In this document: in pieces, positions 1-64,000 of the stretch
Numbering within the stretch: the first letter of the stretch is position 1
How the letters are laid out: the number at the start of each line of letters is the position of its first letter
Virus record (IMG/VR): IMGVR_UViG_3300029906_000160
DNA length: 64,000 nucleotides
Direction: 5' to 3' (one strand)
DNA from: a virus
Lineage: Duplodnaviria; Heunggongvirae; Uroviricota; Caudoviricetes
The notes under the pieces: generated by a model
Databases searched by the model: none
Told to the model about the DNA's origin: nothing
The model's input: the letters and a program-made list of their open reading frames with translations, nothing else
Translations under genes and position numbers: made by a program

Positions 1-156
1 TGTATATCTTGGCATATAAACAGGCTTTGCATTCATTGTTCTATTAATAGCTCTAACTGAACCATTAGCATCAGTATAAACCATCTTTGAACTCTTTACA
101 ACAGGTGTGCTATAAACAAACTTTGCACGTGAATCTTTTCCATTAAACTCTTTCAT
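1..156 (-). CDS. hypothetical protein, 3' end truncated by window edge (starts MKEFNGKDSRAKFVYSTP)
   Basis: ATG at 154-156 on the minus strand; open frame runs to the window edge. Confidence 0.35.
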   Translation of the reverse strand, partial: MKEFNGKDSRAKFVYSTPVVKSSKMVYTDANGSVRAINRTMNAKPVYMPRYT

Positions 157-160
157 AATT

Positions 161-349
161 TTACTTTTTAAAATTAAAATAAAAAATAATAAGTATTATT
201 GATAAAATAAGATCAATTATCATTATAAAAATAAGAGGACTAAGTATCCAAAACCAAGTCCAGCAAATTACTCCAGTGATTTGGAGAACTATAAAAAGGA
301 TGGTCAATAAAATTGCTAAATTCCATCCTGTACAACCTATTCTTGCCAT
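161..349 (-). CDS. small hydrophobic membrane protein (2 predicted TM segments)
   Basis: ORF track; strongly hydrophobic 62 aa. Confidence 0.4.
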   Translation of the reverse strand: MARIGCTGWNLAILLTILFIVLQITGVICWTWFWILSPLIFIMIIDLILSIILIIFYFNFKK

Positions 350-1070
350 GTAAAATAATATGGATTATAAGTCGGAATATATTGTTCGTTGAGATAACTT
401 ACTTGGCGTACTAAAGTACCATTTTCAGATTTTTCCCAATCATGATTAGCAGAATGTAGGTGCCCGCATAAACAATATTTTACTTTCTTATTTTCTATTG
501 CTTCTCTTAAAGGTTGATTTCCTATACTATATGGCTTTTTTCCTAATTCATACCAACCAAAACATTTATCGCACAATCCGTAAGGAGCATCGTGACTTAA
601 TACAATATCACAATTTTCTGGAATTTCAGAATATTTTTCTTTAAGTGCATCATCACTTAACATATTCCACCAATTTCCAAATATTGTACAATAAGGAGTA
701 CCAAAAATCTTTAATTCTTTTATACCTTCGTCATCATCAAGATATTCAAAAGTATATTCTTGATTATGAAGATATACAGCCCTTCCTTTACATGGAGCTA
801 TTATGTTAGAATAAACACTAGGTGATTCTTCTCCCTCTTGTGCGAGATAGACGCTATGATTTCCACTTATAAATATAACTTTACTCCATACATCTTTAAA
901 TGGAAGATTAAGAACCCATGGTACAAACTCGTTTTGATACCATTTCTTTTGATAATGATGATTGTGATTTTTAGCTGGTTCAAGATCTCCAGCAAGCAAC
1001 ATTAAATCAAATGGTTTAGTTATCTCCGGTAAATGACCATGAAAATCAGAACTAGCTACTATGTCTAACA

Positions 1071-1071
<1 letters not shown>
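337..1071 (-). CDS. calcineurin-like metallophosphoesterase
   Basis: motifs SDFHGH, AGDLEP, SGNHS, SHDAPYG, CGHLH; no in-frame TGA; Trp written as TGG. Confidence 0.8.
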
Positions 1072-2696
<1,625 letters not shown>

Positions 2697-3155
2697 TTAT
2701 CCTAAATATAAATAATCTACATTTAAAGAGATCTTTTCATAGTTTCTTTTAGAGATATAATCATTTACACTATCTTCACTAGTAGAAACAAAAGCATAAT
2801 CTATATGTCCATATTCTTCAATAACAGAAGCAAGTGTCTCTCCAGTTTCAATTATATCATCAACAAAAATCACAATTCCTTCTGGTTCCTGTCTAGCGTA
2901 ATCATGATGAGTTACATGTTTACGTGATAGAATGATCTTAACATCTGTATAACCTGCATTATACAGTCCATTGATAACATAGCCACAACAAATAGCACCA
3001 GAAGTTCCGCGAGCAATTAATGTAATTGTATCTTTTTTATTAGTATTAAATAAAATTTCTAAAATTACTTTTTCTAGATAATTTGCTGCCATAATAAAGT
3101 TATTTCCAAAAATTGGATAAACAACTTCACCACATTTTAGTTTCTTAACTAACAT
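2697..3155 (-). CDS. phosphoribosyltransferase-domain protein (type I PRTase)
   Basis: PRPP-binding motif VIFVDDIIETGETL. Confidence 0.6.
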   Translation of the reverse strand: MLVKKLKCGEVVYPIFGNNFIMAANYLEKVILEILFNTNKKDTITLIARGTSGAICCGYVINGLYNAGYTDVKIILSRKHVTHHDYARQEPEGIVIFVDDIIETGETLASVIEEYGHIDYAFVSTSEDSVNDYISKRNYEKISLNVDYLYLG

Positions 3156-3158
3156 AAT

Positions 3159-3575
3159 TTAAGATTTGTATTTATTTTCAATTACAATGTATTCTTTTTT
3201 CTTAATTAAATTATTCCACAAATCAATAAACTGTTGTTCTTCTTCTGTATTTTCTCCAGTATTATATTGAATTAATTCTCCTTCAGAGGTTTCTTCAGTA
3301 ATTGTATCAGGAGTATTCCCTTCCCAAACTATTTTTTCATCATATTGAGATGCCAAAGCTTGATAAACTGGAGATTCCTGTAAAGTTTCTTTAACAAGAT
3401 CTGCAGACATTCTAATAATTGATTCTTTAGATGAATTTAAGATACTCATAAGAATTGTAGAAATAGTACTAACTAGATCTTGTGCAGAATTAACAGGATG
3501 TTCGTTTATTAAATCATGAAAAATTTCAAGGATTGATTCTCTTTCTTCTGGAGATACTTCTAAGTGTATTTTCAT
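3159..3575 (-). CDS. acidic hypothetical protein
   Basis: ORF track; 138 aa, translationally coupled to neighbours. Confidence 0.5.
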   Translation of the reverse strand: MKIHLEVSPEERESILEIFHDLINEHPVNSAQDLVSTISTILMSILNSSKESIIRMSADLVKETLQESPVYQALASQYDEKIVWEGNTPDTITEETSEGELIQYNTGENTEEEQQFIDLWNNLIKKKEYIVIENKYKS

Positions 3576-4696
3576 TAGAATCCAATTTTCTTTTTAGTTT
3601 CTTGTGATTTATAATTATCAGATATTTCTGAATTATATATTTCGGCAAGAGTCATTTCTTTTATTTCTGGGAGATTAAGTTTATATTTCTTATTAAGAGC
3701 TGCAACCTTTTCTTTACAAAGTGGTCTAAACTCATAATTTGCATAACAACGACCTTTACGAAGAAGAGCTTGATCAATCTTATTTATATCTGCATTAAAT
3801 GTACAGATAAACTTAATATTAAATATATCAGATAATAAACCATCTGACATATTAAGAATATTTGCTATTGCTCCACCAAAAGTATTTTCTGATCGCTCCA
3901 TAAGAATCTGTTCACAGTCTTCCAAAATAAATATAGAATCTTTATGTTCCAACATAAATGCTATAAATTCTGGTTGTGCTAGATGTCCTGCGATCGCATT
4001 AGTAACAACTATGTATTCTTTTGGATGTTGTGATAGCAAATGACGAATCATTGTTGTTTTCCCTGAACCAATCTCCCCACGCATGACAATTAAGCCTGAT
4101 TCCCGTTGATCTAAGAACTTTATAATATCATCGTATACTGGAAGAAAGTCATCATTATAATTTTCTTCTATACGAGCATCAGTTGGCTTAACTTTAGAAG
4201 TAATTGTGTAATAATCTCGTCCATCATACGCGATCAATTTAACTTCTGCTTCTTGAGGTTTCTCTTCTTTAAATGGAAGTTTAGATACAAGATCTTTTAT
4301 CTGTTCGTTAAGCTGTTCTATATCGCATATAAAGAATGCAGAAATACTTCCAGATTTAATTTCCCAAAGAATGTCGTCATTAAAAACACAAATTCCAAGA
4401 TCTTGATAATGACCATCAATATAAATATCTTCATCTAATTCTGGTTCTTCATCATCTCTATGAACTTCTTCTTCAACAGCACTTGTTTTTAATTCTGTTT
4501 TAGTTCTTGTAGACCAAACTTCTTTATGATTTGGAAATATCTCTTTAATTAAATCATCTGTAATTTTATCTACATCTACTTCTCTTCCATCAAAAGCATA
4601 TAAAAAAGTACTTGGAATAGCACCCATCTTTTGCATATAAAAAGCAGACTTAGATAAATTACCATAACTATTTAAACATTTTGTGTAATCTATCAT
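3575..4696 (-). CDS. AAA+ ATPase
   Basis: Walker A GEIGSGKTT, Walker B IFILEDCEQ, sensor/arginine-finger-like RKGRCYANYEF. Confidence 0.75.
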   Translation of the reverse strand: MIDYTKCLNSYGNLSKSAFYMQKMGAIPSTFLYAFDGREVDVDKITDDLIKEIFPNHKEVWSTRTKTELKTSAVEEEVHRDDEEPELDEDIYIDGHYQDLGICVFNDDILWEIKSGSISAFFICDIEQLNEQIKDLVSKLPFKEEKPQEAEVKLIAYDGRDYYTITSKVKPTDARIEENYNDDFLPVYDDIIKFLDQRESGLIVMRGEIGSGKTTMIRHLLSQHPKEYIVVTNAIAGHLAQPEFIAFMLEHKDSIFILEDCEQILMERSENTFGGAIANILNMSDGLLSDIFNIKFICTFNADINKIDQALLRKGRCYANYEFRPLCKEKVAALNKKYKLNLPEIKEMTLAEIYNSEISDNYKSQETKKKIGF

Positions 4697-4962
4697 ATTA
4701 ATTTTTATTAAAGAAAAAACTCTTTTATATTCACTATTAACTGAAATAAATTTATTATTGGAATAATAGACATTAACATTAATACGTTTGCTGTTAGTAA
4801 GTCTATCCTTCCATTAGAATATTCTCTATTTGTAAACCATGCGTTTAATAAACATGGAATAATATAAAACATACAAAAATAAAACATAATAAGATAATTT
4901 AAGCCTTATTTCAGGCTAGAGTTAACTTAACCTTAAAATAAGGCTGAAAATGTATCATAATT

Positions 4963-5052
4963 GTCTTAGAGCAGGAGCTGAACGGGTCGAACGCTCACCT
5001 GAGGCTTTGGAGGCCCCCTTTACGGTTTTGAAGACCGCTGTGCTACCATTAC
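4963..5052 (-). tRNA. tRNA with anticodon UCA (reads UGA); tRNA-Trp-like backbone; atypical 25-nt variable region
   Basis: acceptor GGAGCUU/AGCUCC; D-arm UAGUGUAAUGGUAGCAC; anticodon arm GCGGU-CUUCAAA-ACCGU (E. coli tRNA-Trp has ..GGUCUCCAAAACCG..); T-arm GAGCG-UUCGACC-CGUUC; 90 nt. Confidence 0.6.
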
Positions 5053-5168
5053 ACTAAGCTCCTATTAAAATAAAGAACTCTCTATTTGCTTAGATTTATA
5101 ATCTCTCTAAATATTTGTTCTTTTAATTTCTAATACAAATATATAAAGAAATTTTTAATCTTACAAAT

Positions 5169-5630
5169 TTATTTTTGAGAGTTCGAATCGGAAAAGAATG
5201 CAATTACTTTATCAGTAATTTCGTCGGTTAAACCAGTTTCATAATCAATTCCAAAGAATGGTTGACCTGGAATCATATCTGTACGATCATCGATTATACA
5301 CCATCGATCATCTTTAGTTAAATGTTGATCTACCCAATTCTGAATTTCTTTACCACGACTTAATTCTTTTGGAGAAAAGATACTCATTTCAGTACGACCA
5401 ATAATTACACCAGTTAAGCCAGCAGTATATAGTCTTTTACAAGAACAGTTAAAATCGTATCTCCAATCTGAAGACATAACAAGATATGCCCCTGTTTCAG
5501 AGCATATCCTGTTTAGCCTTTCAATACATTTTGGATCTAGATCCTCGTCTATTGCGTTTGGATGATATGATTGATACCAAGTCTCAGAATTAAGAGTTCC
5601 ATCAATATCGAACATAATAAAATTAGCCAT
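5169..5630 (-). CDS. HAD-superfamily hydrolase/phosphatase
   Basis: N-terminal FDIDGTL (DxDGT motif). Confidence 0.55.
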   Translation of the reverse strand: MANFIMFDIDGTLNSETWYQSYHPNAIDEDLDPKCIERLNRICSETGAYLVMSSDWRYDFNCSCKRLYTAGLTGVIIGRTEMSIFSPKELSRGKEIQNWVDQHLTKDDRWCIIDDRTDMIPGQPFFGIDYETGLTDEITDKVIAFFSDSNSQK

Positions 5631-6430
5631 TATATAAACTTATAAAATTCAGCAGATTCAAGTTTGGCATAATCTCTTAGTTCTTGCTCAAAATAAGGAA
5701 GTATATACTGTGCTACTTTTTGTCGCATCCAAGCTGGAACTCCTCCGTAATAAGCTTCGGCGATAGATCCTGCAATAGCAGCTTGAGTATCTGCATCTCC
5801 TCCAAGACTAATAGCAAGTTTAATCGTCTCTTCGTATGAACGACCTTCAAGAAAACATAAAATTGCTTCTGGTACTGAACCTTGACATGTGGCATCAAAT
5901 TTATAATCTGATCGTATATCATCAAGTTTTCTCTCAAGATTATATCCAAAATTATTAATAATATACGCCTTTATATAATTCTTTGTCTGTCCAATACGAG
6001 CGAGATAAATAGCAGATGCTGTAGCTTGAGCACCCTTTATTCCTTCTGGATCATTATGTGTACATTCAGCAGTAATCTTAGCATCTTTCATTACATCTCT
6101 AAGACAATGATTCATCCAAGCTACTGGAGAAACCCTCATTGCTGAACCATTACCGAATGAACCATAAGCTCCCATTTTAGGATCTACAAGCCACTTTCTA
6201 AACATTCCACCATATCCTACTTTTGGATATTTAAGGCCATACCAACGATAATAAGTTTCTATAGGGCTCTTTTTACCATCAACATACCATTTCATAGTAG
6301 CGATAGTCATTACTGTATCATCAGTAAATTTAGATCCTGGCTGAAACAAAAATGGATTTTTAGATTTAGTTCTATGATCTCCAAATTCGTAATAAGATCC
6401 GCAAACATCACCTATAATTGCTCCGTACAT
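5630..6430 (-). CDS. ADP-ribosylglycohydrolase (DraG/ARH family)
   Basis: family-typical glycine/acidic-rich signatures; C-terminal GGDADTQAAIAGSIAEAYYG. Confidence 0.8.
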   Translation of the reverse strand: MYGAIIGDVCGSYYEFGDHRTKSKNPFLFQPGSKFTDDTVMTIATMKWYVDGKKSPIETYYRWYGLKYPKVGYGGMFRKWLVDPKMGAYGSFGNGSAMRVSPVAWMNHCLRDVMKDAKITAECTHNDPEGIKGAQATASAIYLARIGQTKNYIKAYIINNFGYNLERKLDDIRSDYKFDATCQGSVPEAILCFLEGRSYEETIKLAISLGGDADTQAAIAGSIAEAYYGGVPAWMRQKVAQYILPYFEQELRDYAKLESAEFYKFI

Positions 6431-6437
6431 AATTTAA

Positions 6438-7118
6438 TTATTTATAATAAGCATTAAATGAACTTGCACTTATTTGTTCTATATGTGCGTTTTTTCTAAA
6501 TTCTTCAAGAGTTCTTGAATTACAGTAAGACATTGCTGAACGAAAATAACTAATAAAATTGTCACACCATCCAGCTAAAGTATATTTAATAGGAACAAGA
6601 GTTTCTATTCCTTCTGCTGTTTTTGTTGCTTCTCCACTTATTTCTGTTTGAGCTCTTTTTGTAGACATTCCATAATACTTACGTACTCTTTCGCCATTAT
6701 GATTAAATATAACTTTTCCACAAGCTTCTTCACTCATAGCAAATATCTTACCCAACATTACATAATCAGCACCAATTGCAAGAGCTTTGATTATTTGATC
6801 AAAATTAGAGAATCCTCCATCTGCAACTATTTTTGGAATAGATCTATAAGGACTGTAATAAATATATTTTTCTCCATCACAATTTTTTCGTTCTTTTCCA
6901 TTATACTCAGTTGAAACACTTACTGTATTCTTATGAAAAACTAATTTCTGAAGTAAAGAAACCATTGGATAATGAATACTCGAATTTGCCGAAGTAGTAC
7001 AATTGTGAACAACAAAATCATTAGCGATATATTGATGCTCTTTTTCAACTTCAATATCAAAAACCTCTGTAGATTGATACTTAATTTCTACAGAGGTTAT
7101 TTCTACAAAATTAATCAT
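6438..7118 (-). CDS. C-terminal split-intein half (IntC, 39 aa) fused to the C-extein of an IMPDH/GMP-reductase family enzyme
   Basis: N-term MINFVEITSVEIKYQSTEVFDIEVEKEHQYIANDFVVHN (intein blocks F/G ending HN) followed by CTTSAN (IMPDH catalytic-loop remainder); ADGGF..KALAIGADYVMLG TIM-barrel motifs. Confidence 0.8.
   Translation of the reverse strand: MINFVEITSVEIKYQSTEVFDIEVEKEHQYIANDFVVHNCTTSANSSIHYPMVSLLQKLVFHKNTVSVSTEYNGKERKNCDGEKYIYYSPYRSIPKIVADGGFSNFDQIIKALAIGADYVMLGKIFAMSEEACGKVIFNHNGERVRKYYGMSTKRAQTEISGEATKTAEGIETLVPIKYTLAGWCDNFISYFRSAMSYCNSRTLEEFRKNAHIEQISASSFNAYYK
7002..7118 (-). other. IntC split-intein segment
   Basis: blocks F and G; terminal Asn followed by +1 Cys. Confidence 0.7.
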
Positions 7119-8160
7119 ACATTAATTGTCTTATTTTATTTATTGTTTCTGGATTTTTAATATCATCTTTAGTTAAACGTAAAAATTTATATCCATTATC
7201 TTTAGCAAACTGTTCTTTTAATTGATCCCTTTCTTTTTCATCCTCTTTATGATATTTTCCTGTAGAATCATATTCGATTAAAACAGTTTTATTTATAAAG
7301 TAATCATAAATAACATATCCATCACTTAATTCAAACTTTTTTCCAAGTATAATTAAGTTTCCAATTTCAGGAAAATAAAATTTTAAAACTTGATAAAATT
7401 CAAATTCTTCATTAGAGTGAAGACCATAAGATAAATAAATATCTATTTCATCGCCATACAATCGTTTAAGATTTTTATAAACAGTTTCAGCAGATTTGGT
7501 TATTTTTTCATCATGTTTTTCGTTATAATATTTAACTAAAGAATGAATTGTATATTTTTGTGGATTTGCTTTAATCAAAAGATACATCCATGTATATGAA
7601 TTATTAGATTCTGTTTCGATAAAACCTTTACTCTCTACAACAAAATTATATCGATAAAAATCAGTTAATTCTGTGATTTCTTTTTCTGTACAAATTTCTA
7701 AAGCAATTCATACTTTTTTAAGAGTTCTTTTATCTATATTATATTGTTTTGCTACATCTATTAAAGGAGTTTCTTTATTAGAAAACATTTGAAAAGCTTC
7801 TGTAAAAGTTTTTTCATCATAACGATTCTTATACCATTGTTTTACATCAAAAGTATTCTTTAAAGATGGCTTTATTTTTTCTTTTATTTCTTGATTCGCT
7901 TGCTTAAGCATCCGCCCCATACAAGAATCTGTAGCATATTTATTAAATTCCCAACGCTTTCCTCCCGTACGTAAATGTAACGGATTTCCACAACCACAAG
8001 GGCATATAGGATGAACTCCGTTGTATCAAAATTTAACAATATAATCTTCTAATTCCATTTGATGATCTATTTTAATATGAGATCTCAATTTTGCTTTACA
8101 TGAACTTTCTTTTTCATATGTAAATTCTTTACCACAAATTTCGCATTTCAATGTTACCAT
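7111..8160 (-). CDS. free-standing homing endonuclease: N-terminal Zn-finger plus C-terminal Vsr/PD-(D/E)xK-like domain; 2 in-frame TGA read as Trp
   Basis: continuous 349-codon frame once TGA is sense (joins track ORFs 7111-7587 and 7708-7920 plus 7921-8160); CEICGKEF..CPCGCG; C-term VIYDYFINKTVLIEYDSTGKYH..DQLKEQFAKDNGYKFLRL. Confidence 0.65.
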
Positions 8161-8255
8161 ATTTTTAAAATTTTATAAGTTATACAATGTGCTATAGTTG
8201 TACCTCAACTACTAATACAAAAATAAGTATAAAATTTTAAAAATACAAATAAATG

Positions 8256-9047
8256 TTACACAATTTTATCCTCTACCAATAAATATTCAGAAGTTAAATT
8301 TTTTGCTTCAATATAAAAAGAATACTCAGATAAATTATTTTCTGTTACTTTATCTTTGTCTTTTTTATTTATAACAAGAAATTTATGATCTGGAGTACAT
8401 TTTATTTTATTATTTATCATTATTGTAGAATCGGTTGTCTTTTTAAAAGTAGAAACTACTTTTTGATTTCCAAAAATGGTTTTTACTTGTTCTCCAACAT
8501 CAATATCTTCGATATTCTTTTTCGTTCCATTTGCCATTGTAACTTTTGTTCCAGCAACAAAACAGCAACTTCCACCACCAATTCCACAACGAACATAGTC
8601 TATTCCTGCTCTAGCATATTCAAAATATGTATCTGGATTAGCTATATTACCCGCCATTATCTTAATCTCATCTCCGAACTTTTCTTTAGCTTGTTTACAG
8701 AGATTAAGAAGCCTCTTCATATGACCATTAGCTATATCTACACAAACATAGATAGTTTGAATTGGATGATAAAAATCAATCAATCTTTCAAATTCAGATA
8801 AAGATACAGCTATAAAAGTTTTATTAGATAAATCTAGTCTAGTTTCCCAATTAACTGACCTTGGAATAATAGTATTTATCTTATTATCTTGAAACATCTT
8901 CCAGTTATTTTCATCTATAACTGAGGTCATAGGCGCAGTAAATAATGGAAGCATACCATTATCCAAATAAGGATTACATTCACTTCTATGTTCTATTTCA
9001 GAAATGTCTGCTGGAACAAGACAAATGTCGTTAAATGAAAGTAACAT
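8256..9047 (-). CDS. N-extein of an IMPDH/GMP-reductase family enzyme (161 aa) fused to N-terminal split-intein half (IntN, 102 aa)
   Basis: ..YVRCGIGGGSC|CFVAGTKVTMANG (intein block A starting with Cys); block B CTPDHKF; ends with TAA. Confidence 0.8.
   Translation of the reverse strand: MLLSFNDICLVPADISEIEHRSECNPYLDNGMLPLFTAPMTSVIDENNWKMFQDNKINTIIPRSVNWETRLDLSNKTFIAVSLSEFERLIDFYHPIQTIYVCVDIANGHMKRLLNLCKQAKEKFGDEIKIMAGNIANPDTYFEYARAGIDYVRCGIGGGSCCFVAGTKVTMANGTKKNIEDIDVGEQVKTIFGNQKVVSTFKKTTDSTIMINNKIKCTPDHKFLVINKKDKDKVTENNLSEYSFYIEAKNLTSEYLLVEDKIV
8259..8564 (-). other. IntN split-intein segment
   Basis: blocks A (CFVAG) and B (TPDH) located in the last 102 codons. Confidence 0.7.
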
Positions 9048-9788
9048 TTTAAATAACTTTTCTAATTTATATTAATAAAAAATTTTGGATAATTTTATTA
9101 TGTATCTTCTTCATAATAAAACGACAAATATTGTAAAGCACGATGTATTCAATTGCATATATTATTTGTTCCAACTCTATAAGTGGATCTTGAATAAAAA
9201 TCTTTTGGATACGGAACACCTAGATAACGCACATCTTTTGTTTTTACTCCTATTTGAGAATTAACATATTCTTCCATTTCAGGAGTAAATCCATCTAATT
9301 CTATTTTAATTTTAAATGGACCTAATTCTTTATTTATTTCCACAAGTTAAAGATTTTATATTTTCTATATATACTCTAACAGAGTCATTAATTAAAAAAC
9401 AACCATATCTATCACTCCATTTAATAGAAGTAGTACGACGATCTCCAATTCTATATTTACGACCATCAAAAGTAATTATCTCTGCTATCATACACATATA
9501 AATTTTATTTTTTAACGTAAATAACCCTAACCAATTCTTTAATTGGAATTATAATAAATTCTGATAAATCATGAAATACTAATGTAATTAAAGTATCATT
9601 CTCTTCATATACCAGCCAATTCTTTTCTCCAATATAATAAAGAGTATCTTTAGTTACAATTCTATCTATTCTATAATTAGATTTATCAAAATTTGGTATA
9701 TCGTAAATCATAATAAAAAAATAAGCTCCCAGTTTATTTACTGAGAGCCTTGTGTATTAACTGTTTAATTCTTGTATAAATCTAATCA

Positions 9789-10358
9789 TTATATAACTTG
9801 CATATGAAGTCCCTTCATTATGTCAAGTGTTTTTTGATGCATTTCTGGATCATTAGATGCACAGCAATCACTATGTACTATAATTTCAGAACGAGTAAAC
9901 AAATTCTGAAAATTTAAAGCAACAGATAGAACACACATATTTGTTACAACTCCGCAGATATGGATTTCATATTCAGAATTTGGATCTAAACCAAATGGAC
10001 TTGCTAGTTTAAGACAATCATTTAAATTCCGAAAACCAAAAGCATCAACTTTAGCTATTTCACCAACCCGAACATTATCTACAAACTTTTTTAGTTCAGG
10101 AATTAGATTCCATCCTTCAGTTCCATATAAACAATGTGGAATTGGAAGATGTCGACCCTCTCTAGTTTGTGTGTATGTAGTATCACTATGTGTATCTAAA
10201 GTAAATATAACTGAAAGATTATCATCTACAAATTCATTTACTAGTTTAACAACATTAGGAACTATTGCTTTTGTATACTCATTACCAAGAACATTGTCGT
10301 TTATTAAAAAATCTTGCTGCATATCAACCACAACAAGAAATTTATTCTTTGTACTCAT
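9789..10358 (-). CDS. isochorismatase-family cysteine hydrolase (nicotinamidase PncA-like)
   Basis: VVVDMQQDF and catalytic-Cys motif CGVVTNMCV. Confidence 0.75.
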   Translation of the reverse strand: MSTKNKFLVVVDMQQDFLINDNVLGNEYTKAIVPNVVKLVNEFVDDNLSVIFTLDTHSDTTYTQTREGRHLPIPHCLYGTEGWNLIPELKKFVDNVRVGEIAKVDAFGFRNLNDCLKLASPFGLDPNSEYEIHICGVVTNMCVLSVALNFQNLFTRSEIIVHSDCCASNDPEMHQKTLDIMKGLHMQVI

Positions 10359-10722
10359 ATTTATTTAAATATAATGTTTTATTATTAAATTTAATTATTG
10401 ATCGAGTATATGGACGAGTTATTGGAATAACTGTTTCCACATATTTAGTTTCAGGAGTATCATAACATACAATTAATCTATTTTTAAATACTCCAGATAT
10501 CCATCCATTATAAAAAATATTATCTATTACAATTATTACATCATCATATAAGCTAATATTTTCTAATGTTTTATGATCTTTTATTTGTGGTTCTTCTTTA
10601 ATCCTCTTCCTCGTAAATAAACTCTTTATTTTTTCTACGAGATTCATTCTTTTTATGTTTTTTACTTGGATTTGATTTGTGTTTTTTAATTTTTTGAACT
10701 GTCGGCTGATAATCATCTTCAT
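10342..10722 (-). CDS. hypothetical protein
   Basis: ORF track. Confidence 0.45.
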   Translation of the reverse strand: MKMIISRQFKKLKNTNQIQVKNIKRMNLVEKIKSLFTRKRIKEEPQIKDHKTLENISLYDDVIIVIDNIFYNGWISGVFKNRLIVCYDTPETKYVETVIPITRPYTRSIIKFNNKTLYLNKYEYKE

Positions 10723-10864
10723 TTTCTTCCAGCCAATCCATTCTAAATTTTCCCATTTTGGAAATTAAAGAAAAATTAAATAGTTAAACTTAAGTAATAA
10801 AAATGTTGCTTCAACGTGTTGATTTAAAAGATCAATGTTTTAATAAGATTATAAGCAACATTAG

Positions 10865-10937
10865 TGGAACTTTAGGGATTCGAACCCTAACTCTTAGAAT
10901 GCAAATCTAAAGTGCTAACCATTATCACTAAAGCCCC
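10865..10937 (-). tRNA. tRNA-Ala (UGC)
   Basis: cloverleaf by hand; G3:U70; anticodon loop UUUGCAU; T-arm GGGUUCGAAUCCC. Confidence 0.7.
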
Positions 10938-11035
10938 ATAACATTAAATATTTAAATTAAAAATTAAAGAATTGATACTAAATGCCGCTACATACGAATT
11001 ATCAAATTCCATTTATAGTATTATAAGTATCAAGA

Positions 11036-11109
11036 GAGCAGCATAGGTGAATCGAACACCCATATTCAGATTGGAAGTCTGACATAATAACCGTTATACT
11101 AATGCTGCT
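11036..11109 (-). tRNA. tRNA-Gly (UCC)
   Basis: acceptor AGCAGCA/UGCUGCU; anticodon loop CUUCCAA; T-arm GGUGUUCGAUUCACC. Confidence 0.7.
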
Positions 11110-11185
11110 AATAATAGAAAGGCTTAGGACTTCTTTTGGTAAGTTTTACTCAGGATCCTGGAGATTTTCCCTTTCCTTTCTATTG

Positions 11186-11258
11186 AGCCTTCTGTCGGAA
11201 TCGAACCAACAACCTGAACTTTACAAAAGTCCTGCTCTGCCTATTGAGCTAAGAAGGC
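11186..11258 (-). tRNA. tRNA-Thr (UGU)
   Basis: acceptor GCCUUCU/AGAAGGC; D-arm UAGCUCAAUAGGCAGAGCA; anticodon loop UUUGUAA. Confidence 0.7.
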
Positions 11259-11265
11259 GTATCTA

Positions 11266-11831
11266 TTATTTTGTATATTTCTTTCGTTCTTTTCTTCCAT
11301 TACCTTTATTAGCACCTTTATACGTAGCAGTTAAAGAATGACAATTTGGACATAATAGTATTAAATTTTCTTCAGAATTATTTAAATAATTTCCATCTAT
11401 GTGTTCGACTTCTAATGGAATTTTATTAGTATATGGATTTGTTTCTCCTCACCCACATCTAGCACATTTATTATTATATTTTTTAAACAAATAACACTTT
11501 AAATAAGAACTAACTTGATACTCGCCTTTTAATCCTGTTTCTTTTCCCTCTTTTCAACGTTTTTCTCATTCCTTTTGTTCTCAATTTTGTTGACATTGGT
11601 GAGAACAAAATTTTAAGTGAGCTTTATGTAAATTCTGTCCACAATTAAGGCAAACGCCATAATCTTTTTCTTTTTGAGTTGTTAATAAAATATCTAATTT
11701 TATTGCTCATCTTTTTATAGTTCGTCAATTAACATTATATAGTCTTCCTATTTCTGCATAAGAAAGTTGTTGAACGTTAATTAAATTGTTTAATGTTTCT
11801 TTGTCAATCATTTTAAAAATCTACTGTAATA
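11266..11831 (-). CDS. HNH homing endonuclease with N-terminal HTH; 5 in-frame TGA read as Trp
   Basis: CARCGW..LEVEHIDGN..NLILLCPNCH; HTH LSYAEIGRLYNVNWRTIKRW; unreadable in the standard code. Confidence 0.75.
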
Positions 11832-12152
11832 ACCATTATACTAAAAAGGCAATAAATGTTACTAATACGTAGCCAACGGAGCATTTTATGGTTGCACAAC
11901 CTGGAGCAGAATACATAATTCCACACAGTACATGTTAAATAAGTATTATAAGTAACATAATGGCTTGCGGGAGTTGAAGGTAACGCTCCTCCGTACTCAC
12001 GTTAACAGCGTGAAGTTCTACTTTTGAACTAAACTCCCAACAATCTACTTTATCCTACATACGAAAAGTAGTAAAACGTATCTCCATACGATGAGATTCA
12101 TGAGCGACAGGGCTTCAAGATGCTACGATTCACTCGTCAGTGACTAATTATT

Positions 12153-12227
12153 GAGCGCCAGTGGGACTCGAACCCACGTAGAATGGCTTATGAGACCATG
12201 CTGGGACCATCTCCAGTCTACAGCGCT
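12153..12227 (-). tRNA. tRNA-Met/Ile2 (CAU)
   Basis: acceptor AGCGCUG/UGGCGCU; anticodon loop CUCAUAA; T-arm GUGGGUUCGAGUCCCAC. Confidence 0.6.
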
Positions 12228-12261
12228 ATATTGTATCGCATAAATGTTTATTTATAATATA

Positions 12262-12720
12262 TCAAAGAGTACCTTTACTCTTTATATTATATTTTTTCAT
12301 TAAATCTTTATAAGAAAGCCCAAGATGTTTATCGCTTCGAATTTGTTTTATTAATTCATTAGAATAAATTCTATTTGCTAACGCAGATTTCTTTATTCTT
12401 ACTTTTTCTGGAATATCAAACATATTATCAGAATTAGTTCCAATTTCAATATTTTCCTCTTTATTGTTTAAAGAATTTCCATCTAAATGTCTAATAACCA
12501 TATCTTTTTCATAAATCTTTTCTTTAAACTTTTTATATGCTTGAAATCTATGATGATATACCTTAATATTCTTTCCATTTAACTTAAAAGAAAAATATAA
12601 ATAAGGTTGTTTTCCTCTAGTTCCAACAATGTTGCCTTTTGGACTTGTAACAATTCCATCTTTAGAAATTACATAACCTTTATTTCAAGCTAATTCTTCA
12701 TAATGATTATAATTTACCAT
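12262..12720 (-). CDS. HNH (HNH_3-type) endonuclease; 1 internal TGA read as Trp; annotated stop is itself TGA
   Basis: YHHRF..VIRHLDGNSLNNKEENIEIGTNSDN; track ORF 12262-12501 extends upstream through a TGA to an ATG at 12720. Confidence 0.65.
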
Positions 12721-12741
12721 TTTTGTTATATTTTTATATTG

Positions 12742-12900
12742 TGACTCCTGTGGGACTTGAACCCGACGACCCCATCATTAATTTCAGACAAGTCTGGATA
12801 GTTGGGCACGATCCAACGACCTCCAGTTCCCAAAACTGGCGTTCTACCAACTGAACTACATCCAGAAAGTGATGTGCTCTACCAACTGAGCTAAGGAGTC
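12742..12900 (-). tRNA. tRNA-Lys (UUU)-like gene interrupted in its anticodon loop by about 85 nt that contain a complete tRNA-Pro
   Basis: 5' half GACUCCU-UA-GCUCAGUUGGUAGAGC-A-CAUCA-CUUU; 3' half UAA-UGAUG-..UUCAAGU..-AGGAGUC-A; perfect 7-bp acceptor and 5-bp anticodon stems between the halves. Confidence 0.5.
12793..12865 (-). tRNA. tRNA-Pro (UGG), nested inside the tRNA-Lys-like gene
   Basis: C1:G72 acceptor CUGGAUG/UAUCCAG; D-arm GUUCAGUUGGUAGAAC; anticodon arm CCAGU-UUUGGGA-ACUGG; T-stem GUUGG/CCAAC; 73 nt. Confidence 0.65.
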
Positions 12901-13009
12901 GCTCTTAAGATACTTATTTTAAACCTAACTTATCAATTAATGTAAATATAAACTTGTAAGTATCTTATTTTATGTTAATCTTCAGTATTATAAATTTCTC
13001 TAGTTACTT

Positions 13010-13081
13010 TATTGATGTTGGAATCGAACCAACGAACTCTGCGTGACTCGCAAATGTTAAAACCACTTAACTAATCAATTG
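13010..13081 (-). tRNA. tRNA-like, anticodon region GUC (Asp?) with non-canonical position 33
   Basis: D-arm UAGUUAAGUGGUUUUAAC; T-arm GUUGGUUCGAUUCCAAC; acceptor mismatch at 1:72. Confidence 0.45.
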
Positions 13082-13143
13082 ATTTTATAAGTAACTTAAA
13101 CTAAACCTATAAGTTTGAGTAAATTCAGGGACTTATAGGTACA

Positions 13144-13485
13144 CTAAATTTTTTCAATTATAATTTTAATATTTCCCCAACTTTTTGGAATCACATCTTT
13201 AAATTGAGATTCCCAAAGTAAAGATTGATTTGTAAAATAATAATTACCATAAATAGAAGAAATATAATGTTTTATTTGACTTATTTGCTTTTCAAATTCT
13301 TTATATTTTTTATTCTTCTTACTTATCTGGCATTGAGCTAATTCTAGATTATATATTTCTTCTAAACGAGGTTTGATATCATTTATATAATCAGAATATT
13401 CGATTAAATATTTATATTGAGATACTGTATATTTAAGTTTAGTATCATGAACATAAGTAATTTTATATTTACCTAAAGTTTTCAT
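13144..13485 (-). CDS. hypothetical protein
   Basis: ORF track. Confidence 0.45.
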   Translation of the reverse strand: MKTLGKYKITYVHDTKLKYTVSQYKYLIEYSDYINDIKPRLEEIYNLELAQCQISKKNKKYKEFEKQISQIKHYISSIYGNYYFTNQSLLWESQFKDVIPKSWGNIKIIIEKI

Positions 13486-13501
13486 ATTTAAATAAATTTA
13501 G

Positions 13502-13575
13502 TACTCGGTGGGAGATTCGAACTCACCGTGAAGGGAATGAAAATCCCTCATACTAACCAACTATATGAACCGAGC
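13502..13575 (-). tRNA. tRNA-Glu (UUC)
   Basis: anticodon arm AGGGA-UUUUCAU-UCCCU; T-loop UUCGAAU; acceptor GCUCGGU/ACCGAGU. Confidence 0.55.
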
Positions 13576-13576
13576 A

Positions 13577-13612
13577 AAAAAGAGGAGAGCTAGAACCCTC
13601 CTCGAACTAACA
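13577..13612 (-). terminator. putative rho-independent terminator (minus strand)
   Basis: minus-strand GAGGAG-(10 nt loop)-CUCCUC followed by UUUUUU. Confidence 0.4.
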
Positions 13613-13918
13613 AAGAAATGTTAGCGATTCGAAATGCTACTTATTTCAACGAGCTAATTTAAAAGATTAGAGTTTTAAAATGTTATTATAAGTAGCATAA
13701 TATAATTTTTTTTAAATTTAACCTTTTAATGTAACCTCTTTATTAATTGGATCTCATACAACAAATCAAAGATTTGTTTTTAGTTAACCATCCACTAACA
13801 TAATTAACTGCTCCTGCATGAGTTGAATCTATTGATAATTTTATTCTGTCTTCTATACTGCTCGTCCAGTCACAGTTATGAGAAATGGATTACTAACCGT
13901 AGCTCCATGAAAGTCATA

Positions 13919-14365
13919 TCAAGTACCAGCAGTCATCTGAATAGCACTAGCTGGTCTATCGTCCTGAAGTCTACCTGACATGCTATATGCGAATGAGGTA
14001 TTTATTGGTACTGTTCCTGTCACTCGTGTTATCTTAATCCCACTGATTGCTTTAGTCTCATGCCTATAGTCAAGATCAGGAGATCCATTAACCATATAAT
14101 TAACTGGATTAGTAGTAGATATCTGATATTGTACTTGCATTTGTCCATCATATCCTATTAATCCTTGGAATAGAATATAGCAGTAAATCCTTGCTGCTAT
14201 ATCAGCCTCCTGTACTAACTGATTATTACTATAAGTACCCTTTATAGTAAATTCACTAGCATTTTTAATATCTTGATACGTAGGACATTGAGAGTAAGTA
14301 TTAGGATAAGTTACCTTATATCCGAAATTATCATATAAATACTGATAAGTTGCAATTTTACCCAT
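13919..14365 (-). CDS. hypothetical protein
   Basis: ORF track. Confidence 0.45.
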   Translation of the reverse strand: MGKIATYQYLYDNFGYKVTYPNTYSQCPTYQDIKNASEFTIKGTYSNNQLVQEADIAARIYCYILFQGLIGYDGQMQVQYQISTTNPVNYMVNGSPDLDYRHETKAISGIKITRVTGTVPINTSFAYSMSGRLQDDRPASAIQMTAGT

Positions 14366-14510
14366 GATACACCTCCTCCCTTTCCTTAATTTGAGATTGA
14401 TTAAACTTTGTAAACATAATGATAATTAATTTAATTGTCAAACAATAATTGCTATTACTAGTTTACCGATTTCCTCATTATGTCAAGCAATTACGATAAA
14501 ACTATAATAG

Positions 14511-14585
14511 ATTGAACTCACAGTAGGATTCGAACCTACATCTTCCTATAATAATATAGGTGTTCTGTCATTAAACTACATGAGT
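14511..14585 (-). tRNA. tRNA-like element (T-arm UAGGUUCGAAUCCUA); identity unresolved (6-nt anticodon loop by hand)
   Basis: acceptor ACUCAUG/UGUGAGU with G:U pairs; canonical T-arm. Confidence 0.4.
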
Positions 14586-14690
14586 TAGTAAATTTCTAGT
14601 TACTAAATTATAGCAGAGTATTTAGTTATAGGATAATTCAGGAATAGTAGTATATAAGTTACTTACTTCTTGATTAGTTCTATTATCTAA

Positions 14691-15350
14691 TTATTTAATT
14701 AATACTTCATCGATTAAACCATAAGATTTTGCTTCTTCTGCATTAAACCAACAATCTCTATCTGCATTCTCTACAATTTGAGAATATATAATTCCTGTGT
14801 TCTTAGAAAGTATTTCATATAGAGTTTGTTTGTATTGTTTAATTTCTTCGTAAGCAATTTTTATATCTGATTCTTGAGTTCCTGGAGCAATTCCACCCAT
14901 AGGTTGATGAATCATTATCTTACTATGTGGTAATGCGAATCGTTTACCTTTAGTTCCACTAGATAATAAAACTGCTCCCATAGATGCTGCTAATCCAATT
15001 GCATAAGTTTCTACATTTGGAGATATATACTGCATCATATCATAAATAGCAAGTCCATCAACTATCGAACCTCCAGGACTATTTATAAATAATTTAATCT
15101 CAGTTTTATCATCCATTGTATTTAAATACAACAACTGAGAAGTAATAATATTAGCAACATCTGCGTCAATGTCTGTTCCAAGAAAGATAATTCTATCAGC
15201 CATCAATCTTGAAAATATATCCATAGTTGCTACATTATTTCGTCTTTCTTCTACAATAGTTGGACTTATAATATCATTAGTAAACTTTTGATAATCCCAC
15301 ATTTTATGAGATCCTACTCGCGAACTCAGAAACTTTTCGTAATCTTTCAT
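14691..15350 (-). CDS. clpP: ATP-dependent Clp protease proteolytic subunit ClpP
   Basis: catalytic-Ser region GLAASMGAVLL, His region MIHQPMGG; 219 aa; no TGA. Confidence 0.9.
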   Translation of the reverse strand: MKDYEKFLSSRVGSHKMWDYQKFTNDIISPTIVEERRNNVATMDIFSRLMADRIIFLGTDIDADVANIITSQLLYLNTMDDKTEIKLFINSPGGSIVDGLAIYDMMQYISPNVETYAIGLAASMGAVLLSSGTKGKRFALPHSKIMIHQPMGGIAPGTQESDIKIAYEEIKQYKQTLYEILSKNTGIIYSQIVENADRDCWFNAEEAKSYGLIDEVLIK

Positions 15351-15693
15351 TATATAAATATATTATTTTATCTTTTTTAACATCATAATATTCTGCATCA
15401 ACAGGATTGTAATGTCCCCAACATATAGTTACATCTGGAAACAAAGAATTAAATTCATTAAGTTCTTTACCTATAAATTCTTTAAATCCTGTATTATTTG
15501 CATGAATTTCATCAACATGAATTACAAACAAATTAATATCTAACTTATCGTAATAACATCTAAGTTTTATATCACGATATTTATTTGTAATTCTATTACA
15601 CAAATTCTTTATAGAAAATTCTAAAATTCTTCTAGCTTGAATTTCAGCCCAATCACGTATTTTATTTATTATTTTAAATATAAATTTTAGCAT
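15304..15693 (-). CDS. hypothetical protein
   Basis: ORF track; promoter-like motif 35 nt upstream. Confidence 0.45.
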   Translation of the reverse strand: MLKFIFKIINKIRDWAEIQARRILEFSIKNLCNRITNKYRDIKLRCYYDKLDINLFVIHVDEIHANNTGFKEFIGKELNEFNSLFPDVTICWGHYNPVDAEYYDVKKDKIIYLYNERLRKVSEFASRIS

Positions 15694-15744
15694 ATTTATA
15701 ATGATACTATTTGACTGAAGACTTATTAAATATTGTAAGTATCA

Positions 15745-16954
15745 GTCGTATATTTTATTTTATAAGCTTAATGTTATAATATTCACAGAGAGAATTTAAA
15801 ACATTTCTTTTAATGTTAAATATTTCAAATAGTTTCTGTTTTGTCTTATATTTACTTCAAGCTTCTAATAAGTCTTCTTTAGAAACTATAGGATTTCCAT
15901 TTTCATCTAATATAGACCTCAATTTTAATCATTTAGCGTTACATTCGCGAGAACAACAAACACTTTTTCTATCTTGAGGTTTATATTCTTTCCCACAAAC
16001 GATACAAATTCGTTTTGGAACAGGTTGTTTATTATTTAAACCTAACTCTGTTTTAGTAGATGGAAGATTATATTGTCTACATCATCTTCTAACAGTATTA
16101 TCTGTAACTCCAAATTGTTTAGCGATATTACGAAAACTTCTAGTTTGAATTGCTTCTTTTAATCATTCTTTTGTCGGATATTCTAAATTTGCGTTTTCAT
16201 TATTCTTTAATCTAGATTTTTGTAAAGTATCTAATCTAGATTTTGTACTACATTCTTTAGAACAAAAATCAGATGTACCAGAAAACTCTTTACCACAATA
16301 CTTACATTTCTTAATTTTGTGTTTTACTATAAGCTGATTTTCTTTCTTTATATTTTTACCACAATAATTATCTGTTATTGCATGACAATTTGGACACAAT
16401 AGTTGTAAATTTTCAATTCTATTATCAGTATTAATTCCATTAATATGATGGACTTCTAATGGAATTTGTTGTCCTTCTCATTCTGTTTTATTACATTTTT
16501 CACATTTTCATTCTTTTAATCCAAATTCCACTAATCTAATTTTTAATTTAGATTTTTGATAATCTGAATTTTCTTTAAATATATCTTCTTTAGTATATTT
16601 CTTTCTAACTTTTTCTTTTGTATTATCTATACAAAAATGAGAAGTATCAATATTATATTTTTCTATAATTTTGTTAATACGAGAATAATTTGTATTTGTC
16701 GCTCTAATTCCTAAATTTTTACAAACATCGTTTATATTCTTACATTTTGGAATTAAATCAACAATAATTTGTTCATATTCTTGTTTAGCTTTTTCTCGTT
16801 CGATTATCTTTTCTCTATCTTTTTGTCATTTAGTACCAAGATAATAAGCTACTAATGATTTTGTAGAATTACATTTTGATGCAATTTGAGTATAACTTAA
16901 TCCTTGATTATGTAATTCTTTAAATAATTTATATTTTTCTTCAGCTTCAGTCAT
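15745..16954 (-). CDS. HNH homing endonuclease with multiple HTH domains (about 402 aa); 7 in-frame TGA read as Trp
   Basis: LEVHHINGINTDNRIENLQLLCPNCH; C-terminal HTH ..NTVRRWCRQYNL with W=TGA; track shows only a 78-aa fragment (16163-16399). Confidence 0.75.
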
Positions 16955-17013
16955 TTTATAAAGAAAAATTAAAAATTAATAAAATCTTTTATATTTTAAT
17001 CTAAACAATATTC

Positions 17014-17088
17014 GTAGATCTGGCTGGGCACGATCCAGCAACCTTCTGAGTCAAAGTCAGATGTTCTAAACCAATTGAACTACAGATC
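17014..17088 (-). tRNA. tRNA-Gln (UUG)
   Basis: acceptor AGAUCUG/CAGAUCU; anticodon arm UCUGA-CUUUGAC-UCAGA; T-arm GCUGG-AUCGUGC-CCAGC. Confidence 0.65.
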
Positions 17089-17240
17089 TATTACCATATT
17101 TTTAGTTTGATTTGAATTCCAAACTAAAAATATTATTAAAAATGAAACTTAATTAATTTTGTAAAGTACAACCAAAGAACTAAGAAATTATTAATTATAT
17201 TATATTGTAAGTTTCATTTTATATATTTCAACGTTACTAT

Positions 17241-17313
17241 TACATGATATTGGAATCGAACCAATTACATTTTGTGCCTTAAGCAAATGCTCTACCTAAT
17301 GAGCTAATCATAT
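17241..17313 (-). tRNA. tRNA-like (anticodon loop region UUAAGGC; Leu?)
   Basis: acceptor AUAUGAU/AUCAUGU; canonical D-arm UAGCUCAUUAGGUAGAGCA; T-arm UUGGUUCGAUUCCAA. Confidence 0.5.
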
Positions 17314-17345
17314 TAGTTTTATAAGTAACGTATATTATCAATTAA

Positions 17346-17465
17346 AATGCTACTATTGTACGTGCTCTAACCATCTGAGCTATACGCAAAATGCGCAACC
17401 GGACTTGAACCGATGACCACGAGATTACGAATCTAAAACTTTGATTTTGTAAGTAGCAATTATTT
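17346..17465 (-). other. tRNA-derived modules in non-canonical order (T-arm AUCGGUUCAAGUCCGGU upstream of D-arm UAGCUCAGAUGGUUAGAGCA)
   Basis: hand alignment; no complete cloverleaf. Confidence 0.35.
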
Positions 17466-17800
17466 TATTCTGCCTTAATTATCTTTTTATCTTCATCAAG
17501 TTTATAGGGAGCTTTTTCCTCTTTATTAAATGTAGAAGCTGTTTCCATAAACTGATCAAGAAAATAACTTTTTAAATATCCGAAATGTGGATGAGCTTTA
17601 TATTTATTACAAAGCCAAGAGTAAACATTATCGTAATTTTGATTTACAGATCTTTTAAGTTTTCTATCTATTATGCGATAATCCTTATTCAGATCTTTAT
17701 CAACAGGAGCAACATTATAATATTCTGTAAAGTCTTTAGCCTCCTGCTTATGAGAATCTCGCATTGATTCTCTCATCGGCATATTATCAAAATCCTGCAT
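17465..17800 (-). CDS. hypothetical protein
   Basis: ORF track. Confidence 0.45.
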   Translation of the reverse strand: MQDFDNMPMRESMRDSHKQEAKDFTEYYNVAPVDKDLNKDYRIIDRKLKRSVNQNYDNVYSWLCNKYKAHPHFGYLKSYFLDQFMETASTFNKEEKAPYKLDEDKKIIKAE

Positions 17801-17884
17801 AATTAAATAAAATTAAAATGTTACTTTATAATAAAACTTGCCCGCAACAAGTCACGTAAACCATTCCGTCTTTCCAGAACATAT

Positions 17885-18235
17885 TCTAGAAGTTGGATTC
17901 GAACCAACAATTATTTAATAGTTTTATAAGTAACATAATTAATAAAAGTCTATTGACACTTTATACGTTGCTCTACTAATGAGCTTTATTGATAATTCAA
18001 TAAAAGGATTTGCACCTTTAACCTACGGGTTACAAGCCAGATTTTGTTTTATAAGTGTCAAATTATAAGTCTAATGATACATTTATACTTATGCTCTACC
18101 ACTGAGCTAATTAATCAATTTTTTGGCGATTAATACTGGATTTGAACCAGTTACCTTAAGTTCCCCACAATAGTTTTATATGTATCATATTTGGGAGTTA
18201 AAAGATATTCGAAATCTTTCCTTTTCAGTCACAGT
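17885..18235 (-). other. array of tRNA modules (3 canonical D-arms, 4 T-arms) interleaved with promoter-like motifs; order and acceptor complementarity suggest permuted or fragmented tRNA genes
   Basis: minus strand: T-arm(ACUGG-UUCAAAU-CCAGU)+AUUAAUC..GAUUAAU+D-arm(UAGCUCAGUGGUAGAGC); repeated pattern. Confidence 0.35.
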
Positions 18236-18291
18236 GAAATATGCTAGCCAATTACACCATTAACTCCATCTGCAAATATATAACAAAAATT

Positions 18292-18630
18292 TTATTCTTC
18301 CAAATTATTTTCAAAATTTATTTTTCCAACACAACTAACAAAAGTTGTATGAAATTTATCATCTTGAAAAATATAATAATTGTCCAAATAAGAATACGCA
18401 ACACCAACAAGTGTTTGAAGTCGTCCTTCTATTTTAGATTTTTCTCCAAAATGTTTTGCTGCTTCTTTTAGACATTCTGGAAATTCTTCTCCATCTAACA
18501 TTGTATCATATAATACAATATTTGGATCATAAACAGATATTTCTTCTCCTTCATCAAAAGGATTATAAAGAGAAGAGGGTCTATTTCTAAACCACTCTTC
18601 TCTTCGTAATATGTATTCAGGATCTCTCAT
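18292..18630 (-). CDS. hypothetical protein
   Basis: ORF track. Confidence 0.45.
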   Translation of the reverse strand: MRDPEYILRREEWFRNRPSSLYNPFDEGEEISVYDPNIVLYDTMLDGEEFPECLKEAAKHFGEKSKIEGRLQTLVGVAYSYLDNYYIFQDDKFHTTFVSCVGKINFENNLEE

Positions 18631-20498
18631 TATAGAACATTCTGTCTTACAAGGTCATAGCGATTTGATCTATAGAGACTCTGAAGTGGAGTATATACAT
18701 CAAATATATCCATATCCTTGAAGTTAGTAAGAATCTGCTCGATCTGCTCTGGATTACCTGGAACATACATAAAATTGTCTATTCCAGAAAACCTATTCAT
18801 ATCTACTCGATTCCATTTATCTATAACAATAGCGATGATAAATGGCTTATATCCGAAATACTTCTCACAACGGCGCATAAAATCATTCATACAAGCCTCT
18901 GGTGATCCCATTGATGTATTAAAGTCACCATCCGATATGATAGTCCATACAGGATAGTTCCTAAGAGCATCTAAAAGATCTGGATTGACCTCTGCCATAT
19001 TATGAAATCCTTCTGGAATTGCTGAAACATCAGTCCAACCTCCTCTATACTTGCATTCCATGAAATTAGCAATATTCAGATAATTATCATAGAAACTCTT
19101 TGTTGGATCTACAAATGCATGAGGAGCACAAGAGACATAACCATTATTTCTACGAGCAAAAATCTGATTTGGAGCAGTATTACGAGCCTTTACATCAATA
19201 TACTGATACAAGACTGAATCTGCACCAAACAATCCAAGCATATTTCGACCAGTATCATCTGGATTCTTAACAAGACATACAGAAGCCATAAACTTAGCAA
19301 AGTTAAATGGAGCGCCTTGCATAGAACCAGAATCATCAACAATTACGAGACTATTATATGGCAAATTTACTTTACCTACAAAAGACTCCAACTTCAGTTT
19401 ATCTACATTTCCATTTAATATGTCCTGATAGATAGACTTAAATGTTGATGCACCAGTAGTTACTTTAGCTTGCTTTTTAACTTCCTTAAGCTTTTCGAGA
19501 TCTTCAGTTGTGGCTTCTCCCTGTCTTACTTTCTCCTCAAGAACTCTCTGTTGAGCCTGAGCTTCCTCTTTCTGAGATTCCCACTCTGCATACCACTGAC
19601 GAAGATTAGGCCACTTAAACGTTCCATTCTCTTCGGGGAACTGTACTCTATTTCTAATTCTAAAACGGGCTCCTGCAGGCTGCTTATTAAGCCATTCAAT
19701 GAATTCATCGTGAGTGAATTCATTTATCTTACCTGTTGCAAAGAGTACAGCTTCATTTTCGCCATTATAATCCTTTCTCCACGATCTATAACCTCGAAAG
19801 TCAGAATAATTACCTTTATAGATGTAATCCCAACCCATCAAATCGCTTAATTCCTTCAAGAACTCAGCTTTAGCTTTCATGGCTCTAAGAGTTTCTGGGA
19901 GCATCTTCTGATGTTTAGATCTCTTACCAAGTCTCGGAAGTGTGAGGAACTTTGCAATAAGCTGCTTATTAAATGGATTGGAACCATTAATCACTTTATA
20001 GAAATACTCAGCAAGAATAGTTCTATAAGTTGGATTAGAGAGCATTGTATAAGTCTCAAGAACAGTTCCAGCTCTGTTTGTCTTTACTCTATTACGAAGC
20101 AGAGTATCAAAACAGTTATACTCATTAAACAGACCTGCAAACAAAAACTTCTTAAACTGTTCAAGATTCTTAGAAAGCAGCCAGTTAACAAATATAAAGA
20201 AGCTCTCACGACTTGACATTCCTCCAGAGTCAATCTTCTTTTTACCAAAGATATTATGCTGTCTATTGGTCACATCACCTATAGAAAAACAAAGAGAATA
20301 GAACATCTTTACTTTTTCTGGATCTTTAGATACTTCACGCCATGCTGCGTCAAGCTGATTTGTAGTTATATGATCATTATCCTGAAAAAGCTCAAGACAC
20401 TTCTTACATCCATAAAACGGATTCTCGTTTTTCTTATTAAATTCTACTTGTACCATAACTAAATTAAATTCAGTCTTTTTAAATATTCTTTTTCGCAT
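18630..20498 (-). CDS. von Willebrand factor A (vWA) domain protein, 622 aa
   Basis: MIDAS motif LVIVDDSGSMQG; about 12 Trp all TGG; no TGA. Confidence 0.65.
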   Translation of the reverse strand: MRKRIFKKTEFNLVMVQVEFNKKNENPFYGCKKCLELFQDNDHITTNQLDAAWREVSKDPEKVKMFYSLCFSIGDVTNRQHNIFGKKKIDSGGMSSRESFFIFVNWLLSKNLEQFKKFLFAGLFNEYNCFDTLLRNRVKTNRAGTVLETYTMLSNPTYRTILAEYFYKVINGSNPFNKQLIAKFLTLPRLGKRSKHQKMLPETLRAMKAKAEFLKELSDLMGWDYIYKGNYSDFRGYRSWRKDYNGENEAVLFATGKINEFTHDEFIEWLNKQPAGARFRIRNRVQFPEENGTFKWPNLRQWYAEWESQKEEAQAQQRVLEEKVRQGEATTEDLEKLKEVKKQAKVTTGASTFKSIYQDILNGNVDKLKLESFVGKVNLPYNSLVIVDDSGSMQGAPFNFAKFMASVCLVKNPDDTGRNMLGLFGADSVLYQYIDVKARNTAPNQIFARRNNGYVSCAPHAFVDPTKSFYDNYLNIANFMECKYRGGWTDVSAIPEGFHNMAEVNPDLLDALRNYPVWTIISDGDFNTSMGSPEACMNDFMRRCEKYFGYKPFIIAIVIDKWNRVDMNRFSGIDNFMYVPGNPEQIEQILTNFKDMDIFDVYTPLQSLYRSNRYDLVRQNVL

Positions 20499-20834
20499 TT
20501 ATTAGATACTGTTACACACTGATAATTTATAAGTTTATCAGCAACTTGTAACAGATATTCTTTTTCTTCTTCACCTGGAAGATCACAGACCTTTACATTA
20601 TCTATAAAACTTTTAAGTCTTATAGCAAAAGTTTGATCATTAACTAAACGATTCTCTTTAATTGGATTTTCCATTATAAAATACCTGCTTCGTAATCTAA
20701 TTTCTTACAGACGTTTTTAATTTCCCAATCCATTTCGGAAAGAAGCTTACGAGAAACTTTCTTTCCCGCAAACTTCTTGTCAAACTGCTTACTCCACGTT
20801 TCGTGGATTCGGCGAGAAGATGATTTACACATAA

Positions 20835-21269
20835 CTACGCATCAAGAGCTGCACGAGCTGCTTCAAGTTCTTTGAGTTTATCTTCAGGAGTCTTCTGACT
20901 TTCCTTAAGTTCATCAATCATCTTATCCAGATCAGCTTTCTTCTGTGCTATCTCATTCTGATAAGCAATGTATTTCTTCCATCCGATAACAAGATTGATA
21001 AGCTCACTGTCAGCTTTCATTACAGTAAGTTTACGCTGCTCTTCGTCAGTCATAGACCACTCATCTGCAGATTCCTTAGCAGCGATCTTCTTATCAAGAG
21101 CCTGTTTCATCTGTACAAGCGTATTTACTGTAGTCTGATGAAGAAGTTCCTGAATAGTAGCAGTTCCACCCATAGGAGTGCTGAAGAACCTATTGTTAAA
21201 TACTGCAAGATTAGCAGCATTAAACAACTTTACCTGATGGTCTTTTGTAAAATTGATTTTAGTTGCCAT
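20835..21269 (-). CDS. coiled-coil hypothetical protein
   Basis: ORF track. Confidence 0.45.
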   Translation of the reverse strand: MATKINFTKDHQVKLFNAANLAVFNNRFFSTPMGGTATIQELLHQTTVNTLVQMKQALDKKIAAKESADEWSMTDEEQRKLTVMKADSELINLVIGWKKYIAYQNEIAQKKADLDKMIDELKESQKTPEDKLKELEAARAALDA

Positions 21270-21271
21270 AA

Positions 21272-22306
21272 TTAAAATACATAATTAATAAATGAAGTTT
21301 TCTTTCTTCTAAGTATAATTTTTACATTATGTTCTTTAAGATGATAGATACGTTCATCTTTTGTTACCACATCTGGAATATATAAATCAGGACTAAAATA
21401 GAAATCTAACCAGTCTCCATCTTTATCCTTCTGGACATTTGAAGTACACCAAAAACCACTATCCCATCTTCCATCATCTTGTAGTTTTACTGTAGTTTTA
21501 TATATAGGTACTCCATCTTCTTCTTCAAATGCTTCGTAATAAGAAGATTCCATAAGAACATTCATATAACGAACAACTTGCTTTGGAGACTCTTTAAATA
21601 GATTAGAATCAGAACAAATTGACATAATTACATCAAATGTACATTCAGTCATTTTCTGAGAAATCTCTACAAGTTCTTCAATCCAATCCTTATTATCAAG
21701 AAGATCATTTCCTATATCTTGAACAGTATCTTCATCTAATCCAGTAAACTCCTTAAGAAAATGAATTCTAGACGGACGATTCTTCATCATAGAATTTATT
21801 CTATAAAATTCATTTGCAGTAAAGATAAAGATGTGATGAGTGTTATATGGACCATCGAGAAGACTTAAAAGTTTATTAGAATCTGCATTTTGTCCATCGT
21901 AAAGTTTTTCAAACTCATCAATAAGAATAACGCAATTTCCAAGAGCGGGGTCAGTTAAGAATGAGATGAACTCTGGATCGTCATAACCTTCAGATACAAC
22001 AATAACTGGAAGATTAAGAAGATTTGCAATAGCTCTTGCAGTGATTGTTTTACCCGCACCTTTAGTCCCAACTAACAATACTCCTAAATTGCGATCTTTA
22101 GAATTATATTTGGCGCAAACTCTTTTAGCAAATGGTACTATATCTCCATAAATCTTATTTGGAATCTGAATATCATCTATTAAATGAAGATAATAAGAAT
22201 TACTATCTTTATTAAATAAAATAGAATATGTTCCAAGTGGCAATTTATTTGGCAGACTTCCAAAATTGCCAAGAATAAAATTCTGTCCGTTTTGAATAAG
22301 TTGCAT
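21272..22306 (-). CDS. AAA+ ATPase (MoxR-like partner of the vWA protein)
   Basis: Walker A GTKGAGKTITARAIA; Walker B ILIDEFEKL. Confidence 0.65.
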   Translation of the reverse strand: MQLIQNGQNFILGNFGSLPNKLPLGTYSILFNKDSNSYYLHLIDDIQIPNKIYGDIVPFAKRVCAKYNSKDRNLGVLLVGTKGAGKTITARAIANLLNLPVIVVSEGYDDPEFISFLTDPALGNCVILIDEFEKLYDGQNADSNKLLSLLDGPYNTHHIFIFTANEFYRINSMMKNRPSRIHFLKEFTGLDEDTVQDIGNDLLDNKDWIEELVEISQKMTECTFDVIMSICSDSNLFKESPKQVVRYMNVLMESSYYEAFEEEDGVPIYKTTVKLQDDGRWDSGFWCTSNVQKDKDGDWLDFYFSPDLYIPDVVTKDERIYHLKEHNVKIILRRKKTSFINYVF

Positions 22307-22309
22307 AAT

Positions 22310-23200
22310 TTAACTAATTTCTTCTATTTCGTGAGACACGGTATCTAAATTAAGAAAAAATTGAACTTTTTCATATTTTCTAGGCAATCATATATTATCT
22401 TTTTCTGCATAAATTTTTTCAACAAAAAATTTTATTTCTTGAGAATTACAATTACGAATATAAGAACTACATCCAGTTTTTGTTTGTCTTTGAATAACTT
22501 TTGTTTTTAAACCAAAGTATTCTAAAAGCTTTTGCATTCCAGTTCAATCCTGATTATATGAACTAGTAATACTAAATGTTGTACTAAAAGTAGTTTTCTT
22601 AGACTGAATATAATAACATCCATCACCGTCTATATAACCTCTCAAAAAGTAAGATCAATATTCTTTTGGAACATAGTCTATAATTTTTTGATGTGATTCT
22701 ATGGATTTACTATATTTGCCTAATTGCTGTAATTGTTCTGCAATATCAATTCGATTTGTATGAATTTCAATTTGAGGTTTTCTGTTTTTTCTTATTTGAT
22801 GATAAATATTAAATTGCCCTAACTTTTGAAATATAGGAAATACTTTATCTCCGTCTTCTTGAACAATTTTAATAGATAAACCTCCTTTTTTAGAAATATA
22901 TCCATCTGCTCAAAAATATCCTAAAAAATATGCTAATTCTTTTGGAAACTTTGTTTTAGAAAAATCAATAGTAAAATCAAAATGTTTGTCTTGCTCACCA
23001 TTGAATGTTAAACTCTTTATTTCTTCCTCTGTGACATTAATTGGATGTTTGTTCGTTCCAATTTTTAAACGAGACCCCATTCCGACAATACTAGCAACAG
23101 TTCTATCTAATTTTTCTCCACAAACGATTGCTCCAAATTTTTTAAGATTCTGTTTTAAAAATTCAATTTCATCTTTAGTTCAGGATTTATTTTGTTTCAT
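22310..23200 (-). CDS. LAGLIDADG homing endonuclease (two motifs), free-standing; 5 in-frame TGA read as Trp
   Basis: LAYFLGYFWADGYIS and WSYFLRGYIDGDGCYY; 297-codon continuous frame only with TGA as sense. Confidence 0.75.
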
Positions 23201-23278
23201 ATTTGTTAAAACTTAAAATTAAAAAATCTCTTATTTTTATTAACAAATATATGACAAAATTTTTAAATTTCCAAATAT

Positions 23279-23737
23279 TTATAACTCTGAAACTTGATGT
23301 GATACTGTATCGATAACAAATGCGCGTCTACAATCTAAATCTACAAAATTTTCTAAAATTATGGGATTTTCCTTCGTTTGGGAATGTCCGAAAACCTGGA
23401 ATAAAGTATCGTCACAATCAGATTCACGAACATCATGCCAAATTGGAGAACCAGTAGAATACCAACCACCTCTTTCCCAACTCATTTCCCAAAATATTTC
23501 AGGAGATGCTTTATATATCTCATTTAGATAAATATCTGCATCAGTTTCTGGAAGTTTTAGATCATGACGCTTTAACCAATCTTTAGATACTCCTGCATGC
23601 GTGAACAGAGTATCATCAATTTGTTTAGCTATCTGAAAAAACTCTATATCTTCAGTATATATTTGATGTAATTCATCCCACCTAAAAGAATCTATTCTAG
23701 ATGCATTATAACTCGAATAAATATAGTGCCAATCCGT
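23279..23737 (-). CDS. C-terminal half of a PPP-family Ser/Thr phosphatase (lambda-PPase/ApaH-like)
   Basis: DTLFTHAGVS, VFGHSQTK motifs; frame opens right after a TAA with no ATG; 1 TGA read as Trp upstream of the first Met. Confidence 0.6.
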   Translation of the reverse strand, partial: TDWHYIYSSYNASRIDSFRWDELHQIYTEDIEFFQIAKQIDDTLFTHAGVSKDWLKRHDLKLPETDADIYLNEIYKASPEIFWEMSWERGGWYSTGSPIWHDVRESDCDDTLFQVFGHSQTKENPIILENFVDLDCRRAFVIDTVSHQVSEL

Positions 23738-23829
23738 TTATGTTCAATGTAAATCGTTAGTTTACACCCGTTATTAACTGCTTATACTTCATTTTCGTAT
23801 AAGACCTGACTATATCTTCACCTTCGACA

Positions 23830-24702
23830 TTACTCGTTAAGGGCGGAGCATTCCGAAGCACTTGCTTCTACCACCATTTCAGGAATAGTCGATGAACCTT
23901 CAACCTCATTAGAGGAAGCTTGGCTGCTGATTACCATCTCAGGCGTCCCAGCAATTAACTCCGTTTCACTTAATGATTTCTCATTAAGAGCACAAATTAT
24001 TTCTTCAAATTTTTTCTTTTTTCTTGGAAGGAAAACTGTTGCGTCTTTATATATAAAATCATAAAACTTTTTAATATTTTGTCTACCAGAATATTCCATT
24101 GTACAAATATCGGAATTAATTCTACGTGAGTTTAACTTAGTTTGTTTAAATCCTAGATTATCAATTAAATATTGTTGATAAGCTGAAATAAAAGAAACGT
24201 ATCCGGTAATATTAAATTTAACATTATGAATAATACGTTCTCTACGTCCCTCTTTTCGTGTGGGATCGTTTACTCACATTTTCTTTCTTTTTCCATTTCA
24301 AATACAACCGTCTCCATCAAAATAACCTCGCATAAAGTGAGAAATTAAATCTTCTGGGACTTGTCATTCTGTTGGTCAAGACAAATTTTTAGTTTTACGT
24401 TTAACACATCCTTGTTTTTCTAATGATTCTGCAATATGTTTTCCGTATACATAAAATCGAATTTGATCCTCATGATTTTCATTTGTATCTTTTCTAATAA
24501 GTAATGGATAATCCGATTTCATTTCTTCTTTTAATTTATCAACAACACATCTATCTTCAATTTGAAGTGATATTGATATCTCTCCAGTAGTTGGATGTTC
24601 ATGATTACATCCATCTGCATACAATAATCCAAGAAAATATGCCTTTTCTGGCGTATTTATCTCATCAAAATAAGTTTCATCATAATTATGTTTTCTTTTC
24701 AT
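23830..24702 (-). CDS. LAGLIDADG homing endonuclease between the two phosphatase halves; several in-frame TGA read as Trp
   Basis: KAYFLGLLYADGC and HFMRGYFDGDGCIW; joins track ORFs 24376-24702 and 23830-24099. Confidence 0.7.
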
Positions 24703-24765
24703 ATATTTATAAATTTAATTGATTTAACTTTACAAATATACAAATATTTATTATGATTTCCAAAT

Positions 24766-25014
24766 TTATTTTGATGATTTCCAAAAATTTGATAATTTAT
24801 GATTACCTAGTAAAAGAGTGACTCTATCAGGGTTTTGATCCTTAAAATTTAGTATATCTAAAAGATATTGTATAGAATTAGGATATTCATCTTTCCATTC
24901 GTATGGATAAGGATCAAGATAATCTCCTAAAAATATAATTGAATCATTCCACTTTTTTACAGCATCTTTCCAAAACTCACGAAGATGTAAATCGGGAATT
25001 ATTAGCGCTTTCAT
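24766..25014 (-). CDS. N-terminal half of a PPP-family Ser/Thr phosphatase
   Basis: IIPDLHL, FLGDYLDPYP, LLLGNHK (GDxHG / GDxxDRG / GNHE motifs). Confidence 0.7.
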   Translation of the reverse strand: MKALIIPDLHLREFWKDAVKKWNDSIIFLGDYLDPYPYEWKDEYPNSIQYLLDILNFKDQNPDRVTLLLGNHKLSNFWKSSK

Positions 25015-27980
25015 TTTAAAACTTTAAATCATAATGTTCATGCATATACTGACGAAGCTTTCTTTTAATAGACTTAGAAACGTAACCTTTAATTAAGCGT
25101 ACTTTTTCTTTATTAAAATCTATTATAAAAAGAGCTTTTTGCTTCTTGACTTTAAATAAGAGATTATTATTCTTATCATAGCCAAGAAGCATTATTTTAT
25201 TACGCATTACCAACCGAATTCTTTCTTCAACTTTTCAAGTCGAGAAAGTCCATCTTCGAGATTCTCCACTTCAACCTGAAGATTAATAATATCTTTGGTA
25301 TTAAGTGGAGATGTGGTTATTGCTACTTCAAGCTCGTCTTTCTTATCTGCCAGAGCATACTTGGTAGCTGAGATGTCCGCTGCAAGTTGCAGTTTTGCAT
25401 TTTCCACTGCTCTGTTGATTTCCCTCTGGGAGAGTTCCTCTGATGACAGTGCTTTTCCTTCTTTGAAATTTAATCTCATTTTCTTTTGTTTTATAAGGTT
25501 GTTCTATATTTATATCTTTAACTGGTTCTAAATGGGTAGTATCCAATGTTCTTGCCACCTTACGCCAAAAACCACATTTTTCAGTATTACTGAATACAAA
25601 CCAAGAGTTAATATTATGTTCTATATATGCCTTAAACCGCTGTAAACCACATTGTGAGAGACAATTCTTGATTGCTTCTTCAAGAATTTCTGGTTTAAGA
25701 TTAAGACATGGCCAATCTGGAATATTCCCAGCCGTTCTTGTACATGGTTTCCATTTATCTTGAGGATAATCACTATATAAGAAACCATTGTGTGCCTTAT
25801 CTGGAAATGCTAGTCCATTACAGTCCCTCAGATGCTCTACATCAGGTTCATTCCCTGACATGACTTGTCGTATCAATGCAAGACATAATGACCTCTGTTC
25901 TATCGAACCATCATTTAAATAATCTGATTCTTCTACAACATCAAACCATTGTGGAATCCAATAAAATTCTCTTGTATCTTTTAATCGATAACTAGTGGAA
26001 TCTCGTGCTGAAATCTTACTTATTTTTCCACAAAAAGTTCGCATGTCAGAATTAAAATAAGTTCCGTTGCACCTATGACTTTTATCTAAGGTTTTTTGTA
26101 TTTCTGTCCAAGACTTAATTCTTACTTTAGTTCCGATATCTAACATGATAAATAGTATCTATTGGCTGTTTTTGAGTATCATAAGTAATTTGAATTTTAT
26201 AAATTACTATTTCGTTATTTAGATATTTCCGAATGCCCTGTGTTTCATATTCAATTCTACTTGCCTGAAATATACCAACTATTACAAACCACAAAACAAT
26301 TATAGTTAAAACAACAATCCAAGCATCCTTTAACCAATCTTTAAAAGAATCATTATTTACTTTTATTAGTATCAGAACATACGTCAGCATCCCCAGAACT
26401 ATTCCGAGAAGTAGTATCACAAAATTCATAATTATTTATGATTTCAGAATATTTTTCAGTAATAAAATCACGAATTCTCTTTGGAAAATAAATTAATCTA
26501 TTTCGCATAGCATAATATGCTGCTTTAAGATTATTCCAAGAGTTAATAGATTCATCTGCAAGAACTACATCTCTAGTGCGCTTATGAGTTAATATACGCT
26601 CAAGAAGATCCTCTGCTTTAATTAACTGGAGAAATTTATTCTCTTCAAGAGATGGATTCTCAGTTACTAATTCAAGATTAAGATCATCTAAAGGCAACGA
26701 TAATTCATCAGTCATAGTATAGACAAGAAATTCTGTGTCAGAGTTTTTAAATTTGTATTTATTCAACTTCATCGAATATTTTATCTATCGCGTGTATAAA
26801 TTTATAGAAAGCATCTAAAAGAGATTTCTCTTGTTCTGTAGTAATCATATCAATATCACAGAAATAATCTAGACTATCTTTGAAATCCCTCCAAGTATTT
26901 GTAGCCTCATTCCAACCTCGTCCATATTTATCTATATTATCTGCAATATCTCTACAAATTTGTTCTTTGAGTTCTTCTTTTATGTCCATTAGTTTATTTA
27001 AGTGAATCTAACATTCCCATAAATGAATTAAAATCTTCCCAAAGATATTCGCCTTTTGTTTCATAGAAATTTTCAGATCCATTTTCAGCAATCCAATGAT
27101 CAAATTCTATTACGGCATTCTCACGATTTTTATCCTTTTTATATTGAGTAAGAATTTCAATTACTTTATCACAGACTTTATTTTTAGTTACCATTATAGT
27201 GAATATTCAATATGTGAACCTTCGGGCATAGTAACAAGAGCCTTTATAAACTCTTCTACAAAATTACAGAGTTGTTCATAAGTTCCCCAGCCATTTTCAG
27301 GATTAAACTGTTTAAAATGGTCTGGATCATTTTTAAGAACATATAAACAATATGCAAGATGAGCTATGTAAATATTGAGATAAACTCCAGTAAATGGAAC
27401 TTGTGTATCTCTCCAGAGTAAATCATAGAGATTATAATGTTGGTATTCTTCTTCAAAAGAAAGACAATCTTCAGCCATTTCTGCAAGATTATGGGTTATA
27501 TTTCTAGACCAAAACTCATCTGTTTCATATTCTTGTACAGGAACTTCGTCAATTGTGTGAAAGACATCAGGAAACTTTTGAAGACATTCTTCGGATGTTG
27601 CTTCTCGTGTAGAACCATTATCTCTTATAAAGATACCTGTACTTTTAACTATACGAGGTTCTGGACTTATAATAGTTATATCTAATGACATATATTTCTA
27701 TTAATTACATTTTGAAGTTTTAAAAATTCTTCATAAAGATTATGTGGTTTGACATAATTGTATATATCAAACGAATCTTCTTTTAATAGACTAAATTGTT
27801 CTTTCCGGAAATAGAAATGACCTTCATTTATATTGACTCGTCTATTATCAGATGGATCAAAATTAAAGGGATGTTTCATTACCATATCTCCAGAAAGAAC
27901 AACTCCTGAAATATATTCAGTATCATCTGGAATTACAACAGAATGCTTTTTGTTATAGCAATCTCGAAGATAAATAATCA

Positions 27981-28628
27981 TTATAATCTGATTTTATAGT
28001 AGTTAAGACGACTTTGTAAATCATCAATAGGATAATGTTCCTTTATATAAGAAATTTTTGATTTGAGCTTATCTTCATAATGAGGATCTGTAGCATATCT
28101 GTTTCCATTAATGTCTACAAAGTTTTCAAGTAGATCTTCTATTGTTTTGGATGGAAGATAATTATCAACAAGTAAAGCCAGATAAGGTATAACACTATCA
28201 TTAGGATTACTGAACTTATGCTGAATCTCACTGATGCTATGGCCGTCATAAGCACCAACATTCCAGACAGAATTAGTTCGAAAAGCCAAACCTTTGGTAC
28301 CAAAATGGCTTTCAACTTCTCCTTGAGCAAGCGTAAACGAAATCGGGATTCCATATTTTTCACAATTTTCTACTAATATAAGAGCACGTAATCCTGAATT
28401 AGGTGCAACTGAATCTATATAATATTGAGTAAGATCAACAAGATCAGATTTAACACCTTGATAAGAGGTTTGTAATTCTCTTATATATTCAGTAGCTGTA
28501 TCATATCCAGTTTGTTCTTCTTGTTTTGGCATTGACCATGTAAACGCAAGTATTGCGAATACAGCAACTACAACAAGACAAATTGAATTTATGATACTAT
28601 TCAATGTTACTTGATGTTCTATGTTCAT
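27981..28628 (-). CDS. membrane-anchored lysozyme-like / lytic transglycosylase-like protein
   Basis: N-terminal TM segment; AQGEVESHFG..GAYDG resembles the SLT catalytic region. Confidence 0.4.
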   Translation of the reverse strand: MNIEHQVTLNSIINSICLVVVAVFAILAFTWSMPKQEEQTGYDTATEYIRELQTSYQGVKSDLVDLTQYYIDSVAPNSGLRALILVENCEKYGIPISFTLAQGEVESHFGTKGLAFRTNSVWNVGAYDGHSISEIQHKFSNPNDSVIPYLALLVDNYLPSKTIEDLLENFVDINGNRYATDPHYEDKLKSKISYIKEHYPIDDLQSRLNYYKIRL

Positions 28629-29540
28629 AATTAAAATTTCTAGTTAATATAACAACTCCAAAAGCATCAGTTCTTTCAGAAACGAAATCAAAATTTTCTG
28701 CTATTTGAACATCTTCGTTATCTGTATTGAAACAATAAACTAATGCATCATCATCCGAGCATTTATTTAATTTAGCTTTGAGTTCTCTTACTGTTAACAT
28801 TACAATAATATTTTTGCTGTTTCACATAAATCTCTGAAGCAATTATGAAAATCTTTAGCCATTTGTTCTGAAGGGAATGATAACAATCTATGGCTTGTAT
28901 TCCACCTTACAACAGAAATAGGTTTGTTAAACATATCGTGTCTGCATATTATACAAAAAGGTTTCTCAAATTCCTCCTCATTCCCAACCCAGGCTTTTCT
29001 AAGTTGTCTTAACTGCATAAGAGCAAGAAAGGCTTCTGCTTCCTTTTTGGAAATACAGACATTTTTGTCAGTCTTCTTATCTCTTTGAACAGGGCCACTA
29101 TAGATTCCTATATTGGAAACAGAGTCAATATAAGCCTCTCCCTTTTGTTTAGGATACCTCTCACAGAACTTCTCCCAACTTCTTGGAGGTCCTTGCTTCT
29201 TTTCTCTTACAATATATGTGTCCCCATCCTTGATGAGTTCACAATTGTCTGGTATTTGAATTTTTACTTCATTCATAACTATTAAAGATTATTAAATTCT
29301 TCTTGTAATTCCTTAACCTTATTTTTCAGGGTAGATAATACCTCTTCCTGAAACTTTGAAGCGTCAATATAATTAAGAACTTCTCTTTCTTCGAATTCTT
29401 TTGGAAAACCAGAACTATCATAATTTTGTATAATAATACATCTAATTTTAGTAAGAGTTTCCCACCTGTTTATTGCCTCATGTAAAGATCTTATTTCTTT
29501 AAGAATTCTTTGACCTTTCGCTAATTGTTTTTCTGTCATA

Positions 29541-29697
29541 ACTATTCTCTATAATTAGGCCATATATAAACCATATTCATTTCTGGATCAAAATCAACAG
29601 AATCTATAAAATATCTATCGCCTCCAATACAAATTGAAAGAGATTTGTCATCAATCTTGTTGAGTTCATCTATGAATTCTTGTACTGTTGCTATCAT
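29541..29697 (-). CDS. small protein, TVxEL family (MIATVQEFIDELNKIDDKS..)
   Basis: 52 aa, below ORF-track cutoff; stop abuts next ATG. Confidence 0.5.
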
Positions 29698-29699
29698 AA

Positions 29700-29897
29700 C
29701 TATTCTTCTTTAAGTTCAACTGGTTTATCTTCCCATGTGAGGTCTCTACCGATAAGTTTCTTAATAGAACTTTTTGGTAAAATAATTGGTGCAGATAATC
29801 TCACATACATAGGACAAGTCCAATAATCCAAAACTCTATAAGGCTCTTGAGGAAATATTTTCTCAGTACCATCTTTATCTACTGCTACCCATGCCAT
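29700..29897 (-). CDS. Trp-rich 65-aa protein (paralog of 30056-30247)
   Basis: MAWVAVDKDG..WEDKPVELKEE vs MWIVRDKCGELW..WEDEEPRELILK. Confidence 0.5.
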   Translation of the reverse strand: MAWVAVDKDGTEKIFPQEPYRVLDYWTCPMYVRLSAPIILPKSSIKKLIGRDLTWEDKPVELKEE

Positions 29898-30054
29898 ATT
29901 ATTTCATTGGATTATATATAAGATTGATTTCCTCCCAAACAGGACTCGCTTCAACATCATTTATATAGATGTTTTCTTTAATACCAATTACACAAACTGT
30001 TTTGGATTTGTCATCAATCTCTTCAAGTTTATCTATTAATTCTTGTACTGTCAT
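29898..30054 (-). CDS. small protein, TVxEL family (MTVQELIDKLEEIDDKS..)
   Basis: 51 aa; TAA immediately adjacent to downstream ATG. Confidence 0.5.
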
Positions 30055-30055
30055 A

Positions 30056-30247
30056 TTACTTCAGTATTAGTTCTCTTGGTTCCTCATCCTCCCATTTGAC
30101 TTCAGAAAAGAAACTTTTATCCATAAGTCTAATCAGTGCTATTTCACCTGTAGAGCACCATTGGTCTTTAATTTTTTTAGGTTTTTCTACATGAAGCCAT
30201 AATTCACCACATTTATCTCTGACTATCCACATAGCTATTCCTCCCAT
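30056..30247 (-). CDS. Trp-rich 63-aa protein (paralog of 29700-29897)
   Basis: ORF track; paralogy. Confidence 0.5.
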   Translation of the reverse strand: MGGIAMWIVRDKCGELWLHVEKPKKIKDQWCSTGEIALIRLMDKSFFSEVKWEDEEPRELILK

Positions 30248-31591
30248 TCTACCTTTATGGTCTTTATATAGTCCTTGAATAGTTCTGTGTCCTTCAATGC
30301 AATCTCTTCAGATTCATAGAGGTCACTTTTGCATATTATTGCCCACCCCTTTTTCTTTTCAGGGAGCATCATAAGGTCATAGCAACAAGGGGAAGTAATT
30401 GATATTCCATCCTCATTATAGTGTAAGACAATCTCACGCCCATTAACCTCAACAAGGGCCACTATTGGGGCGGTACTTCCTTTCACATCAAAGCAGAGGA
30501 TTCTTACCTTTCGTCCCTCTCTTGTACAAACTGGATGCCCTGCCTTTGCAAGTTCAATATCAAATGGTTTCATAACTATTTATTTTCTGGAGTTGCTAAA
30601 TAAGTTTTAAAGCAAAATGCATAACCTGCATCAAATGCTTTGTCTACAAGTTCTTTAATGTTAATTTTTTTGTTTTTAAATTGTGAGAGAAGATCGTTCT
30701 TAACGTTCTTCATCTCTTTAACTGTTGGTATCATAATATTTAATAATTAATTTCAAATTAAAAATGGCACTATAAATAAAGCTCAAAATTATTTAAACTA
30801 ATATTATAAGTGCCATTGATTATGTCAGTATGGTATGTACGCAATATTTCTATTTAAAAAGAGAGTAAGAATCTATTTCCAACTATGATCAGTAGTTTCT
30901 AGAAAATTCTATTAGATTCCCTAAGAGTTGATAGGTGCTACGCGTTTGCAGAGCTATGCTAATGGTATACAGGACCAGTATTACTGGATGTATATTACTC
31001 TCTTTTAATTAGTACTCCTGAGAGGATTCAAACCTCTGTTACCCTTTTAGATGAATTTATATTCGAGGCGTCCTTGATCACTAGACGACAGGAGCATAAA
31101 CTAGTTTATAACGGAAAACTAGCAACCCGATCCATTTATATAGAACTTGAATAAACTACCAGTGTAACGCTTTGGATGCGTGTTGATTTCTGGATGAACA
31201 ACAACCTAACTTGTCTCGTCAATACGCAACGCTTCTATATTCACCCAAAGAAGTAAGGGCTAATTAAGTGCTGAGTACAGCTTACCTATATTAACATAGT
31301 TCGCGACCTATATTATCCTTAATTAGAATTCTTTATTTAATAGATTCTTGATTTTTTCTACAATACTTTGTTTTCCATTCTTTAATTTAAAATCTTCATT
31401 AAATATCATACCTAAAGTAAATATAAATGGAAATAAAAAATTACAAAATGGAATAAACAGAAAAACTAATCCAATTAAATACACCCACAATGGAGCTTTA
31501 AGTGGCTCTCCATTACATTCTCTTGTACTCTTTATATAGAAAAACCATATCCAGAAAATTAGAGATAAGATGGTAGTAAATGGATAAAACA

Positions 31592-32383
31592 TTACTTCTG
31601 GAGATTAAGCATCAGAGCTGCTTCTTCTCCCGTTACAACCTTCGGCAAGGTACCGTCCCATTTTTCAATCCACTGCTGCTGAAGAATTTCTGGAGTAAGA
31701 GCCTTTGTTCTAAGTTCATTAGCCTTCTTTTCAGCTTCTGCGGCAACTATCTTTTTCTCAGCTTCGGCTTTAACTATCTCAAGTTCTCGTTCTACACGAA
31801 GAGCATCTTGAGTAGCTTTATCTTTCGCCGCAATTGCTTCTTGAATTGAATTTGGATATGTAAGTCCAGTTGTAAGTCTTTCTAGATAAAAATTCTCATT
31901 TTCGAGTTCGTGACGAAGTTGATTTTCTATTGCAGTTTCTACAGAATCTCTATTAGAGGTAATTTCATCTGGAGTAAATTTATTTACTTGGATACGACAT
32001 GCATTAACTACAACTGTATAAAGTGTAGTGTTTACTATATCATCAAGATTAAGGCGATATTTCTGAAATATTTCTGGAGTTTTACCATCAATAATTTTTA
32101 TAGATACTGTTGGATCCATAGTAAACGCTAAACCTCCTTTTGCATTGACTGTAAATGCTGGATAATCAACAGTCTGAACAAAAGTTGGATATTCATATAC
32201 TTTAGTTGTCAATGGATTGAAAATCACCCAACCAGTAACAAGAGAAACCTCATCAACACCCTTATTAGAGCCATATAAATTTACCTTAATACCTTCATGA
32301 CCTGCATCAATACGAGTACATGAGGAAAAGGTAATAAGCATTGCAAGAATAGCAACAAAAATAAGTTTAATGTGATTCTTCAT
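31592..32383 (-). CDS. SPFH/band-7 (prohibitin/HflKC-like) lipoprotein
   Basis: signal peptide plus lipobox (LITFSSC); SPFH-domain pattern; C-terminal coiled coil. Confidence 0.6.
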   Translation of the reverse strand: MKNHIKLIFVAILAMLITFSSCTRIDAGHEGIKVNLYGSNKGVDEVSLVTGWVIFNPLTTKVYEYPTFVQTVDYPAFTVNAKGGLAFTMDPTVSIKIIDGKTPEIFQKYRLNLDDIVNTTLYTVVVNACRIQVNKFTPDEITSNRDSVETAIENQLRHELENENFYLERLTTGLTYPNSIQEAIAAKDKATQDALRVERELEIVKAEAEKKIVAAEAEKKANELRTKALTPEILQQQWIEKWDGTLPKVVTGEEAALMLNLQK

Positions 32384-32804
32384 TATTTTTAGATTTAATT
32401 GTGTTAATCAACTTAAAAGTCCATGAGAAAAAGATAATTGCCAATACAATGGCAAGAACGCCAGCAAGATTTGCAATACTGGATGGAATTGAAAGCAAAG
32501 ATCCAATCCCTGTAAGAGCCGCCATTAAAGCAGCAATCCACAGAATGTATAAACAAAATTTAACCATTTGGAATTATTTTATATGTTGTCGTTGTTATTT
32601 CTTCTTGAATTATATTATAATGTTCAAAGATAACTTTGTCTTTAATGGTATCTCGCCAAGCAATAGTTACAAAAATGCTAATAATAAACATAAGAACTGC
32701 CATTATATAAGATATAATACGAGTTCCTTTATCATCGTTATCTGAAAGACCTATAATCCATCCACATAACATACAACCGATAAATCCAAATAAAATTATA
32801 CCAA

Positions 32805-33158
32805 TCATGATATATCTTTATTTAAAAAGTTTCCAATTTTGGCGAAAAAACTTATTACTTTGTTTTCTTTTGGAATCAGAAATTCGTAATGTAAAGAGTC
32901 TGGGCAAGAACTTGCTAGAAACATTATACTTAAAAAGACATTAGCTACTGGAATCCATAAAAATAAAAATCCAACAACAATATACCAAATTTTAATTGGA
33001 ATCTTTTTTCTGTGTTTTGGATTTTCTTTAGCTAGTTCTATACTTGGAAATACAGAATATCCATTAGCTAGAGCCTCATATTTACATGAAGCAATACAAT
33101 ATGCTAGAATAAATAATAGAAGGGATATAATCCAAAATATCCAATAAACCATTGCCAT
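32805..33158 (-). CDS. membrane protein (part of the 31323-33158 cluster of small TM proteins)
   Basis: ORF track; hydrophobic. Confidence 0.45.
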   Translation of the reverse strand: MAMVYWIFWIISLLLFILAYCIASCKYEALANGYSVFPSIELAKENPKHRKKIPIKIWYIVVGFLFLWIPVANVFLSIMFLASSCPDSLHYEFLIPKENKVISFFAKIGNFLNKDIS

Positions 33159-33296
33159 ATTATATAATTTAATGATTAGACAAAATAAAAAACTTCAGCG
33201 TGCATCACTGCAGACTGGAGGACTTCCACTTATATGTGGATAAGTTAGTTAATCTTAGGTATAACTTCATTCTAACTTAAAAATTAAAGAGTATTG

Positions 33297-33611
33297 TAGC
33301 TCCGATGCGATTTGAACGCACACTTCCACTGCTGGAAAAGGGATTTTAAGCAAAAATACTTGATTCTTGGACTATCTCATTACCATGCGTATAAACGTTT
33401 AGGTATCGGACGCTCTAGTTGGTTATTAAGAAGACTAAACTTCTCCAATAGTCTCTACACGTTCAGTAATTGTAACTACTGCTTCGCTCGCCCTCTGTGT
33501 TTTCTCACTTCAGCCGAATTCATCCGATTATGCGATATAGATTTCTCTATAAAGGGGACTTCTGTCTAATATTGACAGTTCCCTCGTGTCTACCTATTCC
33601 ACCACGGAGCC
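33297..33611 (-). tRNA. tRNA-Leu (UAA) interrupted by about 229 nt in the anticodon loop (probable group I intron)
   Basis: 5' exon GGCUCCG-UGGUGGAAUAGGUAGACACG-AGGGA (cf. E. coli tRNA-Leu ..UGGUGGAAUCGGUAGACACAAGGGA..); 3' exon CUUAAAA-UCCCU-long variable arm-GUGCG-UUCAAAU-CGCAU-CGGAGCU-A. Confidence 0.55.
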
Positions 33612-33631
33612 TTATTTAATATTAATTTATA

Positions 33632-33772
33632 AGTAATACATCTGAATAAGCTGTACTCTTCTTATAAACTAAAGCAATTTCTTCATTTCCTGATATATTA
33701 TTTACAACTGTAGTGTTATCTGGAAGATCCTTTATAAATTCTTTTAGTTCTTTAACTGTCATAATCTTCAAA
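33632..33772 (-). CDS. small protein, TVxEL family (MTVKELKEFIKDLPDNTT..)
   Basis: 46 aa, not in ORF track. Confidence 0.45.
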
Positions 33773-33783
33773 ATAAGATATTA

Positions 33784-34272
33784 TTATTCTGTTTTATAAT
33801 AGAATTTTTTTGGTTTACGCTTAATTCCTAAGAAAGGTTTTCTTTGAATAAATGTATAACACTTTTTAGGAACAAAACAATCAGAAACTATTACATCATC
33901 ATTACCCCATATATTAGAACCTGCTGGTACTGTTCCCTCTAATATAGCAAAAGGACCCATACGTGCTGTTTCCATAAAAAGATCATCTTGATAATTTCTT
34001 AAATGTTGCTCTGGATCTTTTGTATAGAGATGAAGTCCAACATTTATATCATAATAGGTGTTTGACTGCAGAAAATGAGGTCTGGGAGTTATATGAGATA
34101 TTATACTTGATACTGGAAGAAAATACACTCTTCCTAGTTTCCATTCCTGTTTATAATAGATACTATTGATAGTAACTTTTTTGGAAGAAAGTTTATTAAT
34201 AGCAACTATTTTGTAGGCAACCATTGGTTCTCTGAGAACGATTGGTTCTATGTTATTTGTTATTAAACACAT
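33784..34272 (-). CDS. hypothetical protein
   Basis: ORF track. Confidence 0.45.
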   Translation of the reverse strand: MCLITNNIEPIVLREPMVAYKIVAINKLSSKKVTINSIYYKQEWKLGRVYFLPVSSIISHITPRPHFLQSNTYYDINVGLHLYTKDPEQHLRNYQDDLFMETARMGPFAILEGTVPAGSNIWGNDDVIVSDCFVPKKCYTFIQRKPFLGIKRKPKKFYYKTE

Positions 34273-34274
34273 GA

Positions 34275-34412
34275 TTACTCAATACAGATAAAGGTTTCTT
34301 CATCTCTAACTACAGTCACAGAGGACGATTCCAGTTTATATACATTAAATATTTTAACTGGAAGATTAGCAGGATACTTAGATAACTGCTGAATAAGTTG
34401 TTTTACTGTCAT
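34275..34412 (-). CDS. small protein, TVxEL family (MTVKQLIQQLSKYPANLP..)
   Basis: 45 aa, not in ORF track. Confidence 0.45.
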   Translation of the reverse strand: MTVKQLIQQLSKYPANLPVKIFNVYKLESSSVTVVRDEETFICIE

Positions 34413-34430
34413 AATTGAAAAGTTTTAATT

Positions 34431-34466
34431 AGTGGAGATATCGGGAATCGAACCCGAGTCTTTTAT
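34431..34466 (-). other. tRNA-like 3' fragment (T-arm UCGGG-UUCGAUU-CCCGA plus acceptor) bordering a 750-nt ORF-free region
   Basis: no matching 5' half found by hand; 9-nt direct repeat TGGAGATAT also at 34683. Confidence 0.35.
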
Positions 34467-35211
34467 TAATCCTATATAGTTTTTATTTATATGCTTAGTT
34501 AATTTTTCTAAACTAACAAAATAACTAAATTGATTAAAGAGTGTTTAGTAAAACTCTGAATTTAAAGAATTATAATGAAAAGAGCTATGCGAAACTATAA
34601 TTAAAAGGCATAGTGGGAGTAAAGAACTCTTTGAGTGTCTTCACTACTTTTGAGAAAAGATTTTTAATTCCGTTTATTTTTGGAGATATTTAAAGTAATC
34701 ACTTACTGCATAAAACATATACCAAATCAATAAAATCAAATCCAAGCATCCCCAATGCAAAGATAAGAAAAAGTTTTAAATATACAAATAAAAATGGATA
34801 CTAAGTATAAATAATTCGCCTGCCTTTCTAATTTCAAAATTGGACGCGCTATATAGCTATTTTATAAATATACTTAGTATCCAAATAAAAATGGAAGATC
34901 TGACTGTATGTTTAAGTAACCCAAAATGCTAGTTACATAACGCATAATCCCTACAGCTAGGCTCTATTCTCTTAAATAGACTTTAGCACCAGATCTTCCA
35001 AAAAATTGGTTATAAGGTTACCAACCCAGCCTAGGCAACTTTAATCTAGAATTCAGTTGCTTCGTTACTTCAGACGCCAAATAATATTGTCTGAGAGTCA
35101 CCTCTATCTTTAATATGTATATAAGGAAGCTGAGGAAGCTATTATACACATCCGGATCTTTATATACTTCTCCTAGTATAATCCGGCTATACTAAGAGGA
35201 CTTATAAAAGA

Positions 35212-35658
35212 TTATTTTCCGAGCTTTGAAAAGAGATAATCTATGAGTTCATCATTTGACATCTCTTCAAGCTTTTTCTCTGGTTTCTCCGAGCTTTCCT
35301 GTGGTTTCTGGGTATTGAGAATACGAGACTTTTCTTCTGAGATAATTTTGGTGATTTTCTCAAGAAGATTGTCAAGATATGCTGCAATACGCTCACGAAA
35401 TTCCGGTGATATTTCTGTAAGAACCGAAGTAGGAAGCATTACTGAACCAATAAGACTATCGAAATCGGATAAAAATATTTCTTTGATGCGAGGATCTGAA
35501 ACATCGGCTTTCAGGAACGTTTCATATTTTTTTCCTGAAAGGAGCGTATCAAGATCTTTGATGATCGCGTTGATTTCTTCTTTTGACCGAATATTAGCCT
35601 GGTCAAAGAGATTCTTAAGTATTTCTTCTATCATAATTATGGTATTTACCAGTCCCAA
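35212..35658 (-). CDS. hypothetical protein
   Basis: ORF track (the overlapping plus-strand ORF 35243-35695 is probably spurious). Confidence 0.4.
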   Translation of the reverse strand: MGLVNTIIMIEEILKNLFDQANIRSKEEINAIIKDLDTLLSGKKYETFLKADVSDPRIKEIFLSDFDSLIGSVMLPTSVLTEISPEFRERIAAYLDNLLEKITKIISEEKSRILNTQKPQESSEKPEKKLEEMSNDELIDYLFSKLGK

Positions 35659-36194
35659 TCAGGAACTGAGATTGATTCGTATTTCTTTCTCTTAGAAAAT
35701 ATTCTTTCTGCAATCTGGGAATAAAATTTCACTTTAGAGGGAGAAAGAGGTTTCTTGAGAGATTGTTTATGTGATTTACGGGACATAAAAGGTTTTTAAG
35801 GATGAATAGATATTAATTAAAGGATTTCGAGGAGTATTATCTATGTCGCCCGCATCGAGAGGGAAATTGGGGACATTTAAGGAAAGGGAAAGTTCAGGAT
35901 GGGGTGAGGAGGGGTGAGAGTGTATCCTCGCTTGCATCCCTCTCCAAAAATTTTTTAATTATTCTCCCTCGAACTCCCCAATCTCTCAACTCCCTATCGC
36001 AGCATCCTATGATTAGGCGGCACAGCTGCATTATAGTGAATTGTGAAGTACTGACCTACGAGCTGTTCACCTTTTTCAGTCACAATGCGCACACGACGCT
36101 TCGCCGTATATGCGCTGAGTTTTGTTTTTGACATGCGAAAATTTGTTAAAATTTGAGCTTTTATATAGTTCTATATTTATATAGTATTATATAG

Positions 36195-36290
36195 TTCGTG
36201 TGAAAATTCTGCACTTTGGTAGTGAAAAATCTGCACCCACCTATTGAAAATTCTGCACTTTCACTATGAAAATTCTGCACCCAATGAAAA
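36195..36290. repeat. iteron set 1: four copies of GAAAA(T/A)TCTGCAC at about 21-22 bp spacing
   Basis: direct reading. Confidence 0.8.
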
Positions 36291-36379
36291 AAAGTTTAAA
36301 TTTTGTTTGGATTTTCAGTGGGTTGAGATTTCGTGAAATCGAAACCATTATGTATAGTTCTTATGTATATTATGTATAG

Positions 36380-36475
36380 TTAGGGTTTAAAAATGTCGCG
36401 GAATAGTTTAAAAATGTACAGGTAATAGTTTAAAAATGTTGGGCTATAGTTTAAAAATGTTTATGATAAGTAAAA
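36380..36475. repeat. iteron set 2: five copies of TAGTTTAAAAATGT at about 21-22 bp spacing, followed by an AT-rich tract
   Basis: direct reading. Confidence 0.8.
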
Positions 36476-36589
36476 ACATATACATTTTTTATATTAAAAT
36501 TTGGATATTTCAATTTTTATGCGTATATTTGCTGTACATAAATAAACTAATTATAAACCTTAATCTATTTATATATGGACGAAAATAAA

Positions 36590-37408
36590 AATTCTCAGTA
36601 TGTTATCTTACCTAAAAAAGAGAATCTTCTACAAAAATACGAAATATTAATATATGTTTGTATTAGAAGATACATGAAAACAGCAACAATGGAAGCTTGA
36701 CCAGCATTAGATACAATTGTAAAAGATTCTGGATGTAGTAAACCAACAGTTATTAAGACTATTGATACTATTGAAGAAAAAGGTTATTTTAAAAGAATTC
36801 CAAAATCACAAGCTAAAACTACACCAAAACCAAAAGGTCGCGGATGTGTTTACGTATTTAATAATGCAAAACACTTTGAACCATTTAGTTATGACTTTTT
36901 AGATAATACTTCTTTATCTAAATCAGAAAAATTACAAATACTTTGTACTCAGCAATATATGGTATTAGATGAATCAACACAACAAGGTAAAATATCCTAT
37001 TCTGATAGGCAATTATCTGAACTTAGTGGATTAGATTATCGTACCATCAAAAAGAATCACGAAAGTCTAATAGACAAAGGTTATGCTAATCAAATTACTT
37101 TACAAACAAAAGATCCAATCACAGGTTTGATTAATAAAGAAACAATCTATCATTTAAATAAATTTGATCAAGCAATCGTATTTGCTATTAGAAAACATGA
37201 GCAACACTTAGCTCAACATGATACTCAAATTGAATCACTTGAAGAAAGAGTGCAAAAACTTGAAAAAATAGCAAAATCTAAAGATAAAGATAACGAATTG
37301 TTGATTAAAGAAAATTCAAGGCTTCGAAAAGAAATTGAATTACTTAAAATTTCTAAAGAAGCAATTGTTTTAGATATGCCATTAACAAAAGAGGAAGTTG
37401 GAGATTAA
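36590..37408 (+). CDS. putative replication initiator/organizer (two winged-helix/HTH modules plus C-terminal coiled coil); 1 in-frame TGA read as Trp
   Basis: ATG at 36590; TGA at codon 40 (MEAWPALD); track shows only the 36959-37408 fragment. Confidence 0.55.
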
Positions 37409-37427
37409 TCCAGCTCCCTCTTTCTTG

Positions 37428-37751
37428 TTATCCCCTGTTCACATGAATAACGCCTGTAAAATCAAATGTTCCGTACATTGACTCACGTACAAACGTATGA
37501 ATTCCCTCACTGAGAAGAAACTTTCCAGAATTGTTCCAGCGATATTCTCGTGTACCAGACTTTCTGGAGATCAAACCAGACTTTAAGAATCCTCTCATCA
37601 CTCTCTTTGCATATTGCTGGATAGTGGAAGTTTCTCCAAATATCCTCACAAAACTGTGAAGAGATTTAGTATATCCGCATGTACGAACATGCTTGATATA
37701 TAGAGCTGTATAAGTCTCAATTGGAGACCAACTCTTTAAATGCTGTTTCAT
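37428..37751 (-). CDS. hypothetical protein
   Basis: ORF track. Confidence 0.45.
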   Translation of the reverse strand: MKQHLKSWSPIETYTALYIKHVRTCGYTKSLHSFVRIFGETSTIQQYAKRVMRGFLKSGLISRKSGTREYRWNNSGKFLLSEGIHTFVRESMYGTFDFTGVIHVNRG

Positions 37752-38676
37752 TTATGTATAAGTTAACGACTTTTAAAAAATAACAGTTCAGCCGCCCCCA
37801 GTCTTGTTAGAACCGGGAGTACTGAACTGTTGGATAGCACATAACTACAAAAATAAGATTGCCAGTTCTTATTTAGGAATGGTTTAACGCAAGAACCATT
37901 AACGTTTTAAAGTTCGTCACATCTAACGAATAGATCCGGATCATCTAGAACTATTGTTCCGTCAGATCGCAGATCATAAGTGAGATCCGTTTCATCCTCA
38001 GCCAATATTAACCAAGGATGATCGAGATAACCATCGTTCTTTCCGAAACGAAGAATCTCAAACGAAAACTCTCTTTTTCTAGAAAATGGCTCAAAGTGTC
38101 TACCAAGTACTGATCGTACGTTGTAACCATATGACAACACAGTTACTGTCTTCGCTGTGCTATCTAGAACTTACTTCCAGGTCATGCCTATTTATTGTTA
38201 TTATCTTTTTTCTTTTTGCCATAAGGATTTGTCCATTGCTGACGCTTTGTATCTTGATCAGAATAGCTTGTTCCAAAATATACCCACATTATTTCGGGTA
38301 TAATGAACAATAATAGAAATATAAACATTCCCATAATTTATCGATTTAAATAATTAATAAATAACAGAGAGTATTTCACAACAGTCTCTGTTTGAATGCA
38401 TATGAAATGGAAGGCCTATGTAGATCGCTCTACCTCGATTTCTATCTTCTAGATAAAATCTTAGGCCTTTTAATTATAGAACTATCTGCAATATGATGTG
38501 TTATATAATGAGAGTTTATCCCTTCATTACTAACCTCATATCATCCTGCTGTATCTTTATAAGTCAGAGGATTTTTGACTTTAATAGTTCCATAATTCGA
38601 GATTATGTAATCACCATCCATATATCCACGGACAGTGATTACACTATATCTCGATTTTCTGGGGTCTCAAGCCAGA

Positions 38677-39189
38677 TTACGCCATTTCAGCATAAACTGG
38701 AATCTTCTGAGAGCGAACAACCTGCTTGTTGACAAGCTCGCCATTCTGCTCGATGACCTCAACCTTCGGCTTTCCTCCTTCGAACGCAGGAACCTGAATT
38801 TCACGCATACCGTTGCAGGTTAGCGTCTTGTGCTCGAACAGCCACTCCATGATCTGGGAGGCGTCCATATCCTCAAAGATAGGATATACGTAGTTCTGAT
38901 TGGCATCCCTCTTCTTCAGAGAGTTCAGATTGAACCATGACTGCTTCGGATCACCGTTTCTACGCTTTACCTCGCACATAACGAGTACGCAAGGATTCTG
39001 CGCTCCAGTGGGCGTTGCTTCACGATACTGTACATTGTCACGATCGAAGGTATATACTTCACCTTCGCGTCCAGTGTAGAAATTCTGGGTTACGAGGAGT
39101 TCTGACAATCTTGTTGCAGGATTCTCCATCTTCTTCACAGAGCCACGAAATGTAGGCTCAATAATCGTTACATTTGCTTCTTTTGCCAT
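38677..39189 (-). CDS. hypothetical protein in a GC-rich (about 50%) island
   Basis: ORF track; compositional shift. Confidence 0.5.
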   Translation of the reverse strand: MAKEANVTIIEPTFRGSVKKMENPATRLSELLVTQNFYTGREGEVYTFDRDNVQYREATPTGAQNPCVLVMCEVKRRNGDPKQSWFNLNSLKKRDANQNYVYPIFEDMDASQIMEWLFEHKTLTCNGMREIQVPAFEGGKPKVEVIEQNGELVNKQVVRSQKIPVYAEMA

Positions 39190-39298
39190 AATTTTGTTAT
39201 TTTATAATTTGTGTAGGGTAATGACATTAGTCTTGGTACACATATTATAAAAAAATATCCCATATGCGGATATACCACACATGGGATATTTGGAAGTG

Positions 39299-39808
39299 CT
39301 ACTTATCAGTAAATAGGTAGCAGATAAGCCGCACGGGATTATCATAGTCGGGCTTTCCAGCCTGCCTATCGAATCCTGGCTTATGTAGATCCAGAACACG
39401 GCTGACCTTAATGGTCTTGCCTGTGACCATCTCAGCTCTTTGGATGTCCTTCATGCTCGTGAGGAGCGGTTGACCGAAGTCATTCTCCTCACAGAAGAGC
39501 TGGTCTCTCTCTTCATCTAGAGGTGTACGCCTGAAGATGTTGAGCGGGAACCAGAACCACCCGAATCGCTCACAATGAGCAGCGATGTGCCCAATGTGAG
39601 TGATTGTTCCTGTACCAGTCTTGAATGGTACAGTCTTGAGTGCCTTCCCGAAAGTGATCACGTCACCTTCACGGAAGAACACTGGAAGACCTCTGTCAGT
39701 ATCTTCGCTCCAGACCTTATCCAGGTCTTTTGCGTCGATCTGCTGCCATCCGTTCTGCTGTGCAAGGAACTGAGCCTCTGATTTCACTGATGTCTCTTTC
39801 ATATGCAT
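39299..39808 (-). CDS. hypothetical protein in a GC-rich island
   Basis: ORF track; compositional shift. Confidence 0.5.
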   Translation of the reverse strand: MHMKETSVKSEAQFLAQQNGWQQIDAKDLDKVWSEDTDRGLPVFFREGDVITFGKALKTVPFKTGTGTITHIGHIAAHCERFGWFWFPLNIFRRTPLDEERDQLFCEENDFGQPLLTSMKDIQRAEMVTGKTIKVSRVLDLHKPGFDRQAGKPDYDNPVRLICYLFTDK

Positions 39809-40713
39809 TCGTGTGAGCTCATGTTAACGTACACCTCTCACTATCAACGTGTAGTACTGTCTAATACAGCGTGTTACACCGTGTAACTACATCAGTATTT
39901 TGATCAAACTACAGTATTTCTATTAGCTAGAAACATACAAAGAGCTAATAGTTCATATATCGTCTAACTAACAAAACGCTATGTTTATCGATACATAGAT
40001 CGCCACATTTATAGTGGAACTAGATCCCAGTTGGACTTCGAGATCCAATATATCTTTAGATATACCAACGAACTGGCTGGGATGATTTCTCACAGTTCTT
40101 CGAAGTCTTTCAGGAACTGGAGATATGCAGCTTTTTCTTGTGTATCCAGCATCTTTGTATTGTACTGGATCTTTACTTGTTCTTCGGCTCTGAATTCTGG
40201 CAGAGTTGAGAATCCATAGCCAATTTCACGAGCATCAGCTGCATGCTCTTGGACACAAAATGTCCAGCAGTTGTATGACATGTGATCATACTCAAATACA
40301 CTAAATTCGTGTCGTGCGCAACTTCTAGGGATTATAGATAATTTACCCGTTCAACGAGTAACGCAATATCTCTATTATCTGTGATATTAGAGAATTTAAG
40401 CCAACCGTTGCTAAATCGAGAAGCAAGTTCCTCAAATTCAATACCATGACGGTCTTTTACAATTTGACGAACCTTGTCAAGATCATCGACATGCTTGATA
40501 ATGCCAATGATGACCCCATTGTGGAAAACATTGTTACCAACAATGGAACATACATATGCAAAGTTCATAACCACAATTTATTTATTGTTTCCTGATCACC
40601 TTTGATCATTGCCCAGATGATTCTTGAGCAACGAATGATCTCACTGATCAGTATAGCGAGACAGAGAAGCCCCAGTGGTATTCCCACTAGGACTTGGAAG
40701 ATTCTCCAGAGTA

Positions 40714-40986
40714 TCATTTCTTTTCGATTATAGTGTACTCAAATCCAGCCGCCTCTAATCTTTCAATCCAGTCAAGTCCTTTCTGAACTTTCTGGCCGAA
40801 GAATGAGAACTCAACGCATTTGACAACACCTTGAGTCTTTTGTTTCTTGTACACCCGCTGATTGTAACGGGTCAGCTCTGCTTTCATTACATCAGAGCTA
40901 CTATTGTTTGCTCTGGTGACCACGGTAGAGTAGCAGAACTCTACTTTAGTCTCAACGACTGTGGATTTTTTGATTCTTTGTCTCAT
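40714..40986 (-). CDS. hypothetical protein
   Basis: ORF track. Confidence 0.4.
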   Translation of the reverse strand: MRQRIKKSTVVETKVEFCYSTVVTRANNSSSDVMKAELTRYNQRVYKKQKTQGVVKCVEFSFFGQKVQKGLDWIERLEAAGFEYTIIEKK

Positions 40987-40989
40987 AGA

Positions 40990-41238
40990 CTAGAACTTTT
41001 TGATATAGTTTTGCGTAAACACTTTGAGAGCACGTTTGATTCTATACTCTCTTCTAATCTCAACTGTTGGATCAAAGTGATAATCAAGATCCCATGTTGC
41101 AACAGTCCAGTATAAACCTTTTCTGTCCATGTAAGTTGAGATTTTAACGTCTGTGCCAGCCAGTACTGTTCTTCCTGTCCAGCTGATCGCTCCAGCAACT
41201 CTTGTGCGAGCAATTAATCGATTACTGTCAATGTACAT
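40990..41238 (-). CDS. hypothetical protein
   Basis: ORF track. Confidence 0.4.
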   Translation of the reverse strand: MYIDSNRLIARTRVAGAISWTGRTVLAGTDVKISTYMDRKGLYWTVATWDLDYHFDPTVEIRREYRIKRALKVFTQNYIKKF

Positions 41239-41460
41239 AATTTTAAAATCTTAGACCCTACCCGGGTACTTCATCGATTTGGATTTCATTTTCCATTTCG
41301 ATTAGGCAGGGGGTGATGTGAGTAAAGTGGCTTGTCATGTTCATAAAATATAGGGAATATTTATTTGGAAAATTAATTTTTAATACTTTTTGTATACCTA
41401 AACTAATTTTCACGCACCTTTATTTGGAAATTTCAAAAATTTTTCCTATCTTCACGGCAT

Positions 41461-42784
41461 GAATAGTATAGTATATAAACCACTTATTACTCGTGGAGAT
41501 CTCGCTACAGATACCACCAGTGGCTTAAATATATCTAATAATTCATCTTCTCCGACTTTTAAATACACTGGATACAAACCACAATATAATTGACGAGACT
41601 CCTCTGACTCTTCTACAGAATCTGAAACTACAGCTACTCAGGAAACTGCTGTAACTCCGGAAGATCACGAAGTAGATCAACAAATAGAATGGGAAGATCC
41701 CTCCACTATCAACTGAGAAACCACTCCCTCTACTGTAACTTCTATTGGAACTCAGCAACAATCAATAACTACTCCAATACAGCATGTATTTAAAACTCCA
41801 GACATAGATACCGGAGAAATGAAAGAATTTTTAGATGTATTAGCTGACGCAGGTATAGCAGTTAGAGTCACCTCTGGAGCGAGACCCGGAGCTAAAACAT
41901 CTTCAGGTAATACCTCATGACATTCACAAGGTCGTGCCCTAGATATAACACCAGTATCCGGAACAACAAGAGAAGATTTTAATAAATTAAAAGATCAGAT
42001 ATTAAATGCTCCTACTGTTATTAAATATATGCAGGATCATAATATTGGTATACTCGATGAAACTCTAGATGAAACTCTTCAAAAAACTGGAGGTTCAGGC
42101 TGACATTTTCACATAGGACCAGATCAAAGTGCTCTCAAAGGACTTCAAGCTTGACTTAATGATGCTAATCATCTGGCCAAACACGGAATGAAATTTCCTA
42201 TTTTAGCGAAACAAGGGACTAAGCTTCCAGTTATATTAGCCGCCAAAGGAACAAACATTCCTCGTAAGCAACAAAAACTTTATGATAGAGTAACAGAAAG
42301 ACTTACTCAACAGAATCAAAATAAGAATGTTTCTCCAATTACAGGACTTAAATATGAAGAGCCCTTACAACCGCTTGGACAAGAAATAGTTTCGTTTCTT
42401 CCTGGAATTGGGGATGTAATTGAAGCGGGAAATATAGTCAATGATATTAGAAACAAAAATTATTTACCTGCAATATTAGGTACAACTTTATTTTTATTAC
42501 CTGGAAATATCCCACAAATAGTTAGAAAACTCCCAGAAGGAACTAAAAATGCAATTAAAATTGAAACATTGCTTCCAGAAAGATTAGAATCTGGTGCAAT
42601 AACTAGAAATTATCTTCCAGAAAAAGTAAATGACAAATCAATAACTGATGCGATGCTTGATGTTCCTATTGAAATAGGTAATGCAAAAGATAAAGGTGGT
42701 GGCTTATATAACATAGTTGAGAATAAAATTATTTTGGATAAAAATATCGATAAAAATAATTATTCTGATGTTTTAAATCACTAA
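41461..42784 (+). CDS. peptidase M15-family peptidoglycan hydrolase (about 441 aa); 5 in-frame TGA read as Trp
   Basis: SWHSQGRALDI and GGSGWHFHIGP (H..D / H-x-H zinc-site pattern); track shows only 42188-42784. Confidence 0.65.
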
Positions 42785-42847
42785 TGGTCACATTGATTAG
42801 ATACACAAAGTACGCAGCCTTTAAATATATTAGGAACCTCTGGATTT

Positions 42848-43132
42848 ATGAAAGTACCAGAAGAAGAAATTCTTAAATTACCTACTCAGGTTCAAGAAAA
42901 ATTTCGTAAATATTTTGATCCTATTTCAAAACCAGGAACTACTCAGTTTACAACAGAAGTGGGTCCAAGATTAACACAATTGCTTAATTATGCTGGAATT
43001 AAAGATGGAAATAAAATTTTATCTTGAAAAGAATGAGAAGAAATAATAAATGCATATATAAAAGAACGTCCTTATAATATGAATATTTTAAAAGAATCAA
43101 TTAAAGATGAACGATTATTTACAAAATGAGCT
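42848..43132 (+). CDS. hypothetical protein (about 95 aa, TGA read as Trp)
   Basis: manual translation. Confidence 0.4.
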
Positions 43133-43652
43133 GAGACAAATTCAAAATAGAAATAATCTATTTGATAAATTTAGTATCGAAGCAAAAAATTATCTAAATG
43201 ATCCAACAGAAACATTATTAGAATTGCTTTGTATTTATCCAAATAAAATGTTTGAATTTAATCAAACAGTAAATGCTTTCTTATGAATTGATGAGTGATC
43301 AAGAAAATATAATAAACTATTTCCATTAGAGAATTTTGATAAAACATCTTCATATCAATCTTTTATTTGTATTAGAAATAAATGAATTAAATATAATTTG
43401 GCAGAATGATCTGAAAATGAAAAACGTTTTATAATCCCTGACAAAACCGTACAATTCTTTTCTATATATAATACAGAAGAAGAACTAATAAATAAATATT
43501 ACGGTGTAGAATCATTTTTTGATTATACATTTGAATATAATTTTGAAAGATCAAAACAAATAAAAGACCCTGATTTATATTCAGAATGGAGTTCATTATA
43601 TACCAATTCTCAAATTTATTTATATTTAATTACTAATTATGATATTAATAGA
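43097..43652 (+). CDS. hypothetical protein (about 185 aa, several TGA read as Trp)
   Basis: manual translation; overlaps the preceding gene end. Confidence 0.4.
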
Positions 43653-43717
43653 TAATTTAGCAACACTTGGCATCTGTCTTTTAACTATTTGTCTTTACAA
43701 ATTCTTTAAATATTTAA

Positions 43718-44436
43718 GTAATGGCAACACTCGCACAGAACATCAATAACACAATCGCTTATTTAGATGATATTCGAGACGCAATCATTAACACTGGTAT
43801 TGGAATGCCACTAGCTACTCCAGTTTCTGAATACGCTAATTGAATATCACAATTAGAATTTAAATTAATACTAGAAATATCTCAAGATTCATTTAACTTT
43901 AAAAATGATGGAATAGAAAAACAACAATTTGATCTTACGTGCAATTCTAATTGAGTAATTAATACTTTTCCATCTTGAATTACAGTAGATAAAACGTCAG
44001 GACATGGAGATGATGTAATTGAAGTATCTTGCGCGTATAATACTACATTGGAATCCAGATCTGGTACAATCACAATTACTTCTAATAATTTAAATAAAGT
44101 AATTAATATTACACAAGAAGCTCAAACTAGAGGAATTTGCAATATTCACTTTAGATCTGATTTTAATGTTCAATCAGGAATTCGTGTTGTTGGAGAACTA
44201 TTTTTAATTAGTAATCACAAAGTAGAAACTTCTATTTTATTTGATTTAATAAATGATGGTGCTCCAGTTGATTCATCTCCTTATTTATTAACTGATACTT
44301 GATCAATCAATAGAATTGAATATCAAGTACTAAGAAATGAATCTCCAATCGATAGTCAATGAATTGCAGATCCACCAGTTATCCATATAGGAAACGAAAC
44401 TTCGACTGAAATGTATATAACCTTTACAGATCCATA
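43718..44436 (+). CDS. hypothetical (structural?) protein, about 239 aa; TGA read as Trp
   Basis: manual translation; track fragment 44048-44302. Confidence 0.45.
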
Positions 44437-44437
44437 A

Positions 44438-44746
44438 TGAAGTATTTTTGAATATTTATAATTATTTTTCTTTTAACTTGTTGTGGAATTTCTAAAAATA
44501 TTTATTTGGAATATTATACATCAGAACCACAGCTTGTTATAGATTCTTTATATAATAGATATAATCTTATAGATACATCCAAATATGAAAATTGACATAA
44601 AATTCAATATTTTGGAAACGATTCTCTTGTTACAAGTACATATACTGAAATTTTTGAAATTGAAGATTCTTTATATATAACATCTATTACTGAAAAAGAA
44701 AATCAAGATACGGTTTTATTACGATTTAGAAAAGAAATAAAATAAT
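44438..44746 (+). CDS. lipoprotein (signal peptide plus Cys lipobox), possible spanin-like
   Basis: MKYFWIFIIIFLLTCCGIS..; TGA read as Trp. Confidence 0.45.
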
Positions 44747-45312
44747 GAAAACATTTGGATGTATTCAATCTGGAGAAAGTTCTAAAGATATTATATATAA
44801 TGGTACTTTATCTATGCCTTCTTATGTAAGAGAACCTATCACTCCTATTATTGATCAAGGTACTCTCGGTTCTTGTGTATCTCAATCTTTATATGAATTA
44901 TATGCTTTTTATAAAAATTTTAAGCATGAAAAACTAGATATTTCTCCAACTTATAGCTTTGATTTAAGAAAAGACAAATCAATTAATGGAATGCAACCGC
45001 GTGAAGCTCTTAATATTCTTCGACACAATAATAAAATACAATCTTATGCTCGTATTAATAATTCATTTGCTTTAAAAGACTCTATTATTGTAAATGGAGG
45101 AGCACTTATTGCACTTCCTGCTAAATCAGATGATCCAAATTTTTGAGATGGTTCATCCAATTTAGGTTATCATGCGGTTTGTGCTTATGGATTTGATAAA
45201 GATTTTATTTATTTTAAAAATTCTTGAGGAGTTAATTGAGCACAATCTGGGTGCTGAAAATTTCCATGAATTGATTTTACTCAAATTTTAGAAATATGAA
45301 CAATATTAACAT
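44745..45312 (+). CDS. papain-like cysteine peptidase (C1A family); TGA read as Trp
   Basis: catalytic Cys DQGTLGSCVSQS, His GYHAVCAYGFD, Asn motif NSWGVNW with W=TGA; track fragment 44745-45146. Confidence 0.7.
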
Positions 45313-45362
45313 AAAAAAGGAGACTCTCTTTCGAGGGCCTCCTTTTTTGTTTTATTATATAT
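45313..45362. terminator. putative bidirectional terminator between convergent genes
   Basis: AAAAAAGGAG-loop-CUCCUUUUUU. Confidence 0.4.
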
Positions 45363-45363
45363 T

Positions 45364-47805
45364 TTAATTTCCCATATAAAAATTATATCTTTCATAGACT
45401 TTTTTCAGCTGTTCTTCAGTTAGCTGTTCTTTAAAGGCTAGGAACTTATAGAATTTAAAGGTTGAAGAACCGTTAGATCCATCACTAGCAGTTCCAGGAG
45501 CAACACATCCTATGTATTTGGAAGTGTTAGTAACTCTACTATCACCTACTATAGCTACAGTAGTTCTTTTACCTCTAAGTGATGCAGCTGTTATTGTAGT
45601 GTTCTCCTGTCCATTTATATAGCATACAGAACCTTCTGGAACATCATAATAATATGCTAACTCAGTTCCTTCTTTGGATTCATTTATATCAATATTACCT
45701 AAATTTCCCTGACAATAGTATTCTGCTATATTATTGAGAGTGTTAGGAGCTTCAAATTCCATAATTAAGGTATTCCAAGTATCTCTATTAGTACTACCAT
45801 CTTTATTTAGAATATTGAAATAAGGAGAGCCATCCATACCTTTAAACTGGAAGAAATCAAAGAAGTTAGGAACTTGTTCAAATACAGTCTTTTCATTGCT
45901 GTAGAGAGCTAAAACTGACGTATTATAGTCTTCTCCTTTAAAAAGAACATATCCAGGATAATCAACAGAAACAAGTCCAGTATCTTCGTCTTTAGTAAAG
46001 ATAGTGTGGCTTACTATATTATCGCCAGCTGAGCTATATAGATGAGCGTCTACACTGGCACTATATAAATCATCTCCTTTAAAATTGGTTCTAAATGGAG
46101 GATAAACAACAATCTTATCATCCTCAAAAATAGGGTTTACTTTCTTTTGAACATTCCAAGCATATGCACAAGAAGATGAATCAATTTTATTTTTATTGAT
46201 TAGAACTGCGGGAATACTTTGCTCGTTACTCCAAGAAGTTAAATCTCCTACATTAGGATCATACCAAGCCCAACCAACATGAGTAGACAAGTCAACTACA
46301 GGAAAACAGATTATATAGAAATCAGTATTTGTTGCTATAAAATTTCCTTCAGCGTCTTTATCACAGAAAGAGCTTGGAATTTGGATATAAATATTATTAT
46401 TCTCAGTAAGAGAATGAACATTCGTTAAATCTATAACATTCATTCCTGAAGACAAAGCGTAATAAAAATCAACATTTTCCCCCGTATAACCGTCATAACA
46501 AGAAAATGATGCATCTGTAGAGAAGGTTCTACCAGAAGGAGTAGAAACATAAACACTAATTTTAGTACCCAATCCTCTAAAAGAAGACCCTGGGCAGCTA
46601 AAAAGTATCATGTTATAAAGACTATTAGTTGGACTTCCTGGAGGAGTAATTTTTGTTATATGATAGATTCCGTCTGATGGAGTATCATATTCACACCTTG
46701 AAGATATAGAACTAAAAATATTTGTAGCTCTTGCTACATTACTCAACTTATTATAATTCTTCAGTTGTGCATACAAGCCATTACCTGAATGGTCACAAAG
46801 CTGCCAAGCGCCAAATCCATAAGAATCTACATTAAAAGCACCATGATAATCTTTAGAAACATCAAAATAACATGCTGCATTGGGTAGTACATTCTTATTA
46901 TAATAATCTATGAGATAGTCAAGAGGAAGATCTCGATTTCATAGAATAAATCTGCTTACACAGTTAAGGTCATAATCAGGATCAAAAGAAATTACATTGT
47001 TATTTGACCCCTTTGAGCCTTTAGATAAAATTCCATTTGAAGAAATTGTTGACCATTCTTTAGAATTATAAATCAAAACTCCAGAATTAGGAACTGAGCT
47101 ATAGTTACCAAAAGAAAGTACAGAAGAGACACCTTCAACTGGAACTCTGATTTCAGTGCTATATGCTGAAACGCTGACAACCGTAGGAATAGTTAGGTCA
47201 GGAGCTAATGTTGAAACATTAGAAGGATTAATATCCTTGAAAACACAGATAACAGAGAACCCTGAATCAGGTTTGGTTCTCGCAGCAGGTAAACTGAGAG
47301 AAGCATAGTTGCTAGGTAAATTTATCTTACTGTTCTCATCACAGATAGGAAACTGTTTAAAATATAGATAACTTCCAGTTGGATCCCAAGCAGGATCTGA
47401 AGGTTCAAAAACATGTCTAAAGGTCGTTTTCCCTGAAGGAAGAATAATATTACAAGTTCCTCCAAATACTTGAATCTGTTCACCAGTATTATCTACTATA
47501 TATCCATTGCAATAATATGGATCAGTGGGAAGATTACCTATTGAAGTAAACTGAAAGAGAACATCTGAATTGAGTCTACTATATGTGGAAGTAATTGGCA
47601 AATTATATCCATTAAATGACTTGGAAAGTACATGAATAGAAATAGAATCAACAGATTGCTCTGTTATCTCAAAAGTGTCATCTGCTACTACTTGTGAAAG
47701 ATCAAATACATAATTGTTAGCATCACTAACATTCATATCTGAAGCGTCTACATCAAGAACAGGGGCAGGAAATGAATTATTAAGTAAATTACAAAAAGTA
47801 CTCAT
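45364..47805 (-). CDS. tail fibre protein (about 813 aa) with a single in-frame TGA at 46939-46941
   Basis: track ORFs 46939-47805 and 45364-46776 are in the same frame; 54 sense codons between them; no ATG or RBS for the downstream part. Confidence 0.6.
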
Positions 47806-47870
47806 AACTAAAACAATTTTATAAAAATATTTCCCCTCTAATAGAAACTACTAAAAGAGGGGAATATTAA

Positions 47871-49178
47871 TTAAAACTCACCCCAAACTCCAAGGTTGTT
47901 GATTATAGAAACTACATATCTATGATTGGCTCTTGTTATAGGTGCAACATCATTAACCCACTTTATACCATCTGCATAAGTGATGTTATAGAGAGTTGCT
48001 CCAACAGTAATATCATAGACTTTCTCTACAGTTGTTGCATTAGCAGGAATATTATAATCAGCAGTAAGTGTAGGTACTGTAGTATATACAGTTTGTTTAG
48101 ACTCTATAGTGTTAATAGAAGTTTGAAGCCCAGTTATAACAGTCTGAAGAGTTTGAGCATCTGCTGAATTAGTACCATCAAAACCACCTAATCCATAAAT
48201 GTAATGGTCTCCATTAATCTTAATCTCGTGAGCATTTTTTCTGTTAGTATTGGAAGAACCAATACCTACAGAATGAATTACCCTAACAGTGGAAGTGAAA
48301 GAATCATAAGACTTATTATACTTTCCTTCTGCATGTTCACATTCTGTTAAAGCCTGAGTGTTCTGTCCTTCGGCGTGAGAATTACCACCTGTAGCATTGG
48401 TGTTGGAACCTTCTGCATGAGAATAATCACCTGTAGCATTGGTGTTGGAACCTTCTGCATGAGAATTACCACCTGTAGCAGTGGTACCCCTGCCTTCTGC
48501 ATGAGAAGAACCGCCTGAAGCAGTGGTGTCGGAGCCTTCTGCGTGAGAATAACGGCCTTCAGCAGTGTTTCTGAAGCCTTCTGCATGAGAACAATCGCCT
48601 GTAGCAGTGGTGCTATCGCCTTCAGCATGAGAACAATAGACTGTAGCATTGGTCCGGGAACCTTCTGCATGAGAATTATTACCTGTAGCTTTGGTCTCGA
48701 TGCCTTCTGCGTGAGAATAACGGCCTGAAGCTACATTGGCATTACCACCTTCATAACTGTTAAAGATTTCACCGGTACCATTAGAATTAGGGTCTACTTT
48801 ACCAACTCCAGTAGCCTTAGGAAGAATCTCATTGATTGCACCAACTACAGTCTTATCTGTGGTGTTGAGAGTCTCATCAGTTGCATTCTGTTTATCAGCA
48901 AGTGCCGTATCTAAACCCGTAATCTTAGACTGAGGAAGTTCAGGAATATCGTCAGAAACAAGTGATTTCTTAGAAACTGAAACAACACCATTCTCTTGGG
49001 AAACAGAAGAAATTACCTCACCTGTGTCAGCAGATTGACCAGAAGAATCAAGAGCATTAATTGCTTTAGTAATATCAGCAGATACATCAATGCTATCAAT
49101 CTTACTATTAAGGGCTTTACCTTGTGCTGCACTTAAAGGAAGAGTAGTCTCATCAGAGTTAAGAGAGTTAATTACCAT
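47871..49178 (-). CDS. tail fibre protein with 11 tandem SHAEG-type repeats
   Basis: 435 aa; repeated ..SHAEG.[NT]T.ATG.. Confidence 0.6.
   Translation of the reverse strand: MVINSLNSDETTLPLSAAQGKALNSKIDSIDVSADITKAINALDSSGQSADTGEVISSVSQENGVVSVSKKSLVSDDIPELPQSKITGLDTALADKQNATDETLNTTDKTVVGAINEILPKATGVGKVDPNSNGTGEIFNSYEGGNANVASGRYSHAEGIETKATGNNSHAEGSRTNATVYCSHAEGDSTTATGDCSHAEGFRNTAEGRYSHAEGSDTTASGGSSHAEGRGTTATGGNSHAEGSNTNATGDYSHAEGSNTNATGGNSHAEGQNTQALTECEHAEGKYNKSYDSFTSTVRVIHSVGIGSSNTNRKNAHEIKINGDHYIYGLGGFDGTNSADAQTLQTVITGLQTSINTIESKQTVYTTVPTLTADYNIPANATTVEKVYDITVGATLYNITYADGIKWVNDVAPITRANHRYVVSIINNLGVWGEF
48320..48730. repeat. about 39-bp tandem repeat array (11 copies) inside the tail-fibre gene
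   Basis: direct reading; explains spurious overlapping ORFs 48347-48670 and 48543-48728. Confidence 0.75.
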
Positions 49179-49901
49179 ATTTTCAGTAAGAACCGAATGA
49201 GTAGTAACATTCTTAGATAAAGTACCAGAAGTATTAGTAATTGCTATCTCATTGAGCGTAAGACCTAATACAGAATCAAGTAAGTAGTATAAAGTAGTAA
49301 CATTACCAAGTATTCTGATAGATACTGAAACACTACCATTAGATATTGTTCCTACAATAATTCTATTATCTTGTACAGTGGCATTTAGATTATCTATACC
49401 GCCAATTGCAGTAGAAATTGATTCTGAATCTTCAGCAGAAAGAAGATTGGTAAGATTAATTTCATAAGGTACTACTAAATTTTCAGTAGCGTTAGTGATA
49501 TCTTGTATTGTTGCCGCTTTATTGGATTCTGCATTATATTCTGTGTTAAATGAAATTACATTTTGTTTAGAATCAACAGAATTCTTTAATTCATTAACTG
49601 CGTTTACGAGATTATCTTTTATCGTAGTTTCTAAAAGAGAAACATCTCCTATTGTGGATAATTTTTCAAATTCTTCGTCTGAAACACATTTAAAAAATTG
49701 TCCATGTGTTCAAATTTCTTTTGCATCTTGTATGAACACAATTGAAGTTCCAAGAAAATCACCAAAAGTTATACCGTTATCTGTTGATTCAGCATAACGA
49801 CTATTAAAATTGGATTTAGATTTAAAATGGATAAGTTTGTTATTAATTGTTGCCATTTTATAATATTTAAAAATTTTAAGTAATGAGATTGTTAGTCTTT
49901 A

Positions 49902-52394
49902 TTAATTTGTATTTATGTCCTCAATTAAGGACTGTAGTTGAGAAATAGTAGTATTTAAATTATTAATCTGACTTTCTAAAGACGTTTTCATTGTATTAAA
50001 TTCATCTTTAGTTATATACTTAGATAAATCAATGTTCTCTGGTTCTATACTAGTAATAGTTACCTTAATGTTACTATTTCCTTCAATAATAGTTCCATCT
50101 AAATTTATAAGTATTTCATATTTAGATACAACGTCATTGTTAGTATTAAGGCCAATAAATACTAATTTAATTTGATTTGCAGATTCAAATGCGGCATACT
50201 GAACAGGCATTCTGTAATAATAAGGATTGCCCATCAGCATAATACCATATTTAATATATTGAATTCCTTTATTAGCTATTTGCTTTTTTAATGCAGCTAT
50301 ATCTGAAACTCCAAACCATTCTAAAATTTCTTCTTGAGTATATACTCTATCTTCAGGACCATCTGATCCTCCAGAAGTTCTTATTGGAAAATTAACTTCA
50401 ATAGGTATTAATTCTATATCAGATTCAACAACAAGAGCTTCCTTTCCATCTGGAGTTTCAATTGTTGGTTTATCTGAAGAATTTAAATTAAGATGTACTT
50501 TAGATGTACCTACTTCAACTTGTTTTTCTTCATTATCTAATCCAGCATTATATATTCTTGCTCCAAGTAAACTAGAATTAGATTCACTTCCGCCAAAGTC
50601 TCCAAATACTTGTCCATTAGATGGAAGTACTATATTTTTAGTATTGTTATAATCAACCCAATCTACTTTAGATGTGATTTCTTCTTTAGTTGCTAAATTA
50701 CTAATATCAGATTTCTTAGCAAATGGATATTCATCAACAGCTAATGCAAAGGTTTCATTGACATACTGAATTTGATAAATAGTAGGAACAGTTCCAATCA
50801 TGAACATTAGATTAGCTGCACCGTTACCACCTGAAATATTACCAGTAGCGTGAATACAAGATTTATAATCCCCAGCAGAATTTCTATCCACAATTATTGT
50901 CTTATTCTCTCTAATAATTTCAATAAGACTTATAAAATCTATACCAAGAGCAGCTTCTATATTTGCACTTGATTCACCTGTTTCGAGTTCTGTTAAACCC
51001 TTTGTTTCAAATACATTGGGAACTTCTTCCTTTGTGACAAAATCAGATACATCTGGAAGTTCAGATTTAAGAGCATAATCATTTAATTCTTCCTTAGTCG
51101 CATATTCAGATAAATCAATATCTTCTGGCTCTATACTAGTAATAGTTACCTTAATGTTACTATTTCTTTCAATAACAGTTCCATCTAAATTCATGATCAT
51201 TTCATATTTAGATGCAACATCATCACGAGTATTTAATCCTACAAAAACTAACTTAATTTGATTTGCAGATTCAAATGCAGTATATTCGATAGGCATTTTA
51301 TAATACATTGGATTGCCAGATAATGAAATACCATAACGTAAATACATTTGACTTCCACGTGATATTTTTTGTTTAAGTTCAGGAACGCTAGTTACTCCAA
51401 ACCAATCAAAAATTTCTTCTTGTGTATAAACTTTATCTTGAAGTGATCGGATTGGAATATTAACTACATTAACTAATTCATCAGTAGTAGCAATTGTTTT
51501 CTTACCAGTAGAAGTTTCAATTGTAACATCAGAATCAGTGTTAATATTAGTATGTACTTTAGATGATCCAAGTTCGAGTTGTTTTGTACCATCGTAAACA
51601 GCAGCTTTAGCAACCGTTGCGTTTTCATCTCCATAATTACCAAGATAAGAACCTCCTTCTGGAAGTATAACATTTATGTTAGATTGTGTTTTCTCATCGT
51701 AAGCATATGGAATTTTATCTTTTTCAAGTCTACGAACTTCTGAATCACTATATTGAATCTTAGTTAAAGTATCTTCTGCAAGATTGATTATTTTATTAGG
51801 AGATTCCTCTATAATGCTAATACCTGCTCCAGGAAGTATATTTTTGGATTCCAAATTAGCTAATTTAGAATTTATTTCGTCATCTGCATCTTTTCTTTGA
51901 TCTATTTCTGCAACTAATGTTTCAGATAATTGTTTTGTGGACTCATTAATGACCACTAAACTATTATTAAGATTTTCATTAATAGAGTTAATAGATTTTA
52001 CAAGATTATTATTCAACGTCGAAATATCGGAATTAATTTTATCAGTACTTTCTTCAACTTCATTTTTTGTTGCATATATTGCTGCAACTTCGTCTTTAAA
52101 ACCTTCAAATTCTTCTTTATCAACGTAATCACCAACATCTTGTTTTTGGTTTACTTCATCATGGAGTTCGTTAATTGCATCAACTATACTTTTATTTAAA
52201 GTTTCAAGTCTATGATCGATTTTTGGTTGAGCTGCATCTAATTTTTGTTGTGCGTTTTCATCGAAAGCAACAATGATTTTATCAAATTCTTCTTTAGAAC
52301 CTGTAAATCCAGCTTTAACCGCATCATCATATGTTCCTTGAGTTAATCTTTGATCTATTTCTGTACCTGTGTATTTTGATTTATAAAACGCCAT
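49902..52394 (-). CDS. large tail fibre / adhesin, 830 aa, with an internal duplication of about 120 aa
   Basis: DNA 50030-50400 nearly identical to 51110-51480 (..NIKVTITSIEPE[DN]IDLS..). Confidence 0.65.
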   Translation of the reverse strand: MAFYKSKYTGTEIDQRLTQGTYDDAVKAGFTGSKEEFDKIIVAFDENAQQKLDAAQPKIDHRLETLNKSIVDAINELHDEVNQKQDVGDYVDKEEFEGFKDEVAAIYATKNEVEESTDKINSDISTLNNNLVKSINSINENLNNSLVVINESTKQLSETLVAEIDQRKDADDEINSKLANLESKNILPGAGISIIEESPNKIINLAEDTLTKIQYSDSEVRRLEKDKIPYAYDEKTQSNINVILPEGGSYLGNYGDENATVAKAAVYDGTKQLELGSSKVHTNINTDSDVTIETSTGKKTIATTDELVNVVNIPIRSLQDKVYTQEEIFDWFGVTSVPELKQKISRGSQMYLRYGISLSGNPMYYKMPIEYTAFESANQIKLVFVGLNTRDDVASKYEMIMNLDGTVIERNSNIKVTITSIEPEDIDLSEYATKEELNDYALKSELPDVSDFVTKEEVPNVFETKGLTELETGESSANIEAALGIDFISLIEIIRENKTIIVDRNSAGDYKSCIHATGNISGGNGAANLMFMIGTVPTIYQIQYVNETFALAVDEYPFAKKSDISNLATKEEITSKVDWVDYNNTKNIVLPSNGQVFGDFGGSESNSSLLGARIYNAGLDNEEKQVEVGTSKVHLNLNSSDKPTIETPDGKEALVVESDIELIPIEVNFPIRTSGGSDGPEDRVYTQEEILEWFGVSDIAALKKQIANKGIQYIKYGIMLMGNPYYYRMPVQYAAFESANQIKLVFIGLNTNNDVVSKYEILINLDGTIIEGNSNIKVTITSIEPENIDLSKYITKDEFNTMKTSLESQINNLNTTISQLQSLIEDINTN

Positions 52395-53025
52395 TGCACA
52401 AAATTGTTAAATTGTTATTATCTTGTATTACATAAGGTTCGCTTGACCAGAATTGTGTTGGTTCATAGCATATAAAAATTTGATCAACTTTATCTAAGAG
52501 TCCAGTAGACTGTTTAGGAATAAAGTATTCTACTACATCTGGATCTATTACTTCTAAATCTATAAAATATTGATATGTTGTTGGTTTATATATATAAAAT
52601 TGAAAATATAAAACCTTATCATCAGGATAATTTTCAAAATATGCTTCTAAATTATGAATATTTCCAACTCCCCATAATGATGCTCTTGGTGATCTATAAA
52701 CATCTCCGTGTACATCTTTAGGTTTATTTCCAAATCGTGTTAAACTAAAAGAAAACTCTTTAGTTGTATAAAAACTAACTATACAAGATTTCTTTTTAGA
52801 TAACATATTTAAATCAAGTAAAAAATAATTAGTATAAAGTTGATTTAAAAATAATGTATAACGATCACCATTTGGAATATGATCATAAGCATGTTTTAAA
52901 ATATCTCATGGTTGATCATTATCACTAGTTTCGTGTTTTAAATAATAATCTGGACCACCCGATGATATATATGTAAACAATGTTGAATTTAAAACTGTTT
53001 TATTATCTATAGGTTGGTATGCCAT
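52381..53025 (-). CDS. hypothetical (tail-associated?) protein, 214 aa; 1 TGA read as Trp
   Basis: track ORF 52381-52806 extends upstream through a TGA to an ATG at 53025. Confidence 0.5.
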
Positions 53026-53441
53026 TATTCTTCTATTTTAAATATTTGTTTTCTTTGTCTTCCTTTTGATCAAAGTCCTAAGTGAATCCATTGAGACTTC
53101 CCACTTTTTTCTATAATAGCTTGATCAAAAGATTTATCTTTTAAATAATCTACTATAAATTGTTTAAATTTAGTAAATTGTTTATTAATTGGATACATAT
53201 CAACTGCTCAGCCTTCACAGTGAGCTGATGTTGCTACTCCTCCAACTGCTTGATTCAATTCAGGACATCTGTATCCAGAATTAATACGAATTGCAGAACC
53301 TCAAGCTTCTCTCAAGGGATTTAAAAACTCTATTAGTTTTTTAAGATTTTCTTTAATATTATCTGGAGGAGTATTATCTATTCCTTGTTGTTCAGCTATA
53401 TCACTTTTAGAAAGTTCTTCAATTGTAAAGTAAGATTTCAT
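53025..53441 (-). CDS. peptidase M15A-type endolysin-like (L-Ala-D-Glu peptidase); 4 TGA read as Trp
   Basis: SGYRCPELN..SAHCEGWAVD (H-x6-D / H motifs); stop overlaps downstream ATG. Confidence 0.6.
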
Positions 53442-53823
53442 TTACTAATCTCTTAAAACAAACTTAAATATATGTTTTGCTCAAGCAAATCTATCTCTTA
53501 CTTCTTGATAACCTAAATTATTTTGATTATTATATGCTTCCTGTTCGAAACTTATGCTCCGGTATGCTCTAATCTTTCAATAAAATATATTACATATTAC
53601 TTTAATAAACCATTCTATTATATATAATAAGTAAAAGATTATCCAATTAATAAATCAAATAAACTTGTCATTCTTCTTATTTGGAATAAAGTCTTCACTC
53701 TGAAGAGTATGTATTGTCTCATGATTTAATGTTGTTTGTGATATTGGAGTATTTTTGTATTTTTCTCTCCTAATTAAATATCCAAACAAGTTCATACAAT
53801 AAAATCCAGAAAATGGAAGTATT

Positions 53824-54557
53824 TTACTGTATATTAATTTCACTTTTGATGTCTCCATTTTGTGTTTCTAATTTTTTACGAGCACGTCATTCTTTAGAAT
53901 ATTGTTTTCTATAAGCAGAAATTTGTTCTTTATGAGTTTCCTCATATATTTTACTAGTTTCTTTAATTTTTTCTTTGTTTTCTACTCTATATTGTTTCAT
54001 ATATTCTTTAATCTTTTTTTTATTACGTTCTCTATATTCTTTTTTCTTTCTTAACCGCTCAGCTCGTTGTTCCGGAGTTTCATTTAATAATTTTTGATGT
54101 CTTTTTTCTTTATTCTTTTCGTTATAAATTTTATCATATGCTTGTTTCTTTTCTTTATTTGCTTTAGTATAAGCTTTTCTACATTCAGATAAAGAATCAT
54201 AATCACAAATAGAAAATTTAGCATTTGGGTTTCTTCTTCCTCTACTGCCATTTCCTCCTTTTGTTAAGTTATATCCTAAATCTGGATAATCTTCTACATA
54301 TGAATGTAATTTTTCTATTCACAATATTTCTTGTTGATCTAATCTTTTATCACGAAGTTTTGGTGAAGTAGAACAAAAACAATAAAGAATTTTAAAATCA
54401 AAATTATCAATTCCATATTTTTGAATAGCTCGATCAATTAAACTTCGTCTATTGTCTCGAAGTTTTAAGTGTTCAGCCATTCTTCTTTTTAAATTAGCTG
54501 TTTGACCAACATATCTCTTTTTATTAATTTTATTTACATAAACATAAATTCATCCTT
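53824..54557 (-). CDS. GIY-YIG homing endonuclease; TGA read as Trp
   Basis: MIYKGWIYVYVNKINKKRYVGQTANLKRRMAEH..GYNLTKGG. Confidence 0.65.
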
Positions 54558-54805
54558 TATAAATCATTTTTCTTATTATCGTTTATTTTGTCTCTTCTAA
54601 ATGGCGACATAATTGCATCTATGCCAAGTAATCCAGAAGAACAATAAAAAAGAACTTCTGCAATTAAAGGAGCTTGTATGCACAATATCGTACAATAAAT
54701 AACTACGAATAAACATACAAGTCATCCAAGAAATCCAGCAATTCTTTTTGATGAGACTCCTGACCTTGACATAAAGATCTTCTGGAAATACTCTGATGCT
54801 TTCAT
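54547..54805 (-). CDS. small membrane protein, holin-like (about 85 aa, 1 TGA read as Trp)
   Basis: two hydrophobic segments; adjacent to the endolysin-like gene. Confidence 0.4.
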
Positions 54806-54808
54806 AAT

Positions 54809-55084
54809 CTATTTCTTATGCCAACGTCTTGCGTTTTGAGCAAATACGGCTTTCTTTCTTATTGCCGGATCGGGACTATTCTTTCCTCTTTGTATACATT
54901 CGTTTGTGACTTTTCCGTTACAATATTTTGTAAAGGATCCCCGATTTTTCTTCTTAATATGAATTTTGCCTCCACTTTTAAATATCTCTAATTCGTTATC
55001 GATCATATCTGGATAATCGATAGAATCTAATTCAATTTGTGTATATGCAAAATTCATCATTTTGTCTAATAATTCTGAAATCAT
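54809..55084 (-). CDS. hypothetical protein
   Basis: ORF track. Confidence 0.45.
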   Translation of the reverse strand: MISELLDKMMNFAYTQIELDSIDYPDMIDNELEIFKSGGKIHIKKKNRGSFTKYCNGKVTNECIQRGKNSPDPAIRKKAVFAQNARRWHKK

Positions 55085-55322
55085 CTTCTTAAATATTTTA
55101 AAATAAAATTTTTAAAATTTCTATAACTTTTATTTGGATTTTTGCAAATTTAATTATATTTTTGCAAATAACCAAATATGAATTAATATATTTATGAGAA
55201 TCATGATAATGTTTTATATAAAATCTTTACTATAATATTTTTATTAATTATTAAACGATTTGTAAAACAGGGAAATGAAAAGTTTAAAAGACAGTGGTTC
55301 TTTTATTGAGTGAATTGGAGAG

Positions 55323-55958
55323 ATGTCTGATGCAGTAGCTAATCACGGCTTATGGAAAATAATTAAAGGAACCATAGCTTTAGCTTTTGCATTAATTGTT
55401 CTTAATATTGCATTAAATCCAGAAATAGTATTTGACAAATTTACTCAATATACAGAACGTGTAGAAAGAGAAAATGTAGAATATAGAAGAGAAATAGATC
55501 CAGTTATAAGAGGTGAATTAAAGGAATTAGTTTATGCTACAGAAGCATCTCGTGCTTGTGTAATGGAATTTCATAACGGTACTTCCAATTTTTCATCTCT
55601 TGGTTTTTTGTATGCAGCTATGACTTATGAAGAAACTAGAGATGGTGTAGATAAAGTGTCTAAAGTTTATAGTGAAGTTAGCTTATCTTTATTTAATATA
55701 GCCGATGCAATGTATAATCGAGGGTTTTGATTTGGTAGTATTGATGATTTAGCTAAAATGGATTCTGCTTTAGCACAAGGAATTGCCGCTTCTGGTACAA
55801 AATGAGTTGCTGCATTATTACTTGAAAGCTCACGAGAACTTGGATTTTTAATTCTCTCTTTTGATTATATTCCACTAGATCAACAAAAGATTGGAAGAGA
55901 AATTAGACGTGTAGGTGTATCAATTGCATCTAAACTCGATTATATTCCAAGAACGTAA
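55323..55958 (+). CDS. hypothetical membrane-associated protein (211 aa; 2 TGA read as Trp)
   Basis: track 55323-55730 extends through two TGA to a TAA. Confidence 0.5.
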
Positions 55959-55965
55959 TTAAATA

Positions 55966-56904
55966 ATGTATATGCCAAGGTTAGATGGAAATGAAAGTTA
56001 TTATGATGGACGGTTAGTAGATAAAGAGACCGATTCAGTTGTGTATTTTGATGATACACACGAATATAAAGCTAAATCAGATGGTTTACAAGGTGTATCA
56101 GTTACAACAATGATACATTCATATGTTACTCCATTTGATGCTACTTTTTGAAGTTCATATAAAGCTCTTGAAGCTCTTTGTGAACCAGAAATTTTTGGAA
56201 TCTTAAAACCAAAATTACTTCAAACTAAAAGATTTAATAAGTCTATAATCGATAAATTAGATATTGATTTAGATGAATTTAATGTTAAAAAGCAAGAAAT
56301 ACTAGATTCTTACGATAGAAAAAGAGAGGCTTCTTGCGAATATGGAACAAAAGTTCATGCAGCTATAGAAAATGCTCTTTATGGTCGAGACCCTTCTACT
56401 TTAAAGAAATTCGGTCTCGGAGGTAAAATGGAAGTATTTAGAGGTAAGTATACGCTTGACTTAGGAACAGGAGTATATCCAGAGTTTATGATTAGCTATA
56501 GAGACGAAGATTTTCTATTATGTGGTCAAGTTGATCTATTAATAGTGCAAGGAAACGAGATTCACATAGGCGATCATAAAACAAATGAGAAAATTGAATT
56601 TAAATCATTCTATGATAAGTATAAGAAATCGCAAACTATGATGAAGTATCCATTAAATACTATTCAAGATTGTAATGGACAACACTATACTCTACAATTA
56701 AGTACTTATGCATGAATGATTCAGCAGTTAAATCCAAAATATGAAATTAAAAGATTGTTCATTCACTGAATCGATCATGACGGAAAAGAAAGTTTTATAG
56801 ATGTTCCTTATATGAAACAAGAAGTAGAAAAGATGCTCAAAGATTATAAGAAAAAACTTAAAATTCAGAGAGCACTTGATAGAGATAAACCATATATTAT
56901 ATAA
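55966..56904 (+). CDS. PD-(D/E)xK exonuclease (lambda-Exo/YqaJ-like), 312 aa; 3 TGA read as Trp
   Basis: VDLLIVQGNEIHIGDHKT..QLSTYAWMIQQL. Confidence 0.65.
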
Positions 56905-57179
56905 TGTCTAATGCACTTGATATATTACAGGGGCATATAAATGAAGTATTAAATAGAGAAGAAGATCTTTCTCAAAGTCGTTTAGAGATATGTAAACAAT
57001 GTCCTGGATTTAAAAACTCAGTTGCTTTTGGCCCTATATGTGATTCTACTAAATATATGTCTCCAGATGGTACAGATTGAGACTATAAATATCACGAAGG
57101 CTGAATTCGTCTTTGTGGCTGCAGACTTAAGGCTAAAACGCGATTAAAAAATGCCCATTGCCCTGTTAAAAAATGATAA
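56904..57179 (+). CDS. small Cys-rich (zinc-binding?) protein
   Basis: CKQCPG..CGCRL; overlapping TAATG start. Confidence 0.4.
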
Positions 57180-57238
57180 TGATAACATGTATACAAAAGA
57201 TATAAAAAATATTTACTCCTTAATGATAATGATTTAAT

Positions 57239-57634
57239 ATGGAAAATGTTGCAAAGAATATAGTAAATAAAAATATAAAGAATATAAATACAAATGATGT
57301 TGAAATAATTCCAGTTAATTTTGGAGTATTACTTAAACCCTATGAAGAAAACCCATATAGAAAGATTGAAACTACGGATTCGGGTCTCATAGTTGGTATT
57401 GAAAGTACTAAGAGATATAAATCAAATGAAACTGGAGAATATGAAGATAATCAACAACTTATTACATGTGGAAAAGTGTTGGCTGTTGGACCGGAATGTA
57501 AAAACGTTAAAGTTGGAGATGACGTTTATTTTCCAATGCATATCGCTACACCAATTCCATTTAGAAAGAAGGGATATTATGAAATTTCGGAGCAAAATAT
57601 TTACTGTGTGCTTCGACCAATTAATGATGTTTAA
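57239..57634 (+). CDS. groS: GroES-type co-chaperonin (Cpn10)
   Basis: PVNFGVLLKP..TDSGLIVG..GKVLAVGP..VKVGDDVYF mobile-loop/beta-barrel pattern. Confidence 0.7.
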   Translation: MENVAKNIVNKNIKNINTNDVEIIPVNFGVLLKPYEENPYRKIETTDSGLIVGIESTKRYKSNETGEYEDNQQLITCGKVLAVGPECKNVKVGDDVYFPMHIATPIPFRKKGYYEISEQNIYCVLRPINDV

Positions 57635-57636
57635 AT

Positions 57637-57870
57637 ATGATGAATTTAGAACCAGAAAAAATATTTTTCGCGCCTGGAGATTTAGTTGAAGTTAGGCACG
57701 ATATAGAAAATAAACCAAAAATGTTTGTGACAGAAAAAGTAACTAAATCTATTAAAGATAAAGATGGAAATGTTGAAAATGTATTCGTCGGCTTGCGAGT
57801 TAAGTGGTTTGATAAACAGCAGGTTCTTCATGAAGCAATATTTTCTACTAAAGATCTTAAACACGTATAA
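57637..57870 (+). CDS. small protein (DUF2158-like?)
   Basis: ORF track. Confidence 0.4.
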   Translation: MMNLEPEKIFFAPGDLVEVRHDIENKPKMFVTEKVTKSIKDKDGNVENVFVGLRVKWFDKQQVLHEAIFSTKDLKHV

Positions 57871-57872
57871 TT

Positions 57873-58148
57873 ATGCGAGTAAATATTTCAAATAATAATG
57901 TAATATCGATTGACTTTGATACAGTTGATCAAGTTATAGATTTTATAAAGAAATTTAATTCCAGTAATAGTATAACTGGCGGAACAAATCCTATAAAAAT
58001 AGATCCAAATGATTGGAAACAACCTTGGAATCCTTATAATCCTATTGTACAACCACTAGATGTTTATTATCGTAAATCAGACTTAGACACATATAAAGTA
58101 GCGGATCCAGTTCCAAATCCTTATACTGTTACAGCTAATACAAAATAA
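57873..58148 (+). CDS. hypothetical protein
   Basis: ORF track. Confidence 0.45.
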   Translation: MRVNISNNNVISIDFDTVDQVIDFIKKFNSSNSITGGTNPIKIDPNDWKQPWNPYNPIVQPLDVYYRKSDLDTYKVADPVPNPYTVTANTK

Positions 58149-58150
58149 TT

Positions 58151-58951
58151 ATGAATGAAGAACAACTAATAGAGTTTGTTAATTGACTTCCTTCAGTAGT
58201 TCCAGAATTTAAAAATGCAGAACCTGAACAGATCGTACAAGCCCTTAATCAGATGTATGAATCTGAAGAAGGACAACAAATGCTTTCACAGCTTTTTACT
58301 GCTTTTCAAGAATCTAAAGCTGATGCTCAATCACAAATGTTTAAAAAAGGTGGAAAACTTTCTCAGTTAGTTGAAAAAGCTAAGAAAGGTAAAAAGATGT
58401 GTTGCAAAAAGAAAGAAGTTCTTAAAGGTGGAATGGTTAACAAAATTACAGAGAAAATGCAAGAAGGAGGAGAATTAGCAACTAATACTTCTGCAAATAC
58501 TTTAAGTAATTTTGGTTTAATTCCTAAAGTAGACAGAGGAATTGACACATCTAAACTTAGGCAAAGAGGAACAACTCCAGCTTATGTAGGAGAACCAGAT
58601 TATTTTGGAACTTCGGAAACATGAACTCCATCTAAAAATAAAATTGGTGCAGATATTAAAAACGTATTTAATGGAAACACTTTACGTCAATATATAGTTA
58701 CAAAAGGGGAATGAGGAGTACCTAGAAAAGTATATAGAGAAATAACAAATTATAGTACTCCAGCGCAATCTGATACTATTTATGTTGATGCTCAAGGAAG
58801 ATCCGGAGTACGTAATCCGTCTTTTATTCAGAAAATGTTAGGAGATGCAAAACACAGTTCTGAATTTATGAACGGTATAGATCTTATTTTACAAGGATAT
58901 GATCCTATTCAATTATCTGGAAAGGAAGTTAGACAATCTCGTAAAAAGTAA
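58151..58951 (+). CDS. hypothetical protein, 266 aa (3 TGA read as Trp)
   Basis: manual translation; track fragment 58253-58624. Confidence 0.45.
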
Positions 58952-59544
58952 TGGAAATATTTATATTCGATAATGTAACTAATAAACTGCGAATCAATGA
59001 ATATGATATATTACTTATAAAAGAATTTGCTGATCTCTGAGATCAAAATAGAAACAAATGTGCTGAAGACAAAACTGGAGAGAAACGGCTTCTTGCCTAT
59101 AAAGAATTTACTTATATCTATTTGACTCTTGATTTTAAATCTCCTTATTTTAAATACCTAGAAAAAGATAAGCATGAAGCTGCACTAGCCGATTCTGGTC
59201 TAGAGGAATCTCATCTAAAAGATCCATTGTTCGTTGCAGCATATCATAAATATCAAGAGATACAAGAAGCCGATCCAGTTTTATCTCTTATAAAAACAGC
59301 ATATCATACATTATATAAAACTCAGGTTTTCTTAGATTCAATAGATTATAGTGAGAGAGATGATACGGGAAAACCAATATATAAGCCGAAAGATGTTATG
59401 AACGATATAGCAACAATCGGTAATTTAAGAGCAAAGCTTCAAGAACTAGAAGTCTTACATAAAACAAATATGGCTGCAGCATCTAAAGTACGTGGTGATA
59501 TTCAAACTGGATTTATGGAAGATTCTTATCCTTGACAGAAATAG
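58951..59544 (+). CDS. hypothetical protein, about 197 aa (TGA read as Trp)
   Basis: manual translation; track fragment 59122-59535. Confidence 0.45.
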
Positions 59545-59574
59545 ATTTAGTAATAGATAAGTAATAATAGATTC

Positions 59575-60384
59575 ATGGTAAAGAAAAGAGAGAGATTAGA
59601 AGATACGCCGGAATTTATGAAAAAATATGGTCAAGCTTTAAAGAGAATGGATGAACGTAACAAAACTGCAGAAGAAAAGAAATCCAAACTTAATAAGCAA
59701 GACTTACAAAAACTCCCCGGATTCGCAGAAAATTATGAAGAAAGTCTTATTCGACAATTATTCGAAGAAGATCTTAAGAAAAAGATTGAAAAATATCTTG
59801 GAGAAGATGATAAAGAATCGCAATATTATCAAGACTCATGAGAATTAAAACATCATAAAAGAGACGGATTGTGAGATGTTAAAGCTGATGAGAGAATTGA
59901 ATATTTTGATCCTGAGTTATCTTACGAATTAACTGGTTATCGTCCCATAACAATGACTGAAGGTTTGGACTTTGATCCAGAACCATTTAGAGAAGCAGCT
60001 AGAATTTATGAAGAAACTGGAAAATATACTGAATATCCAGCAGGTTGTAAACCATACAATGATTATTGAATGGAACAACTTAAACGATGTGCTGAAGGTT
60101 ATACCGTTGGAAAGTATAGAATAACTGGAGATCATTATTTCTTCTTAAATTTCTATCATATGCAAACCGTTAATAAGTCTAGTGCAAAACACGTAAGAGG
60201 TCGTATACAAAGCTTTCCAATGTTTGCTGTAAAACAGTATGAGTTCTTTCATTACGTAGAACTATGCGAATATACAGGACACGATGTTGTTATGTTAAAG
60301 GCAAGAGCTTTAAATATTATCTTGAAGCCATTAGCAGTAATGTTAATGTTAAATCCCGCAATATCGGTAAATACTGAGATGTAA
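59575..60384 (+). CDS. terL: terminase large subunit, N-terminal segment up to the Walker-A position (..DVVMLKAR)
   Basis: T4 gp17-like pattern ..FPMFAVKQYEFFHYV..VVMLKAR; 3 TGA read as Trp; frame ends 25 codons later in TAA. Confidence 0.55.
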
Positions 60385-60546
60385 ATACCGAGATAACTTG
60401 AAATCACAAGTATCGTAGAGCATAGAAGATGAGCGTTAAGAGAGCAATAATTCTTCCAAGAGTGTGGGCTCCATTATATGGATGAAAATATATGCCGAAC
60501 TATAAAGAACAACAATTTATAGAATTATGAGATAAAAAGCTCATAA

Positions 60547-60996
60547 GATAACAAATGAGGATTTTCAGAGATCTTAGCTGATCTTTGTGTTAGACCTTTC
60601 ATTACAACTCGTCAATTTAGAACAGTGGCCACTGCTGATTCTGATGGACACTTAGATCCATTACTTGATAAATGTTGGACTCAGCTTAACTGACTTAACC
60701 TTCATACTGATGGGGGTATGAAACGTTCACGCCAAAAAATCGATAATATTAAACAAAAGAGAGCATCACTTTTAAATAAAGAAGGAGTCGAATATGGATC
60801 AATGTCAGAAATAGAAGGAATTGTCGCAGATGATCCTAATAAGATTCGTGGCGATCGTGTTGAAAGATTAATATATGAAGAAGCTGGTTCTCAACCAAAA
60901 CTTATTAAAGCTTGAATACAAGGAAATGCATTAGTGGAGATAGGAGGTGAAAAGATAGGGGTTCGAATTGCCGGAGGAACGGGTAGATTAATGTAA
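60547..60996 (+). CDS. terL: terminase large subunit, central ATPase segment (Walker-B region)
   Basis: ..ADDPNKIRGDRVERLIYEEAGS.. (cf. gp17 [21 protein letters not shown]). Confidence 0.5.
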
Positions 60997-61022
60997 ATTA
61001 TTAACTAGTAATTTTTATTGTT

Positions 61023-61922
61023 ATGACTACAACAAAAATAGAACGTGAAAAAATAAAACAAATAATTATTGATGAATACATAAACACTCCAGAAAAAGAA
61101 AGAAGTTTAACTAAACTAGGAAATAAATATGGAGTTAAAAGACAAACAATTTCTAAATGATTAAAAGCTAAAGGATTTGAAATAATTAATTATCAAAATA
61201 GATGTAGAATTGACGAAACAGTTTTTGATAATATAGATACAGAAGAAAAAGCATATTGATTAGGTTTTCTTTATGCTGATGGAAATATTAGTACAGTAGG
61301 AAATCGTTTAGAAATGAATTTATCTTCTAAAGATTTAGATCATATGTTAAAATTTAAAAAATTTTTAAAATTAGAATCTGAAATTAGAATTGAGGATAAT
61401 CATGGAGAAGGAAAAGAAATTTGTAGATTAGCTGTCAGAAATAAACATATCTGGCAACAATTAAATGATAAAGGATGTGTTCCTTGTAAGTCTTTAATTT
61501 TAATATTTCCAGATAGGTCTATATTTAAATCAGAAATTTTAATTTATGATTTTATACGAGGATATTGCGATGGAGATGGAAGTTTAGGTATGTATATTAA
61601 AGAAAATACAAAAACTCATAAATGTTGAATATCTTTTGTAGGAACAAAAGATTTTTTAAATGGAATTGAAAATTTTCTTAATATTAAAGGAACAATTCGT
61701 AATAAAACTTGTACTAATTGACAAAATCAAGCTTATAATCTTAAATACGAAGGAGTAAAAGCTAGAAAAGTAGCAAGATTACTTTATGAAAATTCATCAA
61801 TTTATATGAATAGAAAATATAATAGATTTTTACAATTCTGCTCCTTTGAAGAGGGATCTTCAACAGCAAAATCGAGCAAAATCGAAAGACGCTGTAATGC
61901 GAATATCGAGGTAAATAACTAG
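61023..61922 (+). CDS. LAGLIDADG homing endonuclease inserted within terL; 4 TGA read as Trp
   Basis: AYWLGFLYADGNIS and FIRGYCDGDGSL; N-terminal HTH. Confidence 0.75.
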
Positions 61923-62079
61923 ATTGCGAAAGGCTAGTTATCACCGTAACGCGTAGTAATTGAATAAATATAATATTACCAAGAGTGCTCGACATCTAGA
62001 ACAGATGAAAATGTACGCTGAACTATAGAGAATAAGAATCTATAGAATTTAGAGATAAAAAACTCTAAAGATAACAAAA

Positions 62080-63261
62080 TTGGGTGATTCCGGAATTGCA
62101 CTTGCGGGATTATCTGAAATGTTTAATAATCCTCGTGCTTATAATGTATTACCTTACAAAAATAAATATACTCGTGATGGCAAGATTGCTTACACTGGTT
62201 TCTTCATTCCAGCTCATGAGTTCTCTTTAAATCCAGAATTTGTTGATTCTCGTGGAGTCACAGATTCCGTTAGATTTAAACAATGATATGAAGAACAACG
62301 AAAAAAGATGGAAGGTCAAGCTCTCTTAGATTATTGTGCAGAACACTGTTTTACTCCTGATGAAGCGCTTCTTAGACAAGGTGATAATATCTTTGACTCA
62401 ATTGTTATTTCTGAACGACTCACTCAAATTAGAGTATTTAAAGAAAATTATCAAAAACCTGAACCAACAGCACTTTTATGAGTTGGAGAAGAAAGAAAAT
62501 TTGTAAAAGCACAACCTCTAAGTACGAGTAAATTACTTGTTGTTGAACCTCCTCTTTTAGACATGGATGGAAATCCTTATAATAATTTATATGTTGCAGG
62601 AATAGATGCTATTGATATGGGTAAAGAAGATTCTGCTATAGATTCTGATGTATCTGATTTCTGCATTGTAATTAAAAAACGTGCATTTGGTATGGATTCT
62701 CCAAAATATGTGGCCATGTATAAAGATCGTCCACAGAAAATTAGAGATGCATACGAAATTGCTATGAAACTTTGTGTATGATATAATTGTAAAGCAATGT
62801 TGGAGTATACAAAAATATCTATACAAAAATACTTTGAACAATATAAAAAATCTCACTTATTTATGGCTCGTCCTGAATTTGCAGTATCGAATCGTGCAAA
62901 AAGAACCACAACTAAAAATCTTATTGGTTTACCTGCAACAGAATCTGTTATCAAGCATGGGTTGGAGTTAATCGAAATGTATGTTGAAGACTATTGACAA
63001 GATATTATGTTCGATGAAATGCTTGAACAACTTTTAAATTATTCTTATGAAGAAAAAAGAAAGTTTGATATTGTAGCAGCCTTATCAATGTGTGAGATTG
63101 GAGATGAAGCAATGCTGGGGTTCTCTGTTAAAAATGCTCAATCTACTAAACAAGAATGAAAAGACTACGGATATTATTATGATGAGAATGGGCATAAAAG
63201 ATTCGGAGTTATTCCAGATAAAAATAATAATATAATACAACCACCAAAATGACACTTTTAG
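62080..63261 (+). CDS. terL: terminase large subunit, C-terminal nuclease segment
   Basis: ..LLVVEPPLLDMDGNPYNNLYVAGIDAIDMGKEDSAIDSDVSDFCIVIKK.. (RNase-H-fold nuclease motif); several TGA read as Trp. Confidence 0.55.
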
Positions 63262-63560
63262 AACAAGAAATTCTTGATACTATTAACGAAGCTGTTGGAG
63301 GTAAATATATTGGTCAATTAAAAGTGTTTCATGAAGACAAAGTTGGATGAGTTCTTCTATTACACATGAACCAAGAACAAGCTCCAATGAATTTTGTATA
63401 TGATGGTACTTGAGAGCAGTTTAAGAAGTTCATTTATAACGAATTGCACTTTAGAAAAATGCATAAAGCATCTTTCTTTCAGGCAGTTCAAGAATTACCA
63501 TCGCTTATAGATAAGCATGGTGAATTAGAATTAGATTATGATACTGTAATAATCACATAG
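63249..63560 (+). CDS. hypothetical protein, 103 aa (2 TGA read as Trp)
   Basis: manual translation. Confidence 0.4.
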
Positions 63561-63561
63561 A

Positions 63562-64000
63562 ATGGACAAACAAAAAGAAATTGAAAGCATTAATAAATGT
63601 ATTCAAGATCTTGTCTACGAGAAAGTTGAGTTAAAAAAAGCTTATAACTATTATCACTGTATTCGAGATGCTGAACAATTTCGACATATAGAAGATAATT
63701 ATGGTATTGGTACACCAACATCAATCGGATTTACTCCACTTATCAAGAAGCATATTGATGTTTTAGTTGGTGAATATCTCGAATTAGATCCTGATTTGCA
63801 AATCACATGTAAAGATGAAAAGACAGTATCTAATATTATGAGAGATAAACAGTTAGAAATTAATAAACAAGTTTATAATTTATTAAAATCTAAATTACAA
63901 AATCTAATTGTACAGGTTTTTGTAGATAGAAAACAAGCAGCTAACGATCCTTATATAGAAAAGGAAATAGAAAAACTCAAAAAAGATATAGATAAAAATT
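63562..64000 (+). CDS. hypothetical protein (portal?), 5' part; continues beyond window
   Basis: open frame to window edge. Confidence 0.35.
   Translation, partial: MDKQKEIESINKCIQDLVYEKVELKKAYNYYHCIRDAEQFRHIEDNYGIGTPTSIGFTPLIKKHIDVLVGEYLELDPDLQITCKDEKTVSNIMRDKQLEINKQVYNLLKSKLQNLIVQVFVDRKQAANDPYIEKEIEKLKKDIDKN

Follow-up and report, generated by a model that had tools for sequence, protein, structure and literature searches.

Background

The group I introns in the td, nrdB and nrdD (sunY) genes of phage T4 belong to subgroup IA2 and encode GIY-YIG or HNH endonucleases in the loops of P6 or P9, and it is late promoters and the structure of the RNA, rather than the genetic code, that hold back the production of these endonucleases. 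The seg and mob genes of T-even phages are free-standing homing endonuclease genes, and the mobile endonuclease ORF that Paquin, Laforest and Lang described in 1994 for Allomyces atp6 reportedly comes with a duplicated C-terminal coding segment. Among the crAss-like phages, the Delta and Zeta groups combine a high density of group I introns with alternative coding (Yutin et al. 2021, PMC7886860), and the Zeta-group phages, with genomes of 145–192 kb, contain many introns and are TGA-recoded (PMC7886860; PMC12386605). In Agate phages, the endonuclease of a group I intron in an early gene is TGA-recoded, and it was proposed that the in-frame stops delay its production until late (Borges et al., bioRxiv 10.1101/2021.08.26.457843).

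Both features, a wealth of introns in crAss-like phages and TGA recoding of an endonuclease encoded by an early-gene intron, have been published before, and the locus described here adds another case. It was found in a window of 64,000 nt (the whole stretch of DNA that was analysed), which belongs to the large genome (~175 kb) of a distant crAss-like phage with a Bacteroidota host. The conserved metallophosphatase (MPP) gene of the phage harbours two selfish elements that are independent of each other, namely an intron with a LAGLIDADG endonuclease gene (HE1) and a cassette with a second one (HE2). We read the locus as a mobile subgroup IA intron, an HE2 cassette and endonuclease genes using TGA for Trp in a crAss-like phage, and give this reading a probability of roughly 0.9. 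The phages cr114_1 (NC_055897) and cr125_1 (NC_055900) have the same intron family at the same GNH|D site in very different MPP genes, with an endonuclease of the same family (69–73% DNA identity across the endonuclease gene and the core), whereas the host MPP gene has diverged beyond DNA-level similarity. HE1 is 32 aa longer and runs to P8 while theirs stop in the P6 loop, and all of its four Trp codons are TGA while theirs are TGG. In the public records of both phages the split MPP is entered as separate proteins ('MRE11 nuclease') and no intron is annotated.

Methods

Relatives of the locus were obtained via a large protein database, followed by the contigs encoding those proteins. Viral contigs were also searched with back-translated peptides, which returned no related loci for the spliced MPP or HE2. 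Rfam scans covered the whole window (gathering threshold, default filters) and, separately, the restricted regions given below. The ribozyme structure was drawn by hand and then checked on an alignment of 7 distinct related introns (A2), with a control in which the pairing partners were slid by 1–3 columns. The block containing MPP was labelled 'early' based on gene content, strand and standard coding.

Results and discussion

The phage and the split metallophosphatase gene

All genes of the split-phosphatase locus are on the minus strand (22310..25014 of the window), and coordinates of features are given in the direction of transcription. The G+C content of the genome is 30%. In protein searches the C-terminal part of TerL had its closest named relatives in the Crassvirales; the ATPase and MPP searches led to unrelated phages, and TerL alone placed the phage near the Crassvirales. 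At the DNA level, 45300..52500 had no match in the phage collection.

The initial annotation had described a phosphatase gene split into N- and C-terminal halves, the second one directly after a TAA and without a start codon, and this layout was recovered. The ORF at 25014..24766 encodes MKALIIPDLHL...FLGDYLDPYP...LLLGNH and continues with the intron-derived residues KLSNFWKSSK to a stop located 11 codons inside the insertion, and the frame at 23737..23279 encodes ...FTHAGV...VFGHSQ... up to its stop. Exon 1 (25014..24799) begins with the ATG at 25014 and ends with CAT (24801..24799), which encodes the His of GNH, and exon 2 (23734..23279) extends from the Asp codon GAT of GNHD (23734..23732) to the stop TAA (23281..23279). 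When joined, they encode a 223-aa protein that matches Pfam Metallophos (PF00149) with 42.7 bits (cut-off 21.5, E 1.1e-10) and has 1173 database homologues; PF00149 is found in homologues too. The splice junction LLLGNH|DWHY aligns without gaps to 16 uninterrupted homologues, the spliced protein is 85% identical, again gap-free, to the uninterrupted homologue P0001, and both exons are 83–90% identical to intact alleles.

Two of the N-terminal motifs reported earlier, PDLHL and GDYLDPYP, are present, while in the third, GNHK, the K comes from the first codon of the intron, and the motif reads GNHD in the mature protein. The proposed PPP-family membership could be established only at the level of the metallophosphatase superfamily (the Pfam Metallophos match): in place of the PPP signatures GDxHG, GDxVDRG and GNHE, MPP has PDLHL, GDYLDPY and GNHD, which keep the metal ligands (D-x-H, GD..D, GNH[D/E]), with the PPP-specific Gly, Arg and Gly missing. 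The best matches among solved structures were PP1 and PP2A at only E 6e-4 to 2e-3, and the PHROG 'NinI-like serine-threonine phosphatase' matched at E 1e-3. Judging from its sequence, MPP belongs to the calcineurin-like metallophosphoesterase superfamily (PF00149).

A subgroup IA intron at the GNH|D site

The insertion separates the His codon of the catalytic GNHD motif from its Asp codon and is a group I intron of 1064 nt (24798..23735), with the 5′ splice site after U24799 and the omega G at 23735. Its boundaries are given to the base by intron-less alleles. The relatives L004–L006 are free of the elements at both the intron and the HE2 site, and L007 at the HE2 site only; the intron segment is absent from L004–L006 with break points 24800/23734, and blastn homology to L004 extends to 24800 in exon 1 and restarts at 23734. 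A U precedes the 5′ splice site, a G precedes the 3′ splice site, and the exons join in frame as GNH|D.

The search with the group I model RF00028 that the initial annotation had proposed was positive when the scan was restricted to 23600..24900: the match at 24008..23786 (minus strand) covered model positions 1–253 with 69.5 bits (E 3e-17), above the gathering score of 50. The whole-window scan at the gathering threshold with default filters reported tRNAs only and missed the intron.

The core helices occupy 23988..23747 and consist of P2 (23988..23969), P3 (23963..23958 with 23849..23844), P4 (23953..23948 with 23930..23925), P5 (23944..23933), P6 (23924..23922 with 23898..23896), P6a (23918..23901), P7 (23890..23886 with 23812..23808), P7.1 (23885..23872), P7.2 (23868..23855), P8 (23842..23821), P9 (23803..23781) and P9.1 (23767..23747), all on the minus strand. 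Across 65 pairs in 12 helices and 7 introns, 95.4% of the cells were paired and 26 pairs showed compensatory changes, compared with 32–45% paired and 0–6 compensatory pairs in the slid-partner control. Compensatory pairs were found in P2 (4), P3 (5), P7.2 (4 of 5), P8 (5), P9 (2) and P9.1 (4), while P7 never varies among the 7 introns and is uninformative for covariation. Two helices between P7 and P3′, P7.1 and P7.2, are the hallmark of subgroup IA, and the intron is assigned to this subgroup because it has both in that position.

The internal guide sequence UUUGUG (P1 3′ strand, 23996..23991) pairs with exon CAU and intron AAA (24801..24796), forming a U24799–G23993 wobble at the 5′ splice site, and it is invariant and located immediately upstream of P2 in all 7 introns. 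The resulting P1 is short (3 exon and 3 intron bp) and invariant in every copy, and so has no covariation support; P10 is weak. In L012, which has an ORF-less copy of the intron (265 nt), these bases make up a hairpin of 6 bp with a loop of 6 nt and the U–G wobble at the splice site, GGTAATCAT|AAAATATAATTTGTG. Stretches of AUGAU close to the intron's 5′ end were rejected as P1, as they offer no U–G wobble, are not conserved in position and are missing from the ORF-less intron. The GNH|D site was also confirmed in each of the five contigs checked for it (L009–L013), out of seven IMG/VR contigs (L009–L015) matched by the core motif.

The loop of P1 (24795..23997) contains a promoter-like motif and most of HE1, the double-motif LAGLIDADG ORF already seen in the insertion by the initial annotation. 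HE1 (24702..23830, 290 aa) matches Pfam LAGLIDADG_3 (1.1e-7) and the PHROG 4645 endonuclease (1e-49), has intact motifs with the acidic residues kept (LGLLYADG, RGYFDGDG) and shares 73% DNA identity with the 'mobile intron protein' gene of the crAss-like phage cr114_1. Its last ~55 codons overlap P1′ to P8, with the stop TAA in the P8 loop. Upstream of it, within the intron, the motif TTTGGAAATCATAATAAATATTTGTATATTTG (24764..24733, minus strand) is a candidate promoter by its match to the Bacteroidota-type consensus TTTG ... TAnnTTTG, and it is also found in the intron of L007. Within the window, the only two occurrences of the pattern TTTGGAAAT-N(10-20)-TANNTTTG precede HE1 and HE2, compared with 0.04 occurrences expected.

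It could be argued that the gene is simply fractured, a pseudogene or a pair of associating polypeptides whose halves are never joined, and that the insertion is a free-standing endonuclease gene only. The early stop of exon 1, an exon 2 without a start codon, the listing of the C-terminal half under an entry of its own (P0050) by some gene callers and the whole-window Rfam scan without the intron would all agree with this. We regard it as very improbable, given the RF00028 match, the covariation and the intron-less allele boundaries, which rule it out: a complete group I core with covariation is located exactly at the 3′ side of the insertion, the U and the G stand before the two splice sites with a perfect in-frame GNH|D, exon 2 lacks both a start codon and a ribosome-binding context, the exons contain no stops or frameshifts relative to the intact alleles, and an ORF-less intron copy is not expected from a plain endonuclease insertion. 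Of the two initial suggestions, the group I intron that encodes its own endonuclease is thereby upheld. An intein was rejected as well, as the insertion reaches a stop 11 codons from its beginning, contains a promoter-like motif and an ATG of its own, and had no Hint domain in the Pfam search. No group I match was found in 60200..62300, where the TerL gene is also split.

The HE2 cassette at the 3′ end of MPP

A second LAGLIDADG gene next to the phosphatase had been noted as free-standing; the gene is present, but it is inserted inside the 3′ end of MPP. HE2 (23200..22310, minus strand) is a double-motif gene of 296 aa that matches Pfam LAGLIDADG_3 (4.7e-15), LAGLIDADG_1 and PHROG 4645 (6e-26), and its motifs are intact, with the acidic residues kept (LGYFWADG, RGYIDGDG). 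Upstream of it is the promoter-like motif TTTGGAAATTTAAAAATTTTGTCATATATTTG (23275..23244, minus strand), again a consensus match only, which is kept upstream of the HE2 homologues in L016, L017, L018 and L019.

The anatomy of the cassette is visible at both of its ends. Homology to the HE2-less allele of L007 ends at 23298, and the last 33 nt of exon 2 (23311..23279, DTVSHQVSEL and stop) include a substitute gene end from the cassette. The displaced original 3′ end, GATACCGTGTCTCACGAAATAGAAGAAATTAGTTAA (22345..22310, minus strand), encodes DTVSHEIEEIS followed by a stop and is now the in-frame C-terminal tail of HE2. It matches the uninterrupted MPP end of L007, continuing into the ATPase start, the homologue P0003 has DTVSHEIEEIS as its C-terminus, and a 14-nt duplication connects both ends (22345..22332 repeats 23311..23298). 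Among relatives the same locus occurs with and without HE2, and displaced remnants range from 36 to ~120 nt (42 nt downstream of HE2 in L016, ~120 nt in L017 and L018). The HE2 homologues (71–88% identity) are 285–286 aa long, end in ...FFLNL[K/N] and a stop, and are always located between the MPP and AAA-ATPase genes. The cassette brings a substitute MPP end, and the original 11 codons are fused in frame to HE2. A second intron around HE2 was rejected, as the scan of 22200..23400 gave no group I match and the cassette anatomy accounts for the region without RNA splicing.

TGA as the only Trp codon of the endonuclease genes

HE1 contains four in-frame TGA (24378..24376, 24366..24364, 24300..24298 and 24276..24274) and no TGG, HE2 five and none, while the MPP exons use TGG ten times and TGA never, which bears out the contrast between endonuclease and phosphatase codons reported in the initial annotation. 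The bias is shared by the whole set of five endonuclease genes in one early block, i.e., HE1, HE2 and three unrelated HNH genes (24 TGA, 0 TGG), compared with 5 TGA and 105 TGG in the 46 other early ORFs (Fisher 6e-22). In the 24 late ORFs, including both TerL parts, Trp is encoded by 66 TGA and 13 TGG. The phage recodes TGA to Trp in its late genes and has its own tRNA(UCA), and we attribute the contrast to this late-gene code, not to foreign (e.g., mitochondrial) coding, because of the tRNA(UCA), the TGA-rich late genes and the TGG found at the same sites in standard-code orthologues. Trp is presumably the residue inserted at TGA, and HE1 and HE2 are probably producible only late in infection.

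The presumed TGA-to-Trp suppressor tRNA(UCA) (5063..4971, minus strand, 93 nt) was detected by ARAGORN and by the Rfam tRNA model (52.4 bits), and a promoter-like motif is located directly upstream (5167..5136). It has a long extra arm and G73, its minimum-energy fold is five-armed, and its backbone and anticodon arm resemble tRNA-Trp. A Ser-inserting suppressor or a tRNA-Sec, suggested by the long extra arm and G73, was rejected, considering this tRNA-Trp-like backbone and anticodon arm and the alignment of the TGAs with conserved Trp; charging with Trp is our assumption, and it is uncertain because of the unusual long extra arm.

The extra arm mimics the Trp anticodon loop (U-CCA-A). A literature search for extra-arm suppressor tRNAs returned no description. 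If conserved in the extra arms of phage UGA suppressors, such a mimic could explain their charging and also why tRNA finders often miss or mislabel such tRNAs, and this side observation may matter more.

Were the in-frame TGAs true stops, the endonuclease genes would be decaying, with the intron and the cassette left as immobile remnants. Under the standard code each of the genes does fall into pieces, homing endonuclease genes commonly degenerate once they are fixed, and the ORF-less intron copy demonstrates that the ORF can be lost. Such decay is nonetheless highly unlikely, as the five genes contain no TAA, TAG or frameshift and not a single TGG next to their 24 TGA, in a genome with 30% G+C in which the other two frames of the HE1 and HE2 stretches contain 13 to 25 TAA/TAG. 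The TGAs also coincide with Trp in orthologues, including the one conserved behind the second LAGLIDADG motif, in DGDGCIW (TGA in HE1, TGG in 6 orthologues), the genome has the tRNA(UCA) together with late genes, TerL among them, full of in-frame TGA, and the HE2 homologues keep their full length with 4–5 TGA next to MPP genes that are readable in the standard code. Least probable of all is a recent import from a genetic code 4 source such as fungal mitochondria or Mollicutes: LAGLIDADG genes are typical of fungal mitochondrial introns, where TGA encodes Trp, and the contrast with a TGG-only host gene is sharp, yet HE1 has its nearest relatives among crAss-like phages, with TGG at the aligned Trp positions, the closest one (L007) is intermediate (1 TGA, 2 TGG), which points to a conversion in place, the three unrelated HNH genes of the same block share the bias, and the structural genes of the phage, which carries the suppressor tRNA, use the same code.

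With TGA read as Trp, the exclusive use of this codon could be explained by neutral drift in genes in which it is tolerated or which are expressed late anyway. A selected 'code lock', in which the nucleases are withheld until the suppressor tRNA has accumulated and ribosomes halt ~380 nt before the core, letting early MPP transcripts fold and splice, is a tentative and less likely explanation; it would depend on the five-armed tRNA(UCA) with its Trp anticodon loop, perhaps for recognition by the host TrpRS. The standard-code phages cr114_1 and cr125_1 have the same intron with an endonuclease without TGA and an ORF reading into P6, and therefore a lock is not needed for the persistence of the intron.

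Proposed mechanism

After transcription, the ribozyme would fold through P1 (exon CAU and intron AAA with UUUGUG) and then the P2–P9.1 core, and would join the exons to give an mRNA for the intact 223-aa MPP. By analogy with other intron endonucleases, HE1 may cut, at GNH|D, the MPP alleles of co-infecting relatives that lack the intron, and the repair of a cut allele would copy the intron in. HE2 would act as an intron-less homing cassette, comprising a substitute MPP 3′ end, a promoter-like element and a LAGLIDADG gene, that entered the last MPP codons, so that the MPP frame stayed complete and the original last 11 codons became the HE2 tail. Since the five endonuclease genes spell Trp only as TGA, their full translation would need an active tRNA(UCA) and might occur only together with the late genes. 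Before suppression, ribosomes on HE1 would be expected to halt at codon 109, ~380 nt short of the ribozyme core, leaving the core free to fold and splice.

Comparison with known systems

The MPP of this phage, cr114_1 and cr125_1 should be annotated as one spliced gene, not as 'MRE11 nuclease' fragments. The relatives form a natural series at one site, from no intron through an ORF-less intron to introns with a standard-code, a partly recoded and a fully TGA-recoded endonuclease, and the adjoining endonuclease cassette is likewise present or absent. This series makes two published ideas testable, namely that the recoding of stop codons sets the time at which selfish nucleases are expressed and that free-standing endonucleases spread via a replacement gene end that resists cleavage. 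Both ideas are known already, and we consider the finding solid and unsurprising.

As in the Agate phages, an intron endonuclease in a standard-code early gene favours TGA over TGG for Trp. The phage described here belongs to a different clade (distant crAss-like), and its bias is shared by all endonuclease genes in the early block, among them LAGLIDADG and HNH genes that are free-standing. Its intron ORF also overlaps the ribozyme core, so that stops would have the further effect of shielding the catalytic RNA from ribosomes.

Like the T4 introns, the intron is of subgroup IA with P7.1 and P7.2, is inserted in the gene of a metabolic enzyme at a conserved codon of the catalytic site, and has its endonuclease ORF in a peripheral loop with expression that would be separate from that of the host gene. 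Unlike in T4, the endonuclease is a LAGLIDADG protein encoded in the P1 loop. The HE2 cassette resembles those of Allomyces atp6 and of the T-even seg/mob genes in that its endonuclease gene, which is not part of an intron or intein, lies within or beside a conserved gene, and in bringing a divergent gene end, by which the host gene remains intact and the original end is displaced downstream. It differs from them in that the endonuclease ORF reads on in frame into the displaced end, and in that it is found in a phage in which it adjoins an intron whose unrelated LAGLIDADG gene shares the same promoter-like motif.

A group I intron interrupts the metallophosphatase gene

The metallophosphatase gene (MPP) lies on the minus strand in two parts, an N-terminal ORF (25014..24766) that encodes …IIPDLHL…FLGDYLDPYP…LLLGNH and stops 11 codons past GNH, and a C-terminal frame (23737..23279; …FTHAGV…VFGHSQ…) that directly follows a TAA and has no start codon. 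ORF calls, translation and Pfam searches confirmed this layout as described in the initial annotation, including the LAGLIDADG frame between the two halves. The reading preferred there, a group I intron with an intron-encoded endonuclease, was correct, as judged from a covariance-model match, the boundaries, an intron-less allele and helix covariation. The suggested Infernal search with the group I model RF00028 was positive at 24008..23786 (minus strand) in a focused Rfam scan of 23600..24900 (69.5 bits vs. a gathering score of 50, E = 3e−17), while the whole-window Rfam scan at gathering threshold missed the intron.

The boundaries were obtained from three independent lines, namely protein alignment, an intron-less allele, and splice-site chemistry. 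Joining CAT (24801..24799) to GAT (23734..23732) yields a protein of 223 aa that is gapless across LLLGNH|DWHY in comparison with uninterrupted homologues of 223–231 aa (1173 hits, the best 85% identical). Intron-less viral contigs (L004–L006, about 71–174 kb), which encode the best MPP homologue, align with the window to 24800 and resume at 23734, so the extra DNA corresponds to 24798..23735 (1064 nt); around the insertion site the L004 gene reads GGTAATCAT|GATTGG. Group I splicing chemistry requires an exon-final U and an intron-final G, and these are the bases found at the exon and intron ends. The predicted ligated-exon junction is GGTAATCAT|GATTGGCAC. Of the motif previously read as GNHK, only GNH belongs to the phosphatase, as K comes from the first codon of the intron; in the mature protein the motif is GNHD. 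The earlier assignment to the PPP family is not established: the protein has PDLHL, GDYLDPY and GNHD in place of the PPP signatures, and it resembles PP1, PP2A, and NinI-like phosphatases only marginally. The joined exons match Metallophos in Pfam, a secure assignment that predicts a metallophosphatase of unspecified substrate.

The intron together with its endonuclease gene shows 69–73% DNA identity to a segment of the published crAss-like phages cr114_1 and cr125_1, where it also sits between GNH and D. The metallophosphatase gene of these phages is otherwise very different, and its two halves are annotated as "MRE11 nuclease". Seven more viral contigs were retrieved by the conserved core motif. 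The copy in contig L012, one of these seven, has no ORF at all (about 265 nt, GGTAATCAT|AAAATATAATTTGTGCT…), and its P1 is a 6-bp hairpin in which CAU|AAA pairs with UUUGUG, placing a U-G pair at the splice site. The window counterpart of UUUGUG, the guide sequence, is located at 23996..23991 (minus strand), and the P1 loop (24795..23997, minus strand) therefore contains a promoter-like motif as well as the greater part of the endonuclease gene. Helices P2, P3, P4, P5, P6, P6a, P7, P7.1, P7.2, P8, P9, and P9.1 were drawn by hand and tested on seven distinct introns: 95.4% of cells were paired and both sides had changed in 26 of 65 pairs, values reached by none of 500 shuffles, and sliding the partners by 1–3 columns left 32–45% paired with 0–6 compensatory pairs. 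The presence of P7.1 and P7.2 assigns the intron to subgroup IA.

The intron endonuclease and a promoter-like motif

The intron-encoded gene HE1 (24702..23830, minus strand) spans 290 codons and encodes two LAGLIDADG motifs (Pfam LAGLIDADG_3). Its frame contains TGA four times and lacks TGG, TAA and TAG up to the terminal TAA (23832..23830). It runs through P1' into the P8 loop, whereas the endonuclease frame of cr114_1 and cr125_1 stops earlier, in the P6 loop. The pattern TTTGGAAAT-N15-TATATTTG occurs exactly two times in 64 kb (0.04 expected), once ahead of HE1 and once ahead of the neighbouring LAGLIDADG gene HE2, and is kept in relatives. Its match to the consensus makes it promoter-like; a looser Bacteroidota-type pattern has 12 matches in the window vs. 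2.7 expected, and is also found upstream of the suppressor tRNA, tRNA-His, a DUF559 endonuclease gene, and the divergent late operons.

Repeats that resemble the end of exon 1 and the P1 hairpin lie in the 5' part of the P1 loop (24733..24790, minus strand, with two copies of GGAAATCAT... in the window), and a similar repeat (CTTGGTAATCAT) lies in the same part of the P1 loop of L007 (~740..800), a relative with the intron and without HE2. In both cases the repeats overlap the promoter-like motif, and they could be scars left by the entry of an endonuclease cassette into an ORF-less intron. A related LAGLIDADG gene was also seen elsewhere in the intron-less L004 (9838..10398), with a 46-nt match to window positions 24353..24308 over the second LAGLIDADG motif. 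Endonuclease content thus differs between close relatives, in agreement with reports on Zeta-group phages.

A second endonuclease cassette in the 3' end of the phosphatase gene

HE2 (23200..22310, minus strand; 296 codons, two LAGLIDADG motifs, Pfam LAGLIDADG_3, five in-frame TGA) does lie next to the phosphatase gene, but it is not free-standing as initially described, since comparison with relatives places it as a cassette inside the phosphatase 3' end; no intron RNA was detectable around it. In L007 and L008, which have the intron and lack HE2, the phosphatase gene ends in …GATACAGTATCTCACGAAATAGAAAAAATTAGTTAA and the AAA-ATPase gene starts immediately after. The first 14 bases of GATACAGTATCTCACGAAATAGAAAAAATTAGTTAA are doubled in the window, with one copy in the phosphatase gene (23311..23298) and one at the HE2 end (22345..22332). 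Past the first copy the phosphatase frame ends differently (QVSEL*) and is followed by the promoter-like motif and HE2, which has no stop of its own and reads into the second copy, finishing on the phosphatase's original DTVSHEIEEIS*. HE2 homologues elsewhere have 285–286 aa and the C-terminus …FFLNL[K/N]*. All contigs that have such a homologue have it between the phosphatase gene and the ATPase gene. The phosphatase end upstream of it is divergent, and downstream of it comes a displaced piece of the resident end (42 nt in L016, about 120 nt in L017 and L018). By this sequence comparison, we interpret the locus as the footprint of intron-less homing, in which an endonuclease gene travels with a replacement for the end of its target gene. 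The HE2-free 3' end, as in L004 and L007, reads ...GATACAGTATCTCACGAAAT..., and the window's substitute ...CACATCAAGTT...; all three HE2-bearing alleles encode His-Gln or His-Lys vs. His-Glu in HE2-free alleles, a change that may, speculatively, mark the HE2 recognition site and be a candidate immunity change.

Endonuclease genes are written in the late code

In-frame TGA with hardly any TGG was found in gene blocks that include both parts of the large terminase, and ARAGORN predicted a tRNA with the anticodon UCA (5063..4971, minus strand). The early label is based on gene content, strand and standard coding, and the early ORFs come from one extended minus-strand stretch of replication-type genes and tRNAs. 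The 24 late ORFs contain 66 TGA and 13 TGG, the 46 non-endonuclease early ORFs 5 TGA and 105 TGG, and the five endonuclease genes (two LAGLIDADG, three HNH) 24 TGA and 0 TGG (Fisher p = 6e−22, endonuclease genes vs. other early ORFs). The contrast noted initially, TGA as Trp in the endonuclease vs. TGG in the phosphatase, holds and extends to all five. The HNH genes (11266..11811, 12226..12720, and 15755..16954, all minus strand) lie among tRNA genes and, unlike their neighbours, have 6, 2, and 7 TGA, respectively, and no TGG. Where the window has TGA for the Trp of DGDGCIW, which follows the second LAGLIDADG motif, six orthologues have TGG, and HE1 of the nearest relative is mixed (one TGA, two TGG), indicating TGG to TGA conversion in place; together with the codon counts, this indicates that the endonuclease genes are written in the phage's late code. 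Without the suppressor, ribosomes would halt at HE1 codon 109 (24378..24376), about 380 nt before P1'. The gene for a DUF559 (Vsr-like endonuclease) protein with a zinc-finger-like N-terminus (7111..8160, minus strand), preceded by a match to the looser promoter-like pattern (8249..8218, minus strand), has two TGA and three TGG and may be another mobile endonuclease midway in recoding.

The tRNA(UCA), 93 nt long, folds into five arms, with an extra 5-bp stem located after the anticodon arm (loop CUUCAAA) and before the T arm. The 7-nt loop of this stem, CUCCAAA, presents U-CCA-A in anticodon-loop register, a copy of the Trp anticodon loop. A search of viral contigs constrained solely at the UCA arm and T loop returned 79 distinct sequences (loci L020–L114), of which 58 carry an additional hairpin whose loop is 7 nt long. 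N-UCCA-NN loops occur in 37 of these 58, on 31 different stems, so the loop is conserved while the stem covaries. Many such genes, labelled tRNA-SeC by ARAGORN, adjoin a normal tRNA-Trp(CCA) gene. The extra loop may act as a Trp-anticodon mimic for TrpRS; no description of such a tRNA(UCA) was found in the searchable literature.

Other loci in the window

The large terminase gene (PHROG 6681; 59575..63261, plus strand) is also in pieces, an N-part (59575..60384) and a C-part (62119..63261), among which profile positions ~188–345 were not located. A third LAGLIDADG gene (61023..61922, plus strand; four TGA, one TGG) lies between them, and Rfam detected no group I intron in this region. ARAGORN predicted a tmRNA-like gene (34432..34753, minus strand; tag peptide ...PFNYSFA*) with a promoter-like motif immediately upstream (34788..34758); Rfam reported no tmRNA in the window, and comparable predictions exist in several other phage loci (L028–L030, L040, L041). 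A tRNA-like gene (14514..14585, minus strand) scores 49.2 bits with the Rfam tRNA model and receives no ARAGORN assignment (odd anticodon loop, "ta"), and a 541-aa ORF in a standard-code block (1071..2696, minus strand) is, by eye, a candidate GroEL-type chaperonin.

Comparison with known crAss-like phages

The closest named relatives of the terminase C-terminal part are Crassvirales (26–28% identity), and the contigs of relatives measure 170–185 kb. For crAss-like groups, especially Zeta (145–192 kb), Yutin et al. 2021 (PMC7886860) reported TGA/TAG recoding of late genes and suppressor tRNAs, as well as group I introns with LAGLIDADG genes at a density not seen before, and listed MPP as a conserved gene; homing endonuclease genes were described as variable in a 2025 Zeta-phage paper (PMC12386605). 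Borges et al. (bioRxiv 2021) reported an endonuclease of Agate phages, encoded by a group I intron in an early gene, that favours TGA for Trp, and proposed that this postpones its production to late infection. The main ideas are therefore already published, and the case is real, belongs to known kinds and would not surprise a specialist; the locus makes a good test case. What is new in comparison is this intron family with its exact anatomy and its spread over very different MPP genes, the series from ORF-less through standard-code and partly recoded to fully recoded copies, the TGA bias reaching free-standing endonuclease genes, and the structure of the HE2 cassette.

Follow-up and report, generated by a model that had tools for sequence, protein, structure and literature searches.

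Very short open reading frames (ORFs) crowd one strand of this phage locus, and the question is whether they encode proteins and, if so, whether neighboring proteins form functional pairs. A sequence-only reading had proposed at least six paralogous TVxEL proteins, some alternating with Trp-rich proteins in tandem, coupled two-gene modules that recall toxin-antitoxin or anti-defence cassettes. The stretch of DNA analyzed here (the window) is 64,000 nucleotides long, and the best reading of its source is a ∼177-kb phage of Bacteroidales with a hyperplastic accessory-gene array. The phage GroEL is 45% identical to the GroELs of 167 to 179-kb B. thetaiotaomicron phages, and the host lineage is Bacteroidales. 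We refer to the TVxEL proteins as family A and to the Trp-rich proteins as family W. All of the small ORFs described earlier exist, although they lie on the minus strand and some positions were slightly off. The frame of the locus was drawn from comparative maps and from Pfam and PHROG hits of the flanking genes:

27981..32383, minus strand, frame of the hyperplastic locus
27981-28628, minus strand, conserved flank, TM-anchored glucosaminidase (Pfam, PHROG)
31592-32383, minus strand, conserved flank, SPFH/Band_7 lipoprotein (Pfam, PHROG)

The variable small-gene array lies between the lipoprotein and glucosaminidase genes and is transcribed in the order 'A4', a 112-aa gene, W1, A3, W2, A2, an 85-aa gene, a 158-aa gene and A1, followed by the glucosaminidase. 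Maps of the window and of related loci (L099-L102, L011 and L001) show that the gene content between the conserved flanks differs while the frame is kept.

Family A was delimited with two profile HMMs, a full one and a distant-only one from which the window's own sequences and their close orthologues were left out. The following genes were assigned to it:

28597..28800, minus strand, A1, 67 aa (HMM 2.9e-8 distant-only, 1.9e-15 full)
29542..29697, minus strand, A2, 51 aa, closest paralogue of A3 (HMM 3.4e-12 distant-only)
29899..30054, minus strand, A3, 51 aa, a MTVQELIDxL mini-protein (HMM 9.6e-16 distant-only)
33622..33762 from ATG (33771 from TTG), minus strand, A5, 46 aa (HMM 2.1e-3 distant-only, 7e-10 full)
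34275..34412, minus strand, A6, 45 aa (HMM 3.2e-8 distant-only)

The full HMM places all five at 7e-10 or lower, the next ORF following at 0.37. Exactly six ORFs in the window start with a TVxEL-type motif, and the profile HMMs unite five of them in one family; the remaining one, counted earlier as a paralogue, belongs to another:

30576..30734, minus strand, 'A4', a 52-aa conserved gene, not family A (orthologues in related phages)

We excluded 'A4' from family A because it matched neither HMM and a profile comparison with hhalign returned a probability of 2%, with TVKEM alone aligning. Its orthologues in L099-L102 are 53 aa long and 65 to 69% identical.

Pairwise alignment carries the proposed paralogy part of the way: A2 and A3 are clear paralogues (Smith-Waterman z = 16), W1 and W2 reach z = 5, and A1, A5 and A6 are marginal (z of 2-4). 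The DNA of A2 and A3 is ∼88% identical over the first ∼50 nt, after which similarity is lost. An A5-type profile aligned with the main family A over the N-terminal 22 residues only (hhalign, 91.5% probability and E 9e-7), and both A5 and A6 fit the family motif and fold pattern in their N-terminal half only. Orthologues were found for A1 (P0001, P0003, P0005 and P0006), A3 (P0009, P0043 and others) and A6 (P0022), and A5 has many of 46 to 48 aa that start at MTVKEL. A1 overlaps both of its neighbors: it starts on the stop codon of the 158-aa gene (TAATG) and at its own 3′ end runs 32 nt into the glucosaminidase gene.

A search of 1.84 billion proteins retrieved 181 representatives of family A at E < 1e-3 (cluster representatives at 50% identity), nearly all of 40 to 65 aa and matching from residue 1. 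Members are about 40 to 66 aa long and strongly acidic (median pI 4.3, median net charge about -7). Their common pattern is an N-terminal helix with T-V-x-E-L-I-x-x-L, then D-K-S/T, a β strand and two further strands, with a highly variable C-terminal hairpin. In the AF2 model of A3 (pLDDT 91.1) the helix spans residues 3-11 and the strands residues 19-22, 31-36 and 42-47; on this model the conserved MTVQELIDxLxxIxDKSxxV segment is the predicted helix plus first strand, that is, the core of family A. Three PHROGs of unknown function, phrog_20944, phrog_11155 and phrog_5861, were matched by 39, 22 and 12 of 59 family members, respectively; they are small profiles (48-67 positions) matched from position 1 and comprise the same kind of MTVxELI mini-protein. 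The proteins of the window match PHROGs weakly, with A2 at 2.8e-6 to phrog_20944 and A1, A5 and A6 at E ∼0.005-0.014 to other small PHROGs. A tblastn search with A3 found no homologue in cultured phages.

The second family has two members in the array:

29700..29897, minus strand, W2, 65 aa, MAWVAVDKDG...LPKGSIKKLIGRDLTWEDEPVELKEE family (HMM 1.9e-32)
30056..30232, minus strand, W1, 58 aa, MWIARDK...EVKWEDEEPRELILK subfamily of family W (hhalign to the W2 subfamily)

Two starts can be read for W1, MWIVRDK at 30232 or MGGIAMW at 30247, the latter overlapping the upstream gene. That the Trp-rich ORFs are paralogous was borne out. W1 and W2 are distant homologues whose subfamily profiles align with 97% probability and E 1.1e-10 (hhalign), W1 scores 3.4e-3 with a family W HMM lacking W1-type sequences, and the landmarks W / KPxR / W / WEDxP of the family pattern (MAWVAVDKDG ... 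WEDEPVEL) are present. Orthologues of W1 are P0091, P0103, P0106, P0107 and P0350-352, of which P0350-P0352 were new to the retrieved set and came from a single-sequence search with W1.

Family W comprises at least 662 protein clusters (90% identity) and 516 IMG/VR viral loci. Almost all derive from phages or prophages of Bacteroidales, and the family occurs in genomes of Bacteroides, Segatella, Muribaculaceae, Alistipes and Rikenellaceae. The proteins are about 58 to 70 aa long and mostly β. Across hundreds of phages that are otherwise mosaic, the N-terminal hairpin and the C-terminal helix-strand block stay almost invariant, and between them lies a middle of variable length. AF2 models W2 with six short strands and one short helix (pLDDT 90.5). 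In the search for cultured-phage homologues, tblastn with W2 found two unannotated faecal contigs only.

Such short ORFs could be chance frames, or their conserved segments could be DNA or RNA elements rather than proteins, the more so as codons 2-5 of family A (ACA GTA CAA GAA, after ATG) are conserved in the DNA too. We regard this as having next to no probability. First-order Markov simulations of the window gave a mean of 0.05 ORFs starting with the TVxEL-type motif and a maximum of 1 in 100 runs, against the six observed. Invariant residues use many synonymous codons (TCN and AGY for Ser, CTN and TTR for Leu), and dN/dS between close W pairs lies below 1, at ∼0.15 for the C-terminal block and 0.19 for the middle (few alignable pairs, 12 of them for the middle); both observations show that selection acts on the proteins. 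Both AF2 folds are confident, hundreds of homologues have matching length, and many public assemblies have orthologues annotated as genes. At the level of codons the chance-frame or DNA-element reading is thus already refuted, and by the same sequence criteria the A and W ORFs are genuine, translated, paralogous small genes, multiplied in this region. We also rejected the idea that the conserved W termini are DNA-level recombination elements, as their synonymous sites vary freely. Shine-Dalgarno pairing is little used in Bacteroidales; because the host belongs to this lineage, the missing Shine-Dalgarno sites are no argument against these genes.

Reading frames differ between neighboring genes, each of which ends in TAA or TAG, and a fusion of adjacent ORFs by read-through or frameshift was rejected on these grounds. 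The phage genome may recode TGA, which would be without effect on the small ORFs because none of them ends in that codon.

Are A and W, then, partners? A cognate module (a toxin-antitoxin-like pair, or an inhibitor together with a partner or regulator) that was tandemly duplicated and is translationally coupled would account for the alternation W1-A3-W2-A2 with its spacers of 1-2 nt at the W1/A3, A3/W2 and W2/A2 junctions. In the related contigs L101 and L102 the A3 orthologue follows directly on a W2-type gene, the two overlapping by 4 nt, and A and W occur within 5 kb of each other at 10 of the 81 W-centred loci and 7 of the 17 A-centred ones. The genes of type II toxin-antitoxin pairs are likewise small, adjacent and co-directional, with stop and start codons that abut. 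The abutting W/A junctions are real, but the whole operon is alike: stop and start codons abut at all other junctions too, including the recurrent TAGTTATG and TAATATG, and because every other boundary is equally tight, the spacing is not particular to A-W pairs.

Comparison across genomes speaks against the module in several further ways. A abuts W in none of 110 W-centred loci (81 viral and 29 genomic), where the neighbors of W are mosaic, and in A-centred loci W is absent or 2-3.5 kb off. Close relatives carry W without A (W-W-W in L011, W-W in L001), the A3 orthologue of L099 and L100 is preceded by an unrelated 59-aa gene, and A1, A5 and A6 of the window have no W neighbor. Nor did the array arise by duplication of a W-A unit: the split between the W1 and W2 subfamilies, which have separate sets of orthologues, is ancient, but A2 and A3 are much closer to each other. 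Among 352 retrieved proteins there are at least seven A-A tandem fusions and no A-W fusion; a W-W fusion is present in L102. Pfam, NCBIfam and PADLOC searches with A and W gave nothing beyond noise and no toxin, antitoxin or defence family, and, in contrast to type II toxin-antitoxin pairs, partner adjacency is not conserved, there is no homology and neither fold is alike. A toxin-antitoxin or otherwise coupled pair was therefore rejected on synteny, missing fusions and missing family matches. The coupled A-W module of the sequence-only reading is already contradicted by comparative genomics, with gene order and content as the evidence, and we consider it highly improbable.

Searches for a known function returned little else. 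PHROG matches of A and W were to unknown-function families only, among them weak matches of W to phrog_1972 and phrog_22292. PDB searches by sequence and with Foldseek gave no acceptable relative of either family, anti-defence proteins included. A match of A1 to NARF (PF20299; E 0.017) was treated as chance because only 1 of 59 family A members shows it, and PDB sequence matches to the KwaB N-terminus, ribosomal L7/L12 and a phosphodiesterase (6cpt) were short or incompatible in secondary structure. An Sm-like fold for W was likewise discarded, as the best PDB matches have TM scores of 0.2-0.3 (Foldseek) and are not meaningful.

Among predicted structures, in contrast to the PDB, W has relatives. 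Foldseek places the W fold, at TM 0.5-0.84, in many uncharacterized proteins of unrelated phages, including T4-like phages, Pseudomonas phages and the crAss-like cr4_1. The BFVD phage proteins of 60 to 120 aa with this fold (A0A8S5VMA5, A0A8S5NCN2 and, from cr4_1, A0A7M1RTK8) match with probability ∼1.0 and TM 0.6-0.84; they are unannotated and their E-values are modest, at 1.6e-3 or weaker. Such a spread of modeled folds is what a generic accessory domain of phages would be expected to show.

Family A resembles the small acidic phage inhibitors (AcrIIA4, phi29 p56 and Ocr-type DNA mimics) in size, in negative charge, in having a helix and a three-stranded sheet and in its place among accessory genes. 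AcrIIA4 is built as α1-β1-β2-β3-α2-α3, and p56 as a small β-sheet plus helix. The likeness is one of general properties, as these inhibitors show no sequence or Foldseek similarity to family A.

We put the chances at about even that the locus holds two independent families of stand-alone binding mini-domains with a binding or inhibitor role. As we picture it, A and W are unrelated families of small, soluble, independently folding proteins that are multiplied in an accessory array, each gene being a separate cistron in a tightly packed, co-directional operon. Each protein would most likely bind another macromolecule, acting alone or as a homo-oligomer; the occurrence of A-A and W-W but not A-W fusions is a hint, from the protein sequences, of homo-oligomers. 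The target would most probably be a host protein that is taken over or a host defence that is countered, and host modulation or counter-defence is the probable function. Duplication, exchange of the 3′ part of a gene, and gene gain or loss, rather than a partnership of A with W, would be the source of new specificities. No positive selection was seen in the variable middle of W (dN/dS as given above); selection in the few alignable close pairs is purifying and thus gives no sign of an arms race.

That purifying selection would also suit proteins that serve the phage itself, as small adaptor or regulatory subunits of its replication, transcription or assembly machinery. The near-invariant termini of W would fit a conserved partner, and their extreme conservation could equally reflect a partner of phage origin. 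However, presence, absence and copy number of A and W vary between close genomes, which, together with the mosaic neighbors, is typical of dispensable accessory genes, and in the examined loci neither family is linked to replication or structural genes. We hold this phage-internal role to be unlikely, though worth keeping in view.

For family A, a comparison with the internal proteins of T4 also suggests itself. The polymorphic internal protein (IP) locus of T4-type phages has reportedly been treated by Comeau and Krisch and by Bair and Black. By this comparison the family A proteins would be packaged, their N-terminal MTVQE(L/F)IDE acting like a capsid targeting sequence (CTS) that steers a polymorphic cargo to the prohead, to be injected together with the DNA like the T4 anti-restriction protein IPI*. 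The T4 CTS is MKTYQEFIAE (PMC8442874), and A2, starting MIATVQEFIDE, shares T-x-Q-E-F-I-x-E with it; 6 of 9 residues are in common for A2 and 5 for the consensus MTVQELIDEL, a match too short for statistics. The layout is T4-like as well: several paralogues that share a conserved N-terminus but differ in unrelated C-terminal sequence lie together in a large phage's hyperplastic locus.

Several features of family A are at odds with such a signal. A Glu equivalent to that of the CTS cleavage site is found in only 24 of 59 members, and an (L/I)-x-E site is not conserved. Further copies of the motif lie inside A-A tandem fusions, where they lack the Met, so the motif belongs to the domain and is no N-terminal signal. 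In the AF2 model the helix is packed against the sheet (pLDDT 96), and removal of the motif would leave ∼35-40 residues. The proteins are very acidic, whereas the T4 internal proteins are described as 'highly basic' (PMC8442874), and their genes lie among accessory genes, not structural ones, the structural module being outside the window. Finally, family A is not restricted to T4-like phages: its viral contigs range from 4.8 kb to 380 kb, the smaller ones being mostly 24-75 kb, so a T4-specific scaffold core is not needed. We therefore judge the packaging of family A by a CTS-like signal very doubtful, and its T4-like route through the prohead into the host just as implausible. The chances are similarly slim for the broader analogy, in which MTVQE(L/F)IDE would be a portable targeting or recombination module that delivers tiny acidic cargo to the capsid or another phage machine for co-injection. 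If true, this analogy would carry the T4 'internal protein' strategy over to phages of Bacteroidales.

Both families are reasonable candidates in screens for host-takeover or counter-defence factors of Bacteroides phages, of which almost nothing is characterized. Their candidacy rests on confident predicted folds, on defined conserved and variable parts and on a well-delimited locus. As a rule, the plastic regions of large phages hold arrays of paralogous small ORFans, and the finding is in this respect mostly an ordinary one. Its value is modest: it does away with a tempting but wrong toxin-antitoxin reading and defines two sizeable, unannotated mini-protein families of gut Bacteroidales phages, absent from Pfam and with no solved structural neighbor.

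Putative signals for transcription were also seen in the window. A6 is the first gene past a tmRNA gene, and a match to a promoter pattern lies upstream of both:

34758..34788, minus strand, match to the Bacteroidota-type promoter pattern TTTG-N-TAnnTTTG (consensus match only)

In keeping with a Bacteroidales host, this pattern is enriched in the window, with 14 occurrences where 5.0 are expected, and none of 100 shuffles reached 14.

Every ORF described in the sequence-only reading lies on the minus strand of the window (GC 30%), and the coordinates given there proved correct to within 1 to 14 nt. The array comprises members of family A (MTVQELIDxL mini-proteins) and family W (Trp-rich proteins), interspersed with other genes, and is listed here in transcription order, followed by the features upstream of it.

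30734-30576, minus strand: 'A4' (label only), 52 aa
30573-30235, minus strand: 112-aa gene
30232 or 30247 (alternative starts) to 30056, minus strand: W1
30054-29899, minus strand: A3
29897-29700, minus strand: W2
29697-29542, minus strand: A2
29539-29282, minus strand: coiled-coil gene, 85 aa
29276-28800, minus strand: 158-aa gene
28800-28597, minus strand: A1
28628-27981, minus strand: membrane-anchored glucosaminidase
31592-32383, minus strand: SPFH/Band_7 lipoprotein, with several small membrane proteins coming next
33762-33622, minus strand: A5, ~4 kb upstream of the array, same orientation
34412-34275, minus strand: A6, ~4 kb upstream of the array, same orientation

The abutting stop and start codons noted at the A-W pairs are present. 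However, all junctions of the operon are tight, formed by TAGTTATG, TAATATG, TAATG or overlapping genes, and abutment is therefore an operon-wide property and not one of the pairs. The junction strings are reused on the minus strand of 28500-30800 (TAGTTATG four times, TAATATG twice), a pattern compatible with termination-reinitiation coupling throughout the operon.

A scan of the window found exactly six ORFs starting M-x(0-3)-T-V-x-E/Q-L/F/M, against a chance expectation of 0.05 (mean; maximum 1) in 100 first-order Markov simulations of the window. Pairwise statistics by themselves clearly back two relationships only, A2-A3 (z = 16) and W1-W2 (z = 5); support for A1, A5 and A6 is marginal (z 2-4), and 'A4' shows no significant similarity to the other A ORFs. 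Family-level sequence evidence settles the question of repetition. When 1.84 billion representatives were searched exhaustively with the profile, 181 family A proteins were found at E<1e-3, nearly all of 40 to 65 aa and with the profile match beginning at residue 1. An independent HMM built solely from the distant relatives found in this search recovered A3 (1e-15), A2 (3e-12), A1 (3e-8), A6 (3e-8) and A5 (2e-3), and the full family HMM placed all five at ≤7e-10, with the next of 6043 ORFs at 0.37. For the A5 subfamily, the match to the main family has 91.5% probability and is limited to the first 22 residues. The W1 and W2 subfamilies are homologous (97% probability, E 1.1e-10), in agreement with the paralogy proposed for them. 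Thus, five of the six supposed TVxEL paralogs stand, while 'A4' is ruled out as a member (hhalign 2% probability); the gene is nevertheless conserved, with orthologues of 53 aa in relatives.

The A and W ORFs, as well as 'A4', are genuine genes. Public gene calls hold orthologues of every one of these ORFs, on contigs of up to 177 kb; codons vary freely at invariant residues (Ser by TCN and AGY, Leu by up to six codons); and close W pairs have a dN/dS of ~0.15 over the C-terminal block and of 0.19 over the middle segment. AF2 models are confident for both A3 (pLDDT 91.1; a helix at 3-11 and three strands) and W2 (pLDDT 90.5; six strands and one helix, all short). Family A proteins have median values of 52 aa in length, pI 4.3 and net charge ~-7, with a conserved segment, M-T-V-Q-E-L-I-D-x-L-x-K-I-E/D-D-K-S-x-x-V, that corresponds to the helix, turn and first strand; the remainder is highly variable. 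The A2 and A3 genes are ~88% identical over their first ~50 nt and lack any sequence relation beyond, which suggests replacement of the 3' part downstream of a conserved 5' module. The two ends of family W proteins are nearly invariant, MAWVAVDKDGxExIF..KPxR..W at the start and LPKGSIKKLIGRDLTWEDEPVELKEE at the end, with a middle segment between them that varies in length and sequence; the W domain is also found as part of larger proteins and in a W-W fusion (L102, a related viral contig, 3573-4004, 143 aa). In the related loci L025-L030 (4986-5081), W2-type genes are seemingly truncated after 31 codons, yet the tblastn match is still full length. A 112-aa ORF of contigs L099 and L102 (L099 3025-3363) carries an A-type domain behind an N-terminal hydrophobic segment.

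While the sequence-only reading was largely correct as observation, its interpretation of A and W as a coupled, duplicated two-gene cassette fails on several independent counts, namely synteny, fusions and subfamily ages. In 81 W-centered viral loci, no A gene abuts W; 10 of them have an A gene less than 5 kb away, always 1-2 kb upstream, and W is flanked by a mosaic of small, unrelated genes (Zn-ribbon, YopX-like, TM peptides and others). An A gene was present in one of 29 W-centered genomic loci, 1.3 kb from W, and in 17 A-centered loci W was either missing or 2-3.5 kb downstream. Close relatives share the SPFH/Band_7 and glucosaminidase frame and differ in the gene content between: the array reads W, W remnant, W, W in L011 and W, W in L001, both without an A gene; W1, two unrelated genes and then an A3 orthologue in L099 and L100; and a W2-type gene (the W-W fusion in L102) immediately preceding the A3 orthologue in L101 and L102. 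Among 352 retrieved proteins there were at least seven A-A tandem fusions and no A-W fusion. Finally, the W1 and W2 subfamilies are ancient and A2 and A3 much closer, which means that duplication of a W-A unit is not how the alternation arose. A and W are two independent small accessory-protein families that have expanded at a hyperplastic locus in the genome of a large Bacteroidales phage.

The pairs had also been likened to toxin-antitoxin or anti-defence cassettes, a kinship that profile searches did not bear out: neither family is present in Pfam, NCBIfam or PADLOC, and the PHROG counterparts (phrog_20944, phrog_11155 and phrog_5861 for family A; phrog_1972 and phrog_22292, weakly, for family W) are of unknown function. 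Sequence and Foldseek searches of the PDB gave nothing meaningful for either family, and the W fold recurs in uncharacterized proteins of many unrelated phages (TM up to 0.84; Foldseek, BFVD). We considered whether the family A N-terminus could be a capsid targeting sequence like that of the T4 internal proteins, MKTYQEFIAE (PMC8442874), which A2 (MIATVQEFIDE) resembles; the organization is likewise reminiscent of the polymorphic T4 locus in its conserved N-terminus, unrelated remainder, several paralogues and plasticity. This has a low probability, the evidence being mostly against it: just 24 of 59 members have Glu at the position equivalent to the cleavage-site Glu, the motif also occurs internally in A-A fusions and forms a well-packed structural helix in the AF2 model, family A is acidic whereas the T4 proteins are basic (PMC8442874), and its viral contigs span 4.8 kb to 380 kb, the smaller ones mostly 24-75 kb. 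A conserved scaffold with a variable surface, the acidity of family A and the turnover of accessory genes at the locus all hint that A and W proteins would most likely act as binding mini-domains, stand-alone or homo-oligomeric, with host proteins as putative targets, whether for takeover or to counter defences. Phages commonly encode small proteins of this general type (PMC11323111).

Several further features of the window are listed here.

1071-2696, minus strand: GroEL-type chaperonin (PHROG E 1e-150)
4971-5063, minus strand: tRNA, anticodon UCA, which would read the opal codon (ARAGORN label SeC)
5630-6430, minus strand: ADP-ribosylglycohydrolase
10864-18266, minus strand: array of 12 further tRNA genes (ARAGORN)
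33296-33611, minus strand: tRNA-Leu(UAA), 229-nt intron in the anticodon loop
34430-34753, minus strand: phage-encoded tmRNA (ARAGORN), tag peptide ending ...MPFNYSFA*

The small ORFs lack strong Shine-Dalgarno sites, as first observed, and Shine-Dalgarno pairing is little used in Bacteroidota. Their absence is expected given the host signals from GroEL, promoter motifs and the distribution of family W, which is almost confined to Bacteroidales genomes, one being a Segatella copri chromosome. The phage GroEL has its closest counterparts in Bacteroides thetaiotaomicron phages of 167-179 kb (45% identity to DAC16-23 and SJC03). The Bacteroidota promoter pattern TTTG-N17-23-TAnnTTTG has 14 matches in the window against 5.0 expected, a number reached in none of 100 shuffles; sites include 5136-5167, 18273-18304, 23244-23275, 34758-34788 and 36500-36531, and several copies have in common the longer consensus TTTGGAAnnnTAAAAnTTTnnTnATATATTTG. 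The ~590 bp upstream of 'A4' (30735-31322) contain no ORF of at least 30 aa and no match to the pattern.

The tmRNA gene lies between the promoter match at 34758-34788 and A6, contains a G3:U70 pair in its acceptor stem and gives a full-length match to Rfam RF00023 at 44 bits (gathering score 47; E 8.5e-16). The interrupted tRNA-Leu(UAA) was detected by aragorn -i and overlooked by the default scan; no group I intron matched its region in Rfam at E<=1, and the one phage record that the region matches by megablast (crAss-like cr118_1, 55 bp, 92.7%, ~33406-33460) aligns within the intron. With TGA read as sense, far more of the window falls in stop-to-stop frames of 150 codons or more (from 0.13 to 0.72 at 56-64 kb), and ORFs such as those at 45364-47847 and 47871-49898 are merged or extended; TGA may be recoded in part of the phage genome. 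The small A and W genes all end at TAA or TAG. L001, a related phage contig of ~104 kb, carries a TROVE (Ro60-like) gene at 7872-9284, just downstream of the syntenic glucosaminidase; a 470-aa ORF of the same length in the window (45364-46776) has no Pfam or PHROG match. For one tRNA of the array, at 14514-14585, ARAGORN reports an irregular anticodon loop, yet Rfam calls it a tRNA (49 bits).

What the first reader, a model, noticed from the sequence alone, without database searches (positions are those of the whole stretch)
33297..33611. tRNA-Leu(UAA) gene interrupted by about 229 nt in the anticodon loop - candidate group I intron in a phage tRNA
The 5' part matches bacterial tRNA-Leu (..UGGUGGAAUAGGUAGACACGAGGGA). 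The 3' part supplies CUUAAAA-UCCCU, a long variable arm, T-arm GUGCG-UUCAAAU-CGCAU and acceptor CGGAGCU complementary to the 5' GGCUCCG. The intervening 229 nt are ORF-free and GC-richer. The promoter-like motif sits just upstream. The tRNA-Leu(UAA) anticodon loop is the classic site of the ancient cyanobacterial/plastid group I intron, and finding that arrangement in a phage is notable. A tmRNA was considered and rejected because there is no tag-like ORF and the body is tRNA-Leu-like.
Basis: seen in the sequence. Interest (0 to 1): 0.7.

Follow-up and report, generated by a model that had tools for sequence, protein, structure and literature searches.

The report
Self-splicing intron inside phage tRNA-Leu gene
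A phage leucine-tRNA gene is split by a 229-base group I (self-splicing) intron that sits at an unusual place and, unlike essentially all known introns of this kind, would have to cut after an A paired with U instead of the usual U paired with G.

Summary
On the minus strand, window 33611..33297 holds a tRNA-Leu(UAA) gene split by exactly 229 nt (33351-33579). Removing them gives a tRNA that ARAGORN calls, with a junction identical to the intron-less tRNA-Leu of Bacteroides phage DAC19.

The insert has a group I ribozyme core. This rests on:
- a sub-threshold RF00028 match (29.6 bits, E 7e-6), while relatives pass the threshold;
- a P3/P7 pseudoknot plus P2, P4-P6, P8 and P9, with strong covariation (99% of cells paired, against 31-45% in slid controls);
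- a guide sequence that pairs with both exons, and a terminal G.

Twelve other split tRNA-Leu genes in uncultured phage and metagenome contigs carry an intron at the same site. Exons and intron both show compensatory changes, so the gene is under selection and must be spliced.

It is not the cyanobacterial/plastid intron. The site is 31/32, not 34/35. The architecture is IA-like, with a hairpin between P7 and P3'. The nearest relatives are introns of crAss-like gut phages.

The surprise is the 5' splice site. In 13 of 13 copies the last exon base is A31 paired with U, not the conserved U·G wobble.

No sigma-70-like promoter lies upstream. Splicing itself is untested.

The parts
33580..33611 (-). 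5' exon of tRNA-Leu(UAA): acceptor 5' strand, D arm, and the 5' strand of the anticodon stem (AGGGA, 33580-33584), which also forms P1 with the intron's guide sequence
   Evidence: The acceptor and D stems covary across homologues.
33351..33579 (-). Group I intron, 229 nt, with no ORF on its own strand
   Evidence: RF00028 gives 29.6 bits, E 7e-6, full-length model match at 33348-33589. CM R1 gives 168.7 bits. Covariation is shown.
33554..33561 (-). Internal guide sequence, 5'-AAG|UCCCC-3'. UCCC pairs with exon GGGA to form P1, with A31 paired to U at the splice site. AAG pairs with CUU of the 3' exon to form P10.
   Evidence: In 13 homologues the guide tracks the anticodon stem (GGGA/UCCC, CGGA/UCCG, CAGA/UCUG).
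33562..33578 (-). P1 extension hairpin (CUGUC-AAUAUUA-GACAG)
   Evidence: Read directly from the sequence. A hairpin is present at this place in the homologues, but its sequence is not conserved.
33536..33551 (-). P2 hairpin (UAUAG-AGAAAU-CUAUA)
   Evidence: 5 of 5 pairs show compensatory changes and 100% of cells are paired.
33523..33527 (-). P3 5' strand (UCGGA). It pairs with 33406-33410 (UCCGA). This helix crosses P7, forming the pseudoknot.
   Evidence: 3 of 5 and 5 of 5 pairs compensatory. RNAalifold finds it independently.
33487..33518 (-). P4-P5 domain (UUCGGCU ... GGGCGAG around the P5 hairpin GUG-AGAAAA-CAC). The internal loop GAA/NGAG stands in place of the usual A-rich J4/5-J5/4.
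33464..33481 (-). P6 hairpin (CAGUAGU-UACA-AUUACUG)
   Evidence: 6 of 7 pairs compensatory and 7 of 7 in the wider family.
33449..33455 (-). P7 5' strand (G-A-GACUA, with a bulged A). It pairs with 33369-33374 (UAGUCC). This is the expected guanosine-binding helix.
   Evidence: The outer pair switches from G-C to C-G in L390 and L234. The sequence is shared with relatives that pass the RF00028 threshold.
33419..33448 (-). Extra hairpin between P7 and P3' (P7.1/P7.2-like: UUGG-AGAAG...CUUCU-UAAUAA-CCAA)
   Evidence: 6 of 9 pairs compensatory on A3, 8 of 9 on A4. It is absent in the short form L115.
33406..33410 (-). P3 3' strand (UCCGA)
33381..33405 (-). P8 hairpin (UACC...GGUA)
33369..33374 (-). 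P7 3' strand (UAGUCC)
33351..33368 (-). P9 hairpin (AAGAAU-CAAGU-AUUUUU) followed by the terminal G (omega-G, 33351)
   Evidence: A terminal G precedes CUUAAAA (CUCAAAA in L522) in 13 of 13 copies. I read a hairpin just before it by eye in 11 homologues (sequences).
33297..33350 (-). 3' exon: anticodon loop CUUAAAA (33344-33350), 3' strand of the anticodon stem, long variable arm, T arm, acceptor 3' strand and discriminator A. CCA is not encoded.
33196..33210 (-). Terminator-like hairpin with a T run, downstream of the tRNA

Best explanation
This is a functional phage tRNA-Leu(UAA) gene interrupted between nucleotides 31 and 32 by a small group I intron that encodes no endonuclease.

Inferred mechanism. 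The gene is transcribed on the minus strand, probably by read-through from the upstream genes, and a terminator-like hairpin follows it. The intron then folds into a group I core with P3-P9 and a P3/P7 pseudoknot. Its guide sequence 5'-AAG|UCCCC pairs with the 5' strand of the anticodon stem (GGGA) to form P1. A free guanosine attacks the bond after A31. The first three loop bases of the 3' exon (CUU) then pair with AAG to form P10, and the terminal G (33351) enters the G site. The 3' OH of A31 attacks the bond between the terminal G and C32. The exons are joined, and the released AGGGA re-pairs with UCCCU to form the anticodon stem of a normal tRNA-Leu(UAA).

What is shown: the anatomy, the homology, the covariation and the exact insertion site.

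What is inferred: the chemistry, and in particular that cleavage happens after an A paired with U instead of after the canonical U of a U·G wobble.

The intron belongs to a family that is common in gut and other large phages. It most likely persists as a tolerated selfish element. The tRNA is kept because UUA makes up 28% of the leucine codons in this 31% G+C genome.
For: 1. One tRNA. In-silico splicing at 31/32 gives ARAGORN tRNA-Leu(taa) in the window and in all homologues that were spliced in silico (10 in all).

2. Exact site. The intron-less tRNA-Leu of Bacteroides phage DAC19 reads ...GGUAGACACGAGGGA|CUUAAAAUCCCU..., identical across the junction. The insertion point is therefore unambiguous.

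3. Match to the Rfam group I model. RF00028 aligns over its full length to 33348-33589 (29.6 bits, E 7e-6). Relatives L019 (80.8 bits) and L001 (58.7 bits) pass the gathering score of 50.

4. Core structure.
- On 9 split tRNA-Leu genes, 99.4% of cells are paired and 20 of 39 pairs show compensatory changes. No shuffle out of 500 reaches this, and slid controls give 31-45%.
- On 37 model hits, 96.5% of cells are paired and 34 of 39 pairs are compensatory.
- RNAalifold finds P3, P4, P5, P6, the P7.1/7.2 hairpin and P8 on its own.

5. Guide sequence. P1 and P10 are possible in 13 of 13 copies. P1 changes together with the anticodon stem (GGGA/UCCC, CGGA/UCCG, CAGA/UCUG). The terminal G is invariant.

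6. Selection on the exons. In the acceptor stem 6 of 7 pairs are compensatory, and in the T stem 5 of 5. The anticodon stem is 100% paired.

7. Need for the tRNA. TTA is 28% of Leu codons and CTT is 45%. The phage's two Leu tRNAs (UAA here, AAG at 17241-17313) match these two codons.
Against: No experiment shows splicing.

This copy scores below the RF00028 gathering threshold, and the standard runs missed it.

The 5' splice site lacks the U·G wobble that reviews describe as a strict requirement (PMC6155759). In the Anabaena intron, swapping U·G to G·U at that position abolishes the reaction (PMC12355055). A canonical mechanism therefore predicts poor first-step activity.

The J4/5-J5/4 region, which contacts the wobble pair in known introns, is unusual in most copies. 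It looks more canonical in L115, L525 and L526, so there is no clean compensating pattern.

In L525 and L526 the first intron base is U. It could form a U·G pair one position downstream of the junction that is needed.
Confidence: 0.77

Rival explanations
1. The intron is a dead insertion. It has a group I-like core but cannot carry out the first step without a U·G pair, so this tRNA-Leu is a pseudogene.
For: The 5' splice-site pair is A-U, with the purine on the exon strand. This copy is below the RF00028 threshold. The literature treats the U·G pair as required (PMC6155759, PMC12355055).
Against: Thirteen diverged copies, 72-76% identical to the window copy where measured, keep a perfect cloverleaf with compensatory changes in every stem. 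They also keep a guide sequence that changes together with the anticodon stem, an invariant terminal G, and an intact core. A pseudogene would not be maintained in this way across so many phage lineages.
Confidence: 0.07
2. Splicing follows the canonical rule but at a shifted site. The first intron base, facing the guide G, is the true last exon base, so the mature tRNA has an extra base and an 8-nt anticodon loop.
For: The guide G that normally makes the wobble pair lies opposite intron position +1. In L525 and L526 that base is U, which allows a canonical U·G pair.
Against: Position +1 is A in 8 copies, G in 3 and U in 2, so it is not conserved as a tRNA position would be. With the extra base, ARAGORN no longer calls a normal tRNA. 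The intron-less DAC19 allele has no such base. The shifted site would also lose the contiguous P1-P10 pairing of the guide with GGGA|CUU.
Confidence: 0.05
3. The ribozyme core is real, but cutting or folding at the 5' site depends on a protein factor from the phage or host, or on hydrolysis rather than guanosine attack.
For: The splice-site pair is non-canonical and most copies have an unusual J4/5-J5/4. Many group I introns need protein helpers in vivo (general knowledge; see also the review PMC3984707).
Against: No maturase or endonuclease gene lies in or next to the intron. The guide, P10, terminal G and P7 are conserved as expected for the ordinary two-step reaction.
Confidence: 0.1
4. This is not an intron. 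It is two unrelated tRNA-like fragments, a tmRNA, or some other structured RNA.
For: ARAGORN and Rfam at default thresholds call nothing here.
Against: The halves make a complete tRNA-Leu, and the acceptor strands on either side of the insert covary with each other. The group I core is supported by RF00028 and by covariation. There is no tag-like reading frame. The real tmRNA-like gene is elsewhere, at 34430-34753.
Confidence: 0.01

Closest known systems
[quoted passage not shown]
   Same: The host gene has the same identity and anticodon. The intron is small (about 230-250 nt) and has no ORF. It lies in the anticodon region and uses part of the anticodon arm as the P1 substrate. The exons re-pair as the anticodon stem after splicing.
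   Different: The position is 31/32 instead of 34/35 (PMC13011429 for the classic site; for this one). An extra hairpin lies between P7 and P3' that IC3 introns lack. The last exon base is A paired with U, not U·G. The host is a phage. No specific sequence similarity was found, and blastn hits go to phage introns instead.
Group I introns of phages in protein-coding genes (T4 td, nrdB and sunY; SPO1; Twort; crAss-like and 'Jug' gut phages)
   Same: The host is a phage and the layout is IA-like, with a hairpin after P7. The core is directly related: 74-88% identity to crAss-like phages cr55_1, cr118_1 and cr6_1, and 90-137 bits with my model. The same window holds two more candidate introns.
   Different: The host gene here is a tRNA. 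A 2014 review states that all phage introns known to that date were in protein-coding genes, despite the many phage tRNA genes (PMC3984707). This intron has no homing endonuclease gene, and its 5' splice-site pair is non-canonical.
Other bacterial tRNA group I introns (Azoarcus tRNA-Ile, Agrobacterium tRNA-Arg, cyanobacterial tRNA-fMet, Patescibacteria tRNA-Asn and tRNA-Asp at 35/36)
   Same: These are small self-splicing introns in the anticodon arm. RF00028 and standard tRNA finders often miss them (PMC13011429). The Patescibacteria ones are also of subgroup IA.
   Different: All the named sites (33/34, 34/35, 35/36, 36/37) follow a U. This one follows A31, at the end of the stem. That paper reports an HNH-carrying intron in tRNA-Leu(UAA) of Bacteroidota. 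I could not find its position, because the relevant table was not among the held supplements.
Group I intron in the T-loop of tmRNA genes
   Same: The nearest sequence relatives of this intron, in crAss-like phages, sit in the T-loop of a permuted tmRNA-like gene. They are the same family by my model.
   Different: Those copies carry an antisense HNH ORF in P9 and have a canonical U·G at the 5' site (P1 is UUCGAU/GUCGAG). The host RNA and the insertion site are different.

Membership tests
Group I intron (Rfam RF00028) | Score at or above the curated gathering threshold (50 bits) | tested here: not met
   This copy scores 29.6 bits, E 7e-6, with a full-length alignment. It gives no hit when 1.9 kb or the whole window is searched. 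Relatives L019 (80.8 bits) and L001 (58.7 bits) pass.
Group I intron (fold) | A conserved core: P3-P8 and P4-P6 domains, with P3 and P7 forming a pseudoknot | tested here: met
   99.4% of cells paired, 20 of 39 pairs compensatory, slid controls 31-45%; 96.5% paired, 34 of 39 compensatory; independent RNAalifold prediction.
Group I intron (fold) | An internal guide sequence that pairs with the end of the 5' exon (P1) and the start of the 3' exon (P10) | tested here: met
   P1 is possible in 13 of 13 copies and changes together with the exon. P10 pairs G-C32 and A-U33 are possible in 13 of 13.
Group I intron (fold) | A U·G wobble pair at the 5' splice site, with U as the last exon base | tested here: not met
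   The last exon base is A31, paired with U of the guide, in 13 of 13 copies. The site is fixed by the intron-less DAC19 allele. Family relatives L001 (tmRNA T-loop) and L019 (tRNA-CAU) do have U at -1.
Group I intron (fold) | A terminal guanosine (omega-G) as the last intron base | tested here: met
   G precedes CUUAAAA or CUCAAAA in 13 of 13 copies.
Group I intron (fold) | P7 with the guanosine-binding site | tested here: inconclusive
   The P7 helix G-A(bulge)-GACUA / UAGUCC is present, nearly invariant, and shared with relatives that pass the threshold. Binding of guanosine cannot be tested from sequence.
Group I intron (function) | Guanosine-dependent two-step self-splicing | not testable with these tools
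   This needs in vitro transcription and a splicing assay, or RNA reads across the ligated junction.
Cyanobacterial/plastid tRNA-Leu(UAA) intron (IC3) | Insertion between U34 and A35 of the anticodon | tested here: not met
   The insertion lies between A31 and C32. The classic site is 34/35 (PMC13011429).
Cyanobacterial/plastid tRNA-Leu(UAA) intron (IC3) | IC3 architecture, with no P7.1/P7.2 and P7 followed directly by P3' | tested here: not met
   A covarying 30-nt hairpin lies between P7 and P3'.
tRNA-Leu (type II tRNA) | A cloverleaf with a long variable arm, a 7-nt anticodon loop with U33, and anticodon UAA after splicing | tested here: met
   ARAGORN calls it on the spliced sequences. Stem covariation is shown. 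The junction is identical to DAC19 tRNA-Leu.

The most novel reading that the evidence does not exclude
A widespread lineage of natural group I ribozymes, living in tRNA-Leu genes of large phages, has dispensed with the near-universal U·G wobble at the 5' splice site. It cuts after an adenosine that is Watson-Crick paired to U at the end of the anticodon stem. The splice site would then be defined by the end of a guide helix that reads straight across both exons. If so, the rule 'any U can be a group I splice site, and only a U' is not absolute. It would also make these the first self-splicing introns described in phage tRNA genes.
Probability: 0.5. Interest if true: 0.8.

Novelty: new variant of a known kind. 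Interest (0 to 1): 0.66.

Why it matters
Three points would matter if this is confirmed.

1. Phage tRNA genes were thought to be free of group I introns (review PMC3984707). Standard annotation misses this gene entirely, so phage tRNA sets are probably under-counted wherever such introns occur. I found 13 cases, several of them in contigs of 120-410 kb.

2. The splice site contradicts the best-known sequence rule of group I catalysis, the U·G wobble that the J4/5 region recognises. A natural family that works without that wobble would be a ready-made system for studying how the 5' site is chosen. It would also widen the choice of target sites for engineered trans-splicing and RNA-circularising ribozymes.

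3. The same intron family moves between tRNA-Leu, tRNA(CAU), tmRNA-like genes and probably protein genes of gut phages. That is a clear example of intron spread among structured-RNA genes in viruses.

Tried and rejected
**Standard detectors.** ARAGORN and Rfam at gathering thresholds call nothing at the locus. Rfam with E up to 10 on 1.9 kb also finds nothing. RF00028 appears only when 351 nt are searched.

**Wasted scans.**
- The genome-contig scan used a G+C-rich 15-mer (GAGGGCGAGCSAAGC). I therefore could not test whether Bacteroidota or other bacteria carry this intron at 31/32.
- The metagenome scan with a 16-mer was also mostly chance hits.

**Supplementary data.** Table S5 of PMC13011429, which should give the position of the Bacteroidota tRNA-Leu intron, is not among the held supplements.

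**Readings considered and dropped.**
- A tmRNA at this locus: no tag frame, and the body is tRNA-Leu.
- Alternative 5' splice sites after a U inside the P1 extension: not conserved among homologues.
- A shifted P1 register that would create a G·U pair: excluded by the CAGA/UCUG and CGGA/UCCG variants.
- Divergent J4/5-J5/4 as a compensation for the A-U site: dropped because L115, L525 and L526 have more canonical loops at the same site.

**Searches that came back empty.**
- No homing endonuclease in the neighbouring ORFs.
- No match in plasmids.
- No GenBank phage record with the whole arrangement.
- The tRNA 5' halves belonging to the L086 and L052 introns.
- A clear splice junction for the related intron in the 735-kb phage.

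Full report
**1. What is there**

The feature lies on the minus strand. Read as RNA from 33611 down to 33297, it has three parts.

- A 32-nt 5' exon: GGCUCCG UG GUG GAAUAGGUAGA CAC G AGGGA.
- 229 nt of intervening sequence (33579..33351): ACUGUC...UAUUUUUG.
- A 54-nt 3' exon: CUUAAAA UCCCU, a long variable arm, T arm GUGCG-UUCAAAU-CGCAU, acceptor CGGAGCU and discriminator A.

ARAGORN finds 13 other tRNAs and a tmRNA in the window but not this gene. Rfam at gathering thresholds does not find it either. When the 229 nt are removed in silico, ARAGORN calls a normal tRNA-Leu with anticodon UAA.

The intron has 38% G+C, against 29% in its flanks and 31% for the window.

**2. The insertion point is fixed by an empty allele**

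The cultured Bacteroides phage DAC19 has an intron-less tRNA-Leu(UAA). It reads ...GGUGGAAUAGGUAGACACGAGGGA CUUAAAA UCCCU..., identical to the two window exons across the junction.

The intron starts with A and ends with G, while the exon bases at the junction are A31 and C32. The insertion point therefore cannot be slid in either direction. It lies between nucleotide 31, the last base of the 5' strand of the anticodon stem, and nucleotide 32, the first base of the loop.

The classic cyanobacterial/plastid tRNA-Leu intron lies between U34 and A35 (PMC13011429). This is a different site.

**3. The insert is a group I ribozyme**

- *Rfam.* When only 351 nt are searched, RF00028 aligns over its full length to 33348-33589 at 29.6 bits (E 7e-6). 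That is below the gathering score of 50.
- *Related sequences.* blastn places the central 130 nt with unannotated stretches of crAss-like phages at 74-88% identity. Pattern scans of IMG/VR and metagenomes then recovered homologous sequences.
- *Hand-drawn core on nine split tRNA-Leu genes.* I drew P3, P4, P5, P6, P7, a hairpin between P7 and P3', and P8, with P3 and P7 crossing as a pseudoknot. 99.4% of cells are paired and 20 of 39 pairs carry compensatory changes. No shuffle out of 500 reaches this, and sliding the partners by 1-3 columns gives 31-45%.
- *Independent prediction.* RNAalifold, given no structure, returns P3, P4, P5, P6, the extra hairpin and P8.
- *Covariance model R1.* The model built from this alignment finds 37 hits in the fetched loci. 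On these, 96.5% of cells are paired and 34 of 39 pairs are compensatory. That alignment is fitted to the model, so it leans towards the structure. The MAFFT-based result does not have this bias.
- *Relatives above threshold.* Two relatives pass the Rfam threshold: L019 at 80.8 bits and L001 at 58.7 bits.

The hairpin between P7 and P3' is the hallmark of subgroup IA as I recall it from Michel and Westhof's classification. I could not run subgroup models, so 'IA-like' is an inference.

**4. Guide sequence and splice sites**

Downstream of a short P1-extension hairpin lies 5'-AAG|UCCCC-3' (33561..33554). UCCC pairs with exon GGGA to form P1. AAG pairs with CUU, the first three bases of the 3' exon, to form P10. 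The guide therefore reads straight across the ligated junction GGGA|CUU. A small P9 hairpin and then a G precede the 3' exon.

**5. Thirteen independent copies**

The same arrangement occurs in 12 other contigs. In all of them a tRNA-Leu gene is split at 31/32 by a related intron of 189-257 nt.

- From IMG/VR: L132, L123, L116, L115, L183, L196, L234, L390, L525 and L526. Several come from contigs of 120-410 kb.
- From metagenomes: L488 and L522.

The three compared directly are 72-76% identical to the window copy over most of the gene.

The guide follows the anticodon stem:

| Exon strand | Guide |
|---|---|
| GGGA | UCCC |
| CGGA | UCCG |
| CAGA | UCUG |

In L522 the anticodon is CAA, and there the P10 guide GAG pairs perfectly with CUC.

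The terminal G is invariant.

The tRNA stems themselves covary. In the acceptor stem 6 of 7 pairs are compensatory, and in the T stem 5 of 5. The anticodon stem is 100% paired.

Both the tRNA and the intron are therefore under purifying selection. That only makes sense if the intron is removed precisely.

The phage also has use for the product. TTA is 28% of leucine codons in the long ORFs and CTT is 45%. The phage's two Leu tRNAs (UAA here, AAG at 17241-17313) match exactly these two codons.

**6. The anomaly**

In every one of the 13 copies the last exon base is A31, Watson-Crick paired with the U of the guide.

Group I introns are described as needing a G:U pair at this position, with the U on the substrate strand (PMC6155759). 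In the Anabaena tRNA-Leu intron, reversing U·G to G·U abolishes the reaction (PMC12355055). All the named bacterial tRNA insertion sites (33/34, 34/35, 35/36, 36/37) follow a U (PMC13011429).

Here the guide G that would normally form the wobble pair instead pairs with C32 in P10. Before the first step it faces intron base +1, which is A in 8 copies, G in 3 and U in 2.

A shifted P1 register is excluded by the CAGA/UCUG and CGGA/UCCG variants.

Relatives in the same family do have the canonical pair:
- the crAss-like phage intron, with P1 UUCGAU/GUCGAG;
- the tRNA(CAU) intron of L019, which is inserted after CAU.

Most tRNA-Leu copies also have an unusual P4-P5 junction, UUCGGCUGAAG...GGAGGGCGAGC, where relatives have UUCAGGGAAA...CAAUCCUGAGC. 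That junction is the region which contacts the wobble pair in known structures. However, L115, L525 and L526 have more ordinary junctions at the same site. I therefore do not claim a compensating change.

In L525 and L526 the U at +1 could make a U·G pair one base too far downstream. Splicing there would leave an 8-nt loop, which ARAGORN no longer accepts.

How the 5' site is chosen remains the open question.

**7. Surroundings**

- *Neighbours.* The tRNA starts 10 nt after the stop codon of a small ORF (33622-33771). A terminator-like hairpin follows it at 33196-33210.
- *Promoter.* No sigma-70-like site lies upstream on the minus strand. The upstream 22-mer is unique in the window.
- *Endonucleases.* No homing endonuclease is found in the neighbouring ORFs.
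- *The phage.* The window encodes a GroEL-type chaperonin about 45% identical to those of Bacteroides phages DAC and SJC, AAA ATPases, and a tail-fibre repeat protein. It has no close match in GenBank phages. This looks like an uncultured large phage, probably of Bacteroidota. The host assignment is an inference from the intron relatives, from the DAC19 tRNA match, and from a TAnnTTTG motif upstream of the tmRNA-like gene.

**8. Comparison with what is known, and novelty**

[quoted passage not shown] It is not the cyanobacterial/plastid tRNA-Leu intron.

A 2014 review states that all phage group I introns known to that date were in protein-coding genes, despite the many phage tRNA genes (PMC3984707). 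Later papers on crAss-like and 'Jug' gut phages report many introns in protein genes and do not mention tRNAs (PMC7886860, PMC12880540). My searches of the held literature found no report of a phage tRNA intron.

A 2026 survey of bacterial genomes found group I introns at nearly every anticodon-loop position, and an HNH-carrying one in Bacteroidota tRNA-Leu(UAA) (PMC13011429). I could not learn its position, so a bacterial counterpart at 31/32 may already be catalogued.

I rate this a new variant of a known kind. The kind is familiar. The host gene class (a phage tRNA), the insertion site and, above all, the splice-site pair are not.

**9. Limits**

- Nothing here shows splicing.
- The literature search covers only open-access papers.
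- The single genome scan was wasted on a poor pattern, so the distribution in bacteria is unknown.

Noticed in passing
window 34430-34753 (-), with motif at 34758-34765 (-): A tmRNA-like gene lies 0.8 kb upstream of the tRNA-Leu. ARAGORN calls it with an unusually long tag, GIKNLFSKVVKTLKEFFTPTMPFNYSFA*. RF00023 gives 44 bits, E 9e-16, just under the gathering score of 47. The motif TATCTTTG, which matches the Bacteroidetes -7 promoter consensus TAnnTTTG as I recall it, lies 4 nt upstream of its 5' end.
   Followed up: partly
window 23807-23965 (-) and 61870-62019 (+): Model R1 finds two more candidate group I intron cores in the window (44.6 bits, E 1e-10, and 24.9 bits, E 4e-5). In each, an ORF runs into the 5' part of the core, as intron-encoded endonuclease genes often do. 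Their host genes were not identified.
   Followed up: partly
L001 (crAss-like phage cr55_1, NC_055869) 2418-3122; also L002, L003, L044, L066, L094: The nearest relatives of the intron are unannotated. In cr55_1, a 705-nt intron with an antisense HNH ORF interrupts the T-loop of a circularly permuted tmRNA-like gene. After in-silico removal of the intron, ARAGORN calls a permuted tmRNA with tag GNTMFVTDYSCVA*. Its 5' splice site is a canonical U·G.
   Followed up: partly
L019 6968-7290: In another viral contig, a tRNA with anticodon CAU (Met or Ile2) is split after the anticodon (36/37) by a member of the same intron family. RF00028 gives 80.8 bits. The last exon base is U.
   Followed up: partly
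L115 854-1128 compared with L116 11417-11088: L115 shares an almost identical P1-P2 region with L116, but has a much shorter core with a different P4-P5 and no hairpin after P7. This suggests modular exchange between introns at the same site.
   Followed up: no
L525 and L526 (split tRNA-Leu genes): In these two copies the first intron base is U. It can form a U·G pair with the guide G one position downstream of the junction that a normal tRNA requires. Its meaning is unexplained.
   Followed up: partly
L528 (735-kb phage LR756501) about 330-600: A related intron core sits in a T-arm-like context (CAGGGUUUGAU...G|AAUCCCUG). I could not reconcile its splice junction with a 7-nt T-loop and a U at -1.
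   Followed up: no
window 4971-5063 (-) and 14514-14585 (-): One tRNA has anticodon UCA, which ARAGORN labels SeC; it may be a UGA suppressor. Another has an anticodon loop of non-standard length, labelled '???' with anticodon (ta). Both lie in or near a 13-gene tRNA array at 4971-18266. Reading TGA through raises the total ORF length on both strands, so the test is not decisive.
   Followed up: no
L001 1533-1733: A RAGATH-22 RNA (RF03098, 127.5 bits, above its threshold) lies about 0.7 kb upstream of the tmRNA-like gene of crAss-like phage cr55_1.
   Followed up: no
window 1071-2696 (-): A phage-encoded GroEL-type chaperonin (Cpn60_TCP1, E 2e-62). It is about 45% identical to those of Bacteroides phages DAC and SJC.
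   Followed up: no

Follow-up and report, generated by a model that had tools for sequence, protein, structure and literature searches.

Papain and the Xylella fastidiosa enzyme xylellain (PDB 3OIS) belong to the papain family of cysteine peptidases (MEROPS C1A, PF00112), whose Gln-Cys-His-Asn catalytic set, NSWG...W motif and fold are shared, the fold as predicted, by the product of the phage gene described here as gene F. Gene F differs from that family in encoding only 189 aa, in lacking the signal peptide or I29-type prodomain usual in C1A zymogens, and in being paired with a lipoprotein gene, gene E. Protease-lipoprotein gene pairs have been described in bacteria: the Bacteroides fragilis C10 cysteine proteases (Bfp) are co-transcribed with adjacent small inhibitors bearing lipoprotein signals (Bfi), two bfp genes are carried on mobile elements, and one of these, bfp3, lies without an adjacent bfi on a prophage-like insertion (PMC2873492). 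Bfp/Bfi and staphopain/staphostatin resemble E-F in that the gene of a clan-CA cysteine protease shares a transcript with that of an adjoining small, beta-rich protein with a lipoprotein signal, and Bfp/Bfi also shares the host phylum; Bfp and staphopain are C10 or C47 enzymes whereas F is C1, Bfp is exported whereas F is leaderless, and E has no detectable similarity to staphostatins. Like the holin-endolysin-spanin cassettes of phages of Gram-negative hosts, E-F combines a leaderless hydrolase with an outer-membrane-type lipoprotein; its genes are late and recoded and stand in the usual place behind the tail-fibre genes, and several E-F lineages have a holin or a small multi-TM protein adjacent. 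Unlike the hydrolases of those cassettes, F belongs to C1, not to a known muralytic family; and unlike the short, proline-rich o-spanins, E is a folded domain of ~85 aa with no i-spanin. Phage T4 Spackle acts against the gp5 tail lysozyme in superinfection exclusion. This pair, like the type VI secretion pairs (Tse1/Tsi1, PMC3391265), joins a leaderless envelope hydrolase to a periplasmic partner from the protected cell, as E-F would; the gp5 and Spackle genes are not adjacent, and the families are unrelated to E and F.

The window (the whole stretch analysed, 64,000 nt from a large gut phage of the Caudoviricetes, IMG/VR record IMGVR_UViG_3300029906_000160) resembles the large code-4 gut phages (Agate, Jade and Sapphire clades, crAss-like; bioRxiv 10.1101/2021.08.26.457843) in its low GC, its suppressor tRNA(UCA), its avoidance of TGA as a stop, and the confinement of recoding to late, lysis and homing-endonuclease genes, early genes using TGG. 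It departs from them in that its tail-fibre cassette, which lies within the recoded region, is nearly all standard code. Six co-directional ORFs, A to F, were located at 41459-45314 (+), two bases beyond each end of the interval 41461-45312 given in a preliminary description of this DNA. All six are open only when TGA is read as Trp, as that description held: each has 2-6 in-frame TGA codons (25 TGA against 2 TGG summed over A-F), the block region falls apart into short ORFs under table 11, and reading TGA as sense lifts the ORF content of the 40-44 kb segment from 2,472 to 7,815 nt. That TGA stands for Trp is shown by three independent observations. Standard-code homologues of F have TGG at the aligned Trp positions wherever Trp is present; papain Trp177 and Trp181 align with F W161 and W165, both encoded by TGA; and the window carries a tRNA with anticodon UCA (4972-5063, minus strand; 93 nt with a long extra arm; ARAGORN, Rfam tRNA model 52.4 bits) while TGA terminates 0 of the 59 credible genes tallied in it (one doubtful 80-aa ORF left aside). 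TGA at conserved Trp positions, the tRNA(UCA) and the absence of TGA stops are the marks of code 4 (TGA=Trp), and this tRNA is presumed to be the suppressor needed to translate the block.

The block is closed by an intrinsic terminator at 45311-45350 (A6-GGAGACTCTC-tttc-GAGGGCCTCC-T6; -20.3 kcal/mol, z = -5.8), which parts it from the convergent tail-fibre gene at 45364-47805 (-). The hairpin facing the tail-fibre genes had been noticed before and is real; because an A-run precedes the stem and a T-run follows it, between convergent genes, the terminator is bidirectional. No internal terminator was found within A-F. Co-direction, the single closing terminator and the recoding of all six genes would suit one functional machine, a virion-associated envelope-attack complex made of A-F together. 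This is very unlikely, given the mosaic conservation against the close relative L002, in which D is missing, B and C are 32-34% identical, A is itself a mosaic with a C-terminus of 22-32% identity, and E and F are 95% and 90% identical; in addition, A, B and C accompany E-F in none of the more distant lineages. The earlier picture of one co-directional block thus stands as to direction, not as to a single conserved unit, and the block is best explained as a late, TGA-gated transcription unit built of separable parts. TerL relatives, all from phages of Bacteroidota, and a BACON domain in gene D (described below) suggest a host with an outer membrane.

Gene F (44745-45314, +) encodes a compact C1 (papain-family) cysteine peptidase, leaderless, with all six Trp codons (W134, W161, W165, W171, W175 and W185) as TGA. 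Alignment with papain places Gln38, Cys44 (44874-44876), His143 (45171-45173) and Asn159 (45219-45221), all on the plus strand, on papain Q19, C25, H159 and N175. The intact Cys/His/Asn residues claimed for a C1A peptidase were therefore recovered by alignment, with the Gln in addition; the set is invariant in 10 homologues, and among 146 family representatives Q38 is kept in 145, C44 in 144, and H143 and N159 in all. F scores 25.7 bits against PF00112 (cutoff 20.7), the aligned part covering only aa 141-171; longer relatives found by family-profile search match PF00112 positions 1-205 of 220, with E down to 5e-22, and F matches phrog_16701 at 1.3e-8. An AF2 model of P0001, a protein 90% identical to F, has the two-lobed papain fold (pLDDT 89, pTM 0.87). 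Foldseek of this F-type model against the PDB, a check that had been suggested at the outset, gave 179 matches at E <= 1e-3, and among the matches listed (50) all were C1 enzymes (TMq 0.61-0.82), with TMq 0.78-0.82 against pro-papain and xylellain. F has no Pfam match to the I29 prodomain, its N-terminal extension being only 23 residues with a family-specific G5/S9 motif, and an N-terminal hydrophobic segment or signal peptide is absent from F and from 149/149 of its closest family representatives. By these sequence and model criteria F is a real C1 papain-family enzyme, predicted to be active. That such proteases are uncommon in phages holds for deposited phage genomes (19/50,697 records contain C1 peptidases) and fails for metagenomes, where the F family forms 172 clusters (50% identity) at E <= 1e-30. 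A scan of 185,579 genomes of bacteria and archaea with a single pattern gave no close relative.

Gene E (44437-44745, +; 102 aa, both Trp codons TGA) lies directly upstream. Its start overlaps the stop of D, and its stop the start of F, each in a TAATG; an alternative upstream ATG at 44359 is an unlikely start. The predicted signal peptide MKYFWIFIIIFLLTC is followed by lipobox Cys16, which is invariant, with D36, S37 and D62, in a 45-sequence alignment of the E family. Most of these homologues have the canonical [GAS]-C, and the E of the window has an atypical Cys at -1. By sequence E is a lipoprotein, as the Cys lipobox had indicated. Acidic residues are absent after the lipobox Cys; such residues form the Bacteroidota surface-export signal, and their absence suggests that E faces the periplasm. 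The mature domain of ~85 aa is predicted to be ordered b1-a1-b2-b3-b4-b5 (AF2 pLDDT 85). E had no match in Pfam, PHROG, NCBIfam or PADLOC. As to spanins, no i-spanin-like type II membrane protein stands beside E in the window, E has no C-terminal TMD, and it matches no PHROG lysis family.

The main point, absent from the preliminary description, is the near-obligate pairing of the lipoprotein with the peptidase. In the window and in loci L002, L008, L005/L016, L011/L014, L012/L015, L017, L018 and L019, the end of an E-like lipoprotein ORF lies at most a few bases from the start of F, and in most cases the two overlap. E and F are placed in this way at 22 of 24 IMG/VR loci; in L040 a single gene separates them, and one truncated locus is not evaluable, so that the pair is present at 23/23 evaluable loci, which represent only about six distinct lineages. 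All further metagenomic relatives examined have the pair as well. Adjacency and start/stop overlap persist down to ~33% F identity, while the surroundings vary, being tail fibres in some loci, genes of replication or nucleotide metabolism in others, and elsewhere a Rep3-like gene. E-F is a translationally coupled pair and a conserved, mobile two-gene cassette that moves between contexts as a unit; it forms the core of the finding. The module is apparently undescribed and is probably aimed at the host cell envelope.

Of the roles first proposed for the block, cell-envelope attack fits the evidence best. We tentatively prefer to read F as an envelope protease that has no leader and depends on a holin, with E as its lipoprotein partner in the periplasm, a plausible scheme that falls short of probable. 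E would be exported, lipid-anchored and facing the periplasm of the Bacteroidota host, and F would be an active papain-family endopeptidase, leaderless, produced in the cytoplasm and only once the TGA suppressor works. Holin lesions at the end of infection would let F reach the envelope, as for canonical endolysins, where it would meet E, which may dock or regulate it. F could then cleave proteinaceous envelope parts, such as the tethers between outer membrane and peptidoglycan, or perhaps the peptides of peptidoglycan itself. The cassette would provide an accessory lysis step beside the M15_3 endolysin described below. Inferred here are the compartments of the two proteins, their physical interaction, the need for a holin, and what F cleaves.

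Neighbouring genes favour a link to lysis. In L040 the order is tail fibre, E, holin (phrog_1299, 6.8e-7), F and a second lipoprotein, and in Thermoanaerobacterium phage THSA-485A the C1A homologue is flanked by a GH25 endolysin and a holin (phrog_13712, 1.1e-6). L018, L021 and L022 each encode a three-TM protein (81-87 aa) immediately before E; these loci are syntenic and so not independent observations, and the three proteins have no match to holin families. In L005, L016 and L043 a TM protein comes immediately after F. All 8 Trp codons of E and F in the window are TGA, which agrees with a report that recoded codons favour late and lysis genes (bioRxiv 10.1101/2021.08.26.457843) and counts for a lysis link. 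Against the lysis reading, a holin adjoins the peptidase gene in L040 and THSA-485A but none adjoins E-F in the window, L002, L014 or L015, and the holin-like and endolysin genes of the window are ~8-9 kb off on the other strand. Cell-wall-binding domains are absent from the longer relatives of F, the E model has no informative fold match, and the F homologue of a Lak megaphage has no adjacent lipoprotein. We know of no C1-family enzyme acting in phage lysis. The papain-superfamily lysins described are of the CHAP, NlpC/P60 and Amidase_5 families and the PeiW family (PMC10318531).

The main rival to lysis is an enzyme-immunity pair. In this reading F would enter the periplasm of a cell from outside, virion-borne or ejected, or would be dangerous on release; E, a lipoprotein in the periplasm, would be the cognate inhibitor that shields the cell already infected, a case of superinfection exclusion. 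Tight adjacency, the position of the putative inhibitor gene first and its translational coupling to F would all be expected, as would the different compartments of a leaderless F and an exported E. A leaderless enzyme with an exported partner is typical of effector-immunity pairs that act in the periplasm. The predicted element order of E (strand, helix, four strands) is that of cystatins, yet neither the sequence nor the predicted fold of E matches cystatins (I25), chagasins (I42) or staphostatins (I57). Precedent comes from the same host phylum in Bfp/Bfi (PMC2873492) and from a chagasin-like membrane-anchored inhibitor of papain-like proteases reported in Pseudomonas (bioRxiv 10.64898/2026.06.02.729523). 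E-F has tail-fibre or receptor-binding genes as neighbours in the window, L002, L008, L019 and L040, which would fit a virion-associated F; against this reading, E-F is far from structural genes in several lineages, and the holin adjacency in L040 and THSA-485A would be coincidence. E is 95% conserved against L002 while the adjoining fibres are wholly replaced, which argues against a receptor-masking role and is neutral for an inhibitor of F. On balance we consider an enzyme-immunity pair rather unlikely.

The loci in L014, L015 and L016 bear on a further alternative. There E-F lies amid standard-code, early or middle replication and nucleotide-metabolism genes, unlike a lysis cassette and as might be expected if F were a cytoplasmic host-takeover or counter-defence protease and E had a separate envelope function, the two linked only as a moron-type travelling cassette. 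The lack of export signals in F and all 149 closest relatives, and a cassette position that differs between phages as that of accessory genes does, agree with such a role. Near-obligate adjacency and overlap down to ~33% F identity would be hard to explain without functional coupling, however; F is fully TGA-gated in the window, which implies late expression, and it matches no defence or anti-defence family (PADLOC and others). A cytoplasmic role is accordingly judged a distinctly poor prospect.

Capsid or tail maturation by the C1 enzyme, another role offered in the preliminary description, found no support and is most improbable. A prohead-type protease might be late, recoded and near the tail-fibre genes, as F is in the window, but in more than 10 lineages F never adjoins portal, scaffold or major capsid genes and is almost always beside a lipoprotein gene, and an exported lipoprotein partner would make no sense for assembly in the cytoplasm. 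The known prohead proteases are of the S78, U9/U35, S80 and herpesvirus-type families, none of which F matches in PHROGs.

Gene A (41459-42784, +) encodes 441 aa (5 TGA, 1 TGG) in three regions. The N-terminus (~aa 1-120) is S/T/E-rich, a divergent Peptidase_M15_3 domain follows, and the C-terminal part starts out conserved and turns variable. The M15_3-like catalytic domain (aa 123-220; 41825-42118, +), of the LAS zinc peptidase type, was assigned by similarity to a paralogue: BLASTP against the 138-aa M15_3 protein of the window gave 32% identity over 102 aa (E = 3e-9). The motifs H155-x6-D162 (SWHSQGRALD) and H216/H218 (WHFH) align with that protein in invariant columns, and H155, D162 and H216/H218 are proposed as zinc ligands, the H-x6-D and downstream His being the metal-binding motifs of the M15 family. 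Pfam matches to A were sub-threshold (M15_4, PF13539, 15 bits against a cutoff of 25; M15_3, PF08291, 13.8 bits against 23.2), its L002 homologue had no Pfam match at E <= 0.01, and PDB sequence searches with A found nothing. An M15-type domain in the 441-aa protein is thus borne out, and the family assignment rests on paralogue similarity and motifs. Compared with M15_3/LAS zinc peptidases (phrog_894 endolysins, MepK-type L,D-endopeptidases), the central domain of A keeps the H-x6-D and H motifs but is sub-threshold in Pfam and is embedded in a longer protein, where its flanks are a low-complexity N-terminus and a C-terminus of mosaic make-up.

The paralogue, at 53025-53441 (-), matches PF08291 at 1.7e-20 and the phrog_894 'endolysin' at 5e-32, and is the probable true endolysin. 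Near it, an 82-aa two-TM protein (54557-54805, -) with no PHROG match is a holin candidate by hydropathy and topology alone, in a lysis-like cluster. A is not the main endolysin of the phage, whose probable endolysin and candidate holin are encoded by this pair of genes at 53025-54805 (-). Being sub-threshold in Pfam and yet 32% identical to the M15_3 endolysin of the window, A would be a second peptidoglycan peptidase, most likely virion- or tail-associated rather than a lysis endolysin; compared with the phage collection, deposited phage genomes, it matched only a peptidase segment within a tape-measure protein. Against L002, aa 161-320 of A are 82-100% identical and aa 321-441 are 22-32% identical, and this variable C-terminus changes in step with B-D and the fibres.

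Genes B, C and D are a fast-evolving segment which, judged by sequence, includes a BACON glycan-binding (sugar-binding) protein. Gene B (42848-43150, +; 100 aa, 3 TGA, 0 TGG) and gene C (43107-43655, +; 182 aa, 4 TGA, 1 TGG) belong to no known family and are variable, at 32% and 34% identity to their L002 counterparts; an NYDINR motif at the C-terminus is common to the C product and its counterpart. Three proteins had been listed as unknown; B and C remain so, whereas gene D (43721-44437, +; 238 aa, 5 TGA, 0 TGG) has a BACON domain spanning aa 51-134 (nt 43871-44122), which scores 44.4 bits with PF13004 (cutoff 25; 1.6e-11) and 37.1 bits with PF19190 (3e-9). A BACON protein also adjoins E-F in L008, L020 and L018.

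Under the standard bacterial code, the stretch between 41.4 and 45.3 kb contained short fragments only. With TGA treated as a sense codon, the ORF content of the 40–44 kb segment rose from 2,472 to 7,815 nt and six co-directional plus-strand ORFs emerged: A (41459–42784, 441 aa), B (42848–43150, 100 aa), C (43107–43655, 182 aa), D (43721–44437, 238 aa), E (44437–44745, 102 aa) and F (44745–45314, 189 aa). One-base overlaps (TAATG) at the D/E and E/F junctions are a sign of translational coupling. Tryptophan codons in the six genes numbered 25 TGA and 2 TGG. The recoded block of the preliminary description is confirmed, with each end shifted by two bases. Three independent lines show that TGA is read as tryptophan in the block. 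The TGA codons of F (W134, W161, W165, W171, W175 and W185) were aligned with TGG in standard-code homologues wherever tryptophan was present, and two of them with Trp177 and Trp181 of papain. TGA served as the stop codon in 0 of 59 credible genes tallied (one doubtful 80-aa ORF was set aside). A tRNA with anticodon UCA was found at 4972–5063 (minus strand; labeled SeC by ARAGORN, 52.4 bits with the Rfam tRNA model); the amino acid that it carries, as judged from homology at TGA positions only, would be tryptophan. At 93 nt, this tRNA includes a ~20-nt extra arm. The block is closed by a 40-nt hairpin (45311–45350; -20.3 kcal/mol, z = -5.8) at the position described before, facing the convergent tail fiber genes; an A-run precedes the stem and a T-run follows it, so the hairpin is read as a bidirectional terminator shared by the block and the fiber gene at 45364–47805 (minus strand). 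No terminator-like site was found on the coding strand within A–F. An antisense ORF opposite gene A (41446–42258, minus strand, 270 aa, 12 TGA) was rejected as an artifact, as it is open only with TGA as sense, and its apparent conservation in the close metagenomic relative L002 mirrors that of gene A.

Gene A gave sub-threshold Pfam matches to M15_4 and M15_3. Its residues 123–220 were 32% identical (E = 3e-9) to a 138-aa protein at 53025–53441 (minus strand), which was assigned to Peptidase_M15_3 (1.7e-20) and to the endolysin family phrog_894 (5e-32), and the H-x6-D and His motifs are kept in both. A therefore holds a divergent M15_3 domain, and the M15 hydrolase first proposed stands by this similarity although Pfam alone falls short of it. 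A PDB sequence search gave no match for A or for a profile of A with M15_3 paralogs, and an IMG/VR search for loci related to A returned nothing, TGA recoding and low-complexity patterns probably interfering. Compared with L002, A is a mosaic: residues 161–320 are 82–100% identical, the N-terminal 120 residues ~40% and the C-terminal 120 residues 22–32%. The sole segment similar to A in deposited phage genomes sits within a tape-measure protein, and we infer that A may be a virion- or tail-associated wall peptidase. B and C had no detectable family in Pfam, PHROG or NCBIfam; D, listed with them as unknown in the preliminary description, carries a BACON domain (Pfam, 44.4 bits, cutoff 25). NCBIfam and PADLOC gave no meaningful matches for A–F. 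The ordinary lysis genes of the phage appear to lie elsewhere than gene A, in a minus-strand cluster at 53025–54805 that probably represents the true lysis genes of the window. It comprises the M15_3 endolysin (53025–53441), a 137-aa HExxH membrane protein (phrog_15610 'protease', 9e-23), an 82-aa two-TM holin candidate and a GIY-YIG endonuclease inserted between genes (53824–54567, motif found by inspection).

F matched Pfam Peptidase_C1 above threshold (25.7 bits; threshold 20.7) over its C-terminal motif only, and also matched phrog_16701; in longer relatives the match covered the Pfam model in full. Phmmer against the PDB aligned PIIDQGTLGSC and YHAV...KNSWGVNW of F with PVKNQGSCGSC and DHAV...KNSWGTGW of papain, respectively. 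Gln38, Cys44, His143 and Asn159 were invariant in 10 homologs and were kept in 145, 144, 146 and 146 of 146 family representatives, bearing out the intact catalytic residues reported earlier. Structure and profile searches were run with the database homologs P0001 and P0167 (90–96% identical to the window proteins). The AlphaFold2 model of P0001 (90% identical to F) was confident (pLDDT 89) and had a papain fold; Foldseek returned 179 PDB chains at E ≤ 1e-3, all 50 listed were papain-family enzymes, and the best matches among those listed were pro-papain and xylellain (TMq 0.78–0.82). Because threshold, catalytic residues, fold and full-length relatives agree, membership of F in family C1 is solid. 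Its format is atypical: 189 aa with neither signal peptide nor prodomain, and with no more than a 23-residue N-terminal extension in which Gly5 and Ser9 are conserved. None of the 149 nearest representatives had an N-terminal hydrophobic stretch, and no cell-wall-binding domain was present among the longer relatives. F-family matches were found in 19 of 50,697 deposited phage records, mostly Lak megaphages and including one distant homolog in Thermoanaerobacterium phage THSA-485A, so that C1 enzymes are uncommon among deposited phages as first stated, but metagenomes hold a sizeable family (at least 172 clusters at 50% identity, E ≤ 1e-30). A scan of 185,579 bacterial and archaeal species (one genome each, one conserved peptide pattern) gave no close relative, and distant C1 proteins at ≤26% identity over most of their length were all that it returned; a prophage or cellular origin of F found no support in this one-pattern scan. 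A plasmid origin of the cassette was rejected, matches being distant C1 proteins only, from Bacillus, Rhizobium and similar hosts. F is thus a genuine C1 peptidase, unusually compact and leaderless, and the searches made here detected its family in phages alone.

E begins with a signal peptide followed by a lipobox Cys, in keeping with the lipoprotein first described. A profile search with E gave 77 homologs of ~96–116 aa, for which no family annotation exists; the Cys, Asp36-Ser37 and Asp62 were invariant in 45 aligned homologs. Relatives of the pair were reached by two routes, via the peptidase or via the lipoprotein, and wherever a metagenomic relative had sufficient sequence upstream, E and F were neighbors. 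The pair is adjacent in the window and in L002 (F 90%, E 95% identical), in L008 (F 55% identical), in L005 and L016 (F 33% identical), and in MT836733 and L014, MT121960 and L015, L017, L018 and L019. When IMG/VR was scanned without bias using the peptidase alignment, 24 loci were obtained; in 21 of them an automated screen placed the end of a lipoprotein-like ORF only a few bases from the start of the peptidase gene. L041, with E adjacent, and L040, with one gene between E and F, were recognized on manual inspection, and L034 was left out of the count as its upstream sequence was too truncated; pairing was thus present in 23 of 23 evaluable loci, many of them near-identical and together representing about six lineages. 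The two exceptions were the Lak-B7 and THSA-485A homologs, near which no E-like gene was found. No E–F fusion occurred among 166 F-family proteins (Rosetta-stone test). As far as we could find, this near-invariable pairing of F with a small lipoprotein is new, and no published description of such a lipoprotein–C1 peptidase pair was found in the literature.

The surroundings of the pair change. E and F lie beside tail fibers or BACON proteins in the window, L002, L008, L020, L019 and L040, amid replication and nucleotide-metabolism genes in L014, L015 and L016, and next to a Rep3-like gene in L018, L021 and L022. Outside the closest relatives the pair occurs without A, B and C, and D is missing from L002. 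As E and F are kept together through these changes and A–D are not, the pair is a self-contained mobile cassette; such mosaic conservation contradicts a single machine formed by all of A–F, which we consider very unlikely. The preliminary description was correct in its observation and partly right in its interpretation, which offered capsid or tail maturation or cell-envelope attack: nothing in the gene contexts favored maturation, and a role there is highly improbable.

An intact leaderless C1 enzyme, an exported lipoprotein and the coupling of their genes are established; how the two proteins act is inferential. Our tentative preference is for an accessory, holin-dependent envelope protease (F) that has in E a lipoprotein partner in the periplasm, as dock or regulator. 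E lacks acidic residues after its Cys; given the known signal for lipoprotein export in Bacteroidota, it is therefore expected on the periplasmic side, and F, if the two meet, would have to reach the periplasm as well. F might do so via a holin, a route suggested by two observations. In L040 (254-kb contig) the order is tail fiber, E, holin (phrog_1299, 6.8e-7), F and a second lipoprotein-like ORF, and in THSA-485A the C1A homolog lies between a GH25 endolysin and a holin (phrog_13712, 1.1e-6). Immediately ahead of E, and joined to it by a stop–start codon overlap, L018, L021 and L022 encode three-TM proteins of 81–87 aa (protein and cassette at 1352–2501, 2451–3579 and 2427–3573, respectively), with a coiled-coil protein and the Rep3-like gene upstream. 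In L005, L016 and L043 the gene right after F encodes a TM protein, and L008 and L020 have, within ~1.3 kb downstream, a two-TM protein together with a membrane protein bearing HExxH; the HExxH protein of L008 recalls the one in the lysis-like cluster of the window. Against a lysis role, the window pair is 8–9 kb from the holin-like gene, several lineages hold the pair among early-looking genes, the three-TM proteins of L018, L021 and L022 had no PHROG match and no holin family, these three loci are syntenic rather than independent, no C1 enzyme is known to act in lysis, and E resembles no spanin.

Two other readings were weighed against the holin-dependent protease. An enzyme–immunity pair, which we judge rather unlikely, would account for the mismatch of compartments (leaderless F, exported E) and for a partner gene preceding the enzyme gene. 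E was predicted to fold as strand-helix-four-strand (pLDDT 85), the order of elements in cystatins. Like E beside F, lipoprotein inhibitors are adjacent to the C10 proteases of B. fragilis, and two bfp genes are on mobile elements (PMC2873492). Fold searches with E, on the other side, gave no inhibitor and no convincing match, so that the enzyme–immunity reading stands as a lead only. A purely cytoplasmic host-takeover protease would fit the absence of a leader in F, but the near-obligate coupling to an exported partner speaks against it and leaves it quite improbable.

Bacteroidota are the dominant phylum of Gram-negative bacteria in the gut. Little is known of the way in which their phages breach the outer cell layers, and to our knowledge spanins are rarely recognizable in these phages. 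A broader form of the envelope-protease proposal, possible yet doubtful, is that E and leaderless F, often with a small multi-TM protein, form an unrecognized lysis or envelope-breaching module specific to Bacteroidota phages. In it a papain-family protease, instead of a muralytic enzyme or spanin, would deal with the protein and outer-membrane portion of the envelope, and the lipoprotein would be its obligate dock or regulator in the periplasm. If so, phage lysis would gain in F its first enzyme of the C1 family, and the pair would be a candidate for the missing spanin equivalent. As far as the one-pattern scan of cellular genomes reaches, the F family appears specific to phages, and the compact two-gene module is directly testable; it could be a new lysis step or a new enzyme–immunity or superinfection-exclusion system, and could supply envelope-active proteases against Bacteroides and Prevotella. 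The recoding, M15 domain, BACON domain and terminator are ordinary and of known kinds.

The window (GC ~30%) also codes for GroEL, a GroES-like protein, several homing endonucleases, a tRNA array (10.8–18.3 kb) and a large terminase whose relatives all belong to phages of Bacteroidota (crAss-like, Flavobacterium, Cellulophaga and Azobacteroides phages); the metagenomic contigs that carry close relatives reach ~172 kb. Recoding is partial: early-looking genes use 4 TGA and 78 TGG, and TGA is used in A–F, in plus-strand genes at 55–63 kb and in every homing-endonuclease ORF. TGA recoding is already known, as this pattern matches that described for code-4 gut phages, where it is proposed to restrain late and lysis genes (Borges et al., bioRxiv 10.1101/2021.08.26.457843). 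All eight tryptophan codons of E and F are TGA, so neither can reach full length before the code switch; F, with six of them, cannot be produced until then, as expected for a product dangerous if made early, and the block is a clean example of TGA gating. The homing-endonuclease-like ORFs, grouped by inspection (11266–11811, 12226–12720, 15755–16954, 22310–23200, 23830–24702 and 53824–54567, all minus strand), use 27 TGA and 0 TGG even amid standard-code early genes and the tRNA array, and match the recoded intron endonucleases of Agate phages (bioRxiv 10.1101/2021.08.26.457843).

No DNA similarity to deposited phages was found for the 41–48 kb stretch or for the cassette of locus L023. At 38000–41413, GC is 0.39–0.41 (~0.30 elsewhere) and small minus-strand ORFs use the standard code (1 TGA, 14 TGG), meeting the recoded block head-to-head at ~41413/41459. 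An ARAGORN tmRNA call at 34432–34753 (minus strand), where no Rfam family reached its gathering score, is probably a false positive. The large terminase (61023–63261, plus strand) appears split, ORF 62080–63261 covering positions 342–737 only of the 758-position phrog_6681 profile, a pattern pointing to an intron, an intein or an N-terminal part encoded by its own ORF. The three tail fiber genes at 45364–52394 (minus strand) use 13 TGG and 2 TGA, with heavily TGA-recoded late genes on both sides; L002 has in their place a single different fiber with a GDSL-lipase domain, and the C-terminal fiber domain of 49902–52394 is common to the standard-code phage L008. The fiber genes have the look of a host-range cassette acquired recently from a phage with the standard code.
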